Source: Azolla caroliniana
Lineage: Eukaryota > Plantae > Polypodiophyta
Length of the DNA stretch: 64,000 nt
Direction: 5' to 3'
NCBI GenBank assembly: GCA_043228905.1
Contig: JBHGNT010000014.1
Coordinates: forward strand, 16,306,001 to 16,370,000
Made by a program: the position numbers and the translations under genes. Under the pieces are notes generated by a model. It did not search any database. It was not told where the DNA came from and saw only the letters and a list, made by a program, of their open reading frames with translations. This document shows, one piece after another, positions 1 to 64,000 of the stretch. Numbering within the stretch: the first letter of the stretch is position 1; the number at the start of each line of letters is the position of its first letter.

Positions 1-58
1 AGAGAAACAGAGAAACAGAGAAACAGAGGCAAAAGAAAAAAGGAAGGTATCCATCCTC

Positions 59-317
59 CATAGTTTAACAGTTATGCAGCATACTTTGCATTCGCGAATG
101 TTTTAACCCTTCGCGTATGGTAAACACCCTCGGAGAATGGTAAATACCATATAACTATTTAATATTAATATTATGAGGTAAATAAACCTATAAATAAATA
201 ACCTTTAAAAAAGGGGGGGAGGAAAAAGCACGAGAATGTTTGAATAACATTCGCATTCGTTTTCCAACGTAGGAAAACGAATGTTATGCTAGACGAACAC
301 GAATTGTACGTACTATG
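59..317. mobile_element. MITE-like non-autonomous element, copy 1
   Basis: CATAGT...ACTATG ends; internal palindrome ATTCGTTTTCCaACGTAGGAAAACGAAT; reverse-complement match to 45995-46234; no clean TSD. Confidence 0.6.
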
Positions 318-348
318 TGGACCTCAGATGAAGCAAAGCTATGGCTAT

Positions 349-392
349 CACATACATACATACATACATACATACATACATACATACATACA
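349..392. repeat. (TACA)n microsatellite
   Basis: about 11 tandem TACA units. Confidence 0.95.
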
Positions 393-879
393 GAAAGATG
401 TACATATTAACATCTTCTAAGACCAAAATTGGCCCATGAGACAATTGGTTTACAACGTGAATGGGGTATTTACCTATTCATCGAAAGTAAAACTAAAAAT
501 AAAATAAAGCTTAAGCTAAACAGTTCTTAGTAAGAAAAACATGTATTATAAGGAAATGATTTTATACTAGGGCCTAGTTTCATTTCCATCCAAGTCTCTC
601 GAAAAGAAGCGGGAGGTCAAAGGGTTTCGATGTGGATGTGGCCCGTGGTGGTCCCAATGTAAAAGGTACCCCCCCAACCATAGCTTCTAGGCAGCATAGC
701 TCATGTTCCCTTATCTTCTTAATCGTTTCTACTCCATGTCAAGGAACTTTGAAACCCAACATCCGAGGGCATTTGGTTGTTCTTTGCATTTCAGCTTCAT
801 CAAGATAGAGGCCGAGTGGTGTAGGTGTGTCCACATTCATCGTCTCCCCTAGTTCCTGAAAAATTACATTAGTTACATG

Positions 880-1325
880 TTGGTGAATATTAAGAGAGTT
901 ATGGTTAACACTTTGTAATTTATTCTCCCTATGTTGTTTTAGCTCTAAGATATACCTACCCAATCTCTTTCTATACGGGGGGCTATCTAATAGTTTGGAG
1001 AGGGCGAGAGAGGGTCCTAGTATGTCTTGGTATTTCGCCCTTATCTCGATATAAGTTGGACACTTGCATGTAAAGTGATACTCATCCTCTATCTCTATGT
1101 GACATAACTGACATAGCCTTTCCTCTTGAGGGACTCTATTAGCACGACCATTCTCAAACTCAAGTTGGTGAGATGATATCGTAAGTTATCCAATGGCCAC
1201 CCTTAGTGCATTTGATAAGAATGTATCTAGATATTTTGGTCGTGTCATAAAACTTTATTTAGAGAAGTGCAACAAGTGTTCAACATTTTAGATGTGATTG
1301 GCTCTCGTGGGGTGATCCGTTTATA
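880..1325 (-). mobile_element. 3' end of a degenerate non-LTR retrotransposon (RTE-X/L2-like C-terminal zinc finger)
   Basis: Minus strand reads SSHQLEFENGRANRVPQEERLCQLCHIEIEDEYHFTCKCPTYIEIRAKY...LGRYILELKQHRE, a CCHC-type ORF2 C-terminus; contains stops. Confidence 0.65.
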
Positions 1326-1821
1326 TCAGGTGTAAATTTGCCATATTTCTTGGCATATTACGCACGAGTAGGGGGAGTCAAAGCGACGTTGGAAACCAGC
1401 AAGGGAAGGCCGAGACGGAATGTTGGTATTGTGGCAAGAAAGGCCACCAAGAGAGTGAGTGCTGGAAGAAGCGTGCTGATTCAGATAAATTGGGATCCGA
1501 CAGAACCAGACAACGGAACTAGCAAAGCTCGCACTACGCTGAAGGATCAGAAGGGATCGAAAAAGGGCCAACCTTTGTGATGAAACACAAGGCGAAATCA
1601 ATGAATAAGACCACTTCCGGATTGGAGGAAGTGTGGTATGTTGATTCGGGAGCATCTAACCACATGACGAGACATGAAGAGTGGTTCTCGTTTTTGGAAA
1701 GGCATGAGAAATTGGGAGTTGTTGAAACCAGAGACGACACTCCTCGCCCGATTGAACATGTCGGAGAAGTTCCCCTCAGCCATGTCGAACATAGAGGGAA
1801 GATCATGAATGTGTTGCAAGT

Positions 1822-2904
1822 TGTCGTGAAGATCCGTCACTACGCGCGGATCATGAGGCGGAACCACCGGGGTTTTGGACCAGAAGGACTCAAAGTTTGC
1901 ACCAGCTTTAGTGAGAAAGGAATTAAGATAGATTGAAAGAGAGAGAGAGATTGAGATAAGATAGAACACTTGACTTTAAATTGAGAGAGATTAAGATTGA
2001 ACTCTTGACTTTAGATTTGAAGAACAAGATTGATATATCAATCGAATAACAAATTTCTTACTTTTAATGTCTTGATTAATACCTCGCTCCCCTTTTTTTA
2101 TTTTCTATCCACTCTTTTATAGATGCCCCCATGCATATGATGCATGTGGGGTACAAGACATGCATAAAATCCATGATGCATGTTTGCCATTTGGTGCTCA
2201 TGCGTTACATGTGATGCATAATAACCATGTCACTCATTTAAGCTCTTATATGAGAATTTTCAAGTAAAACTATAATGAAAAAAATATATATATAACTTTA
2301 AGGAAATGACTTGGCTTAGTGGTAAATATATTGCTTTTTGTCTTGGAGGTGCAAGGTTCAAGTCTTTCTTACATCGCTTTTAAAGCACAAAATACTATTA
2401 GGCTTTTGGACCAAATATCTTTAAAACACCATGCACCACGATCAACCGATTCGTCCGGTCTGGCCCCGTTCGGTTCGCATCTCGAGGTCGCCAGATGTTG
2501 GATGCCGGTCACCAGTCGCCGGACAAAACCAATGAACTTGGCTACATCCATTCGTCAAGTCATTCAACTCATCCTTTCTATTCTCCACATAAACATAAAG
2601 ATAATAACTTTTGCTCTTCCTTATATATGGTGAGATCCTTATTTGTCTTGTCTATGTGGGATATCTCACAATTTTTTATTTTTCTCTTTTTCTTTGCAAA
2701 CTTCATACCCACATAACTTGACGCTCATATGTTCGTTTGTTATGTAGCAAAGTATATTCAAAAGCTCTTCAAGATCTCCATCTTTTTGTACCAAGATATT
2801 AAACTTATTTACATTATTATTGTTTCATATTGTGTGTGAAGAACCACACTCAATTTTGTATGTTCCATGCAATTTTCACACTGTTGCCGAAAATCTTCAC
2901 GACA
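1822..2904 (-). mobile_element. Solo LTR (~1.08 kb), 4-bp-TSD group
   Basis: TGTCGTGAAGAT...ATCTTCACGACA perfect 12-bp inverted termini; flanks AAGT/ACGT; splits the host VLH/VPTITKNL coding sequence; minus-strand TATA near 2115. Confidence 0.8.
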
Positions 2905-3848
2905 ACGTTTCGACAATTACAAAGAACCTGGTGTCGGTTAGACAGATCGTCGACCAGGGGATGCAAATGCAGTTTACGCATCTTGGGTGCTTCACCAAGG
3001 AAGAGGGACAATTCATCGCACCAGGGCGTTGGGACAAGAGGATGTTTATCCTCGACACCAACAACGTAGGCACCGCCTTGTTCGCAAAAGGACGAAAAGT
3101 CGAGTCGGATATCGACTTATGGCATAATTGGATCGGCCACGTCAACTATTAGAGGCTTCAAGACCTGTAATCGAAATAGGTTGTTTTCGGATTGCCAAAA
3201 TTTTGTGGTTGGAAGGCCCAAATTTGTGAAGCCTGCCATCTCAGGAAGCAACACTAGCTTACGTTCCCCATTGAAAGAAATCAGAGTTGTAACAAGCTCG
3301 ATCTAATACATTCAGATGTCTGGGGACCGTCATAGAATGTTAGTCTTGGCAGGAGTCGATATTTCGTCTCCTTCATTGACGACTACAGCCGGCACACATG
3401 GATCTACCTATTCGAAAGGAAAAGCGAAGTTTTCGATTGTTTCTGAAACCTGCAAAGTCTTGTGGAACGAGAAACGGAGACGAAGATCAAGTGTCTACGG
3501 TTGGATTGTGGAAAAGAATATTTTTCTGGCCAATTCAATAGTTATCTACAGTAGAAAGGAATTTAGAGGGAATTCAGTTGTAGATACACACCGGAACAAA
3601 ACAGTGTGGTCGAAAGAAAGAACCGGTCTATTGTGGAGGCGGCACGAGCCATGCTGGAAGAGAAGAGCATGCCCAAGTTCTACTGGGTTGAGGCGGTCTG
3701 GACGATCGTCTATATCCAAAACCGGATCGGGGATAAGGTGTCAACACATGCTATATTTCAGGCGCAAGCCGAATTTAAGGCACCTTAAGATATTTGGTAG
3801 CATTGCCTATGTGCATGTACCGGATGAGAAGTGGGGGAAGCTGGACCC

Positions 3849-5372
3849 TATCATGAAGACATACATTTTGGCATTGCAAGGATTCGAGCCCAAAATGTCT
3901 TGGTCTATATGTTAGACCTTTAACCATTATAATAACATATATGATGTATAGTTATAATAAAGGCCATTACGAGCCAAGAGACAACTGAGTTACTCTTGCG
4001 AGAGGTGTTTCGGCATCATGGTCTTCCTAATGATATTATCAATTATCGGGGTCCCTAGTTCATCTCAAAATTTTGGCGGCACATGTTCAAACTCTTACAT
4101 ACTTCTTGCAAACTCTCTTCCGGTTACTATCCAGAAACTAACAGACAGAGTGAGCGCACCAACCAAACAGTAGAACAATATCTTCGTTGTTTTGTCAACT
4201 ATCAACAAGATGATTCGGTTTATCTATTACATTTGGCGAAATTTGCTTACAACAACTCACAAGATTCTTCTACTGGATATTCCCCATTTTTTGCAAACAT
4301 TGGGTACCATCCTTGTTGGACTATGGTTGAACATCTCAAACTCCCGAAAAACCCGACTGCTGAAGATTGGCTCACCCGACTCCAAGAAGTTCAAGATATC
4401 CTTTTGCACCATTTATGGATGCTCAAAACACTCAAAAGAAGGTTGTTGACCATCATCGACTACGTTTCAAGTGGGAGATCGAGTATGGCTTTTACAAGGT
4501 CGCATTAAAACAACCTGACCTTGTTGCAAATTGGATTATCAACGTTTTGGCCCATATGTGATTTCTAGTAAGATCAATGATGTGGCATTTCGCCTTGATC
4601 TTTCCCCTCATATGCATCTTCACCCGGTCTTCCATGTTTCACTTTTGGAGCCATACACAATCAACTCTATTCCAGGCCGTCTTACATCTCCCCCACCTCC
4701 AATCGAAGTTTCAGATGGCTCCGAATATGAAGTTGTTGTCATTCTCGACTCCAAGATTGTTCGCAACAAACTGTATTATTTGGTTGACTGGTTAGGTTAT
4801 ACACCTAATGATTGAACATGGGAACCTCTCGAGAATCTTGCTAATGCCTCCAAAATGGTTGTTGCGTTTCACAACAAATATCCCCATAAGCCAAGTTCGA
4901 AATATTGTCTTCTGACTCGTGGAACTCATTGTTGAAAAGAGGGGATAATGTCATGAAGACATACATTTTTGCCTTACAAGCATTCAAGCCCAAGACGTCT
5001 TGGTCTATATGTTAGACCTTTAACCATTATAATAACATATATGATGTATAATTATAATAAATGTATTATTAGTTATTACAAGATATTTAGAGTATTCTCG
5101 AACATTCTAGGATATTCCATGATTATATTAAATATCATAAATATTCTAGAACATTCTAGAATACTCCATAAGGACCTATAAATAGGTGTCTATTCATTCA
5201 TCACAACTCATTCGGTTCAACACTAGTTTGTAGCCCCTTAGCCTACACTTTGTAATCCTTGCTCTCTTATAATATAAACACTCTTTCCATTTCTAGTGCT
5301 CTCTCTCTCTCTCTCTCTCTCTACCTTCTATTGTCATCTTATCTTTCTCTCTCCTATTCTCAAGTCTCGATA
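3849..5372 (+). mobile_element. Internally deleted Ty3/gypsy chromovirus (family 1): 5' LTR stub, integrase C-terminus, chromodomain, PPT, 3' LTR 4949-5372
   Basis: Perfect TSD GACCC (3844-48, 5373-77); 3849-3960 repeats the start of 4949; GPY/F motif and chromodomain EYEV..ILDSK..KLYYLVDWLGY; PPT AAAAGAGGGGATAA 4935-4948. Confidence 0.9.
5144..5161 (+). promoter_or_regulatory. Perfect 4-unit heat-shock element upstream of the LTR TATA
   Basis: TTCtaGAAcaTTCtaGAA; second array TTCtcGAAcaTTC at 5095-5107; TATAAATA at ~5177. Confidence 0.7.
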
Positions 5373-7349
5373 GACCCAAAGTCGGAGAAGTGTATCCTTG
5401 TTGGCTACTCACATGAGCAGAAGGGGTATAAGTTCTACAAGCCCCGGACAAAGACGATTCGAGTAAGTCGAGATGTCAATCGACATCCTGGTACTCTCTA
5501 CCGACTCCGACCTTCAACCCCGACCCAATTCCGGAGGATGAGGCCAGTGAGCCCGAAACGATCTGGGCAGAAGATGAGGAAGGATTCGACACTCTAGACG
5601 AGAGTCCGATCTCATTCCGGCTAAGTGAGCCGAATGAGCGACTGAGTCGAAATGACCAGTCATATGAAGAGTCGGCGAGTAGTGGAGACTCGTCTGACTT
5701 TCCCCACGTAAGGAACCGAGGAGATGGTTCATGTGCAAAGAGAAGGGGAAGAAGAAGATGTTGGAATATGACTCTGGTAGATATGAGTCGGATCAGAGTG
5801 AGTCTTATTCCGGAAAGAAATAAGGCGGATCTTGAGAAGAGAAGTCTGAGTCAGTCAAGAGAGCCCAAAAATCGACAAAGCAGAAATTGCGCCGATCTAC
5901 CCGCTAAAAGCACCCCGTAGTTCGATACGGATATAACGAGTATATGGCGCATCATTATGTGTACATGGTGAAGGTGGCAATCGTGCGCGAGCCGGTGAGC
6001 TACGACGAAGCGGCTAAGGATCCGAACTGGCAGAAGGCCATGGAGGAAGAGATGCATGCGCTCATGGAGAATGAGACGTGGGACTTGGTGGACGTACCGA
6101 AAGGAGTGAAGCCGATCGGTTTTCGGTGGGTATACAATGTCAAATACAACACTGATGGCTCCGCCAACCGGTACAAGGCCTGGTTAGTGGCAAAGGGCTA
6201 TGCGTAACAGCACGACATCGACTACGATGAGACATGCACGTCGATCGTAAAGATGACGACCGTTCGTGTCTTGCTTGCGGTGGCAACGACGAAGGGGTGG
6301 TATCTACATCAAATGGATGTGAAACATGTGTTCCTGCAAGGTGATCTTGAGGAACAAGTATACATGGTTCAACCCCCCGGATTTCAGTTCGGAATGAACA
6401 CATCGGTCGTTTCTCGGCTGAAGAAGTGCCTTTACAGACTCAAGCAAGCCCCTCGCACATGGAACGCGAAAATCAAGCAGTGACTGCGTCGGATGGGGTT
6501 TGCCGCGTCGAGGTCAGACTCTTCCCTATTCATTCGGCGAGGTCGGAATGGACTGGTAAGCATTTTGCTTTATGTTAATGATTTAGTCATCGCCGACACC
6601 GACCTGGCCGAAATTGACCATGTCAAGTCCGAACTCGCGGCATCGTTTGACATGAAGGATCTTGGGGACCTTCATCACTTCCTCGGGATTGAAGTGATCC
6701 GCACCTTGGAAAGCATATTGATCAGTCAATGCCACTATGTGTTGAGTATGCTCTTCAAATTCGGTATGACAGAATGTAAGTCCATCTCAACTCCTCTGGA
6801 TAGGAATGTTGAAAACGTAAGTGTTTGCGGAAGCGTAAAACAGAGAACACAGAGAGAGAGAGACAGAGACAGAGAGAGCAGAACGTAATTTCAAAATTAT
6901 ATCAAGACTCTGTATACACACTGTGCTAAGTAGCACTATTTATACAAGTCCTCTTGGGACTGACAGAAGTACCATGTACTTCAATGCTCACACGAGCATC
7001 TGACAGTTACTACGAGACTATAGCTACCTAGTAGTCTATCCTATACTAGGCTTCCAATTGGACTTCCGGTTACGGATTGCACCCAGCCTCCACTGCTTGC
7101 CGGTTCGGTTGCTCACCGTTCATACCGATCCGTTTCGCCCGATCTGTCTCGCTTACCGGCTCCGGCTTATTCAGCCGATCCGGCTCCGGTTGAGCTTGCC
7201 GCTCAACACTCCCCCTCAAGCTCAACCTGAGGTGGGGTCGTAGTGTTGACCTCTGTGGTAGTTGGTTCTTCCAACCAACTTCCCCTGGCGTCACTCCTGT
7301 TGGGATTTCGGTCCCTCCGGATGGGATGTCCGGAGATGAATGACGGCAA

Positions 7350-7645
7350 GCCCGGTTGCGGTTACGGAACCGGATGATGAAGAGTACCCGGCATGAAGCC
7401 GGATAAAGAGTACCCGGATACGGAGCCGGATGATGAAGACCCCGGTTACGGAGCCGGATGCTGAAGACCCCGGTTATGAAGCCGGATAAAGAGTACCCGG
7501 ATACGGAGCCGGATGATGAAGACCCCGGTTACGGAGCCGGATGCTGAAGACCCCGGTTACGGAGCCGGATGACGAATGTACCCGGATACGGAGCCGGATG
7601 ATGAAGACCCCGGTTACGGAGCCGGATGACGAATGTACCCGGAGA
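7350..7645 (+). repeat. ~27-30-bp CCGG-rich tandem repeat in U3 of LTR B (second copy ~12270-12565)
   Basis: About 10 units of CCGGTTACGGAGCCGGATGATGAAGACC-like sequence. Confidence 0.9.
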
Positions 7646-8129
7646 GAGATCCGGATGCGGGGACATATTTGTGAATATGTTTGCCAAGAGCCCTTGAGGC
7701 TATATTTGTAAATAGCCCAAAAGTCATATGTGTATAAATATGACTTAGGGCAAACAGTTTTATGTTGTTGTTGCTCATTTTCTGTTTTCCACGAAGAGGG
7801 AGCGAAGTGAGAGCAGCCGAGAGAGTGTGAGAGACGAAGAGGTCGTTGCCTCAGTGTATTACCGCCGCCTGTGGCGAAGACTGTGAGCTCAAGGTTGTTG
7901 CCTTGTAGCTTCATCATTGTACATCTCTGCATATAGTGATAGTTGGAGTTTGAGGACTCCCGTGGTTTTTCCCACTTAGGGTTTTCCACGTAAAATATCC
8001 TGTGTACTCTTCTCCCCATTATCTTCGTGTATTTTGTAATTCCTGTTTTCTGAAAGTTAATCCTATTTCTCGGTTGTGGCCGAGCACTGCGTGTAACAAA
8101 TTGGTATCAGAGCGACGGTAACACAGAAA

Positions 8130-11100
8130 ATGGAAGGCGGCGGCAGCGGGCAGCCGATGATGATGGTGCTGAATGCACAGAATTACGCCGACTGGAAGAT
8201 CAAGATGGAGGATCTTCTGATTGTTCGGGACCTGTACGAACCGATTGACAGGTCGGAAATACCGAAAGGGGTACTTGAGTCGGAGTGGAAGCTCCTGAAC
8301 CGGAAAGCCGTAGCGACGATCCGGCAATATGTCGATGTAAGTGTCCTGCAACATGTGGCGAACGACACCAACGCATACGAGATGTGGAAGAAGCTGTCGG
8401 GCCTCTATGAGAGGAAGAATGCGTTGAACCGGACCTCCCTGATGAGGAAGATAGTGAATCTCAAGTACCGGGACGGCGAGAGTATGGTAGAACACGTAAG
8501 CACGTTCATGGGATTCGTGAATCAGCTTGCGGCGATCAAGTTCCCGTTGGAGGATGCAATGCAAGCCATCATCCTGATGTGTACATTGCCGGAAAGCTGG
8601 GAGAACTTGGTGGTGACTCTCAGCACCTCGTGCACCGAAGATAACTTGTCCTTACAAACTGTAAAGACAAGTATTCTGAATGAAGAAGCGCGTCGGAGAG
8701 ATAAAGAACCGGTCTCCGACTCGAAGGCGCTGCTTACCGAATCGGAACGGGGAAGACAGTGGAACCGGAGTCCGCAAAGACGGGAGAAGTCGGGGACCCG
8801 GTCGCAGTCAAGAGGAAGGCCAACATGCTTCCACTGTGGGAAGCCGGGGCACTTCCGGAAGAATTGTCGGCATTACCGAAAGGACAACGGAGCCGACGAC
8901 ACCGATTCGAAGAAATCACCGGAGAGAAACGGTGCATACCGGGGAGCCACGGACCGGAGAGGTCCGGATCGGCGAGGGCAGGACCGGAAAGGAACGACGG
9001 CACTTGCGGCAAGTGAAGAAGAGATAATGCTTATTACCGAAGAGAGGGAGCTGAACCTTGCCGGTGTAGAGATGACCTGGGTGGTCGATTCCGGAGCGTC
9101 GTTCCACCTGACCCCGGAGAAGAAATACTTCTCATCCTACACAGCCGGTGAGCACGGCTGTGTCCGGATGGGAAATGAAGGTACGTGCCGGATAGCCGGC
9201 ATAGGAGACGTGTGGCTGATGACATCAACCGGATGCAAGATGCTGTTGAAGGATGTGCGACACGTTCCGGAGGTCCGATTGAACCTGATCTCGGCCGGGA
9301 GGCTAGATGATGAAGGCTACACGGGTAGCATCCGGAACGGTGTCATGAAGTTCAGCAAGGGGAGCCTGATAGTGGCTCGGGCCCGGAAGGTCAACACACT
9401 GTACCTGATGAATTCCCGGCTATGTCTGGAAGAGCTGAATGTGGCAGCCGACACTGCCGGTGAGCTGTGGCACAAAAGACTGTGCCACATGAGTGAGAAG
9501 GGGATGAAGAGGCTTGCAGAAGACAACCTCATTCCAGTGAAGCATGTGCACCTGGAGAAGTGCACCGACTGCCTGGCCGGTAAGCAAAACCGGACCTCCT
9601 TCCACTCAAGGCCACCGACGAGACGTAGCGCACCATTGGAGTTGGTGCACACCGATGTGTGTCAGGTAGAAACGAAGTCACATGGCGGAGCCCAGTACTT
9701 CGTAACATTCATTGATGATCACAGCCGGAAGCTGTGGACGGCACCGTTGAAGACAAAGGACCAAGTGTTGTGCGTCTTCAAAGAACTCCACGCGAGAGTG
9801 GAAAGGGAATCCGGCAAGAAGCTGAAAGCGATACGAGCGGATAACGGAGGGGAATACCGGGGGCAGTTCCAGGAGTACTGTCGCTCGAAGGGAATCCGGC
9901 TCGAGTTTACTGTGCCGAAGACGCCGGAACTGAACGGGCTGGCCGAGAGGATGAACCGGACCATAATGGAGCGGGTCCGGAGTATGCTGGCGCATGCGAA
10001 ATTACCCAAGGGGTTTTGGGCTGAGGCAATGTCGACGGCGACATATGTGATAAACAGATCACCCTCAGTTCCTTTGGACGGAGACACGCCGCAGAGAGTG
10101 TGGACCGGTAAGGAAGTGTCCTACCGGCATCTGAAGGTGTTCGGGTGTCTCGCATACGTGCATGTGGCAAAGGACCGGAGAGGAAAGCTAGATCCTAAGA
10201 CCCGGCCATGCATATTCCTCGGTTACGGCGACGACGAGTTCGGCTACCGAGTATGGGACCCGGTCGACAAGAAGATATTCAGGAGTCGAGACATCATCTT
10301 CATGGAGGACAAGACACTCGCCGACTGGGAGTCGGAGAAGAAGATGAAGAGCTCCAAGTCGATCGGTGAGGATCAACTCTACGAGGAGCAGTCCCGACCG
10401 GCAAGGGACCGGTTAACACTCGAGGATCCGGCCGAAGACGGTGAAGAAACAGAACCGGCCGAAGAAGATGAAAATGATACCGGAACCGGCCCCGATCCCG
10501 AAATGGATTCGGATGAAGAAGAAGAATCGGAAGAACCGGTTACCGAAGCTCCCGAACGGAGATATCCTCTAAGAGAGAGGAGAGCCCCCCGGAGATTTCC
10601 GGAACCAGAGCACGTGCTGCTAACCGACGAGGGGGAGCCGGAGAGCTTTGAAGAAGCAAAGGATGACACCCAGAGCCGCAGGTGGTTGAGTGCCATGCAG
10701 GACGAGATGGATTCCCTGCATGAGAACCACACATATGAACTTGTGGAGTTGCCGAAAGGAAAGCGGGCACTTCGAAACAAGTGGGTGTTCAAGCTGAAAC
10801 CGGGAGATGCCGGAAACCCCACGAGATACAAAGCCAGGATCGTGGTGAAGGGGTTCCAGCAAAAGAAGGGCGTCGACTTCGACGAGATATTTGCCCCGGT
10901 AGTGAAGATGACCTCCATCCGGACGGTGCTGAGCATAGCGGCAAGCATGGACCTCGAGGTAGAACAGATGGACGTGAAGACAGCATTCCTTCACGGTGAC
11001 CTCGAAGAAGAAATCTACATGCAGCAACCGGAAGGATTCGAGAAGAAAGGGAAGGAGCACCTGGTATGCCGGTTGAAGAAGAGCCTTTACGGACTGAAGC

Positions 11101-12206
11101 AGGCTCCCCGGCAATGGTACCGGAAGTTCGACTCCTTCATGACCGACGAAGGGTACCTCAAAACGCAGTCCGACCACTGCGTGTTTGTGAAGAAGTTTGA
11201 AGGAGGAGACTTCCTAATACTCCTCCTGTACGTGGACGACATGTTGATCGTCGGACGGGACCAGGTCAAGATACGGATGCTGAAGAAGGCTCTTCACCGA
11301 ACCTTCTCAATGAAGGATTTGGGTCCGGCGAGGCAAATACTAGGGATGCACATCATCCGGGACCGGAAGAAGAAGCAGTTGTGGCTGTCACAGGAGAAGT
11401 ACGTGACGAAGGTGCTTCACCGGTTCAACATGTCGGAGGCAAGACCGGTCGGATCGACCCTCCCGGCAAACTGCAAGCTGTCCAGCAAGCAAAGCCCCAA
11501 GACAAAGGCTGAAAAGGAGGATATGATGAAAGTACCATATGCCTCAGCCGTCGGGAGCTTGATGTACGCCATGGTATGTACGAGACCGGACATCGGATAT
11601 GCAGTCGGAGTGGTGAGCCGGTACATGAGCAATCCCGGCAAAGAGCATTGGAACGCGGTCAAGTGGATACTCCGATACCTGAAGGGCACGGCAAACGTGT
11701 GCCTCCGATTCGGCTCCGGTAAGCCCGAACTCGAAGGCTTTACTGATTCTGATATGTCGGCTGATGCAGATACCAGCCGGTCCACATCAGGGTATGTGAT
11801 GACGTATGCAGGGGGAGCTGTTTCGTGGCAGTCGAGGCTGCAGAAGACGGTTGCGTTGTCAACCACGGAGGCGGAGTACATGGCGGCTGTTGAAGCCGGC
11901 AAAGAAATAATATGGATGAAGGACTTCATTAGAGAGCTCGGTATCCAGCAGGAGGAGTACCGACTCTACTGCGACAGTCAGAGTGCCATCCACCTTGCGA
12001 AGAACGCGGCCTATCACTCCCGGACGAAGCACATCCAGCGAAGATATCACTGGATCCGGGAAAGGATAGAAGACAAGGAGTTCGTGCTGACGAAGGTCCA
12101 CACGGACGAGAACGGGTCGGATATGCTGACCAAAGTGCTCACACCCGACAAGCTGGGAGCGTGCCGGAAGAGAGTCGGATTGGAGAGACATCCCATGCCG
12201 AAGTGA
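8130..12206 (+). CDS. Copia Gag-Pol polyprotein, 1358 aa (gag, CCHC knuckle, protease, integrase, RT, RNase H)
   Basis: Single uninterrupted ORF; CFHCGKPGHFRKNC, WVVDSGASFH, HTD..DNGGEY..NGLAER integrase core, QMDVKTAFLHG, LYVDDML, RTKHI. Confidence 0.97.
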   Translation: MEGGGSGQPMMMVLNAQNYADWKIKMEDLLIVRDLYEPIDRSEIPKGVLESEWKLLNRKAVATIRQYVDVSVLQHVANDTNAYEMWKKLSGLYERKNALNRTSLMRKIVNLKYRDGESMVEHVSTFMGFVNQLAAIKFPLEDAMQAIILMCTLPESWENLVVTLSTSCTEDNLSLQTVKTSILNEEARRRDKEPVSDSKALLTESERGRQWNRSPQRREKSGTRSQSRGRPTCFHCGKPGHFRKNCRHYRKDNGADDTDSKKSPERNGAYRGATDRRGPDRRGQDRKGTTALAASEEEIMLITEERELNLAGVEMTWVVDSGASFHLTPEKKYFSSYTAGEHGCVRMGNEGTCRIAGIGDVWLMTSTGCKMLLKDVRHVPEVRLNLISAGRLDDEGYTGSIRNGVMKFSKGSLIVARARKVNTLYLMNSRLCLEELNVAADTAGELWHKRLCHMSEKGMKRLAEDNLIPVKHVHLEKCTDCLAGKQNRTSFHSRPPTRRSAPLELVHTDVCQVETKSHGGAQYFVTFIDDHSRKLWTAPLKTKDQVLCVFKELHARVERESGKKLKAIRADNGGEYRGQFQEYCRSKGIRLEFTVPKTPELNGLAERMNRTIMERVRSMLAHAKLPKGFWAEAMSTATYVINRSPSVPLDGDTPQRVWTGKEVSYRHLKVFGCLAYVHVAKDRRGKLDPKTRPCIFLGYGDDEFGYRVWDPVDKKIFRSRDIIFMEDKTLADWESEKKMKSSKSIGEDQLYEEQSRPARDRLTLEDPAEDGEETEPAEEDENDTGTGPDPEMDSDEEEESEEPVTEAPERRYPLRERRAPRRFPEPEHVLLTDEGEPESFEEAKDDTQSRRWLSAMQDEMDSLHENHTYELVELPKGKRALRNKWVFKLKPGDAGNPTRYKARIVVKGFQQKKGVDFDEIFAPVVKMTSIRTVLSIAASMDLEVEQMDVKTAFLHGDLEEEIYMQQPEGFEKKGKEHLVCRLKKSLYGLKQAPRQWYRKFDSFMTDEGYLKTQSDHCVFVKKFEGGDFLILLLYVDDMLIVGRDQVKIRMLKKALHRTFSMKDLGPARQILGMHIIRDRKKKQLWLSQEKYVTKVLHRFNMSEARPVGSTLPANCKLSSKQSPKTKAEKEDMMKVPYASAVGSLMYAMVCTRPDIGYAVGVVSRYMSNPGKEHWNAVKWILRYLKGTANVCLRFGSGKPELEGFTDSDMSADADTSRSTSGYVMTYAGGAVSWQSRLQKTVALSTTEAEYMAAVEAGKEIIWMKDFIRELGIQQEEYRLYCDSQSAIHLAKNAAYHSRTKHIQRRYHWIRERIEDKEFVLTKVHTDENGSDMLTKVLTPDKLGACRKRVGLERHPMPK

Positions 12207-13029
12207 AGGGGGAGTTTGTTGGGATTTCGGTCCCTCCGGATGGGATGTCCGGAGATGAATGACGGCAAGCCCGGTTGCGGTTACGGAACCGGATGATGAA
12301 GAGTACCCGGCATGAAGCCGGATAAAGAGTACCCGGATACGGAGCCGGATGATGAAGACCCCGGTTACGGAGCCAGATGCTGAAGACCCCGGTTATGAAG
12401 CCGGATAAAGAGTACCCGGATACGGAGCCGGATGATGAAGACCCCGGTTACGGAGCCGGATGCTGAAGACCCCGGTTACGGAGCCGGATGACGAATGTAC
12501 CCGGATACGGAGCCGGATGATGAAGACCCCGGTTACGGAGCCGGATGACGAATGTACCCGGAGAGAGATCCGGATGCGGGGACATATTTGTGAATATGTT
12601 TGCCAAGAGCCCTTGAGGCTATATTTGTAAATAGCCCAAAAGTCATATGTGTATAAATATGACTTAGGGCAAACAGTTTTATGTTGTTGTTGCTCATTTT
12701 CTGTTTTCCACGAAGAGGGAGCGAAGTGAGAGCAGCCGAGAGAGTGTGAGAGACGAAGAGGTCGTTGCCTCAGTGTATTACCGCCGCCTGTGGCGAAGAC
12801 TGTGAGCTCAAGGTTGTTGCCTTGTAGCTTCATCATTGTACATCTCTGCATATAGTGATAGTTGGAGTTTGAGGACTCCCGTGGTTTTTCCCACTTAGGG
12901 TTTTCCACGTAAAATATCCTGTGTACTCTTCTCCCCATTATCTTCGTGTATTTTGTAATTCCTGTTTTCTGAAAGTTAATCCTATTTCTCGGTTGTGGCC
13001 GAGCACTGCGTGTAACAACTCCGCCTTGC

Positions 13030-16000
13030 TCACGCTCCTCGTCCGGTCCGGTCCCGTTTGCCGCGACCCCTTTGGTTCTGCGCGCCTCGACCCTCTCGGT
13101 CGGCATGTCTGCTCAATAGGCCCATCTCAGCACTCACGTTGCTGTGACTCCGGCGCTTGCCGATCCGTCGGATCTCCCACGATGGCATCGACTTCCGCTG
13201 TGTCTGTGTCCTCTTGGCCTTCAGTCGATCCGACTCATCCGGATCCATCTGTTGATCCAAGTCAGCTGTCTCTGACTCGTTCCAGCTCTTGTCTGAATCG
13301 GTACACTCCGATTCGACTTCCGGCTTCAAGCCTCTCACCACATCAGACCACTTCCGAGTCTTGGCCTTCTCTATGCTTCCCTCGGCTTCTTCAGCCGGTG
13401 AACCGAAATCGAATTCTTCATTCGACTTCGCATCATGGTCAGTACCGTCGTGATGACCTCCGCACATCATGCACTTCTCTTCCTGAGTGCACAACTCTTC
13501 TTCACAACCGCTTGCTCCGACCTGTTCGGATGTGTCGGCTTCCTTCATCTTCTTGTCTCCTCTTCTTCCGGTTCTCCTCTTACCGACGGGTTCAACAATT
13601 TTTTGGCCTTTGCCCGTTTCGGTAGAGACTTTGCCCTTGCTTCTCCCCCTCAAGTGTGGCACGTCAAGATGCTGAATACCAAGCATGTCGGTAAAGTGCT
13701 GCAACTTGTCCAATCCGAGCGGCTTGGTGAAGATGTCGGCAACTTGCCGATCCGTATGAACATACCGTAGGTCAACTTCACCGCTCAGGACCCGCTCACG
13801 CACGAAGTGGTAGTGCACCTCGATGTGCTTTGTGCAAGCATGGAACACAGGGTTCCTGGCGAGCTGCAAGCTGCTCATGTTATCGCAGTAAATCGGGATC
13901 CGGGTCGGTACCTCGATCCGCAATTCTCGCAGTAGTCGCTGAAGCCAGATGGCTTCACAAGTGGCAACGGTAGCGGCCCGATACTCAGCCTCAGTGCTTG
14001 ACAAAGCCATTGTGGGCTGCTTCCTGCTGCTCCACGCAACGGCCGCCCTACCTATGGAGAACATGTATCCGGAAGTGGAGCGGCGATTAGACACATCGTC
14101 GGCCCAGTCAGCATCTGTGTAACCGACAAGCTCTTCGGGTATACCCCGCCGGTATAGCAGTCCCCGGTCCTTAGTGCCGCTGACATACCGTAATATTCGT
14201 TGCGCGCACTGAAGGTGCTCCACGGTCGGCTTCTGCATGAACTGACTTACCATGCCGACCGGATAGCTGATGTCGGGTCGGGTGATGGCTAAGTAGATCA
14301 GGCTTCCGACAACCTGTCGGAACCGTTTCTCATTGTAGGCCGGTTCGGAGTTGGGACGGAGCTTCTGGTTCCGGTCCAAGGGTGTGGAGACAGGTCGGCA
14401 ATCCGTCATGCCGAACTTATACAGCATATTCAACACGTAATGTCGTTGTGAGAGCAATATGTCGTCGGGGGTCCGGATCAGTTCGATCCCAAGAAAATAA
14501 TGAAGGTCCCCCAGGTCCTTCATTTCGAATGCGTCCGACAACTGGGACTTGACGCGGTTGATTTCGGGAAGACCCGGTCCGGTGATGACTAAATCATCCA
14601 CATACAAGAGTATACATACCGGACCGTCAGAGCCTTGCCGGATGAAGAACGAAGAGTCCGACTTAGAGACAGCAAACCCCAGCTTACGCAACTGGTGCGT
14701 GATCTTCGCGTTCCACACTCGGGGGGCTTGCTTCAAGCCGTAAAGCGACTTCTTCAGTCGGCATACCGCCGACTTGTTCATCTCCGATTGAAATCCGGGG
14801 GGCTGAGTCATAAAGACTTCTTCTTCAAGCTCTCCTTGAAGGAAGGCGTTCTTCACATCCATCTGGTGAAGATGCCACCCCCTTGCCGTAGCAACCGCCA
14901 GTACCACATGAACCGTCGTCATCTTCGCCACAGGAGCGAAGGTCTCGTCGTAGTCGATTCCGTGGGTCTGTGCGTATCCCTTCGCCACTAACCGGGCTTT
15001 GTACCGGTTAACAGAACCGTCGGCGTTGTACTTGACCTTGTACACCCACTTGCATCCGATCGGTTTACAGTGACGAGGAGGATCAACTAGGTCCCAAGTT
15101 TCGTTGGCATCGAGTGCACGCATTTCTTCGTCCATAGCGGCACGCTAATTTGCGTCCTTTGCCGCTTCTGCGTAGCTCTCCAACTCACGCACTTCTGTCA
15201 CCTTAGTCATGTACGCATAATGATGCGCCATGTATTCATTGTACCCGTACCGCATGACGGGATCCTTCTGGCGGGTTGATCGGCGCAACACACCGTAACC
15301 TGATTTGAGTCCCTTCTTGGCCAGTTCGGTCTTCGTTGCCGAAGATCCGCCTTTTTCTTTTCCGGAGTCGGATACGTACCGATCCGACTCATCGTTGCCG
15401 GTTTCGAATTCCGGCATCTTCCTCTTCCCCTTCTCTTTGCGCGTGAACCGTTTCCTCAGTGCCTTGCGCGGGGAGAGCACGACAGAGTCTCCACCACTTG
15501 CCGTCTCTTCATCCGACTGGTCCAACCGACTCAGTCGCTCGTTCGGTCCACTCAACCGTAACGATTCCGGACTCTCATCTTGAGTCCCGGCTTCATCATC
15601 CTCTGCCAGGGCTGATTCAGGCTCACTGGCCTGATCTTCTGGCATTGGGTCGGGATCGGAAGTCGGAGTCGGTACGGAGTACCAAGATGCTGATTCATCG
15701 AACTCAACATCCCGGCTAACTCGGACTTCCTTCGTCTAGGGGTTATAGCACTTATACCCCTTTTGCTCTTGAGCATAGCCGACTACGATGCATTTTTCCG
15801 ATTTTGCATCCACCTTTCTCCGCTTCTGATCCGGCACATGCACATACGCTATGCTGCCGAATATCCAAAGGTGTCTTAAGTTCGGCTTGCGCCCGAAATA
15901 CAGCTCATGAGCTGACACCTTGTCACCAATGCAGTTTTGTATGTAGACGGTCGTCTGGACCACCTTCGCCCAGTAGAACCGGGGCATGCTCTTCTCCTCC

Positions 16001-17952
16001 AGCATTGCCCTTGCCCCTTCGACGAGTGTCCGGTTCTTCCTTTCGGCCACACCGTTTTGCTCCGGTGTGTATCTGCAGCTGAACTCTCGCCGAATTCCCA
16101 TCTGCTGCAGATAACTAGTGAATTGGCCGGAAAAATATTCCTTTCCGCCATCCGACCGAAGGCATTTGATCTTCCTCTCTGATTCCCGTTCCACCATCTT
16201 CTGGAGGCTCCGGAAACAGTCGAAGACTTCGCTCTTCCGCTCAATGAGGTAGATCCAAGTATGTCGAGTATAGTCGTCAATGAAGGAGACGAAGTATCGG
16301 CTCCCGCCAAGGCTTACACTTTGTGCCGGTCCCCACACATCCGAATGGATGAGATCGAGCTTGTTACGGCTCCGGTTCCGTTCGGTGGGGAATGGAAGCC
16401 GGTGTTGCTTCCCAAGTTGGCAGGCTTCACAAATTTCGGTTCTCCGGCCGCTAAACTTCGGCAAACCGAAAACGACTTGTTTGGTTTGCAGGTCTTGAAG
16501 CCTCCGGTAGTTGACGTGGCCTATCCGCTTGTGCCACAGGTCGATGTCCGACTCGACCTTCTGTCGTTCCACGAACAGAGCGGTGCCAAAGTCATTGGTG
16601 TTGAGGATAAACATCCTCCCGTCTCTGCGCCCTTGCGCAATGACTTCGCCCTCATCCTCAATGAAGCACCCGAGGTGCGTAAACCGCACCTGCATCCCTT
16701 GGTCGACAATCTGACCGACGGACACCAGGTTCTTCGTGATTGTCGGAACGTGTAATACGTTCATCAGCTTCCCTTTCTGTCCGACGTGGCTTAGAGGGAC
16801 TTCTCCGACGTGCACGATTGTGTGAGGAGTGGCGTCTCCGGTTTCGACTACTCCTGGTTGATCCGGTTTCTCCAGAAAGGAGAACCACTCTTTCTGGCTC
16901 GTCATGTGGTTCGACGCGCCGGAATCAACATACCACACTTCCTCCGTTTTGGAAGTGGTCTTCTTCATTGAGTTTGCCTTGTGATTCATCACCAAGGTTG
17001 GCCCCTTACCGGCCTTTCCGGTTCCAGATCCTCCTGATCCGTTTGCGTAGTGCAAGTTTTGCCGGCCATCCTTACCGATCTTGCCGGATCCGGATTTGTC
17101 CGAATCGGCACGCTTTCTCCAGCACTCGCTTTCCCTGTTGCCTTTTTTGCCACAATACCAGCATTCTGTAGCGGATTTGTCTTGCCGGCCTCCGGCACCG
17201 CCTTGACTCCCCCTACTTGTGGAAGTCCCGGAACTGCTGTCAGCACGCTCATAGTGCCTCCGTTCCTGCTCTTGCCGGCCGCCTCCATTGCGTGCCGACC
17301 CACCTCTTCCACCACGCCCACAGAGCCGATCCGTTCCCGTGTATAGCATTCGGTTGTCCGGGGATGCACTGTTAGATGCACCGGCGTGGTTCTCCTCTAC
17401 AAGGAGCATCGACTATAAGTCGAAGAATGAGGGGGTATTCTCCCTTGTACACACCGCAGTCCGGAACGCTCCGAACTTGGACGTCAGGCCTCCGAGACAT
17501 ACCTGCACCATCTCGTCTTCCTCTACGGTAACATTGATAGAGGCGAGCGAGTCGCAGATCTCCTTTATCCGGCCCGTGGAGTCTGCCACGGACATGTTCT
17601 TTTGTCAAACATTGCTCAACTCCTGTCTGAGTTGCAGCTTCCGGGCAGTGGTGCTTGCGGCGAAAACCTTTTTCAGGTTCCCCCAAGCATCCTTCGGTGT
17701 CTTGGCGTCACGGATGTGGCTGAGCAGCTGATCGCCGACACTGGACGCGAAGCAGTACATCACCCTGCTTGCCGCTTGTTCCCATACCGGGAAGTCCTTG
17801 TGTGCCGAGTCTGGCGCCGCATCATTCGCTCCTTCGACAAAACTCCAGTACCCGTGTCCAAGCAGGTACTGGTGCATCTTGTAAGACCAGGATGCGTAGT
17901 TGCTCCTGTCGAGCTTCTCCACCGGGAGCGACGTAGCCATGCCTCTATCCAT
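13030..17952 (-). pseudogene. Copia C gag-pol, broken into at least 5 ORFs by stops and frameshifts
   Basis: 17952-17605 and 17595-17413 gag; 17409-15736 knuckle, PR, GAG-pre-integrase, integrase; 15645-15145 linker; 15135-13030 RT (LYVDDL), RNase H and C-terminal extension. Confidence 0.88.
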
Positions 17953-18082
17953 GTCTTCTACTGTGTCTGTTTTCGACCTGTTAGGGTTTTCTTCTCAAGA
18001 GTAAATGTCTGTAGCAGAGGTTCTCAACCCTCGCGCTCTGATACCATGAAAACGTAAGTGTTTGCGGAAGCGTAAAACAGAG

Positions 18083-18124
<42 letters not shown>

Positions 18125-20341
18125 CAGAGAGAGCAGAACGTAATTTCAAAATTATATCAAGACTTTGTATACACACTGTGCTAAGTAGCACTATTTATAC
18201 AAGTCCTCTTGGGACTAACAGAAGTACCATGTACTTCAATGCTCACACGAGCATCTGACACTTACTACGAGACTATAGCTACCTAGTAGTCTATCCTATA
18301 CTAGGCTTCCGATTGGACTTCCGGTTACGGATTGCACCCAGCCTCCACTGCTTGCCGGTTCAGTTGCTCACCGTTCATACCGATCCGTTTTGCCCGATCC
18401 GTCTCGCTTACCGGCTCCGGCTTATTCAGCCGATCCGGCTCCGGTTGAGCTTGCCGCTCAACAAATCTGAAGCTCCGCCCAACTTTGGAACGCATGCAAC
18501 CCAAAAAGTTTCCGCCAAACAGTCGAAAGCCTCATATATCTAACCATCACCCGGCCGGACCTCAGCTATCCGATTGGACTGATTAGTCAATTTATGGCTC
18601 ATTCAACGCTAAGTGCATGCCCATGTGTCTTCGTATGACACAACGCATCGGACCGTGAAGAAGATTTTGGGAGAGTATCTCTCCGGTGGCTGAGACAATC
18701 GTTCAAACCATCTTGGGATGATTGAGGTCGTCGTATCATCACTGATGATCATCTCTTGAGTAGTTGATCCACTTTATGGGTCGCTACTTAGGCTGCTCTT
18801 TGAGTTAGCTTGACCCGTGGTGGCGGCTTGCCATGTTGCCGCTCTAGTGTGTTGTGCTAGGCTATCAAGAGAAATCAAGGCGTCCTAAAAAGTGACTCTT
18901 ATGACTTCAATTTGTAGTCGGTTTGTGCATCTCTGACTCGTTGAAAACGACGTCCGAACTTTGGATGATTTGCCTGTTTAACAAAGGAAAACACATTTCC
19001 GAGATCGTGGCTCAAGCTTTTGATGATCATCCTTAGGCACAAGTGTGAATGCTTCACAACCAAAAATACGTAGCTTCTCATAATTCGGCCTCTAGCCAGT
19101 CTAGAGCTCCTGCGGAATATGAAGTCCTAGAAGCCTACTTGGGAACATGTTGATTATGTGCACTGCAGTGAGTAGTGCCTCAGCCCAGAAACCATTCGAT
19201 AGTTCAACAAGTTGCATCATGGTGACAAATCGTTCCTGAATTGTCCAATTCATGCGTTTTGCAACGCCGTTTTGTTTTAGACTATATGGAGTTGTCAGCT
19301 CTCATCTGATCCCACATTGTCAGAAATATTTGATGAATTCGTGGAGTGGAATTCTCCACCATTATCCGGTCTTAAGCATTTCAACTTTGGGCCTGATTGA
19401 TTTTCAACCATTGCAAGCCACTCTTGAAAGATCGTGAACACTCGATCGTTGGTTTTGATCATATACGCCCACACTTTTCTTGTTGAGTCATCAATAAACG
19501 TGAAGATGTAGGAGGAGCCGCCAAGAAACTAATGTGGCATCGGGCTATAGACGTCCGAATAGACTAAGTCAAGGGACTCAACTCTCTTGGCTCTCTTGTT
19601 GGGTGTGAGACATCAATCTATTTGCCGTATTGGCAGTGCACACAGAACTGGTGGTCAGAGAATAAGAGTTTGGGGATGTATTCGGCTTTGGATAAATGCG
19701 TAATGCCGGCCTTGCAGAGGTGTCTGAGTCGGCCGTGCCACAATGATGACACAGGAATGTTGACCAGAAACAAGTCCCCCTCTCTTAGTGTGGACTATAG
19801 AGGGTACATGGAATGTACTTTTTGTCTTCGAGCAAGCCGGTGTCGCGAAGTTTCGCGCGCGCGTGTTACTTGGGTGGGACCATTGGGGTCTTGGACTAGG
19901 GAGTACTCAAGGGATAGAGAAGACCCGAGGTTTGCTTTACGACAATACTATTTCCCGACCCCTTCCTGAGCAAGGACTCATTGCCCTTTGTTTTGTGAGG
20001 CCAGTGGCTCTCGTTGATCACGACTCGTCGACCTTTCGAGATCACCACATGAGCCAAGTGATCAAAGTGGTACAAGCAAGATGAACACACAAGGGGACAA
20101 TAACACAAACACGAATGCATGTACGTCTTTATGAGGAGGAGAGGTGCATGGGCACGCCCGAACGCTCCCTCGTCACAAGACGTCGAACATACGAGTGTCA
20201 TGATATGGCAAGACTCGAACCCATGACCTTATGGTATATGGGTCGAGCTCTTAACCATCACACCATCTATTGTAATTCATATGATATTATTTTCATTTAT
20301 GTTTAATTATAAGAAAGTAATGTATATTCCAGATTTCTCTG

Positions 20342-20359
20342 GAACATTCTAGAAGTTTC
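20342..20359 (+). promoter_or_regulatory. Perfect 4-unit heat-shock element in chromovirus LTR (also 26355-26372)
   Basis: GAAcaTTCtaGAAgtTTC, about 20 bp upstream of TATAAAAG at 20380. Confidence 0.7.
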
Positions 20360-20724
20360 AGGATTACTCCTGACAACACTATAAAAGAAAGCACTAGGCA
20401 TTATGTTGAACCAAATTGGTTCAACGCCAGTCTTAAGCCTCTCAGCCGCTTTGTACTTATCTTTTCACATAATATATTAGTTGTTGTCATCATCTTTCTC
20501 TCTCTCTCTCTCTCATCCTCGCTATCTCTCTCTCTCTCTCCTCTTCTCACTTCCTTTCTCGGGAATCTTACGCAGTCCCGTCCTCTTAGTACTAATAGTA
20601 CTACTCTTCTTAGTACTAATTCCATCTTTGCTTTAGTGCTATTCCTGACAGTTTGAACCAATTTCTTCCTTTCCTCCAGCCTACTTGTCGTTCTCCCTCA
20701 TCCTCCTACCCTTTTCCCTATACT

Positions 20725-21882
20725 ATGGCTACTGTTAGCGCCCAAGAATATCAATCCGTTTTCTCCGAGTTACAGTGCCTAAAAGAAAAGTTTGTTGCCC
20801 TGGAACAAGAAAACCAACGGTTGATAGGGGATCTGCAACAAATCGCTCTCGAAAAACAACAAACGCAACAACAACATGGGGAGTTAGCATTACTGGTACA
20901 ACAACTCGAAGCAGCGTTGCAACAACAAGGATCAAGTCCCCAAGGATTTCATAAAGAACCCAAGATTGGACTTCCTGTGAAATTTGATGGAACGCGATCG
21001 CAATTCCGGGGATTCCTTAATCAGGTACGCTTAGTCATCCAGATGCATCCTTCCCGATATCCCACTGATGCATCTCGAGTCGGCCTAATAGGCACGTTAC
21101 TTAGCAGCTCAGCCTTGGCATGGTTCGCTCCGCTTCTAGAAAAACAATCACCCTTGCTTAATAACTTTGAAGATTTTATTGGTGAGTTTAAAGCCTGCTT
21201 TGGAGATATCGATAGCATCAGGACGGCGATCAACAAGATCCGAAGATTGCGTCAAGGCGATCGTCCAGCCTCTGCCTACGCGGCGGATTTCCGTCTACTC
21301 GCCTCAGATATTCCCTGGGATGATCAGGCCCTCATGGAGCAGTTTCGCTACAGCTTGCGCAATGATGTCAAAGATCTGCTTTTAACCTTCCCCGAAGAAC
21401 CAAAGTCTCTTACGGAGGCAATCAGTCGAGCGATCCGATGCGACAACCGCCTTTTCGAACGGTGTTCAGAGCGTCAGTTACAAATACCACGCTCTCGGCC
21501 AGAACCCACATACGCCTCAGTCACGGCTAAACCGTTTGCATGCGATGTACCCCAAGCCAATATTCCGACACCGATGGAGATCGACACCATGCGTCGACGC
21601 GGCCCGTTATCGGAAGAAGAAAAGCAACGACGATGTGCCAATCGATTATGTCTTTATTGCGGTGGACCAGGGCATATCGCCATCAATTGTCCCCATAGGC
21701 CAAGAAGACAGGTAAATCAAATCGTCGCTTGTACTAAACCCGAGTCAATTCTTCCCTTCGGAGTGTCTGATAGTATTAATAGTACTAATAGAGTGTCAGA
21801 TAGTATTCATAGTACTAATAGCCCAAGTATCTCAAACAAATTTGAAATCCTTAGTCAATTAGATGAAGAGTTAAATGATTGA
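20725..21882 (+). CDS. Chromovirus Gag (retrotransposon gag domain plus CCHC knuckle)
   Basis: Open frame from ATG 20725; PVKFDG, LRQGDRPASAYAADF, PMEID, CLYCGGPGHIAINC. Confidence 0.85.
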   Translation: MATVSAQEYQSVFSELQCLKEKFVALEQENQRLIGDLQQIALEKQQTQQQHGELALLVQQLEAALQQQGSSPQGFHKEPKIGLPVKFDGTRSQFRGFLNQVRLVIQMHPSRYPTDASRVGLIGTLLSSSALAWFAPLLEKQSPLLNNFEDFIGEFKACFGDIDSIRTAINKIRRLRQGDRPASAYAADFRLLASDIPWDDQALMEQFRYSLRNDVKDLLLTFPEEPKSLTEAISRAIRCDNRLFERCSERQLQIPRSRPEPTYASVTAKPFACDVPQANIPTPMEIDTMRRRGPLSEEEKQRRCANRLCLYCGGPGHIAINCPHRPRRQVNQIVACTKPESILPFGVSDSINSTNRVSDSIHSTNSPSISNKFEILSQLDEELND

Positions 21883-24800
21883 GTCCAGCCAAAATAGGAG
21901 CCGTTTGGTTGGACAGCAACCCTAGATCTGTACAACCCATTAGTGGTTCCATTCCTTCCAAGCAAGTTAGCAATGTGTTCCTAGCCCAAGTCATTGTTAG
22001 TACTAAAAGTACTCCCCCAGTACCCGTCCTAGCACTCTTAGATTCCGGAGCTAATTCCTGTTTCATGGATTGAAATTTTGCCCAAGCTTCTCAGATATCC
22101 CTAAGAAAACTTCCTTGTCCCGCATATGTAGTAGTCATTGATGGTAGTCCCATTGCTTCCAGGAATATTGTAGAAGAATCAGAACCCATTCAAGTTGTCC
22201 TAGGTAGTTTTGTGTGTGTAATATCATTTAATATAATTAGTAGTGCAGAGCATCCCATTGTCCTAGGATTACCTTGGTTTGAATTACATAATCCAACCAT
22301 AGATTGGAGGACAAGAGAAGTCCAATATCGACCACCCCAAGAATCTACTCACCGAGTTTCGACCATTTCACTCCATCAATTACGCGAAGAAGGACACAAG
22401 GAGGCAGTGTTCCTATTTGCAATATCAATACACCCTTCCAGCACTATTAAGAAGGACTCCTCAGTACAACTTCCGGCAAAATATCATCCTTATGCCGATG
22501 TATTTGACAAGGTAAAAGCCGGTACCCTTCCTCATCACCGTCCCTATGACTGTCCCATCGATTTACAACCAGGAACCGAGCCACCATGGGGACCAATTTA
22601 CAACTTGTCACCCACCGAATTAGAAGTCCTTCGAGCCTACATAGAGGAGAACTTGGCAAGCGGGTTCATCCGTCATTCGAAATCTCTGGCCGGTGCACCC
22701 ATCTTCTTTGTTAAGAAGAAAGATGGCTCACTTCGTCTCGTCGTTGATTACCGCGGATTGAATAAGGTCACCATCCGGAATAGGTATGCACTTCCTCTTA
22801 TATCAAGTCTTTTAGAGCGAGTTAATGGTGCCAAGTTTTTTACCAAAATCGATCTACGAGGAGCGTTGTTGCGTTGTTACGCGCGTGCGTGGAGAAATGC
22901 GGAACCACGCGGGTCTTGGACTAGAGAGTGATGGAGCGTAGGAAGTCGTGCTTCACTGTTTCTGGGGCATCCCAGAAACACACCGGAAGCAACCGAAGGG
23001 AGAGAGAGAGAGAGAGAGAGAGAGAGCGTGCTTAAAACCAACTCACACACACACACACACACACACACAGCCCAACCCGACTCACGCCTTATGCACAGAA
23101 AACGCAGGAAAGGGTAAGCACCCGACGCCAACAACGACGCAAATATACACAGGCAAACGTATATATATATATATATATATAAAGGGAAGAATACATTCCC
23201 GGCGTCGAGCCGGACTGAGGTAGGTTACAGTAGTCGTCTGCTGTCAAGCCGCCGTCGGGGAGCTCTCAGCTCGTCGCGCCGAGCGGGGTCTTGCACAGGA
23301 GGCCGAACCAAAGCAAACCCTAAGCAAAACACGAAGAAGGAGGAGAAGAAGAAGAAGAACCTAACTCTAAACCTAACGGTATACCCTCTAATGCAAAATG
23401 GGCAACCCTTTCCCAAAGGGCGTTCCCCTCCTTTTATAGAACAAGGAGAGGGATGCGTTACAATGTGGGACAAATCCCGACTTACATGGGATCGTCTGTC
23501 CCGACTTGACTACTCTTCGGCGCCATAAAGGCGCCCTCGATATTCACACTAAATGTACATGGGTGCGTACACACGCTGCACCCCGCCGATGTAGCCAATG
23601 TTTCCCGGTTTCCGCCTCTGGCCGAAATTCTTCACGACAACGTATAACCTCGTGCGGATCCGACCGGGAGATGAATGGAAAACCGCCTTTCGCACGCGGT
23701 ATGGGCATTTCGAGTATACTGTTATGCCGTTCGGCCTAACCAACGCACCCGCAGTCTTCCAACACATGGCAAATGATATATTCAGAGACCTCTTGGATAT
23801 CTGTTTGATCATCTATCTTGATGATCTATTGATTTATTCGAAGACCCAGCAAGAGCACGATTCTCATGTACTATTAGTACTAAAGCGACTCCGCGAGAAT
23901 GGTCTTTATGCCAAGCTAGAAAAATGTAGCTTTGACTGCAAGCAAGTGGAATTTCTAGGCTACATCATCTCCTCAAAGGGCATCGCCATGGATCCAGCTA
24001 AAGTCCAAACTGTACTAGAGTGGCAAATTCCACGGTCGGTACGAGATGTACAATGTTTTCTAGGTTTTGCTAACTTCTACCATAAGTTTATACAGGATTA
24101 CTCGAAGATTATCCTACCCCTCACACAACTTACGAAGAAGGGCCAAGCATTTCTTTGGTCCATTGAAGCAGATATGGCTTTTTGGCATCTTAAGAAAGCC
24201 TTTACATCAACACCGATTCTAGCTCATGTGGATACTAGCAAACCATTCATCATGGAGGCCAATGCTTCAAATTTCGCCCTCGGTAGCATCCTTTCTCAAC
24301 AAGGAGATAAAGAAGAGTTGCATCCGGTGGCTTTCCATTCGCGCAAATTCGATGTTGCAGAAATCAACCACGAAATACATGACAAGGAGTTATTAGCCAT
24401 CGTGGATTCATTTGTGCAATGGTGGCATTTCTTAGAGGGCTCTCCACATCATGTCGTTGTCTTTAGTGATCATAAAAATCTTGCTTATTTCCAGAACGCT
24501 CGCGTACTAAATCGACGGCAAGCTTGATGGGCGCAATTCCTCACGTGTTTCGACTTCAAAATCACATATCGACCGGGGAAGCAGCAAGGAAAAGCAGATG
24601 CACTATCACGACGTTCATATCTTGCACCTCGTCCTGGTGATCCAACATTTGATAATCAAAAGCAAGTAATTTTGGGACCAACACGATTGCACACGACGCG
24701 GATTTTTCACACCCCGATGGATTCACGGATTACCGATAACATACGTGCAAACTTGAAGACGGATAGTTTTGCTCAAGACATCCTGGCACACATTGATACT

Positions 24801-26197
24801 TCTCAGGCATCCTGTTCTCAGTCTCAACAACCAGGTATTGACTACCGACAATTCGAATATCATGATGGTTTGTTATTCTTTAAAAAGCGCGTATATGTCC
24901 CTGATTGCTCCTGTCGCCTTCACATCGTCCAGCATTGTCACGACACCCATACGACGGGACATTTTGGTAGTACTAAGACATTGGAGCTAGTGCAGCGATC
25001 TGTTTGGTGGCCCCACATGCGCCGTTTTGCTGCCGAGCAAAGATGCCACGATACCATCCATATGGCTTGTTGGAACCCTTACCGATTCCAAGTAAGCCGT
25101 GGCAGTCTATTTTTCTTGATTTTATCACAGATCTGCCGGTCTCGCAGCGGTTCGATGCTATCTTAACCGTCGTCGATCGATATACGAAGATGGCACATTT
25201 TGTTCCGTGTACTAAGGCCATCACTAACGAGGAAACCGCCGCCCTAGTCATGCGTGAGGTATTTCGGCATCATGGCCTCCCAGACAGTATCATCAGTGAC
25301 CGAGGACCGCAATTTTTCTCCAAATTTTGGCAGCATCTCTTCAAGATGCTCAAGGTCTCTTGCAACCTCTCCTCCGGCTACCATCCTCAGACCGATGGGC
25401 AGGCAGAACGAACAAACCAAACACTGGAGCAATATCTCTGGTGTTTCCTGAGTTATCAACAGGACAATTGGGCCGAGATTCTCCACTTTGCGGAGTTTGC
25501 GTATAATAATGTTGTTCACTCCTCGACTCAAGTCTCCCCATTCTACGCTTATACCGGTTCTCATCCTCACTGGTCGGTGATCGACACCCCTGAGCTACCT
25601 ACCAATCCTCGTGCTGGGGATCATTTGGAGAGACTACGCAAGATCCAGACAAATCTCTCGACTCATCTTCGTCATGCTCAACAGACACAGAAGACTTACG
25701 CGGATCGTCATCGGCTTCCCTCCTCTTTTGCCATCGGAGATCGAGTATGGCTCTTACGTCGTCACATCAAGACTACTCGACCGTGCGACAAGTTGGATTA
25801 TCGACGACTCGGTCCTTTCCGTATTACGGGTAAAGTTAATGATGTCACATTCCGCCTTGATCTCCCTCCGCAGCTTTAGATACATCCGGTTTTCCATTGT
25901 TCTCTTCTTGAACCTTATAAAGCAAACACCATTCCCGATCGTGTTACACCACCGCCAGCCCCGCTGGAGTTGGACGTCGGCCCGGAGTATGAAGTTGCTG
26001 CCATCCTCGATTCCAAACTTATTCGCAACAAACTTTATTATTTGGTCGATTGGGATGGTTATAGTCTGAGCGAACGCACTTGGGAACCCGTCGAGCATGT
26101 TGCCAATGCTCAGGATCTGCTTGCTGATTTTCACCGAAAGTATCCGAACAAACCCGGTCTGCAGTCAACGCCGACTCGTTCCACTCGTCGTCTTTAA
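21879..26197 (+). pseudogene. Chromovirus pol (PR, RT, RNase H, integrase, chromodomain), interrupted by stops and solo LTR 22867-23639
   Basis: LLDSGANS; [26 protein letters not shown]|YNLVRI, YLDD; KELLAIV; SDRGPQF, HPQTDGQAER; EYEVAAILDS..YLVDWDGY..TWEP. Confidence 0.9.
22867..23639 (-). mobile_element. Solo LTR (773 bp), 4-bp-TSD group, inserted in chromovirus RT
   Basis: TGTTGCG...TTCACGACA; flanks GCGT/ACGT; splits DLRGA/YNL; GCGGAACCAC..GGGTCTTGGAC motif shared with 1822-2904. Confidence 0.82.
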
Positions 26198-28283
26198 GGG
26201 GGAGATAATGTCATGATATGGCAAGACTCGAACCTATGACCTTATGGTATATGGGTCGAGCTCTTAACCATCACACCATCTATTGTAATTCATATGATAT
26301 TATTTTCATTTATGTTTTATTATAAGAAAGTAATGTATATTCCAGATTTCTCTGGAACATTCTAGAAGTTTCAGGATTACTCCTGACAACACTATAAAAG
26401 AAGGCACTAGGCATTATGTTGAACCAAATTGGTTCAACGCCAGTCTTAAGCCTCTCAGCCGCTTTGTACTTATCTTTTCACATAATATATTAGCTGTTGT
26501 CATCATCTTTCTCTCTCTCTCTCATCCTCGCTATCTCTCTCTCTCTCCTCTTCTCACTTCCTCTCTCGGGAATCTTACGCAGTCCCATCCTCTTAGTACT
26601 AATAGTACTACTCTTCTTAGTACTAATTCCATCTCTGCTTTAGTACTATTCCTGACAACAAGGAAGACACAAACACACGCACGAAATGCTCATACGCCTT
26701 TATGAGGAGGAGAGGTGCATGGGCAAGCCCGAAATGGTCCCTCGTCACAAGATGGTCAAACGTACAAGGAAGACACAACACACACACAAATGCTCGTACG
26801 TCTTTATGAGGAGGAGAGGTGTATGGGCACGTCCGAAACGCTCCCTCGTCACAAGACGCTCGAACGTACAAGGAAGACACAAACACACACACAAATACTC
26901 GTACGCCTTTATGAGGAGGAGAGGTGCATGGGTTAGCCCGAAACGATCCCTCGTCACATGACGGTCGAACGTACAAGGAAGACACAAACACACGCACAAA
27001 AGGCTCATACGCCTTTATGAGGAGGAGAGGTGCATGGGCAAGCCCGAAACGGTCCCTCGTCACAAGACGGCCGAACGTACAAGGAAGACACGAACAAAGA
27101 AAGAAGGAAAGAAAGAAACACGAATGATATCAGCCAAAGAAATAAATACGTGTTTGATTCCAACGCAAGAGGACCCTTTATAAAATAGGGTTTGATTACA
27201 ATGGCAACTTATAGTTAACCACAAGCTCAATCAAAACATAAATACTAAATGCCCTTAGAGACAAGAGCAAATCCGAACACAGCGAAGATGAACACATGAC
27301 CACCACCAAAATGTCAATCCCAACGAACCACGACCACCCGAATGGCGAGCACACGGGCTCGCAACGACGAATGGGGCGGAGCAACATTGAACCAACGAAG
27401 CTTGGGCTCACGAGCACTTTGAGTGCCGACGTGAAGAAGACGAGCACGTGGCGGTGGGGGGATGAAGGGGTATGAGATGAAGAGAAGTGGTGAATAAGAA
27501 GATGAAGAGCTCCGAAGGAAAATTGGCGATAGTCTCCTCCTCCCCAAAACGTCCTCCCCGAATGAGCCCCCCTCGACCTCCTTTTATAGGAAAAAGGAAG
27601 GGGAGGTTACCAATTTTGTCTTTAATGTAAAAAAGGAATAAAATTCCTTAAATCACGTTGCACTATAAGACTAGATTTGAACCGTGCACCTCTAACTAGA
27701 AATCAATGTGACTATCCACTAGCCCATTAACTCTCTCTTATATACCTCTATAAATTAATAGCTTGTCTCCCCTCTACCTTTTATCTCTCCTCTCTTTTAC
27801 TTTTTGCACGAGCTTCTATATCTCCTTTCCACCCTTTCTTTTCCCTTTTATTTTGCATATGCACAATTAATCGCCTTTGTGTGCACACACATTGCACATG
27901 CACATTTTGATCCCCCCTTTCGCCGGTTTTCCCACTCTCGAGCACACCACATCACGACATCGGAGGTTCCCCCAATGGAGTGTCCACCCTCCTGATGAGA
28001 AACCAACATAGATGCCATCTTTATATGACTGTTTGACTGAGATCAATGGTCTTGAGAGCATACATGTAAAACATTGTGTAGTACTAATGTAGAGCCACCC
28101 GGAAGGTTGAGCTCTACAATGTTGACTCCAATTATGGCGCAATGTTGGGAGTTTTAGACTTGGACTGAGTCAGAATGTCAGGCCGAATATTGCCGAAATT
28201 GGGATCTATGAGGGGTCACACGATAGGACACACCCGAATCCAAGAGCCATGTGCTCAATTCCTCAATCATGAGCAAAACTTCT

Positions 28284-29379
28284 TGTTACCATACGAGATG
28301 TGCAGAGAGTTGAGTGTTATGAGTGAGGGTGAAGAGACTTAATGATGTTGTATGTATGTGTAATGTGTATGATTACGAGTGTGAGTATATGCGTAAGCGT
28401 AAGTGTGAGTGGACGGATAAGATGAGGAGTGAGTGAGTGATTAGTGTGAATGGCCAAGGGGGTTGCACCCCTCTTGTAACTATTTAACCCCCTTATGGGG
28501 AATGAATGAAACATGAATAAGTTCTCTCTCAATCTCTCTCTCTTGACATCTCTCTCTTTCTATCTCCCTCTCTCATGTTGAACCCCCTTGGGAGGGGGGT
28601 GGAGCCATTCTAGGCACCCAGCCCCACCCCGCAATCCTTATCAATCTATCAACCCTAAACTGATAACACTATTTTGGCACGCTTGGTGGGACAGAGGCAT
28701 GCGGCGAAATTTTAAAAAACTTGAGGCTAGAGGACAAAATTTCAAAATTTCAAGGGTATATAATAGAATTTTAAAAATCGAAGGGCAACGACGAGATTTT
28801 GAAAACTTATCAACGTGAAAGAAATGGACGCGATCAACTCATGATAACTCACAAAATACATGGAAGAACACACATACACACAACGTGATTTTGGGCCCAT
28901 GATGAAGTTCGTGTGCCGATAGAATGAGATCTTCATGTAAAAGAAGATTTGCTGACTGACGAAGATGTTCGAGTCAAGCATTCCAATCGAGGGAGTCGAT
29001 AGTAGAGAAGACCGATGAAGTTCCGGTCGAATAGAGATCAAGGCATGTGGGATCAACGTGCAATGCAATGTCCCACGTGTGTGCCATAATGTGTTACCGT
29101 ACGAGATATCCGGAGAGTTTACTGTTATGAGTGAGGGTGAAGAGACTTAATGTTGTTGTATGTATTGTGTAATGATTATGAGTGTGAGTATATGCGTAAG
29201 TGTGAGTGTGAGTGGACAGATCATAAGGGGTGTGAGTGAGTGATTAGTGTGAATGGCTTGCATCCCTCTTGTAACTATTTAACGCCCTTATGGGGAATGA
29301 ATGAAACATGAATAAGTTCTCTCTCAATCTCTCTCTCTCCCTCCCTTGACGTCACTCTCTTTCTCTCTCCCTCTCTCAT
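28284..29379 (+). mobile_element. Small non-coding LTR element (TRIM-like): LTR 28284-28668, ~420-bp internal region, second LTR from 29092 truncated at ~29379
   Basis: Direct repeat; TGTTACCA...TGATAACA termini; PBS TGGCACGCTTGGTGGGAC 28675-28692 (tRNA-Arg type, as in Tat/Ogre-group gypsy). Confidence 0.8.
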
Positions 29380-29552
29380 AGACGACCACATTATAGGATA
29401 TCTCATCAAGCTTTTGAGGCATCTCGATCTCTATATGAGTCTGGTTATACTAGCTCAAGGTATGGCCTGATGGTGAGTTGGCTTCTTGCAAACCGTCTAG
29501 ACATTAATAATCTACGCCCCCTTAGGTACAACCACACGATCGATAATACTTT

Positions 29553-29633
29553 TGCTAAGAATTAGGTAAGTAATTAAGCAAGGATTAATTAGTACCTAGT
29601 TATGTGATTAGTTGATAAGCGGAAGATTAAGTG

Positions 29634-29685
<52 letters not shown>

Positions 29686-32600
29686 CTTATGAACAACACA
29701 AGATGGGGGATAAGTAAGTATATTAAATTAGCATTATCATCATCAAATGCAAAAATACCCACAATGAGGTATATATACATCTCATGTGCAAGGGGGCACA
29801 TGTGTGAGTGGAATATAGGTACTAAGGTGTGCGTAATGATGGGCCATATACTCGTTGTAGCCGAGCCGAGTGACGAGATTCTTCTCTCTAGAAGAGCGTC
29901 GAAGTAGAAGAGCGCCTTCTTTGCTCCGGGTGTACGCATGATGGGTACACTGAACTCACTATCTAGTGAGGGAGCCGACACATCTGAATCACTGTCGTCG
30001 GGGTGATCAACTTCGTATTCGGGCATCTTACCTTTGCCTTTGTCCAAGTTCGTACTTGGCCACGACGTGCTTGGGTCGCGTGGGGGCTCTTGTGGCCCAC
30101 TAGGCTTTGTCGTAATCGAACTTTCTTCGAACATGTGTTCGAAGCGATCTCCATCTTCTATCTCTTGTTCGGCGGATTCCGGGTTGAGCGGAGTCGGAGT
30201 CGAAGTTGCCTTTGGTGCGTACCACGATGCGGACTCATTGAAGACTACATTTCGACTTACATGAACTTCTCGCGTCGACGGGTTGTAGCACTTGTATGCT
30301 ATCTTCTCGGATGAGTATCCTATGAGGATACATTCCTCCGACTTCGCGTCGGGCTTCTGTCATTGTTCATTCGGAATGCGTACATTCGCAATGCTTCCGA
30401 AAACCTTGAGGTGTGACAGGATCGACTTCCTTCCAACGACGAGCTCGTATGGAGTTAGCTCATGGACTCCATTAGTGGTGCACCGGTTCATGAGATAGAC
30501 GGCCGTGGATGCCGCTTCAACCCAATAGAAATTCAGCATGTGCTTCTCATGCATCATGGCGCATGCTACCTCGAGTATTTGCCGATTCTTCCTTTCGGCG
30601 ACTCCATTTTGTTGGGGTGTGTGTCGGCATGAGAATTCTCTACGAATGCCTTCACTTTGGAGGTAGGAGGTGAATTCGTCAGAGAAGTACTCATTTCCTC
30701 CATCCGATCGTAGGCATCGAATGTGCCAACCGGTTTCTTTTTTGACTTGCCCCTTGAGCTTTTGGAAGTGGGAGAGCACTTCGCTTTTCTTCTTCATCGG
30801 GTAGATCCACGCGCTACTCGGTTTCTTTTTTGACTTGCCCCTTGAGCTTTTGGAAGTGGGAGAGCACTTCGCTTTTCTTCTTCATCGGGTAGATCCACGC
30901 GTAGCGCGAGTAGTCAACGATGAAGGTTACGTAGTATCAGCATACGCCGATCGTCGGCGTTTGAGCCAGTCCCCATACATCTGAGTGTATGACGTCGAGG
31001 AGGCCTTTGCTCGCGTGGCTCTCCTTCGAGAATGGGAGTCAATGTTGTTTGCCGAGTTGACACGCTTCGCATACTCGGTCGACTCGTTTCGACTCAAATG
31101 TCGGAAGTCCAATGAAGACTCCCTTGGTTTGCATCGCTCATAGCCGTCAGAGGTTTATGTGGCCGATTCTCTTGTGCCACAACTCGATGCTTGTCTCGGT
31201 TTTGAGACCTTTGGCATACATTGTCAATTTCACCTTGTTCGAATTGAGGATGAACATTCGGTCATCTCTTCGCCCCTTAGCTATGAGTCGGCCATCTTTC
31301 TCAATGAAACAACCTTCAGTGTTGAAGCGGACTTGCATGCCTTGCTCCACGATTTGGCCGACCGAGACCAAATTCTTCGTTATTGTGGGCACGTGCAAGA
31401 CATTCTTGATGCAAGTTTGCTCGCCTTCTTTCCCGAATGGGACATTGCCGATGTGCCATATGGGGTGCGTGGTGTCGTCTCCCGTCTCTATGAAGCCGGG
31501 TCGATCCGGCGTTCATAAATCACGAAACCACTCTTCGTGAGATGTCATGTGATGTGAGGCGCCAGAGTCAATGTACCATACATCTTCCGAGTTGGAGGTG
31601 CTTGCGGAGTTGGAGTTCGTCATAGAGTTTGCTCTATGCCTCATTACAAACATTCCGCCACGGTCACCGTAGTCGGAATTTGGGGCGTAATTTGTAAACA
31701 TTTCACTACGATTGTTGTAGTCAGAATTCGACGCATGATTCGTGAACATTTCGCTACGGTTGTCGTGGTCGGAGTTCGATGCATAGTTTGTGAGGTGTCG
31801 ACTTGTTGAAAGCGACTCACTTCTCTTTTATTGACACTCCACCTCGTAGTGGCCGATTTTGCCGGAATAATTGCAAGTTGCAGGCCTCGTTTGCCAACCA
31901 TGTTCGGCATGGAAGCTCCCCCTTCTTCCGAAGGTTCCTCGATGGCTTCCGTGAAGGTTTGAGTTCCCTTTGCGTGATGGGTCGAATTGACCTCTTCTAC
32001 CGCCGTGACCTCCTCCTCGGCCACCGTCCGAATTCGAGAAGAACATTTGTCCTTCTGACGTCTTGCTTTTCGTTCGGACGTGGTTCTCTTTGACCAATAA
32101 CACTGATTGGAGGTCGAAGAATGAAGGAGGGGTTTCTCTCGCCAAGATTGCCATCCGTAATGGATCGAATCGTTGTGTGAGGCCTCCCAAGCATACTTGC
32201 ACCATCTCGTCTTCGTCGACGTTTATTTTGATGGAGCCAAGAGACTCGCAAATGCTCTTGTTGCGTAGTCAACGTTCTTTGAGTCGGGTTGATTTTCTTG
32301 AGCGTCGTTGATGTAGCTCGAATACCCTTGGCCGACGAGGTATTGGGTCATCTTGTACTCCCAAGATAAATAATTGCTCCGGTCTAGCTTTTCACTAGGG
32401 AGCGAGCTACCCATTTGTGTGTTCATGTTGATTAGTGTCTTCTCTTCTTTTGCTTTTCTTCCTCGATCACGTACACGTGCTACGTAGCGGCACTACAGTA
32501 GCGGATAACCGGAATTTGTCGTCGGCGTTTCGAAAACACAATTATGAAGAGGCAGATGGGCTTAGTGGATGTGCTAAACCACACACTCTAATACCATGTT

Positions 32601-33045
32601 AAGAATTAGGTAAGTAATTAAGCAATGATTAATTAGTACCTAATTATGTGATTAGTTGATAAGTTAAGCGGAAGATTAAGTGATATGTGTGTGTATGTGT
32701 GTGAGAGGAAGAGAGAGAGAGATACACTTATGAAGAACATAAGATGGGGGATGAGTAACTATATTAAATTAGCATTATCATCATCATCAAATACAAAAAT
32801 ACCATCAATGAGGTATATATAGATCTCATGTGCAAAGGTGCACATGTGTGAGGAGAATATAGGTACAACTGTCTAAGTCCTATATTAAATGACCTTGGGA
32901 GTGGAGGATCTAGAATATCCTACTTAAGTACAAGGTCCTATTTAAGTCATTATAGTCAACACTTCTAACTAGATTCTATCTAGGTAACTACAAAATTACA
33001 TGGTTGACTAACTAACTAAGCTAAGTTGAGCTTGATCTCTCAACA
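29553..33045 (-). mobile_element. Deleted Ty1/copia E: 5' LTR 32597-33045, gag-PR-INT relic, RT/RH lost, partial 3' LTR 29553-~29822
   Basis: PBS relic rc CTCTAATACCA 32586-32596; gag start 32426 (KLDRSNYLSWEYKM), WYIDSGASHHMT, RSDGGNEY..QQNGVAER; LTR repeat; no TSD match. Confidence 0.85.
30731..30901. repeat. 88-bp-period tandem duplication within copia E integrase
   Basis: CGGTTTCTTTTTTGACTTG...GATCCACGCG at 30731 and 30819. Confidence 0.9.
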
Positions 33046-34670
33046 AAGACTATGTACATACAATGTCCTACAGAACACTTTTTATACAACTCCTTAAAAG
33101 CACTGACAGAAGTATTTACATGTACTTCAATGCTCGTACGAGCAACTGACACTAACTCCAAGGAATATGCCTACGTACTAGGCTCAGACCGTAGGCCTCT
33201 AACGGCCCACCAATTACACTCCGATCCGGCTCTTGATTTCGGATACCTATTCGGTTCTTCGTTCTGGATATTGATCCGGCTCCGGCTTATTCAGCCGATT
33301 CGGATCTGGTTGAGCTTGTCCGCTCAACACTCCCCCTCAAGCTCAACTTGAGGTCGAATCATGGTGTCAATGTCTGTCGGTTCTTCCCTCCGACTCCTCT
33401 TGGCGTCTTCCCGCCTTGCTCGCGCTCCTCGACCTTCCCGTCGGCTTGTCTGCTCATAAGGCCCATCTCAGCTCCTTCGTTGTTGTGACTTCGGCGCTTC
33501 TCAACCCGCCGGTTCCTCCGTGTCGATGTCGTTTTCTCCTGCCTCCTTGTCCGCTTGGCCTTGAGTTGATTTGGTTCCTCCGAATCGAATGCCTCTTCTA
33601 AATCGGATGACTCTGATTCGTTCTAGCTCTTGTTTAAATTGGTTGTCTCCAATTTGTCCCCAACCTTCAGGCCCTTTACCACATCAGACCATGTCTGAGT
33701 CTTGGCCTTCTTCTTCTTGTCCGTAGTGTCCTTCTTGACTCTACCACCGTCACCGCTTGTTCTGCCTTCTTTGGATTCAGCTATATTTTCGTCCTTGTCT
33801 CCCCCCGTTTCAATTTCCTTCTCTCCAGCTACTTTTCTGGTTCCTTTACCTACATTTCTGGTTTTTGTTCTAGTACCCCCGTACTAGTACCAATTCTCCC
33901 CCTCAAGTGTGGCATGTCAAGATGTTGAAGACCAAGCATCTCCGAAAAATGCTGCAACTTGGTGGTTCTGAGTGCCTTCGTGAAGATGTCGACAAACCTA
34001 TCGATCCGTTCGAACATACCAAAGTTTGACTTCACCGCTCCAAACCCGCTAGCGCACAAAGTGGTAGTGCATTTCTATGTGCTTTGTCCAAGCATGGAAC
34101 ACATGGTTCTTGACTAACTGCATGTTGCTCATGTTGTCGCAGTAGATCAAGATCAAAGTCGATACTTCGATCCGGAGGTCTTGCAGCAGCCGCCGACGCC
34201 ATATGGCTTCACAGGTGGCAACGATTGTGCCCTGATACTTAGCCTTTGTACTCGATAGAGCCACTGTCGGTTGCTTTTTGCTGCTCCACGCAACAATCGC
34301 GCTAGTTGGAGAGAACATGTAACCGGAAGTGGACTGACGATCCGATGCGTCACCGGCCAAGTCGGCATTTGCATATCCGACTAGCTTTTCGGTTATAGCG
34401 TGTCTGTATAACAATCCCCGGTCCTTAGTGCCTCTAACATACCTAAGTATTCGGTGCGTGCACTGAAGGTGCTCCAAGGTCGGCTTCTACATAAACTGAA
34501 TTATCATCATGATCGGATAGCTAATATCGGGTTGGGTGATAGTGAGATAGATGACGCTTCCGACAATTTTTCGAAACCGTTTCCGTTGTAGGGCGGTCCA
34601 AAGTTGGGACGAAGCTTCAAGTTCTGGTTTAGGGGTGTGGAGACTAATCAACAATCCGTCATGCCGAACT
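33046..34670 (-). mobile_element. Copia F 3' fragment (RT end, RNase H, extension, PPT, partial 3' LTR 33046-33329), related to C
   Basis: WSSKKQPTVALSST, TKHIEMHYHFVR, LGLQHLDMPHLRG; LTR homologous to 6810-7208. Confidence 0.85.
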
Positions 34671-37108
34671 TGTCAAAATGATTCACAAACCAAAATGCTA
34701 GAAGTCAAATCTAGAAAGCCAACCAATTGGGTCAAACGATCACTCGTAGAAAAAACTCCAAGTTACGTGTTGACTGACCAATCCGAACCGACATCGACAC
34801 AATTGAACTAGCCGAACACTCATGAAGTAAGGGACAATCTAACATCAATGCAAGACAATTGCAATTGCGAAGTCTTCAACAAATCTCCACCGAACAAAGG
34901 TTCAAACAATACTGACAGATCATCAACATTGATCGAAGAATCCGAACTGAATAAATTGGCACCGAGGAGAACAGGACGAGTTTGAAGGCTGACAAAGTCC
35001 TATCAACCGGGCCCGGACTACGTCAACTATATGGACACATGAGAACCGAGCTCATACATGGAAGCCATTACTGTGCATGATGCCGAAACATGGCAACAAG
35101 CCATGCGATCCAAAATGGACTCAATCAAATAGAATAACACATGGGAATTGGTCGAATTACCATGCGGTAGGAAGTCGCTACCCTACAAATGGGTTTGCAT
35201 GTACAAATATGTACCTGGTTCGGAAAAACCTAAGTACAAAGCTTGACTCGTCGCCAAGGGATTCAAACAAGAATGCGGCGTTGACTACGACGATATTTTT
35301 TTCTCTTGTAGTCAAGATGATGACCCTTTGACTCTTATTCGGAGTGATGGCGACGAAAGCTCTTGAGCTTGAGCAACTAGACGTCAAGATGTCATTTGAC
35401 CATGGAGATATGGAAGAAGACATTTATATGTCTTGGTCAACAGGCTTCACGGTGATGGGGGGAGGAAAGTCACCTTATTTGTTGGCTGAAGAAAAGTCTT
35501 TACGGCTTAAAGCAAGCACCAAGGATGTGGTATCAGAAGTTTGACTCCTACATCCAGAAGCTTGGGTACAACTGGTGTATGTACATTCGGCAATTTGACC
35601 CAAATCTACATGATCCTTTACGTCGGCAACATGCTCATCGCCGACAACAACAGAGCCAAAATCGGGAAGCCAAAATGGCAACTTCACGATAAATTCTCGA
35701 TGAAGGAACTCGAAGAGACCCGACAAATCTTGGGCATAAGGATAGAGCAAGACGGGACGAAGAAGATCCTACTGCTCTCCCAATCCGACTATATATGTAA
35801 GGCGTTGACATGATTCAACATAGACACGTCAAAGCCAGCACCGACTCCGCTCCCAACGTTGATCCGACTAGTGCACATGGAGTCTCCCTCTACAAAGGTT
35901 GAGACTGAGCAGATGAGAAAGATACCCTATGCATCGGCCGTAGGAAGTCTCATGTACGCAATGGTGGCCACCCGACCCAATCTTGCATATGTCGTAGCCG
36001 TCACCAACTGCTACATGTCTAATCCCGGAAAGAAGCATTGGGAAGTTTTTAAACACATATTCTAGTATCTTCGCGGAACCGAGAACTTACAACTAACTTT
36101 CAGATCGAACTATCTGATCGACGTCGAAGGTTTCACTGATTCTGACAATGCCGAATCAAGGACAACCCCGACAATCGGAAATCAACATCAGGCTACGTCT
36201 TCACATACGGAGGTAGAGCGATTTCACCGAGGTCGAAACTCCACGGATGTACAACACTCTCCACAACAAAGGTCGTGTACATCATTGCGTCAGAGGTCGC
36301 AAAAGAAGCTATTTGGCTGCAATGCTTGTCGGCTGATTTTTTGGCCAAGAGTTTATTCGACCATCCAGCTTTGACTCTATATTGCGACTCACAGAGCACA
36401 ATCCACCTCATTCGGAACCCAGTCTATCATGCCAAGATGAAACATATTGAGGTGAGGTATCACCATATTCGAGAGGTCGTCACCGACAAAAAGCTCAAAA
36501 TCTGGAAGGTCAATACAGAGGTGAACATCGTTGATTGCCTAACGAAGTTGCTCCTAGATCACCGCTTTGGAACACTAAGGAGACAGATGGAACTTCAACA
36601 ACAAGTTGAGGAGAACTGCAAAGCTAAATCAAAGGTAGGAGGAGAAGAGCCGAAGGTCGAAAGAGCTGAAAAAGCTGACAATCTGAAGAGCCGGAATCGA
36701 GCAACTGGCCAAAGAGCCAAAGGGCTGGAAGAGCCGAAGGACCATAGGAACCGATCATACCAACTCAACCACTCCCAATTTAGGAATTAGCCAAACAACT
36801 TGAAATTTGTAATTGTAATTTAAGTCCACAGGGGGAGATAATCCCTAGCTTAGCTCATTGTAATCAATTAGAGTAGTTCTTTTAAGGGGGAGTTTGGGCT
36901 TAGGTAACCTAACTATATATGAGAAACTATATCTTGTAAAAAAGTTTATGGCGGGATTAGTAATACAACTATCTCTCTCTCTCTCCCTTTTCTCTATGCA
37001 TATCTTCTTGATTGAAGAATACACCATTCTACCTTCACATGTTACTCGCATGCCAACTCTATACACAAGGTCCTCCTTGCCTTTCCACACTGGTCAGTAA
37101 TAACAACA
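34671..37108 (+). mobile_element. Degenerate Tork-like copia G (RT-RNase H, PPT, LTR remnant)
   Basis: LEQLDVK, PYASAVGSLMYAMVATRP, KHIEVRYHHIRE; PPT AGGGGGAGA ~36830; boundaries approximate. Confidence 0.75.
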
Positions 37109-39080
37109 CACGATAGCCAACAGATGCCACTATGCAATGTAGGGGTTGAACCAATGACCACCTGGTCTCCATTGGGCAACCTTACTAATTCTGTCTCTCC
37201 TTACATATATCTATCTGTTATTTGAGTTGTGTGATTGCCTATCTTATTCTCTAAATCTTGAAATTCTTAACATTCCTAACTCTTGCATAGCTCTACCTTA
37301 TATTTGAGACAATTCCTCACCAAAAAACATGTGAAACGAAGTGTCTAAAATGTTATAGTAAAAGTTACAAAAAGTATGCTTAGATCAACTAAACAATCCA
37401 AAATCCTTACAATTAGAGAAGTATGTGTGTGCTTGTTAATATTCGAAAATTAGATGTTCTCGTATGAAACACATCCATAAAATTTATAACTTATAAGATT
37501 TATCTAGAGTGTAAATTAATTCATTGTGCGTAATCATCATACTTAATTTGTTCGGAAAATTTTGATTGATGTAGCATCTAATTGAAGCTACTTGTAATTG
37601 TGATAAAACGGTTCACCAAAGCAAAGTTTTTTCTAGTTTCTAATTGAAGATAAACGAATAACTAAATGATTCTACAAATCAACCTCATTTCTTGATTATC
37701 TATTGCTCAAAAGTTTATAATTGTATGCTTAATCTAATTAAAAATAAAAATAAATATGCATTTGCAGTTTTGGTAAATTATAACCATATTTTATTGTATT
37801 AAGGTAAATATCTATGTTGGTTTCTACATATGTCAATGTAGTTTCGACTTGCAAGAATCTAGCTCACCTAGTTTAGAATTCCGTAAGGAAACTTTAGCAC
37901 TAGAAATTATGAATAATAAATCTTGTATCGTGTGCCAGATATTCTCAAAGAAATTACTTGCATCTGTAAGGCATCAATGGTAAATCGATGGCTTGTTCTC
38001 GAGTAAATTACCATGATTGACCCTAGGCATTTGATATTCTCTACATCATGATGCAAATTTTTACCACAGTCATTAAAATTTCTAGAACAAAGGTCATTAA
38101 AGGATGTGATGATATCCTCGAAATGTCTACACACACACACACACACACACATGTTATGGCCCATTTTCTACTTGTTCCGTTGTAACTTGTCTAGAATGAA
38201 TGACAATATCGTGAGCCCTATTTGCATGGTAGCAAAAAGAAGAGGTGAGGTGCAATAATCCCAAAAATACCATTTCTTAATTCGAACGCGGCCCAAAAGC
38301 AAACTCTACCAACAAAGCTCCACGTTAATGACAACGACGTAGCCATACATTTCAAAATTCAGCGAGAAACACCAATGATTAAACTATTGCACCAAGTCGG
38401 TGTGGCCTCGACGACGATCGGGTATTGATTGTAGTAATCGCATTTACTACAGGTTTCAAAAGGACAAATGGACTGGACTGATTGTTGTATCCCCGCCCCC
38501 ACCCCCCACCCCCCAAAAAAAAACAAAAGTCCTCTCCCTTTTGCAAGGAGCTATGGGATGATTAGAAGGTCCCAATGGCGTATATGGAATGTGGTGTGAA
38601 TGAACTATATGTATACACATTATATACATACAACACAATGTAGAGATGATCGAGTGGGTGGTCGGGCGAGCGAGCGAATCGACCATATATCAAGCATGGT
38701 TTTACGGCCGGGTTCGAAAGGGTATGAATGTGTCCACAAACACGCATGCATTCATATGTAGGGGTAGAGAGAGGGAGAGAGAGAGAGAGAGAGAGAGAGA
38801 CATACACACACACACACACGTGTGCATCCACATGGAGAGACATATACAAACACATGTGAATGGCTATGTATGTGCAATCGGATCGATGCATGTACATATT
38901 CCTTCATTCACGTGTGTGTGTGTGTGTGTGTGTGTGTTGGAATCGAAGCAGGAAAAAGGAGAAAGGAAGGAGGGAATCTTATGAGACATGGACAGCAGCA
39001 GCAGCAGGAAGAAGAGGAAAAAAGAAAGTAGCCGTTTGATGACAGTGTTCGTTGCCTATAAATTCATATATATATATATA

Positions 39081-39146
39081 GGAAATTGGTAAATTCACAG
39101 TTTTTTCCTTAAAATACAGAAAAAAACTGTGAATTTATCAATTTCC
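39081..39146. repeat. 66-bp foldback (mini-MITE-like hairpin) in TA-rich context
   Basis: GGAAATTGGTAAATTCACAGTTTTTT / AAAAAACTGTGAATTTATCAATTTCC. Confidence 0.8.
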
Positions 39147-39175
39147 TTTATATAATGGTATCGCTGCGGAATTGC

Positions 39176-39335
39176 GTCCGTACAAATGTCCGTTCGACCG
39201 TACAAATGTCCGGGTAGCATCCCAGTCCGTTCATCCGCCCGGAAACGAAAAGAAATATGCGTGTGCGTGTGTGTGTATGTGTGTCCGTCCGTACAAATGT
39301 CCGGGCACCCATCCCGTCCGTTCGTCTGCCCGGAC
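39176..39335. repeat. CGTCCG/CCGTACAAATGTCCG motif cluster upstream of the X8 gene
   Basis: CCGTACAAATGTCCG three times plus repeated TCCG motifs; resembles DNA-transposon subterminal repeats. Confidence 0.6.
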
Positions 39336-39545
39336 ACAAAACAGCTTTCTTCAATGCCCCCCCCCCCCCTGCCCTCTCTCTCCTTCCTCCTTATTATATC
39401 TATGTGATGGTGGGCATCCTTCTGCCTTCTTCTTCTTCTTCTTCTTCAAAAATCTGCCTAAATTTGCAGCTCTGTGCTGCCTTTCCTGAGCCTGTGTAGT
39501 TTTTTGAACCCCACTCCTTCCCCAAATTCTTAGGTTCGGCAAGCA

Positions 39546-41267
39546 ATGAGGGCTTCTCATGATCTGCCCAAGCTCCTCTGCACTCTGCTGCTGCTACTAC
39601 TCTTCATAGCACAAGGTATATATGTATGTATGCATGTATGTATGTATATATGTAGCTATGGCGGAAGCAATTCTGCAGGCATTTCTTCTTCCCCTAGCAT
39701 AGAATGCACACTCGAAGCAACATTGCATTTGCTCATGTTGGCGTAGGAATTCGCTCATCAGAAAAAATCGTAGCAATGCATGTATGTATGAGTGAGTGAA
39801 TGAATGAATTAATGGCGGAGCTGAGAGGTTTCTCTCCAGATTTCATGTGCTCTTGCGCGCGCAGGCATAGATCTATCTGGCTTAAGCTCGTAGGCGAGGG
39901 TTAAGAGAGTTAATTCGTCTGGTGGTGGTGCAGACATGGGATTAACAGGTCCAAGGAATATGGATTTTTGTTTTTTTTTTTTTTTTTTTTTTGCAGGAAC
40001 GAGCGGCTCCAGGAGATGGATCGTGCAGATGGGGGGAAGCAGTAGCAGTAGCAGCAGAAGAAGTAGTAGTAGTGGTGGTGGTGGTGGTGGGGGTATGCAG
40101 AAGAGGAGCAGGGGGCATGGTGATGTGGTAATGGCGGAGGTGATTCACGCGCGGCGGCTGCAGGCGGCGCCATACTGCGTGGCGATTGCTGGAGCAGACG
40201 AGACGAAGCTCCAGGACGGCTTGGACTGGGCCTGCGGATCTGGGAGCGGCCAAGGGAACGTGGACTGCTCCGCCATTCTGCAGACGGGCTCCTGCTACAA
40301 CCCTAATACCCTGCAGGGCCACGCCTCCTACGCCTTCAACTACTATTACGTGAAGGAAGGCGGCTCCTCCGGCTCCTGCGACTTCAATGGCGTCGCCACT
40401 ACCTCCTCCACCGACCCCAGTACGCTTCCCTACCCTTCCTTTCTCTCCTCTCACCATCATCATCATCTTCTTCGTCTTCTGCACAGGTCTTTTCTCATTG
40501 CAGTGTAGTGATGGATGGGAGGAGCTGCTAGGGTTTCTTGACCACTCCATTTGCTTGCATTTCTTGCTCTCCTCCCCCTCCCTCCCTCCCTCCCTCCCTC
40601 CTTCAGAGCTGCATTGAAATGACTGTGGGGAATTTAACCTGGAATTTTATTTTAATCCGGTTTTCTGCAAATTTGGCGGTTTTCTTTTTTCTGCAGGCAG
40701 CGGGAGCTGCGTGTATCCATCGCTCTCGGCAGGGTACGTTAAAGGAAAACAACAAGAAAAAAACTCTAGATTTTGTTTTGTTTTTTTAGTGTAGTAGGAC
40801 ATGGATTTTGTGTGTCTGTTGTCTGCATTGGCATGGTAGCTTCTGCATCTAACCCTAAAACTTCTCCTGTGTGTATGTATGTGTGTATGCAGGGTTTAGG
40901 GTATATGGTTTTCCTGTATCTGTTGTCTGCAATGGAATGGCATGGAATCTTTTGCATAGAACCTGAAATTTCTCCTCTATGTATGAATGTATGAATGTAT
41001 GTATATGTATGTATGTATGTATGTATATGTATGTATGAATGGTTTAGGATTTTTCTGTGTCTGTTGTCTGCAATGGCATGACTGTATGAATGTATGTATA
41101 TGTATGTATGTATGTATATGTATGTATGAATGGTTTAGGATTTTTCTGTGTCTGTTGTCTGCAATGGCATGACATTATGTGTCTGTTGTATGCAATTGCA
41201 TGGCATGGCATGGTATCTTCTGCATCCAACCTGAAACTTCTCCTGTGTGTATGTATGTATGTATGTA

Positions 41268-41311
<44 letters not shown>

Positions 41312-41605
41312 CAGGGTATAGTTGTCTGCAACGGCATGGCATGGTATCTTCTCAATCTAACCTGAACTTTCTCCTCTATGTATGTGTGCATGCATGTGTG
41401 TGTATGCAGGATCAGCAGCCCAACCTCTAGCAATGGAAACTCCACCATCGGTTCACCTCCGAGTGACACCAGCACAAATGGGACATCCATCACAGGAACC
41501 ACCTCCAATGCTCCCAACCTCACCATTGCCATCTCCTCGGCTTCTCTCCTGACCTTCGCCGGTATCCTGTTCATGTCATCGGCATTCCCGATCGGGTATC
41601 TGTAA
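39546..41605 (+). CDS. X8 (CBM43) domain protein, plasmodesmata callose-binding protein (PDCB)-like, 241 aa, signal peptide and GPI-type tail
   Basis: Exons 39546-39615, 39997-40419, 40697-40733, 41410-41605, GT-AG and phase-consistent; YCVA..LQDGLDWACG..DCSAILQTGSCYNPNTLQGHASYAFNYYY..CDFNGVA..DPSSGSCVYP; S/T-rich linker, hydrophobic C-terminus. Confidence 0.92.
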
Positions 41606-44600
41606 ACATCCGGCGATGGCAAGACCATCCGTTGTTGGCCCCCGCCCGCCCATTTGTAATCATCCGGCGAAGCAAAGACCTCTTTTTTTTTTTGTCCTTG
41701 CGGTAGACCTATATATGTAATCCATTCTTTTGTTTCTAAGGCACTATTTTTGGTTTGTTTTCGGTTGAAGTGCTACAGGGCCATTGTATTGTACTACAAA
41801 ACTTTGGATTCAAATTGACATGGAAACAAAGAATCATTTTGACACATAATGAGACTAGAAATAGACCACGCCCGACATAGCGTATGATCTGGTTGTATTA
41901 ACTCTGAAGAGATCTCTTCTTTTGTTTCCTAGGCACTAATTTTGGATTGCTTTTTGGTTTGAATTTCTGCAGAGACATTGTATTGTACTAAACTTTGGAT
42001 TCAAATTGACATGGAAGCAAAGAATCATTTTGACACATAAGGAGACTAAGAATCATTTTATGTTAGTAGTTAGTTTATGATCTGGTTGTGTATGATAGGC
42101 TTTTGGTGTTCTAGTGTGCTGTCGAGCGCGGTCCCCTTGTCTCCCCCTGTCAATTGTGTGTTGGGGATGTGGGTGCATGCGAGGAATTGCTTGGTTTCAT
42201 TTCATATATTGCTGATATTGATGTAGTTCTGGCCATTGCTCTGCCCTCTGAATGAATAATGGTGCCCCCATATGCTTATTCAGCTAGCTAGCCAAGTCTA
42301 GCCTTCTAGCTACATAAAATGATTCTGTGAAGTTCAGGTCTAGTTCTACCATTGCTCTGCCCTCTGAATGAATAATGGTGCCTCCGTATGCTCATTCAGC
42401 TAGCTAGCCAAGTCTAGCCTTCTAGCTAGCTACATAAAATGATTCTGCAGTTTTTTGCAGTTTAGGTCCATGGGCACCTTTGCTTGTCTTTTTAGATGAG
42501 CTGAGCTGCTGCCTTTATGCCAGCTAGTAGTTATATGGCACTTTTCAGGGTTTTTGTATTGTCATGTTGTAGTGTATATACTTCTTTTAATATAAAAAGT
42601 GGGGGGAGAGAGAGAGAACCAATAATAAGTCTGAATCAATATGGAAAAGTTAGAAACCATCTGTCTACATAGATAGTGTGCACTGGCCTGGCCAATTTTA
42701 GATGCTTTGGATTCCCCTGACACACTCAAATTACCATGGGCAAAGATGACATATTCAGGTGATCAAAGCAATGTCCTCCACTGTAACTTGTAAGAGTCAT
42801 ATTTGTAATATTATGTGAGATTCTCGTTTTTCGTTTGAAAAAATTCTATAGGTCTATAGGCGAAGCATTTAGGCTTCCTACATTGAGTGAGCTATTGTTG
42901 ATATGAATGATGCCCTTGAAAATACATCGAGAATGTAATGAAGAACTGAACGGGTTACATGGTGTGCACAATGCCATGGTGGTGAGCCATGCTCTAGTGC
43001 ATGCGCTGGAAGTTTCGTAGTAGAATTATGGTGTGCACCCTTGTAAGGCTATTCCTACTCTTCGCTTCATTCTCTTTGCTCAAATGTAGTAAGCTACGAT
43101 TTACCATTATCTCCTTTCTTTTCCATTTGCAATTGCCACTAGTACATGGGTTTTCTTCAGTAAGTTTTGTGCATGTGAACACGCACTTCAATAATCGGAT
43201 ATTGTGTCTAGTTGGATATTATGTTAAGGAAATCACATGAGAGAGGTAATATGGAAACTCGCAAGCAAGGTATATGCTCTTTTAAGGTGGAAAAGTAAAA
43301 TAGTAAGAAACGAAAGGGGCATGTGCAAGGATTGTTCGTGATAACACAACATTCTACAATGTGCTTCAACTCATAGTGCCTATGATGGAGTTTACCTACT
43401 AAGTATAGGACATTCAACACAAAGGTTTGACACAACAATGCTTGTCTTGGACTTTACTTCTTTTACGAGCATTTGACACTAGTGTTTCACAACCATGAAA
43501 GGGGGTCAACTTTGGTACCCCTAGGTGGCAATTGCACCTTTTATGCTTCAAATATATTTAGCTCAAAAATTTCTCCATGCTTCACAATGATTTGAATGCA
43601 TATTAATCTAGTAGGAGCCTTGGGTAACAATTGTGATGCAAGTGTTCCTTCTTACGCACCATGCTCAAGTTTCCCTCCATGCTTTGTATAATGTCTCTAT
43701 GTAGAGAGTGGCCTCCAAAAAGCAATCTATGGATACATTAAGTTGTGCAAAAAATATATATCAATGTATGTATAAATATAGATAGATAGATAGACAGGCA
43801 TATATTCTCCACATTTCAAAAGAACCTCACAACTCTCTAGAAATAAAGGCTAGAATATTCAATGAATTCGGAGGACAAAACACGTATTCATAGATTCAAT
43901 GTTTATATTATTTACTTGCATAAAGACTCCGGTGAATACATAGAATTATAATCATACCGTAGAGGTTCTACTCCTTAAAGGGATAACTTTGGCAATAGAA
44001 TAATTGCTAGCCCTACAGACAAACAAACTATTCCAAAAGTTAGTGTAAAAGCAAGCCCTTTCATTTATTTTAGAGGAAATGTTTTAGTTACAAAACATTT
44101 GGTCATAAATCGTTGCCATTTCTTTACCGAAAAAGTGCTCAACATTTTGTTTATGGCATTTTGCGAATCCCCACCTTTTTATCGATGTAACTTTAAAATA
44201 GATTTAAGGCACAATTATATCCACCGGCAACAATCTCTCGTTCACATGTTTGATCCGGTTGATCACAACGTTGTGGTGCTTCAATCCATACATGTTTCGA
44301 AAAGAGATTCCTCGAGACATTTGATGAGCTACATCCGCCCCTATACTAATTTCATTCAAATGACAATTCATCGTTGCAACTTGACTTTCTTCATATATCT
44401 TTGGTGATGTGACTAAATACGTAAATGCTTATTTATATATTGGAATTTTGTACTATTTTAAAAACTATTATTATTTTATTTTCCTAATCACTTCAACTTA
44501 GAAATGGCACACACTTTCACGTGTCGGTGTGTGAGACCAAGCCCTAAGTTTCGATTCTGATCCCATGTGACGTACATATGTGGAAGTGGGCAATATTGCT

Positions 44601-45639
44601 CAAGATGTTTGTTACTATATGAGTAGTGTAAAGTTGTGGCTTTGCAGTTAGCTCAATACTTTATGCTCAAAATAGTATAGCAACCAACAACCATAGCATC
44701 ACCAAGACTTCAAATATATGCCCATGGACATGAAAAATATATCCTTGCACCTAGTTTCCGTTTTTTCCAAAAAAGTGCTAAGTTTGCTTTCGTAACCAAT
44801 GTCAAAGGATGCATGCATTTTTCAATGTGGTATGACTGAGATCGGCATTTTATCCCACCATCTAACAATTGTTTATCTCGACACAAAAACACTTTCTAAT
44901 TTGCATATCATGATAATGTAATAACCTTAATTAAGATTTTCACCATTTATGGGTAAGCTTGCTTTAAATGTTTTCCAAATTGAATGACACATTCATCCAA
45001 GCGTTGACTCAAAAACAAGGAGTTGGGCCTCCAACCTTTTGGACAATGGATATAGGGTGAGGTTCCTTGGCCATCATGGTGGTGGTTATCATTCCGAGAT
45101 AGTTGCTTTGCGAATGAGAACTACACAATTCACTTATGAGACCATTAAGGACTAATCACATCACTACAATATTGAGAACACAAGAACAAAAGCGATAACT
45201 TCCAAATGACAAGACTTTGGATACTTCATTTTTTATTCTAGAAAAATCACACTAAATAACTCCTCACTCATTTTGTGTCATTTCGATGCTTAAATACTTT
45301 TTTATTCTAACAAAATCACACTAAAGAACTCCTCACTCAGTTTATGGCGGTCACTTCGATTAATTAATTTTACAAGTGTCAACTACTATTTCACCTAATT
45401 ACCTAAGAGGAAAAAACTTCGAATATCATTAAAATTATTGCAAGTAGGAATAAACAATCAAAGTGACCTCAGTTTGAGGGATGTTCCAATACAATCAGTG
45501 GTAACAACAATGCTAAATATTGTAAGAATCACAAGAACACAGATGGATCCAATATTGATGGTAAGTAAGTAAACACTGATCACCATGCTAAACAATGAAG
45601 GGTTGCAACTGACGCATCACAATCTGTTATGTTAGCAAA

Positions 45640-45930
45640 TTGTTCCCGAAGAACCAAACCTCGAGCAGATTGATTGATACGAAACCTACCAGCTTCTTCA
45701 TTGTTCTTGACTCAAGAAAACGCCGACAAGCTTGTCTTAACACCACATATTGTGTTACCATGAACCCCGAATGGATCGATTGATACGGAACTTGCTAGCT
45801 TCTTCTCTGTTCCTCACCCAGGAAAATGCCGACAGGTTTGTCCCGACACCACCTTGAATGGATCAATCGATACGGAACCTGCGGGTTTCTTCTCTGTTCC
45901 TCGCTCGAGAAAGTGCAGACAAGTTTGTCC
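45640..45930. repeat. Three imperfect tandem repeats of ~85-110 bp
   Basis: GATCGATTGATACGGAACTTGC..TTCTTCTCTGTTCCTC..GCCGACAAG-like unit x3. Confidence 0.7.
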
Positions 45931-45994
45931 CTAGATCACGTTTTGTGTAGGCACACACACAGAGATAGAAGAACGGGGCATCCATACATTTATC

Positions 45995-46234
45995 CATAGT
46001 ACGTAAAATTCGTGTTCGTCTAGCATAACATTCGTTTTCCTACGTTGGAAAATGAATGAGAATGTTATTCAAACATTCTTGTGTTTTTGTTTTTTGTTTC
46101 TTCCCATTTTTTAATGTTTTTTTTTTTCCATTTTTTAGGCTTATAATAAATAGTTAATCCAAAAGTATGGTATTTATCATTTGAAACATTCGTGAATGCG
46201 AATGCACGTATGGTACGTATGGGGTCATACTATG
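45995..46234. mobile_element. MITE-like element, copy 2 (inverted relative to 59-317), in the RPL18a promoter
   Basis: CATAGTAC...TACTATG ends; reverse-complement homology to 59-317. Confidence 0.65.
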
Positions 46235-46340
46235 CATGATGATGATTCATCCATTAAGGTTTTTATAGAATGGACTTCAATTTTGAATGTGGACCGTTGG
46301 ATGAGAGGGCCTCCCATGCTTCGTGGGAGCCGTCGGATCT

Positions 46341-46348
46341 TAGGGTTT
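46341..46348 (-). promoter_or_regulatory. Telo-box (AAACCCTA) typical of plant ribosomal protein promoters
   Basis: TAGGGTTT upstream of the RPL18a start; GGGCC site-II-like motif ~46307. Confidence 0.6.
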
Positions 46349-46490
46349 CGGTTTCCATGGCGTGAGGTGAGTCTGGGGGTCTCTCTGAGCAGAGCAGAGC
46401 AGAGGCAGGGGTCTCTGCGTTTCGTCGTCTCTGTCTCTCTCGAAGGACAGATCAGGTGGAAGCGAAGAAAAGATCGCCACTGCAGCGGCA

Positions 46491-49092
<2,602 letters not shown>

Positions 49093-49741
49093 GATTTATA
49101 CTTAATTTGGACAAGATTCTTAATTTGCTCGGCAAATGCTCCCCCAGTTGTTTTCTGGATTCAGGATAATATTGAGATTGTGATGCAGTATTTTTGACAG
49201 GCTTTGAAAGTTGAGTAAATATATATTTTTGTCACCATCAGTATGTTCAATATATATATTTCAGGGACCGATGTTAGGTTGTTTTTTGATTGCTATGTAT
49301 ATATGTTCTGCTAATTTAGTGTACCATTCCTTTTCAAAAGTATTGCATGCCCATGTCATGACTAAATTTGAGGTGGTGCCTTTTTAATGCAATCTATCTG
49401 TGTTCTGCATATTGAGTTTGCATTTTCTTATTCCAAGAATGGGATGCACTTGCTAGAACCGAGGATTATGCGAGAAAAAACCTCTAAATTTTGGTAGAGA
49501 TTATATGAGAAGCCTATTGAACTAGTTGCAGATGCAGGGTGAAGAAAATTTAATGGATTTCGATGATTTGACTGTAATTTTATGAAGTTGACTGCATTTT
49601 ATGGTTTCAATAATTTCTAAGCAATTGATGGTTGACATTTGAATGTTCATACAATTGTCCTGATTGTGCTTGTATGTTCATTACTTGTTGAGATCAGAGT
49701 ATGTACTTGAAGATCGTCTTAGCTGAATTTGTCGCCACGGC

Positions 49742-50399
49742 CAGCTATGGGCCCGGGCCTGCTTCTTTTTCTTGGCCTTGAAACCAAACCAAACCAATTA
49801 TTCATAATAAAAACCGAACCAAACTGTTCAAAATTTATGAAGCCATTTAAATGGAACCATTTAAAATATAGGAGAAACCAAACCGTTTACGGAAAATTTA
49901 GAAGTAAACCAAATTGGTTTATCATAAATCAAAACCAAACCAAACCAAACCATTTTTTATTGATATTGATTATCATACTTATTATAAATTTGTATGAGAA
50001 TCATCATAAATTTTGTCATTATACTTATTATAAAATTGGTCATCATTTTTATCTTAAATTTGGTTATTATGCTTATCATAAATTTGATCGTCATACTTAT
50101 CATATTTGATCATCATAAATGAAAAGGAGACTACATATAATGCGTATAAAATTTAATAAGTTAAAATTATAAGTTGAAAGTAAGAGCCTATACGGAATAT
50201 TTAGGAGTATTTTTTAACCTATAAACCTTTAAACTGAAACCAAAACTGAAAAGCCGATAAATCGTTAAACCATAAAATTCAAAACCAAACCGATTAGTAC
50301 CATTTGAAACCAAACTGAACTGTTTATTTATCTTCGAACCTACAAATTGTAAGCCACGGTTTATTGGTTCGGTTTGAGCTAAAACCGAGCCCATAGCTA
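49742..50399. mobile_element. Non-autonomous hAT-like DNA transposon
   Basis: TIR CAGCTATGGGCCCGG / CCGAGCCCATAGCTA; dense AAACCG/AAACCA subterminal motifs; degenerate 8-bp flanks GCCACGGC/GTTACGGG. Confidence 0.7.
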
Positions 50400-52526
50400 G
50401 TTACGGGTAATAATTGGTTCACACAAACCTAGATTTGATTGAGCTTACATGGGATTAATGACCTGGCACAAAATTCTAGATGCCTTATGTTTCATAGGGA
50501 ACTCGTGGGTTTGATGCCTTGCCTTTACTATATGTATATTGATGAAGTGGACCATTCGCATTTTGTACACTATTGTAAGCTTCCCCAAAACAATAATAGT
50601 TGATGCTTAAAACCTATGTGGGAGATCTTAGATCTTTAGATTTTGTTCCACATGGATTGGTACATGTGACTAAGGTGTAGACATGTTGGCATGAATCGTG
50701 CACAAGCGCTAAGATCTTTAGAATAATATGTTACTTTGTTTTATTATTAATCTAGTTATGTGCTAGTTTACAAGAAACATGAAATATTTCATTTTATATT
50801 GTTAGTGTTGGACATGTTCTTGATGTTGAATGCATAGACGGGAAAAAAACCCCAAACAAATTTGCATTGAGAGTTGTATTCGTATTTGAATAACTTCTCA
50901 TAAGCGAAAGCTTAGTGCAAAAGAAGTGTCGGTGAAATGTGGGTTTTTGACTTTATGGGCACAATTGAAGAAATGCCCTTTTAAATTTCCAAAAGAATTG
51001 AGTAGAAACATGCATATGATATCAAATAATATTGTTATTAGATGACAACCTACAATGAAAACATGCTTCCTTTGTCCCATTTGTAAATTGTCATCTTTAG
51101 TACATAATAGAAAGATTAAAGTCTACCCAATAAATTAAAATTTGCCACGTGCATATTTTGTTGTCTTTTCCTACCTTTGTAGTCATTAGTAAAGACATCT
51201 ATCCATTGAGAGTATGTCTTATTATATGTATTAAACATCATCAATGGCAACTTAAATCTGTAGTTGTAGGGCAATCAATAGAATGTAACGATGGATTTCA
51301 AAGTATTAATCAAATATCCTATGTGTAACTCAAGAGTAATTTCTAAAGAGTGTGTCATAAGTTAAAATTGAAGAAAAAGGAACTCATTCAAGTTTGAGAA
51401 AGTAACAATTCACACTCCACAAGATATTATACTAAACGTCATCCCCAAACATATTAAAAAACAATGTGGATCAAGGCAAGTAACAACAAACATCAACAAA
51501 ACGTTATAAATTATCAAATACTTTGTTTTTGTAGACAACAAAAACCTTCAACGAACATATGTAGGTAGTACAATAGCATTGCAATGTAACAATGCTTCTT
51601 AAGGGTCATACATAGCTTGATAGTTATCTCTAACATGTGTTATTAGAGTTGACGTTCCAATTGTAATGCCCTCAAGAAGAAGGAAAATACTTGGAAGATA
51701 GTTTGGTGTCCTCAAGGAGATCGAACCTACAAATATAAAAGTAGGACAATAAGAGACATGATTGAAAAGCTAATTGTTGAGTGATGACAGAGTTCGGTTG
51801 AGATAGAAACCCGATCACCCAAAGTTCTTTCTAGGATTGCCACTTACGACATGCATCGACAAGAAAAACATCCAAATTTTTCATTAGACATATCCTATGC
51901 TTACTCGAGTACATTTACGCAATTAGTATTGCTTGCGTCAAATTTCAATGTAGAGGAGGCTTTGAGATGTATAAGTTTGATGAATCCAATTCCTCTTTTA
52001 GGAAAGATTACATCATTGATGTTTTGATTCAAGAGAAGCAATGGATACTAATTAATGGAAAGAGACTGTCTAACATGGATGATGAACAAAAAAGAAATTG
52101 GATTAGTTGGTTATGTCAACAAATTGCTTAGTTGTGAACAACTAAAACACAACAAAATTGTAGAAGAAGTTACACGGTAGTTATGAGAGTTGGATGAAGG
52201 AATCTAACTTGGTCTCTCTGCCCATAGTAAATGAGTTTAATGCAATCTTCGAGCATTTATGTTACATTGGATCAACACGATTATCTTCACATTGAACCCA
52301 AAACTAGCAGAGCAGGGGATAAAAAGACAAGCTTTATAACGACATCATGTGTATGAGTTTACACGTAAGAATGATATGATAAAAAGCATAAACAAAGTAA
52401 CGATTCATTAGATCGAAGCGGCGATGATGTTCAAAGTGTTGTAAATACAATGTATAATTCCATGGACAACCAAAACCAAAGCCTAAACTGAAACCTATGT
52501 GATGTATGGTTTGTCCATATTGTCAC

Positions 52527-52953
52527 TAACAATTGACAATGGTTCGGTTCGAGAGTGTTAAACTCAAACTATTTAAAAATTTTGAAACTTAAACTAAACC
52601 ATGAAACCGTAACCATTCAAACCGAACCTCTATAGAAAATCCAAACCGTTAAAATTGTGGTTTCATGCTTTGGTTTCGGTTTTCACATTACGTCAAAATT
52701 AAAAAATTCAAAAATTGAAATTTACAATTTTATATTTTCCAATATTTCAGATTTCAAATTTTCAAAATAGTAAAGAATTTTCTTAAAATGTCAGAATTAG
52801 GCTTAAAAAAATGAGAAGGTTGTCCAGAAAAATATTTAAGAAAATAATCAATTGGCAACGATAAAACCATCCAACCGTTTAAACCGAATAGAACAAAAAA
52901 ACCATTTAAACCGTTGGTTTCGCGGTTCAAAACCGAACCGTTGCAGATTACTA
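52527..52953. mobile_element. Non-autonomous hAT-like element upstream of the FANCC-like gene
   Basis: Ends TAACAATTGACAATGGTTCGGTT / AACCGAACCGTTGCAGATTACTA; AAACCG motifs; 8-bp flanks ATTGTCAC/ATCGTTGC differing only by transitions. Confidence 0.6.
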
Positions 52954-53134
52954 ATCGTTGCATTAATCAGGAGATCAGGGGATCAAATCACAATGAATGA
53001 ACAATTACTAACTTTAATAATATAATCGTGTGTTGCCATGATATGTCTGCATAACAAACAGCATTTTTACATACATTAAAACCATCATTCTTTTTTATTT
53101 TTTTCTGTGTGAAGCTCATAGATCAGAGAAGAGC

Positions 53135-56100
53135 ATGATGAGCTCGCCTCTGGACCAAGCCATTGCTCTGCTTACTACTAGCCATGGCGATGGCGATGGC
53201 GATGGTCATGGCCATCATAATGCTGGTTATGTCCACCAGGATGATGATAGATCTAGTGGGCTTCGGAGTTTTCTTCGATCGGGAAACGAAGATCCCATGG
53301 TCGATTCGGTTCTCTCCATGCTTGGCTTCACCAACACTTCGGTACGCATTTCTTTCGTCTCTTCAGTTCCCTCTGCTCTCTAAATTCTAAATCATGCTTC
53401 TCTGTTATCGGAAACCCTAATCGTGTTGCTCGTTTTTCTAGACACTAGTGAGGGTTTAGGGTTTTCTCATCATTATTGAGGGTTTAGGGTTTTCTCAACA
53501 CTATTGAGGGTTTAGGGTTTTCTTGGCCTTCTAAATCTCTTTTGAGATGTAGCCTATTGCTTTGGGAAGCTCGGTCTGAAAAGTTATTGTACACTCTATA
53601 TCGCATGATGAAATTAGTTCTGTTTTATTGTATAGATGTGTCAAATTATACTATGCTCGTTTTTCTTTGCTCTTTCTTTTATTCGACTAGTTTATTTAGA
53701 TTTAGCATAGAATCTTTCGTTTTCAGAGACTTCATTTGTTTGGATTTATGTATAGTGTATTGTTACGAAGTAACGTATACTCTACATCCATCAGTCAGAA
53801 AATTTGAAGAAGAACGTGAATTAGCTATCTTTTTAAAGTTTTCTGCTACCTTGTTTCTTACATGTTTGGCTTAGAATTTTCTTCTTCTGGGTTTTAATCT
53901 GCCCAGATTTGTTAACTGTATACACACACACACACACACATGCATGTATGTATCTGTATTGAGATATGATAATGTTTAGGTACATCGATCGTTTTGGAAC
54001 ATTTCAGGGACAACATTGGCAACAATCTTGTCTACTTATGTCGCTTCTGAAACTCAGCTATTATTCCATAGCTTGGAAAGTGTACAAACTTCCACAGATC
54101 TGGCCAAAAGTTCCATCTTTGTGGGAGATGTTGTGTCAAAGAATGACAATCCTCAACTTTCTGATGATTATGGATTTGAAGAACCAAAGAATGATTTGAA
54201 GGAATTTATGGGTCATGTCATCTTCCTTCTTAAAGGAACTGCAATTGAAGGTAAGCTCATAATTTCAGCCATTTTTTCAATCATTTCCTGAGGAAATATA
54301 CCGTTTTCAACTCTTGGGTTGGTAAAAGTGAAATTATATTATATAAAAATGATTTTGTTTAGAAGGAAAATATTAGTTAAAAACACTGTTCTCTTATGTA
54401 GGAACCTGAGATTGAAGTGAAGTTTCCTCTTACACTTCTCTTTGAGAGGAATTTTGTTTAGAAGGAAAATCTTAGTTAAAGACACTGCTCTCTTATGTAG
54501 GAACCTGGGATTGAATTGAAATTTCCTCTTACACTTCTCTTCGAGAGGAGAAGAGGAGAGTGTTACTGTACATGATCTCAAATTTTGAACATGAATGCTT
54601 CTTGCAAGGAACGTAATTAACACATTTGTCAGACTCAAACCACAACTTTGTGGTCATAAAGCGTAACCTCCCATTTCATAATACAATTTATAAATGTAAA
54701 TTTGTACCTGCGATGTTAATGGATGGCATTTTATTGATACATCTAATTTATGATTATAAAACTCATGAGATGTGTAAGGGTAAGGCTTTCTCATTTTGTT
54801 TAGGCACATAATGTTATCATTCTAGTTTGCAAAATGTTGTGAACAATATCAACCACTCTTTTTTGTTTCGTTCAGAACCACTTGCTTTGGAGCTATTAGA
54901 ATTGTTGCTGAAAGCTATTTCTATTTTTTCGTCGATGAAATTGAGACATTCTGGAGGTTGCCTATTGTATGAAAGAGAACATAACACAATGGTATCGGCC
55001 CCATCTTTTATGTGTCCTTTAATTCAGTTTGCTTTGGCAAAGAGGGAAGTCTTCTATGATCGCTTCAGCTCCACGACAAGGTGATTGCTTTCCTAGTAAG
55101 CTACAATCAAACATAAAAATAATGAATATTCAGTAAAGTAAATGGAATGAATATGTCCTCGTGTCCATTTGGATACCATGCTTTCTTTTGAGAGAAACAG
55201 ATAGTGATTATGCTGAATCATTCCCCATTTGTGAAGAGTTGCCATTTTGTGCTAGGTTACATTAGTGTTACAGGCATGGCCACACTTTATCCTAGTGTAT
55301 AACCATAATTTATCCTATGGTAAGTTCTACCGTAGTATTTTAATACACGAGGATAAAGTCTGTTAGGATCATAACCGGCCACAACCGGTTATCACGTATA
55401 CTTATGTGGGGTGCAAAGAATCGAATAAGATAGTGCACAGACAGAAAATGGGAAGGTACAGAGACACAAGTATTTTAACGTGGAGAAAAACCACGGGGGT
55501 CCACAAACCCCAAGAACTGAATAACTATAAAGGTAAAGTATACAATAAGGATCTCAGAGGCAACAACCTTCGAGTCCTTCTTCGTCTCACAGATGGCGGT
55601 AGAGTTACTCTTTCTCTCTGTATCACTCTTACACACAGTTATAGAGGCAACAACCTCGTCAGTAACTATTTAACTATAATGATCAACTCCACCAAATCTC
55701 TTAACCATAATGATTTGCCCTAGGTGTATATATACTGATACAACATTCGGGGCTATTTACAAATATGGCCCACTAAGGGTATATTTAGACTATTTACAAA
55801 TATAGTCTCCCGAATCAGCTTCGACTGATTCGACTAATAACCGAGTTGATTTTCGATCCATTGTTGATTTGTCGATTTTTCGGAAATCGATTTTCGGCCT
55901 CGGCCAAGTTTACCTATCAACTCCATTCCATTTGGCTCGTGCTCTTCCCATCCGGAGGGACCTATTTTCCCAACAGTGTCATCATGCCCGTAACAATTAG
56001 ATTTTTAGAAGATCCTATATTGAAATTTCCTTGAGTTTGTGCAACTGAAATTTGAAATATGGGAGAAAGGAAGGCCAAAGTCCTGTAGTGAAGAGGGTTA

Positions 56101-58970
56101 AACTCACATACCTAGTATCTCAGACACCACCACGTTGGTTCCATAATGAAATGTCCTACATGAGTGGTAGCTGAACTTTGGTTTACTCACAGTTTCTAGG
56201 CTTGTGCTTCATACTACATCAGATTACATGAATGAACTACTTTTGTAGACACAGAAACACTTCAAACTATGGAAGGTCTGAACCAACCTTGATCTGTCTA
56301 TCACAGCTTTTTCTTGGTGTTGTATCTATACTATACTGTAAAAACTGCAGATGGTATGCCAGATGAATAAATAGATATTACAGAAAGATTATACAAAATA
56401 AAAAAAGAATGTTAGTACCACAAAATACTGTTGTACTCTGTATAGGGACAGATTGGATTTTTTTCCTATTTAAAGCTATATTATAGTTGTCCAAGGAAAT
56501 TTCGATTATTTCTGAATCTTTAGAGTTCTGGTTCATAAACGCTGGAGAAGTGCAAGGTTCTACACATATATATATATATTTATAAACTTAATGTAGAAAT
56601 TCATGCAAGATCTCATTTGTAGATCTTTTTGGTTGGACAGAAGCTCAAAGGAATACTTTTTGGTGGGCACAGATTGCTCTTGTGGCGTCTTCAGCCAGAT
56701 TTGCTCTTAGAGGATCTATCTGCAATTCTTCAGAAAATTTCACACAGACCACTTCTACCATTGAAGCACGAATTGCGACATGTTGATGGGTGGTATAACC
56801 TTGTCCTTGGATTGGTTTCAGGACCAGACATCTTCTTGAAAGCAAGAACAGTATTGAATGGCTGGCTGCTGGCTGTGTAAGTTTTATAAGTAACCCTAAA
56901 GTGATTTGGTGTTGATTAGATATTTATCTGTTGTTAGTATCACCTTTGATTAGGCAATTTCTATCATTCTCAAGCCTTGGTTTGTGAAAAATGGATTAAC
57001 AGGAGCTTGGAAATTTTAATTTATAAAGCTATTTTTTCAGTAGACAAGGTGTTAGCTAATGGTTAGTGCAATGATATCAAAGTCAATATATACATGCAAC
57101 ACTAGTAGAAAATGATTTTATAGTTGACAGTGTTATGATGTCAAAATCAGAATATGAATGCTCCTTTTACCTGAATGCAACATAGGTCCTTTGCATTAAA
57201 CTTCAATGCAAGTCCTGGAGGTTATCAAGCATAAATTAGAACTACACCACTATACATTTATGTATATTATTTGTAAACTTTCTTATGGGTGTATAAAGGC
57301 AATGCATCACATTGTGCTTTAACATATAATGCCTGTTCTTAATTCTGATTGTTTTGTGCTGCAGTGGTGCTTCATGTTTGTTTGATCTGAAAGAAGGGCT
57401 TGGTGCTGCAGTGCTGGATGTGCTGGAACATCCATTTTCATGGGGACTTTGTTTTGAGGCTGGAAAGAATCTCCCTCCGTTGTCAGCATTTTACCATGTA
57501 AACTTACAATCATCAGTGAAGATTCTTATGAGAGCACCTAGTTTTTGTGGACTAAAGGACCTTCTTGATTTGATCACGAGAAATGGTTCACAGTATACTA
57601 GAGATAATAGGGAATCCCAATGTGAAGATTTTGCAAACAGTGCATTGGATACTAGGGCAATAGCCTGTACAGAGATGGATCTTCGCATTCCAGATTCTCT
57701 ATGGTGTGTATGCAAAACTTTTTATAACCTCTAATAACAAGCAATAGTCTCAATGTACTGACTGCCTGGTTTTCTCTGTTTTCACAGGATGCTTTTGCTG
57801 GAGTTTCCTACATGGCTCCATTTTGCTTTGTTTTCACTTTTCTTGAGGCCCAATATCTTGCTTAAAGATTGTGATGGCATTGCTCAAACACAAAAGCTTC
57901 ATGTAGAAGAATGGATAAGTTCAGGACATCGCGAAATTGCGGCAAGGTATATTTCATGGAGCTTCAGCCCCCATGACAATAAGCTCAGAGACCTTGTAGT
58001 GAGGATGCTCTTTGAACTAGTTGAAAATTGGCAGAAAATTAAGGATAAGGGAGGGGGAAATAGTGAGGAAAGTTCTTCCAGGATTAAGCGTAGAAGGTTG
58101 ATAAAGATTAATAAAGAAGAAAAAACCATAGCAAAAGTTGATCAACATGAAATTCTGAGGAGAAAGGATGCTGTTATTATTGGTACTAATAAACACTTAT
58201 GGAGAGATGGTTCAGAGGTTTTATTCTATGAGGATGCTGTCAACTGTTGGCTTATGAATTTCCGAGATTCTTGTCATCTCCTTGATACCTATAGCCAAGT
58301 AGGATCACATCATACAATAGAACCTCATAGTAAATATCAAGCTAATAGAGCATTGTTGAATGAGAATAGTGAAAGCATATTAGCTCATTCTTCTCATATC
58401 AAAATGTCGTCATTTTTTAGCACTTTTCCACTTATAGCGCTTTCTTGTTCGCCTCAGCTACAAAACCATGCCACTATTGACATCGTCCTTCATTTTGTTC
58501 TGTCTGGATATGGATGTTTGTTCTCAAAAGTAAATGGCATTGGAACTATGGAAGCGAGACAAGGCAATTCTTGTAGAGAGCCATCTCACCGAACTGAAGA
58601 TTATAGGGATTTATGTATGGACCCGTTTTGCCGATCTTTTTCTGTTCATGCTTCTTCCGGAATAGCGGCCTTGGCTGTAGCAAGGGTCTTTAAATTCCTT
58701 GAAACCATAGATATAATTTATGGTTCACTCAGTTTGGAATGTGTCGATGGATTTAAGGAGATGATTATCAATCAACTAATGGTCTGTATACGTCGTTGGT
58801 GTGAAGATGTGGCGAATGCCGAATGTGTAACTGTACTAGATGATTTGCGACATAGAGCTAGTCTGTGGATCAATGGAGCTGAACTTCAAAATGCAACATT
58901 AAGGGCTTTTAATCAAGTATTGCAAGATTTGGATGTAGTGGTCATCTCATCATCCTCTGTAGATGTATGA
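53135..58970 (+). CDS. FANCC: Multi-exon conserved plant protein (~790 aa), probable Fanconi anemia group C (FANCC) homolog of the At3g60310 family
   Basis: Exons 53135-53341, 53980-54250, 54876-54991 (3' end uncertain), 56623-56876, 57365-57703, 57788-58970, phase-consistent; motifs VDSVLSMLGF, LLWRLQP..HRPLL, VLDVLEHPFSWG..LP, WMLLLEFPTW, AARYISWSFSP resemble the At3g60310 family as I recall it. The gene model is more secure than the name. Confidence 0.62.
54352..54549. repeat. ~99-bp tandem duplication in intron 2
   Basis: ATTTTGTTTAGAAGGAAAAT...CACTTCTCTT(T/C)GAGAGGA twice. Confidence 0.85.
55361..55975 (-). mobile_element. Intronic solo LTR related to copia B
   Basis: TG...CA; minus strand starts TGTTGGGAAAATAGGTCCCTCCGGATGGGA like LTR B; shares CCCGTGGTTTTT and GGTTGTGGCC motifs; flanks AAGTC/GTGTC (partial TSD). 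Confidence 0.8.
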
Positions 58971-59329
58971 TTGTTCATGTAATTTTGGACATTTTGTAAG
59001 AGCAGATTCGAATTGCTAATTCGATGTAGATTTATGGCATTATATTTGCTTGGATTTGAGATTGTTTCAGTTTGGATGTTTGTGTATCTATACAAAGCTT
59101 AATATCCGGAACATCAAGTGAATGTCTGATGAATGATAAACTCATTGAATATGCATCACATCAATCATGTTTCTTGTGATTTCATATACAGGTGATGTAT
59201 TAGTTGGTAATAATTGCCATCTTTGAGCCCAACAACCAAGGTGTCAATGTACAAACTCCAACAAAACCTATCTTCTTGAGCTGGGTCAAATGGCCCACAT
59301 TTGTTAATAACGAATGAGGTAGAGCATGA

Positions 59330-60450
59330 CATAAATTTTATGATGTGGTTGATGTATTGTGCATGATCTCGTTAGTCATGGATTGGATGTGGATTTCATA
59401 GAGGATAACGTGGACATGATTTTAAGGCATCTTCCTAATGGTAAGAGCCTTGGTTGGGATGGCTTAACAAATGAAGTTTTAAACGATATTCAAACATTGT
59501 AAAGCAGCCCCTAACTTTAATATTTCAACATTGTTGGGATTTTGGTTGTGTGCCGCAATCTTGGAAGGTTGGTCTCATTAAATTAGTTTGAAAGGTGGCA
59601 TCTCTAGAGTCATTTCATCAATGAAGACCTATCTCTTTGATGTGTGCCACAATCTTGGAAGGTTGGTCTCATTAAATTAGTTTGAAAGGTGGCATCTCTA
59701 GAGTCATTTCATCAATGAAGACCTATCTCTTTGATGGGGGGGTTATATAAGATATTTTCAAAGGTCTTATAAAATAAATTACAAAAGCATTTGCTAAAGT
59801 CGCTACATCCTACCCTATATAGTTTTATTGTAGGTAGGAATATGTTGTATAACGTGTTAAATGTTTAAATGACCATGAATTATAAATGACACACTCATCA
59901 AGAATTAATTATGGTGCAATTAGATTTGGAGAAAGCTTATGATCATGTTAATTGGTCCTTTGTTTTCGGGTTAATGGATACAATAGGCTTTGGACCATAT
60001 ATGTCTTGCCGCATATTTTTATTAGGATAAGATGGGGTGTCTCAACTAATGCTTAATGGGAAATTACACAGATAAGTTCATGTATTAGAAGTCCCAATCT
60101 CGGCATTTCATGTATGCTTGAAGGTTGTACAATGTATTATATTACTTGCCATTGTTGCCATTGACAAAGAAGGCTTTCCATTTTGCTTTGCAACCTCTTC
60201 AATATTGTTGAGGGAGAAGATGGGAATCACATGGGTTGTGTGGAATGATCTCGTAACCCTTAAGCACTTGGGGGAAATTGGAATATTTAACTTATTTATG
60301 CATATGATGGCTCGTCGGTCTTTTCATTATTGTAAGATATGTGTTCAGACTCACAACCACGGATATGTATTGTTCAATATTTCATTGAGACCAAGGGTTT
60401 AACACATGGGAGGACAATGATTAAGGCTTCATGGTGATAATTACTAAACG
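59330..60450 (+). mobile_element. Degenerate, internally deleted L1-clade LINE ORF2 relic with a 94-bp tandem duplication (59547/59641)
   Basis: LPNGKSLGWDGLTNE, WKVGLIKL, LDLEKAYDHVNWSF, WNDLVTLKHLGEIGI; many stops. Confidence 0.75.
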
Positions 60451-60458
60451 GATGTATG

Positions 60459-60589
60459 TAGGGATCGACAACGGCTCGGCTCAAGCCTAAACCATTTTAA
60501 AACGGCTTAGCAGCTTAAAACGGCTCGGCTTAGGTTTGAGCTGGGTCCGGCTTGGCTTGAGCCTTGCCAAACCGGTTAAGCCGTTTAGA

Positions 60590-60645
<56 letters not shown>
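60459..60645. mobile_element. hAT-like terminal fragment followed by (GA)n
   Basis: TAGGGATCGACAACGGCTCGGCT start with CGGCT motifs; about 25 GA units. Confidence 0.5.
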
Positions 60646-60647
<2 letters not shown>

Positions 60648-61806
60648 GATGCATCGAATGGGGTTTGGTGATTGTATGTCAAATTTGATATATACATTGG
60701 GGGATGCTTCAATGTCACATGTCATGCTTAATGGAGGAGTAACACAACCTATTTCGGTGAGAAGGTCAATTAGACAAGGGTGCCCCCTTAGTCCACTTTT
60801 GTTTACTATTGTCACTCATTCTATACTTGTTAAGCTACATAATATGACAGTGGATGGAGATTTGGTTGGGTTAAGATTGCCATTTGGGAGACAGTGTATT
60901 GTTCAAGCGCTAGCAGATGATCATTTTATGTTTTTGGGAGCTACATGTAATAATGTTACAAAGGCTATAAAGGTTTGGGAATTGTTTTCTCTTGCATTAG
61001 GATTAAAGATTAATATGCATAAATTAGTTCTTATTTCATGTATTGAGCAAAATATATTGGAGCTTGGCTGGTCAGGAAAGATTGTTAATCGTGGGGAAAT
61101 TTTTCGACACTTGGGTTACCCTATTGGAGTAGAAGTTTCACATGTTAAACTAGTTGATTGGGTGTCGAGAAAGATTGAAAATAAACTGTTCATCTATTGG
61201 AGATCTCAGTCATGGCCATTTCATATAAGGGTTAAAGTTGTGCAATCCATTATGATACCCATGGTTTCTTATTATCTTCCATTGTTGCCATGGTCTAAGA
61301 AGCCTGTTGAAAAGGTTACCCAATCCATGCGTTCATTATTATGGGAGAAAAAAGAGAAACATGACATTTCTTGGTTGGCATGGGATCATATTTGTACTCC
61401 AAAACGGCTTGGTGGAGCAACATTATTGAATGTATATGAGCATATGGTAGCTCGAAGGTTTTCATTACTCATTTCTATGTTTGCAAACACACAACCATGG
61501 ATAGAAATGGTGATTTTCTTTATTGAGAGAATTGGCATCAAGTTTGGCAAAGTAAGAGTAGAAACACATTGGTTATTGGTGGAATGTAGTCAACTCCAAA
61601 GGCAAGTGAAGTGTTCAATGTCTTGGGTTGTTAATAAATTATTATCATCTTGGCAGAATGTGTTAGAATTTGTCAAGTGGGATCCTCCATCACATAGAGA
61701 GCATGCAAATTCTCTACAACTAGAGATTTTGGCAACATCAAGGGTGTTGGATTGGGAAACTATAAAGAATCAAGAGATGGATTCTTGTGAAGCGGAAGAG
61801 ATGTGA
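60646..61806 (+). pseudogene. Truncated L1-clade LINE reverse transcriptase ORF (386 aa)
   Basis: SIRQGCPLSPLLF, LADD, FRHLGYPIG, WDHICTPKRLGG. Confidence 0.85.
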
Positions 61807-61836
61807 GTTATGTGTGTGTGTAAGAGAGAGAGAGAG

Positions 61837-61891
61837 TGTCGTGACTTGAGAATAGGAGAGAGCAAAATAAGATGACAGTAGAAGGTAGAGG

Positions 61892-61927
<36 letters not shown>

Positions 61928-62124
61928 ACACTAGAAATGGAAAGAGAGTTTATATTATAAGAGAGCAAGGATTACAAAGAGTAGGCTAAGGGGCTACAAA
62001 CTGGTGTTGAACCGAATGAGTTGTGATGAATGAATAGACACCTATTTATAGGTCCTTATGGAGTATTCAACAAGACTTCTTGGGCTCGAATCCTTGTAAG
62101 GCCAAAATGTATGTCGTCATGACA
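61837..62124 (-). mobile_element. Single LTR of chromovirus family 1 with an internal U3 deletion
   Basis: Reverse complement of 4949-5372 lacking much of U3; TGTCATGA...TCACGACA; flanks do not match. Confidence 0.88.
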
Positions 62125-62258
62125 ACAACAAGTATCTGAAACCAAACCGACTCGGGTTCAGGACCGACTAGAACGATATCGGGTGAGCTGACCGGCTGCA
62201 CCCCACTAAGCTTCCTAGTCAACTCTGAACAGAGTCTTACCAACCGAAACCGAATTAG

Positions 62259-63491
62259 ATGGCATCAATATCCGGCTCATCGGAGATGAGTCTAAGGAGG
62301 TTCGACGGCTCAAACTTCAACTTCTAGAAGGAACAAATGTAGGACTATCTCATAGTCAAGAGTCAGATAGACCCGATTGAGAATGAAAATCCTCAAGAAG
62401 CATACAAGGCAAACGAGTGGCTAAAGCTGGACAGAATCGTCCGCACCATGATTCGGATGCACTTGTCAGAGTCAGTGTACTTCACAGTGCAATCATGCAC
62501 TACAACTTTTGAACTTTGGAAAACACTGTCGGAAACTTATGAAAAGAAGGTCACCGCAACGAAGATGTATCTGATCCGGCGCCTCTACAACTTGCGGATG
62601 AAAGAATCTGATTCGGTTCAGGCACACCTCAAGGAGTACGAAAGCATAAGCTCCCAAATCTCGTCTCAGGGTACGACAATCGAGGATGAACTCAGAGCAA
62701 TGATACTCATGAGTAGCCTTCCCTCTTCATGGGAAACTTTCATTATAACCGTGTGCAATGCTTCAACGACTGCCGTTAAGTACTCCAAAGTCACGAGTGC
62801 AATCCTGACTGAAGCAGCTCAGAGAAAGTCTTTCGCCAAAGACTCGGCAGATGAAGCTTACGTAGTACAAGGTTCGACCAACCGATCGAACAACTGGGGA
62901 AGAAGTTCTTCCCGACCGTCGAACAATCAGCGAAGCCGAAGCAAGTCCCAAGACAACCGAATCTGCAACTACTGCAAGAAACCAGGACACATCAAAGTCG
63001 ACTGCCAAGCACTCAAAGCAAAAACCGACAAAGCTCAGAGAGCGGATTAGAAGAGTAGTCGGCATGAGGAGGTCAACTACGTCGGCTCTTCAACCGAAAT
63101 CTTGATGACCGACCCGAACATACAGTCCATAGAGAACCCAGTCGAATCAGAAGTTTTGCTTACGACTGAGGAATCAAGCACATGGCTCCTGGACTCGGGC
63201 ATATCGTATCATGTGACACCTCACCGATCTCGGTTTCGGCAAAACTCGGACCGGCACTCCGACTTAGTTCGAGTCGGAAACTCGCAACATTGTGCTATAA
63301 TCGGAATCGACACCGTAGAGCTCAACCTTCCAGGTGGCTCTACACTCGTACTACACAACGTCTGACACGTTCCTGAGCTTTCAAGACCCTTGATCTCAGT
63401 CGGACAACTTGACAAAGCCGGCATCCGTGCCGGGTTGTCATAAGGAGGGTGGACACTCCACAAAGGGAACCTCCTGCTTGCTCGAGGACTA
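62259..63491 (+). mobile_element. Degenerate Tork-like copia gag-protease fragment (same family as D)
   Basis: YLIRRLYNLRMKE, SSLPSSWETF, CNYCKKPGHIKVDC, WLLDSG; several stops. Confidence 0.85.
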
Positions 63492-64000
63492 TGTTGGGAA
63501 CTCGACGTTCCTTATGTCCGACGCTCGGCCACAACCGAGCTTCTTTTCATACACAGGAAAAACAGGTAATAAAACGCGACACAAAAGAGGAGAAATGGTG
63601 CACATGAGGTATACGTGGAAAACCCCAAAGTAGGGGAAAAAACCACGACAGACCACAAGCTGCAAACTGTCACTATGCAGAAATATACAACAGTGAGATC
63701 ACTGAGGCAACGACCTCGTGCTCTCAGATCTTCGCCACAGGCGGCGGTTACAACAGAGGCTACGACCTCGTCTCTCTCTCTCTCTCTGTCTCTGTACAGT
63801 TATGCGCTTTAGTTTCTTCTTGCACCAACAAGGAAGAATAATAATAACAACATAACTAAAAGTTTGCCCTAAGTCATATTTATACTAATATGACTTTTCG
63901 GCTATTTACAAATGTAGCCTTGATGGGCTTCATCCGGTTCTCCGCAGTCGGGTACTCCTCATCCGGTTCATATCGGGCCTACACCATCCGACTCTCTGCA
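63492..64000 (-). mobile_element. LTR related to copia B, running off the window end
   Basis: Starts TGTTGG; CTCGGCCACAACCGAG, GCCCTAAGTCATATTTATAC and CCGG repeats match the reverse complement of LTR B. Confidence 0.85.

Follow-up and report, generated by a model that had tools for sequence, protein, structure and literature searches.

A sense copy of tRNA-Arg in the place of the polypurine tract in a likely Ty3/gypsy retrotransposon family from Azolla

Introduction

In the canonical scheme of Ty3 and HIV-1, as set out in the available text of PMC5371799 and PMC13191261, an element has direct LTRs with TG..CA ends, a primer-binding site (PBS) after the 5' LTR and a primer at a fixed position before U3, where a polypurine tract (PPT) that resists RNase H primes the plus strand. 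For integration, the plus strand has to begin at a set point immediately before U3 (PMC5371799, same portion). Reviews, in the sections available, treat PPT priming as general for LTR retrotransposons and retroviruses; the accessible parts of PMC4408406 and PMC3185511 describe PPT priming of the plus strand only, and the available portion of a preprint reports a conserved PPT junction in Brassicaceae Athila (bioRxiv 10.64898/2026.03.20.713144). The Azolla element described here shares the direct TG..CA LTRs, the PBS after the 5' LTR and the fixed primer position before U3, and differs in having a sense tRNA copy where Ty3 and HIV-1 have the purine tract.

Several described systems resemble this arrangement in part. 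Ty3 and Drosophila Gypsy have a bipartite or second PBS, likewise an additional tRNA-related site towards the 3' end of the RNA. In the available text on these elements (PMC5371799, PMC1635307), that site is complementary to the tRNA on the genomic RNA, binds other parts of the minus-strand primer and coexists with a PPT, whereas the Azolla site is tRNA-sense, takes the place of the PPT and could bind a tRNA only on DNA of the minus strand. TRIMs such as Helenus, Ajax and Cassandra are also short non-coding LTR elements with small-RNA-derived sequence, and their tandem LTR-internal arrays have counterparts in two loci of the present dataset (L096 and L074); in Helenus, however, the tRNA-like promoter lies inside the LTR and a PPT is present, whereas the Azolla tRNA copy lies outside the LTR, in the PPT place (PMC10886601, available text). 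The self-priming elements Tf1, Tcn1 and TAR also depart from the standard primer set, although they alter minus-strand priming while the Azolla family would alter plus-strand priming (PMC6317226, in the part available). A literature search, covering mostly titles and the beginnings of abstracts, found no inverted PBS or tRNA copy replacing a PPT.

Results

Anatomy of the window copy

The element was found in a 64-kb stretch of Azolla caroliniana DNA, referred to here as the window, and lies on the forward strand. Its 5' LTR (28284..28668, 385 nt) has TG..CA ends with a TGTTA/TAACA terminal inverted repeat and contains a TATA-like box (28481-28487), which we take to be part of a promoter from general LTR anatomy. 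The left end of this LTR adjoins cleanly an older copia fragment on the reverse strand (27962..28283, 77 % to 63474-63149), into which the element was inserted. A 6-nt spacer (28669..28674), also present in L106, leads to the 18-nt minus-strand PBS (28675..28692). Joined directly to the PBS is what remains of the non-coding 3' internal region of the family (28693..29036). It is 73–78 % identical to the corresponding part of L090, L115 and L109, and approximately 2 kb of 5' internal DNA is missing. There follow a sense copy of tRNA-Arg(UCU) positions ~38–58 (29037..29056, by alignment to the tRNA of L074), a 13-nt insertion between tRNA positions 58 and 59 (29057..29069), which forms a hairpin and is decayed in this copy, and the inverted PBS (29070..29086), which is a sense copy of positions 59–76 with a 1-nt deletion and a CCA end, in the PPT place. 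A 5-nt spacer (29087..29091) separates the CCA from the 3' LTR (29092..29379), which is truncated at its 3' end.

Both PBS motifs were found where an earlier note on this DNA had placed them. That note had missed the upstream reach of the tRNA likeness to 29037 and the truncation of the second LTR, of which ~90 nt are gone beyond 29379; nor had it recognised that the short internal stretch results from a deletion and is low-copy. The LTRs are direct repeats with 85.4 % identity over 302 columns. Since the right end has been lost, no target-site duplication could be compared at the window copy, and none of the other loci examined has one unambiguous insertion with both flanks.

No purine tract precedes the second LTR, as the note had stated; the longest purine run in the preceding 30 nt is 2. 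Across the two strands of the window, 1,905 sites end in CCA. Only the two PBS motifs match the 3' 18-mer of tRNA-Arg(UCU) at 15–16 of 18 positions, and the next best site matches at 12 of 18, which indicates that the two motifs are not due to chance. ARAGORN detected 0 tRNAs in the 64 kb, and an Rfam search over 27500-30500 gave no credible match (one chance match at E 0.93).

Two other elements in the window served as controls, both with a normal PPT. One is a young intact copia (7298-13018) with 99.9 % identical LTRs, a 1369-aa ORF and a PBS that is presumably of the tRNA-Met type; the other is a gypsy element (20196-26657), labelled chromovirus-like from its gag type and tree position, which is inserted in a 104–106 nt tandem repeat.

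Distribution and abundance of the 3' site

Contigs of four of 16 listed runs (three samples) were aligned to 28590-29310 at 80 % likeness, without motif selection. The PBS-to-internal junction was represented by one contig per run with 0–2 differences (depths 31.5, 15.4, 35.6 and 7.3). Summed depth, which is not a copy number, was ~2–3x that of a single-copy contig at 28690-28714, ~250–500x at 29065-29089 and ~100–195x at 29090-29114, the latter two in all four runs. Most of the depth (82–94 %) has the more tRNA-like letter at 29078 and 29080, which indicates that the window copy has decayed. Three GTTC-containing motifs are present at 28907-29031, inside the deepest-covered internal segment.

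Scanning metagenome contigs for the motif yielded 88 matches, in 87 loci that are short-read assemblies of repeats and in some cases chimeric (L081). Three LTR subfamilies account for 46 matches (A, the window's own, 28; C, 8; D, 10), comprising 36 distinct flank-plus-motif sequences, and several assemblies may show one genomic copy. Four further matches form a sister family, termed T. The remaining 38 were excluded from family counts, being either chance matches or ordinary PBS junctions from other plants in the reverse reading; four long ones were used as controls, of which only L104 has both LTRs, and the Retand-type element in L104 has a normal PPT. A relative of the window's chromovirus-like gypsy is nested in L063, which ties the loci to the Azolla host or a close relative. 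The same scan of viral contigs gave 41 loci, kept outside the family counts, and an RT scan of viral contigs confirmed 0 of 14 candidates.

All 46 A, C and D junctions have the 17-nt form of the site and a spacer of 4–5 nt; the search pattern permitted spacers of 4–7 nt, and any conservation inside it follows from the selection itself. In the 30 nt upstream of the TG, no run of purines exceeds 4 in 45 of the 46 junctions; the junctions were selected by motif and so are uninformative on whether PPT copies exist. Of 49 LTR left ends, 45 are preceded by the site, while the other four adjoin unrelated sequence that lacks a PPT. In four loci the order LTR, PBS, internal region, site, LTR is complete, with internal regions of 2.3–2.7 kb in which no coding region was recognisable; full LTRs were seen in L096 and L106. 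Of the internal DNA of these complete loci, only the 3' part has a match in the window's internal region, which indicates that the short size of the window copy reflects a rare deletion and that the 3' site is a feature of the lineage.

The window copy is therefore a decayed, low-copy deletion derivative of 2.3–2.7 kb non-coding elements. Its full 18-nt PBS, fused to 3' internal DNA, could be the product of a mis-transferred plus-strand strong-stop. The earlier note had described a TRIM-like element, a label that does not extend to the family: elements under about 1 kb amplified as such were not seen, given internal regions of 2.3–2.7 kb and a short junction in the window at ~2x single-copy depth. 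TRIMs have a PBS and a PPT at their internal termini, according to the available text of PMC10886601, and here the PPT is absent, nor is there a tRNA-like promoter inside the LTR as in Helenus. Direct LTRs with TG..CA ends and a tRNA PBS are those of LTR retrotransposons in general, the PPT alone being absent. The family is high-copy and likely a non-autonomous Ty3/gypsy.

The inverted tRNA-Arg site claimed at a single locus is thus family-wide, with 46 matches in three subfamilies and high depth in all four runs. The note had named two outcomes that would speak against its proposal, a normal PPT in other copies and a one-off chimera or inversion of two elements, and neither was seen in the copies visible. 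As far as these sequences allow it to be judged, the replacement of the PPT by a tRNA copy is real, conserved and lineage-wide, within a known superfamily.

Two further features of subfamily A loci or their surroundings were observed. Telomere-like repeats lie right before the LTR right end in L096, L099, L102 and L106. In L106, two tRNA-Pro(TGG) genes were called (5196-5269 and 6205-6276), one of them where a solo LTR is cut off.

Structure and origin of the tRNA-like site

The reference tRNA-Arg(UCU) was read from L060, L063 and L074, and the site was aligned to the L074 copy. Positions 29037-29086 correspond to tRNA positions 38–58, 13 inserted nt, and positions 59–76 minus one base. The part copied from positions 38–58 comprises the 3' side of the anticodon stem, the variable loop and the 5' side of the T-arm, and is conserved across subfamilies (alignment A2). 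The insertion hairpin has a 4-bp stem, paired in 95 % of alignment cells, and a variable 3-nt loop.

Plant tRNA-Arg carries the same modifications as are found at the tRNA positions where RT stops. On a tRNA template, HIV-1 RT stops at position 58, at position 37 and at the tRNA 5' end (PMC13191261, available text). The site breaks at position 58/59 and just after position 37, which suggests that it probably arose from RT read-through of a tRNA.

Polarity and a likely coding partner

Coding sequence was found only for subfamily D, in separate loci. L088 carries, after an LTR and its PBS, gag with a CCHC knuckle, protease and the first part of RT. In L086, RT-RH and the beginning of INT are separated by a deletion from the end of an extra ORF, after which come the site and an LTR. 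The extra ORF is complete in L094, where 895 aa are encoded in sense at 1742-4426 (-), ending ~55 nt before the site; no Pfam family was detected in it above the cut-off. Its C-terminal half includes a long stretch that looks coiled-coil-like by eye. The right-end LTR motif had 22 matches, of which 12 are followed by a PBS and nine by unrelated flanks, with one apparent false match. Together with the position of gag and protease after the PBS in L088, this shows that the tRNA copy precedes the 3' LTR.

Subfamilies D and A have in common a PBS that begins TGGCGACCAC, the 3' site and the termini, whereas BLAST detected no LTR similarity between them. Subfamily D is therefore a likely, though not proven, autonomous partner of subfamily A. 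The order Gag-PR-RT-RH-INT without a chromodomain was found for D, pieced together from separate loci and close relatives. This likely partner resembles Athila, Tat/Ogre/Retand, Phygy and Selgy in its Gag(CCHC)-PR-RT-RH-INT order, in an extra sense ORF close to the 3' end and in sites of the tRNA-Arg type, and the absence of a visible chromodomain in the relative P0019 agrees with plant non-chromovirus Ty3/gypsy (PMC6317226, in the part available). The PBS type of D differs from the tRNA-Asp/Asn PBS of Athila (PMC6317226, supplement file 5).

The earlier note had likened the PBS to those of the Tat/Ogre group, an affiliation that was not borne out. Archaeal RNase H was absent where tested, i.e. 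between PR and RT (L088, P0002) and between RH and INT (L086, P0019), while it was detected in control L104. P0019 is a 78 % relative without a tie to the 3' site; its sequence stops shortly after INT, again with no archaeal RNase H. The nearest named relatives of the D RT are fern, liverwort and pine elements, mostly at ~45–60 % identity. The loci likely come from a non-seed plant, probably a fern. An RT tree was reconstructed from 41 rows (16 chosen unnamed and 23 named matches offered, plus locus rows), without TatI-III, Ogre, labelled Athila or Phygy reference rows. In this tree the D RT is sister to the Adiantum rows (100/99), with which it groups, and not to the Pyrus, Tanacetum or Pinus rows; the three Retand-type rows lie apart in their own clade. 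The likely partner differs from the plant non-chromovirus groups above in lacking archaeal RNase H where tested and in an RT that stands apart from seed-plant rows. These results suggest that it is probably a fern-type non-chromovirus Ty3/gypsy element and not Tat/Ogre.

tRNA sequences at LTR left ends in family T

All four family T loci have true tRNA-Arg(UCU) sequence and one shared 5-nt spacer at the left end of the LTR, and this spacer differs from the right-end spacers. The tRNA sequence is 18 nt in L047, ~36 nt in L060 and 76 nt with CCA in L063 and L074. At three of the four boundaries the sequence stops where copying of a tRNA molecule would naturally end; the break in L060 is not at a known RT stop. 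BLAST gave no link between family T and subfamilies A, C or D, and the regular 3' end of T did not appear in the four loci. The 5' PBS of family T, which follows the right end of the LTR in L060 and L063, has the bulged form of 17 nt and corresponds to the A/C/D 3' site in reverse complement.

Two of these loci have unusual structures. L074:1-2055 consists of tandem units of one LTR and a full tRNA-Arg(UCU) with an encoded CCA, and nothing else; ARAGORN calls three of the copies tRNA genes. It may be read as a minimal TRIM array or as LTR-LTR junctions that were amplified. L047:1777-2424 is a solo LTR with exactly 18 nt of the tRNA 3' end plus the spacer, in a ~60-nt flank duplication, and has the appearance of a cDNA fragment captured by repair. 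The lengths of the tRNA pieces lend indirect support to reading them as footprints of a real tRNA at the left end; alternatively, they could be deletions of an inherited tRNA copy.

Discussion

Priming of the plus strand

The LTR ends are clean, with TG and CA against unrelated flanks, and the only conserved feature just before U3 is the CCA end of the site. The reading that best fits these data, with a probability of roughly 0.6, is that a second host tRNA anneals to the site on the minus strand and primes the plus strand there. One tRNA would prime the minus strand at the 5' PBS, and RNase H would clear the RNA over the 3' site. The nucleocapsid of Gag would then anneal tRNA-Arg(UCU) over its last 11 nt and over 5–6 nt beyond a 1-nt bulge, and possibly also over positions 38–58 with the hairpin looped out. 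RT would extend this primer through the spacer, U3, R and U5, both tRNAs would be removed by RNase H, and integrase would trim the 4–6 nt spacers at both ends.

Pairing energies were calculated from RNA parameters as a proxy for RNA:DNA. The window PBS is fully complementary to the 3' 18-mer of tRNA-Arg(UCU) if G:U pairs are allowed (-37.1 kcal/mol) and is atypical for the family. The usual PBS begins TGGCGACCAC, as in nine of the 12 LTR ends that have a PBS after them, and is read, we assume, by another tRNA-Arg. At the 3' site, the tRNA 3' 18-mer pairs with the minus-strand DNA at -33 to -35 kcal/mol in all six loci.

The main rival is that the element's own tRNA-like RNA, either surviving RNase H or cut after the CCA, primes the plus strand as a PPT does. 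This is unlikely, though it deserves serious weight: the position and polarity of the segment equal those of a PPT, a second tRNA would be unnecessary, and the segment can self-fold in subfamilies A and C (-19 kcal/mol in the window copy; 87.7 % of A2 cells paired). The fold is, however, unexceptional (z -1.6, with 14 of 200 shuffles as good), and no compensatory changes were found in the 15 pairs tested, the search pattern having fixed much of the 3' side. RNAalifold returned a weak and different consensus (-4.1 kcal/mol, 0 of 8 pairs covarying). The signals within the T-arm copy are mixed. Subfamily D has a G to A change relative to the tRNA in the T-stem copy that keeps a wobble pair with the tRNA and breaks the element's own hairpin, which fits tRNA pairing; in subfamily A the base opposite number to U at tRNA position 54 is often A, a change in favour of the element's hairpin and against pairing with the tRNA. 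In D, the outer stems are for the most part disrupted, yet the tRNA likeness is kept. Furthermore, the segment is not purine-rich, unlike the PPTs of Ty3 and HIV-1 (PMC5371799, available text), and a primer made from the element's own RNA would leave unexplained the true tRNA at the LTR left ends of family T.

The readings beyond a host tRNA and an element-derived primer are, even when taken together, quite unlikely. It is improbable that the tRNA-like segment has another job, such as RT or Gag binding, packaging or an internal promoter, with the plus strand starting by, for example, DNA fold-back or a short G-rich fragment. Conservation of the inner hairpin stem with a variable loop would suit such a role, as would the resemblance of the T-loop copy to what we take to be a polymerase III B box. 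Against this, the CCA lies at a fixed 4–5 nt from the LTR start, as expected of a primer end, and there is no other candidate primer within 30 nt before the LTR.

Pairing of the 5' PBS with the inverted site, which would circularise the RNA or allow self-priming, is very improbable. The earlier note had proposed it beside priming by a second tRNA; the latter stands as the best reading of the data, while the former is not supported as a general mechanism. The two sites pair well in the window copy (-26.3 kcal/mol) and in L056 (-23.6 kcal/mol), but at only -8 to -13 kcal/mol in five of the six loci tested, including the coding locus L088 (five of five tested with the TGGCGACCAC PBS). Two-site pairing is not general because most copies have a different 5' PBS, and circularisation is disfavoured by the far stronger pairing of the tRNA with the site. 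A one-off chimera or inversion of two elements via their terminal inverted repeats is scarcely credible: the short form in the window is close to single-copy, with ~15 % difference between its LTRs, but the 3' junction recurs in 46 matches of three subfamilies, at high depth in four of four runs and in four ordered loci, and this reading is refuted for the 3' site, the rare event being the internal deletion only.

Implications

Priming of the plus strand by a host tRNA can be placed in a wider frame. From the sequence comparisons, it seems rather probable that the Azolla families belong to a fern-type Ty3/gypsy lineage in which both strands are primed by host tRNAs, usually two different ones, and the PPT has been abandoned. 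The tRNA copies at LTR left ends (18 nt, 36 nt and full length) would then be fossils of a retained plus-strand primer.

Such elements may be overlooked or given the wrong orientation by annotation tools in which a PPT is scored or required, whereas PBS-anchored methods would see both ends. The family bears on what fixes the left end of LTR cDNA. If plus-strand priming by a tRNA is true, RNase H-resistant primers would be dispensable, and RT would be able to start from a tRNA on a DNA template.
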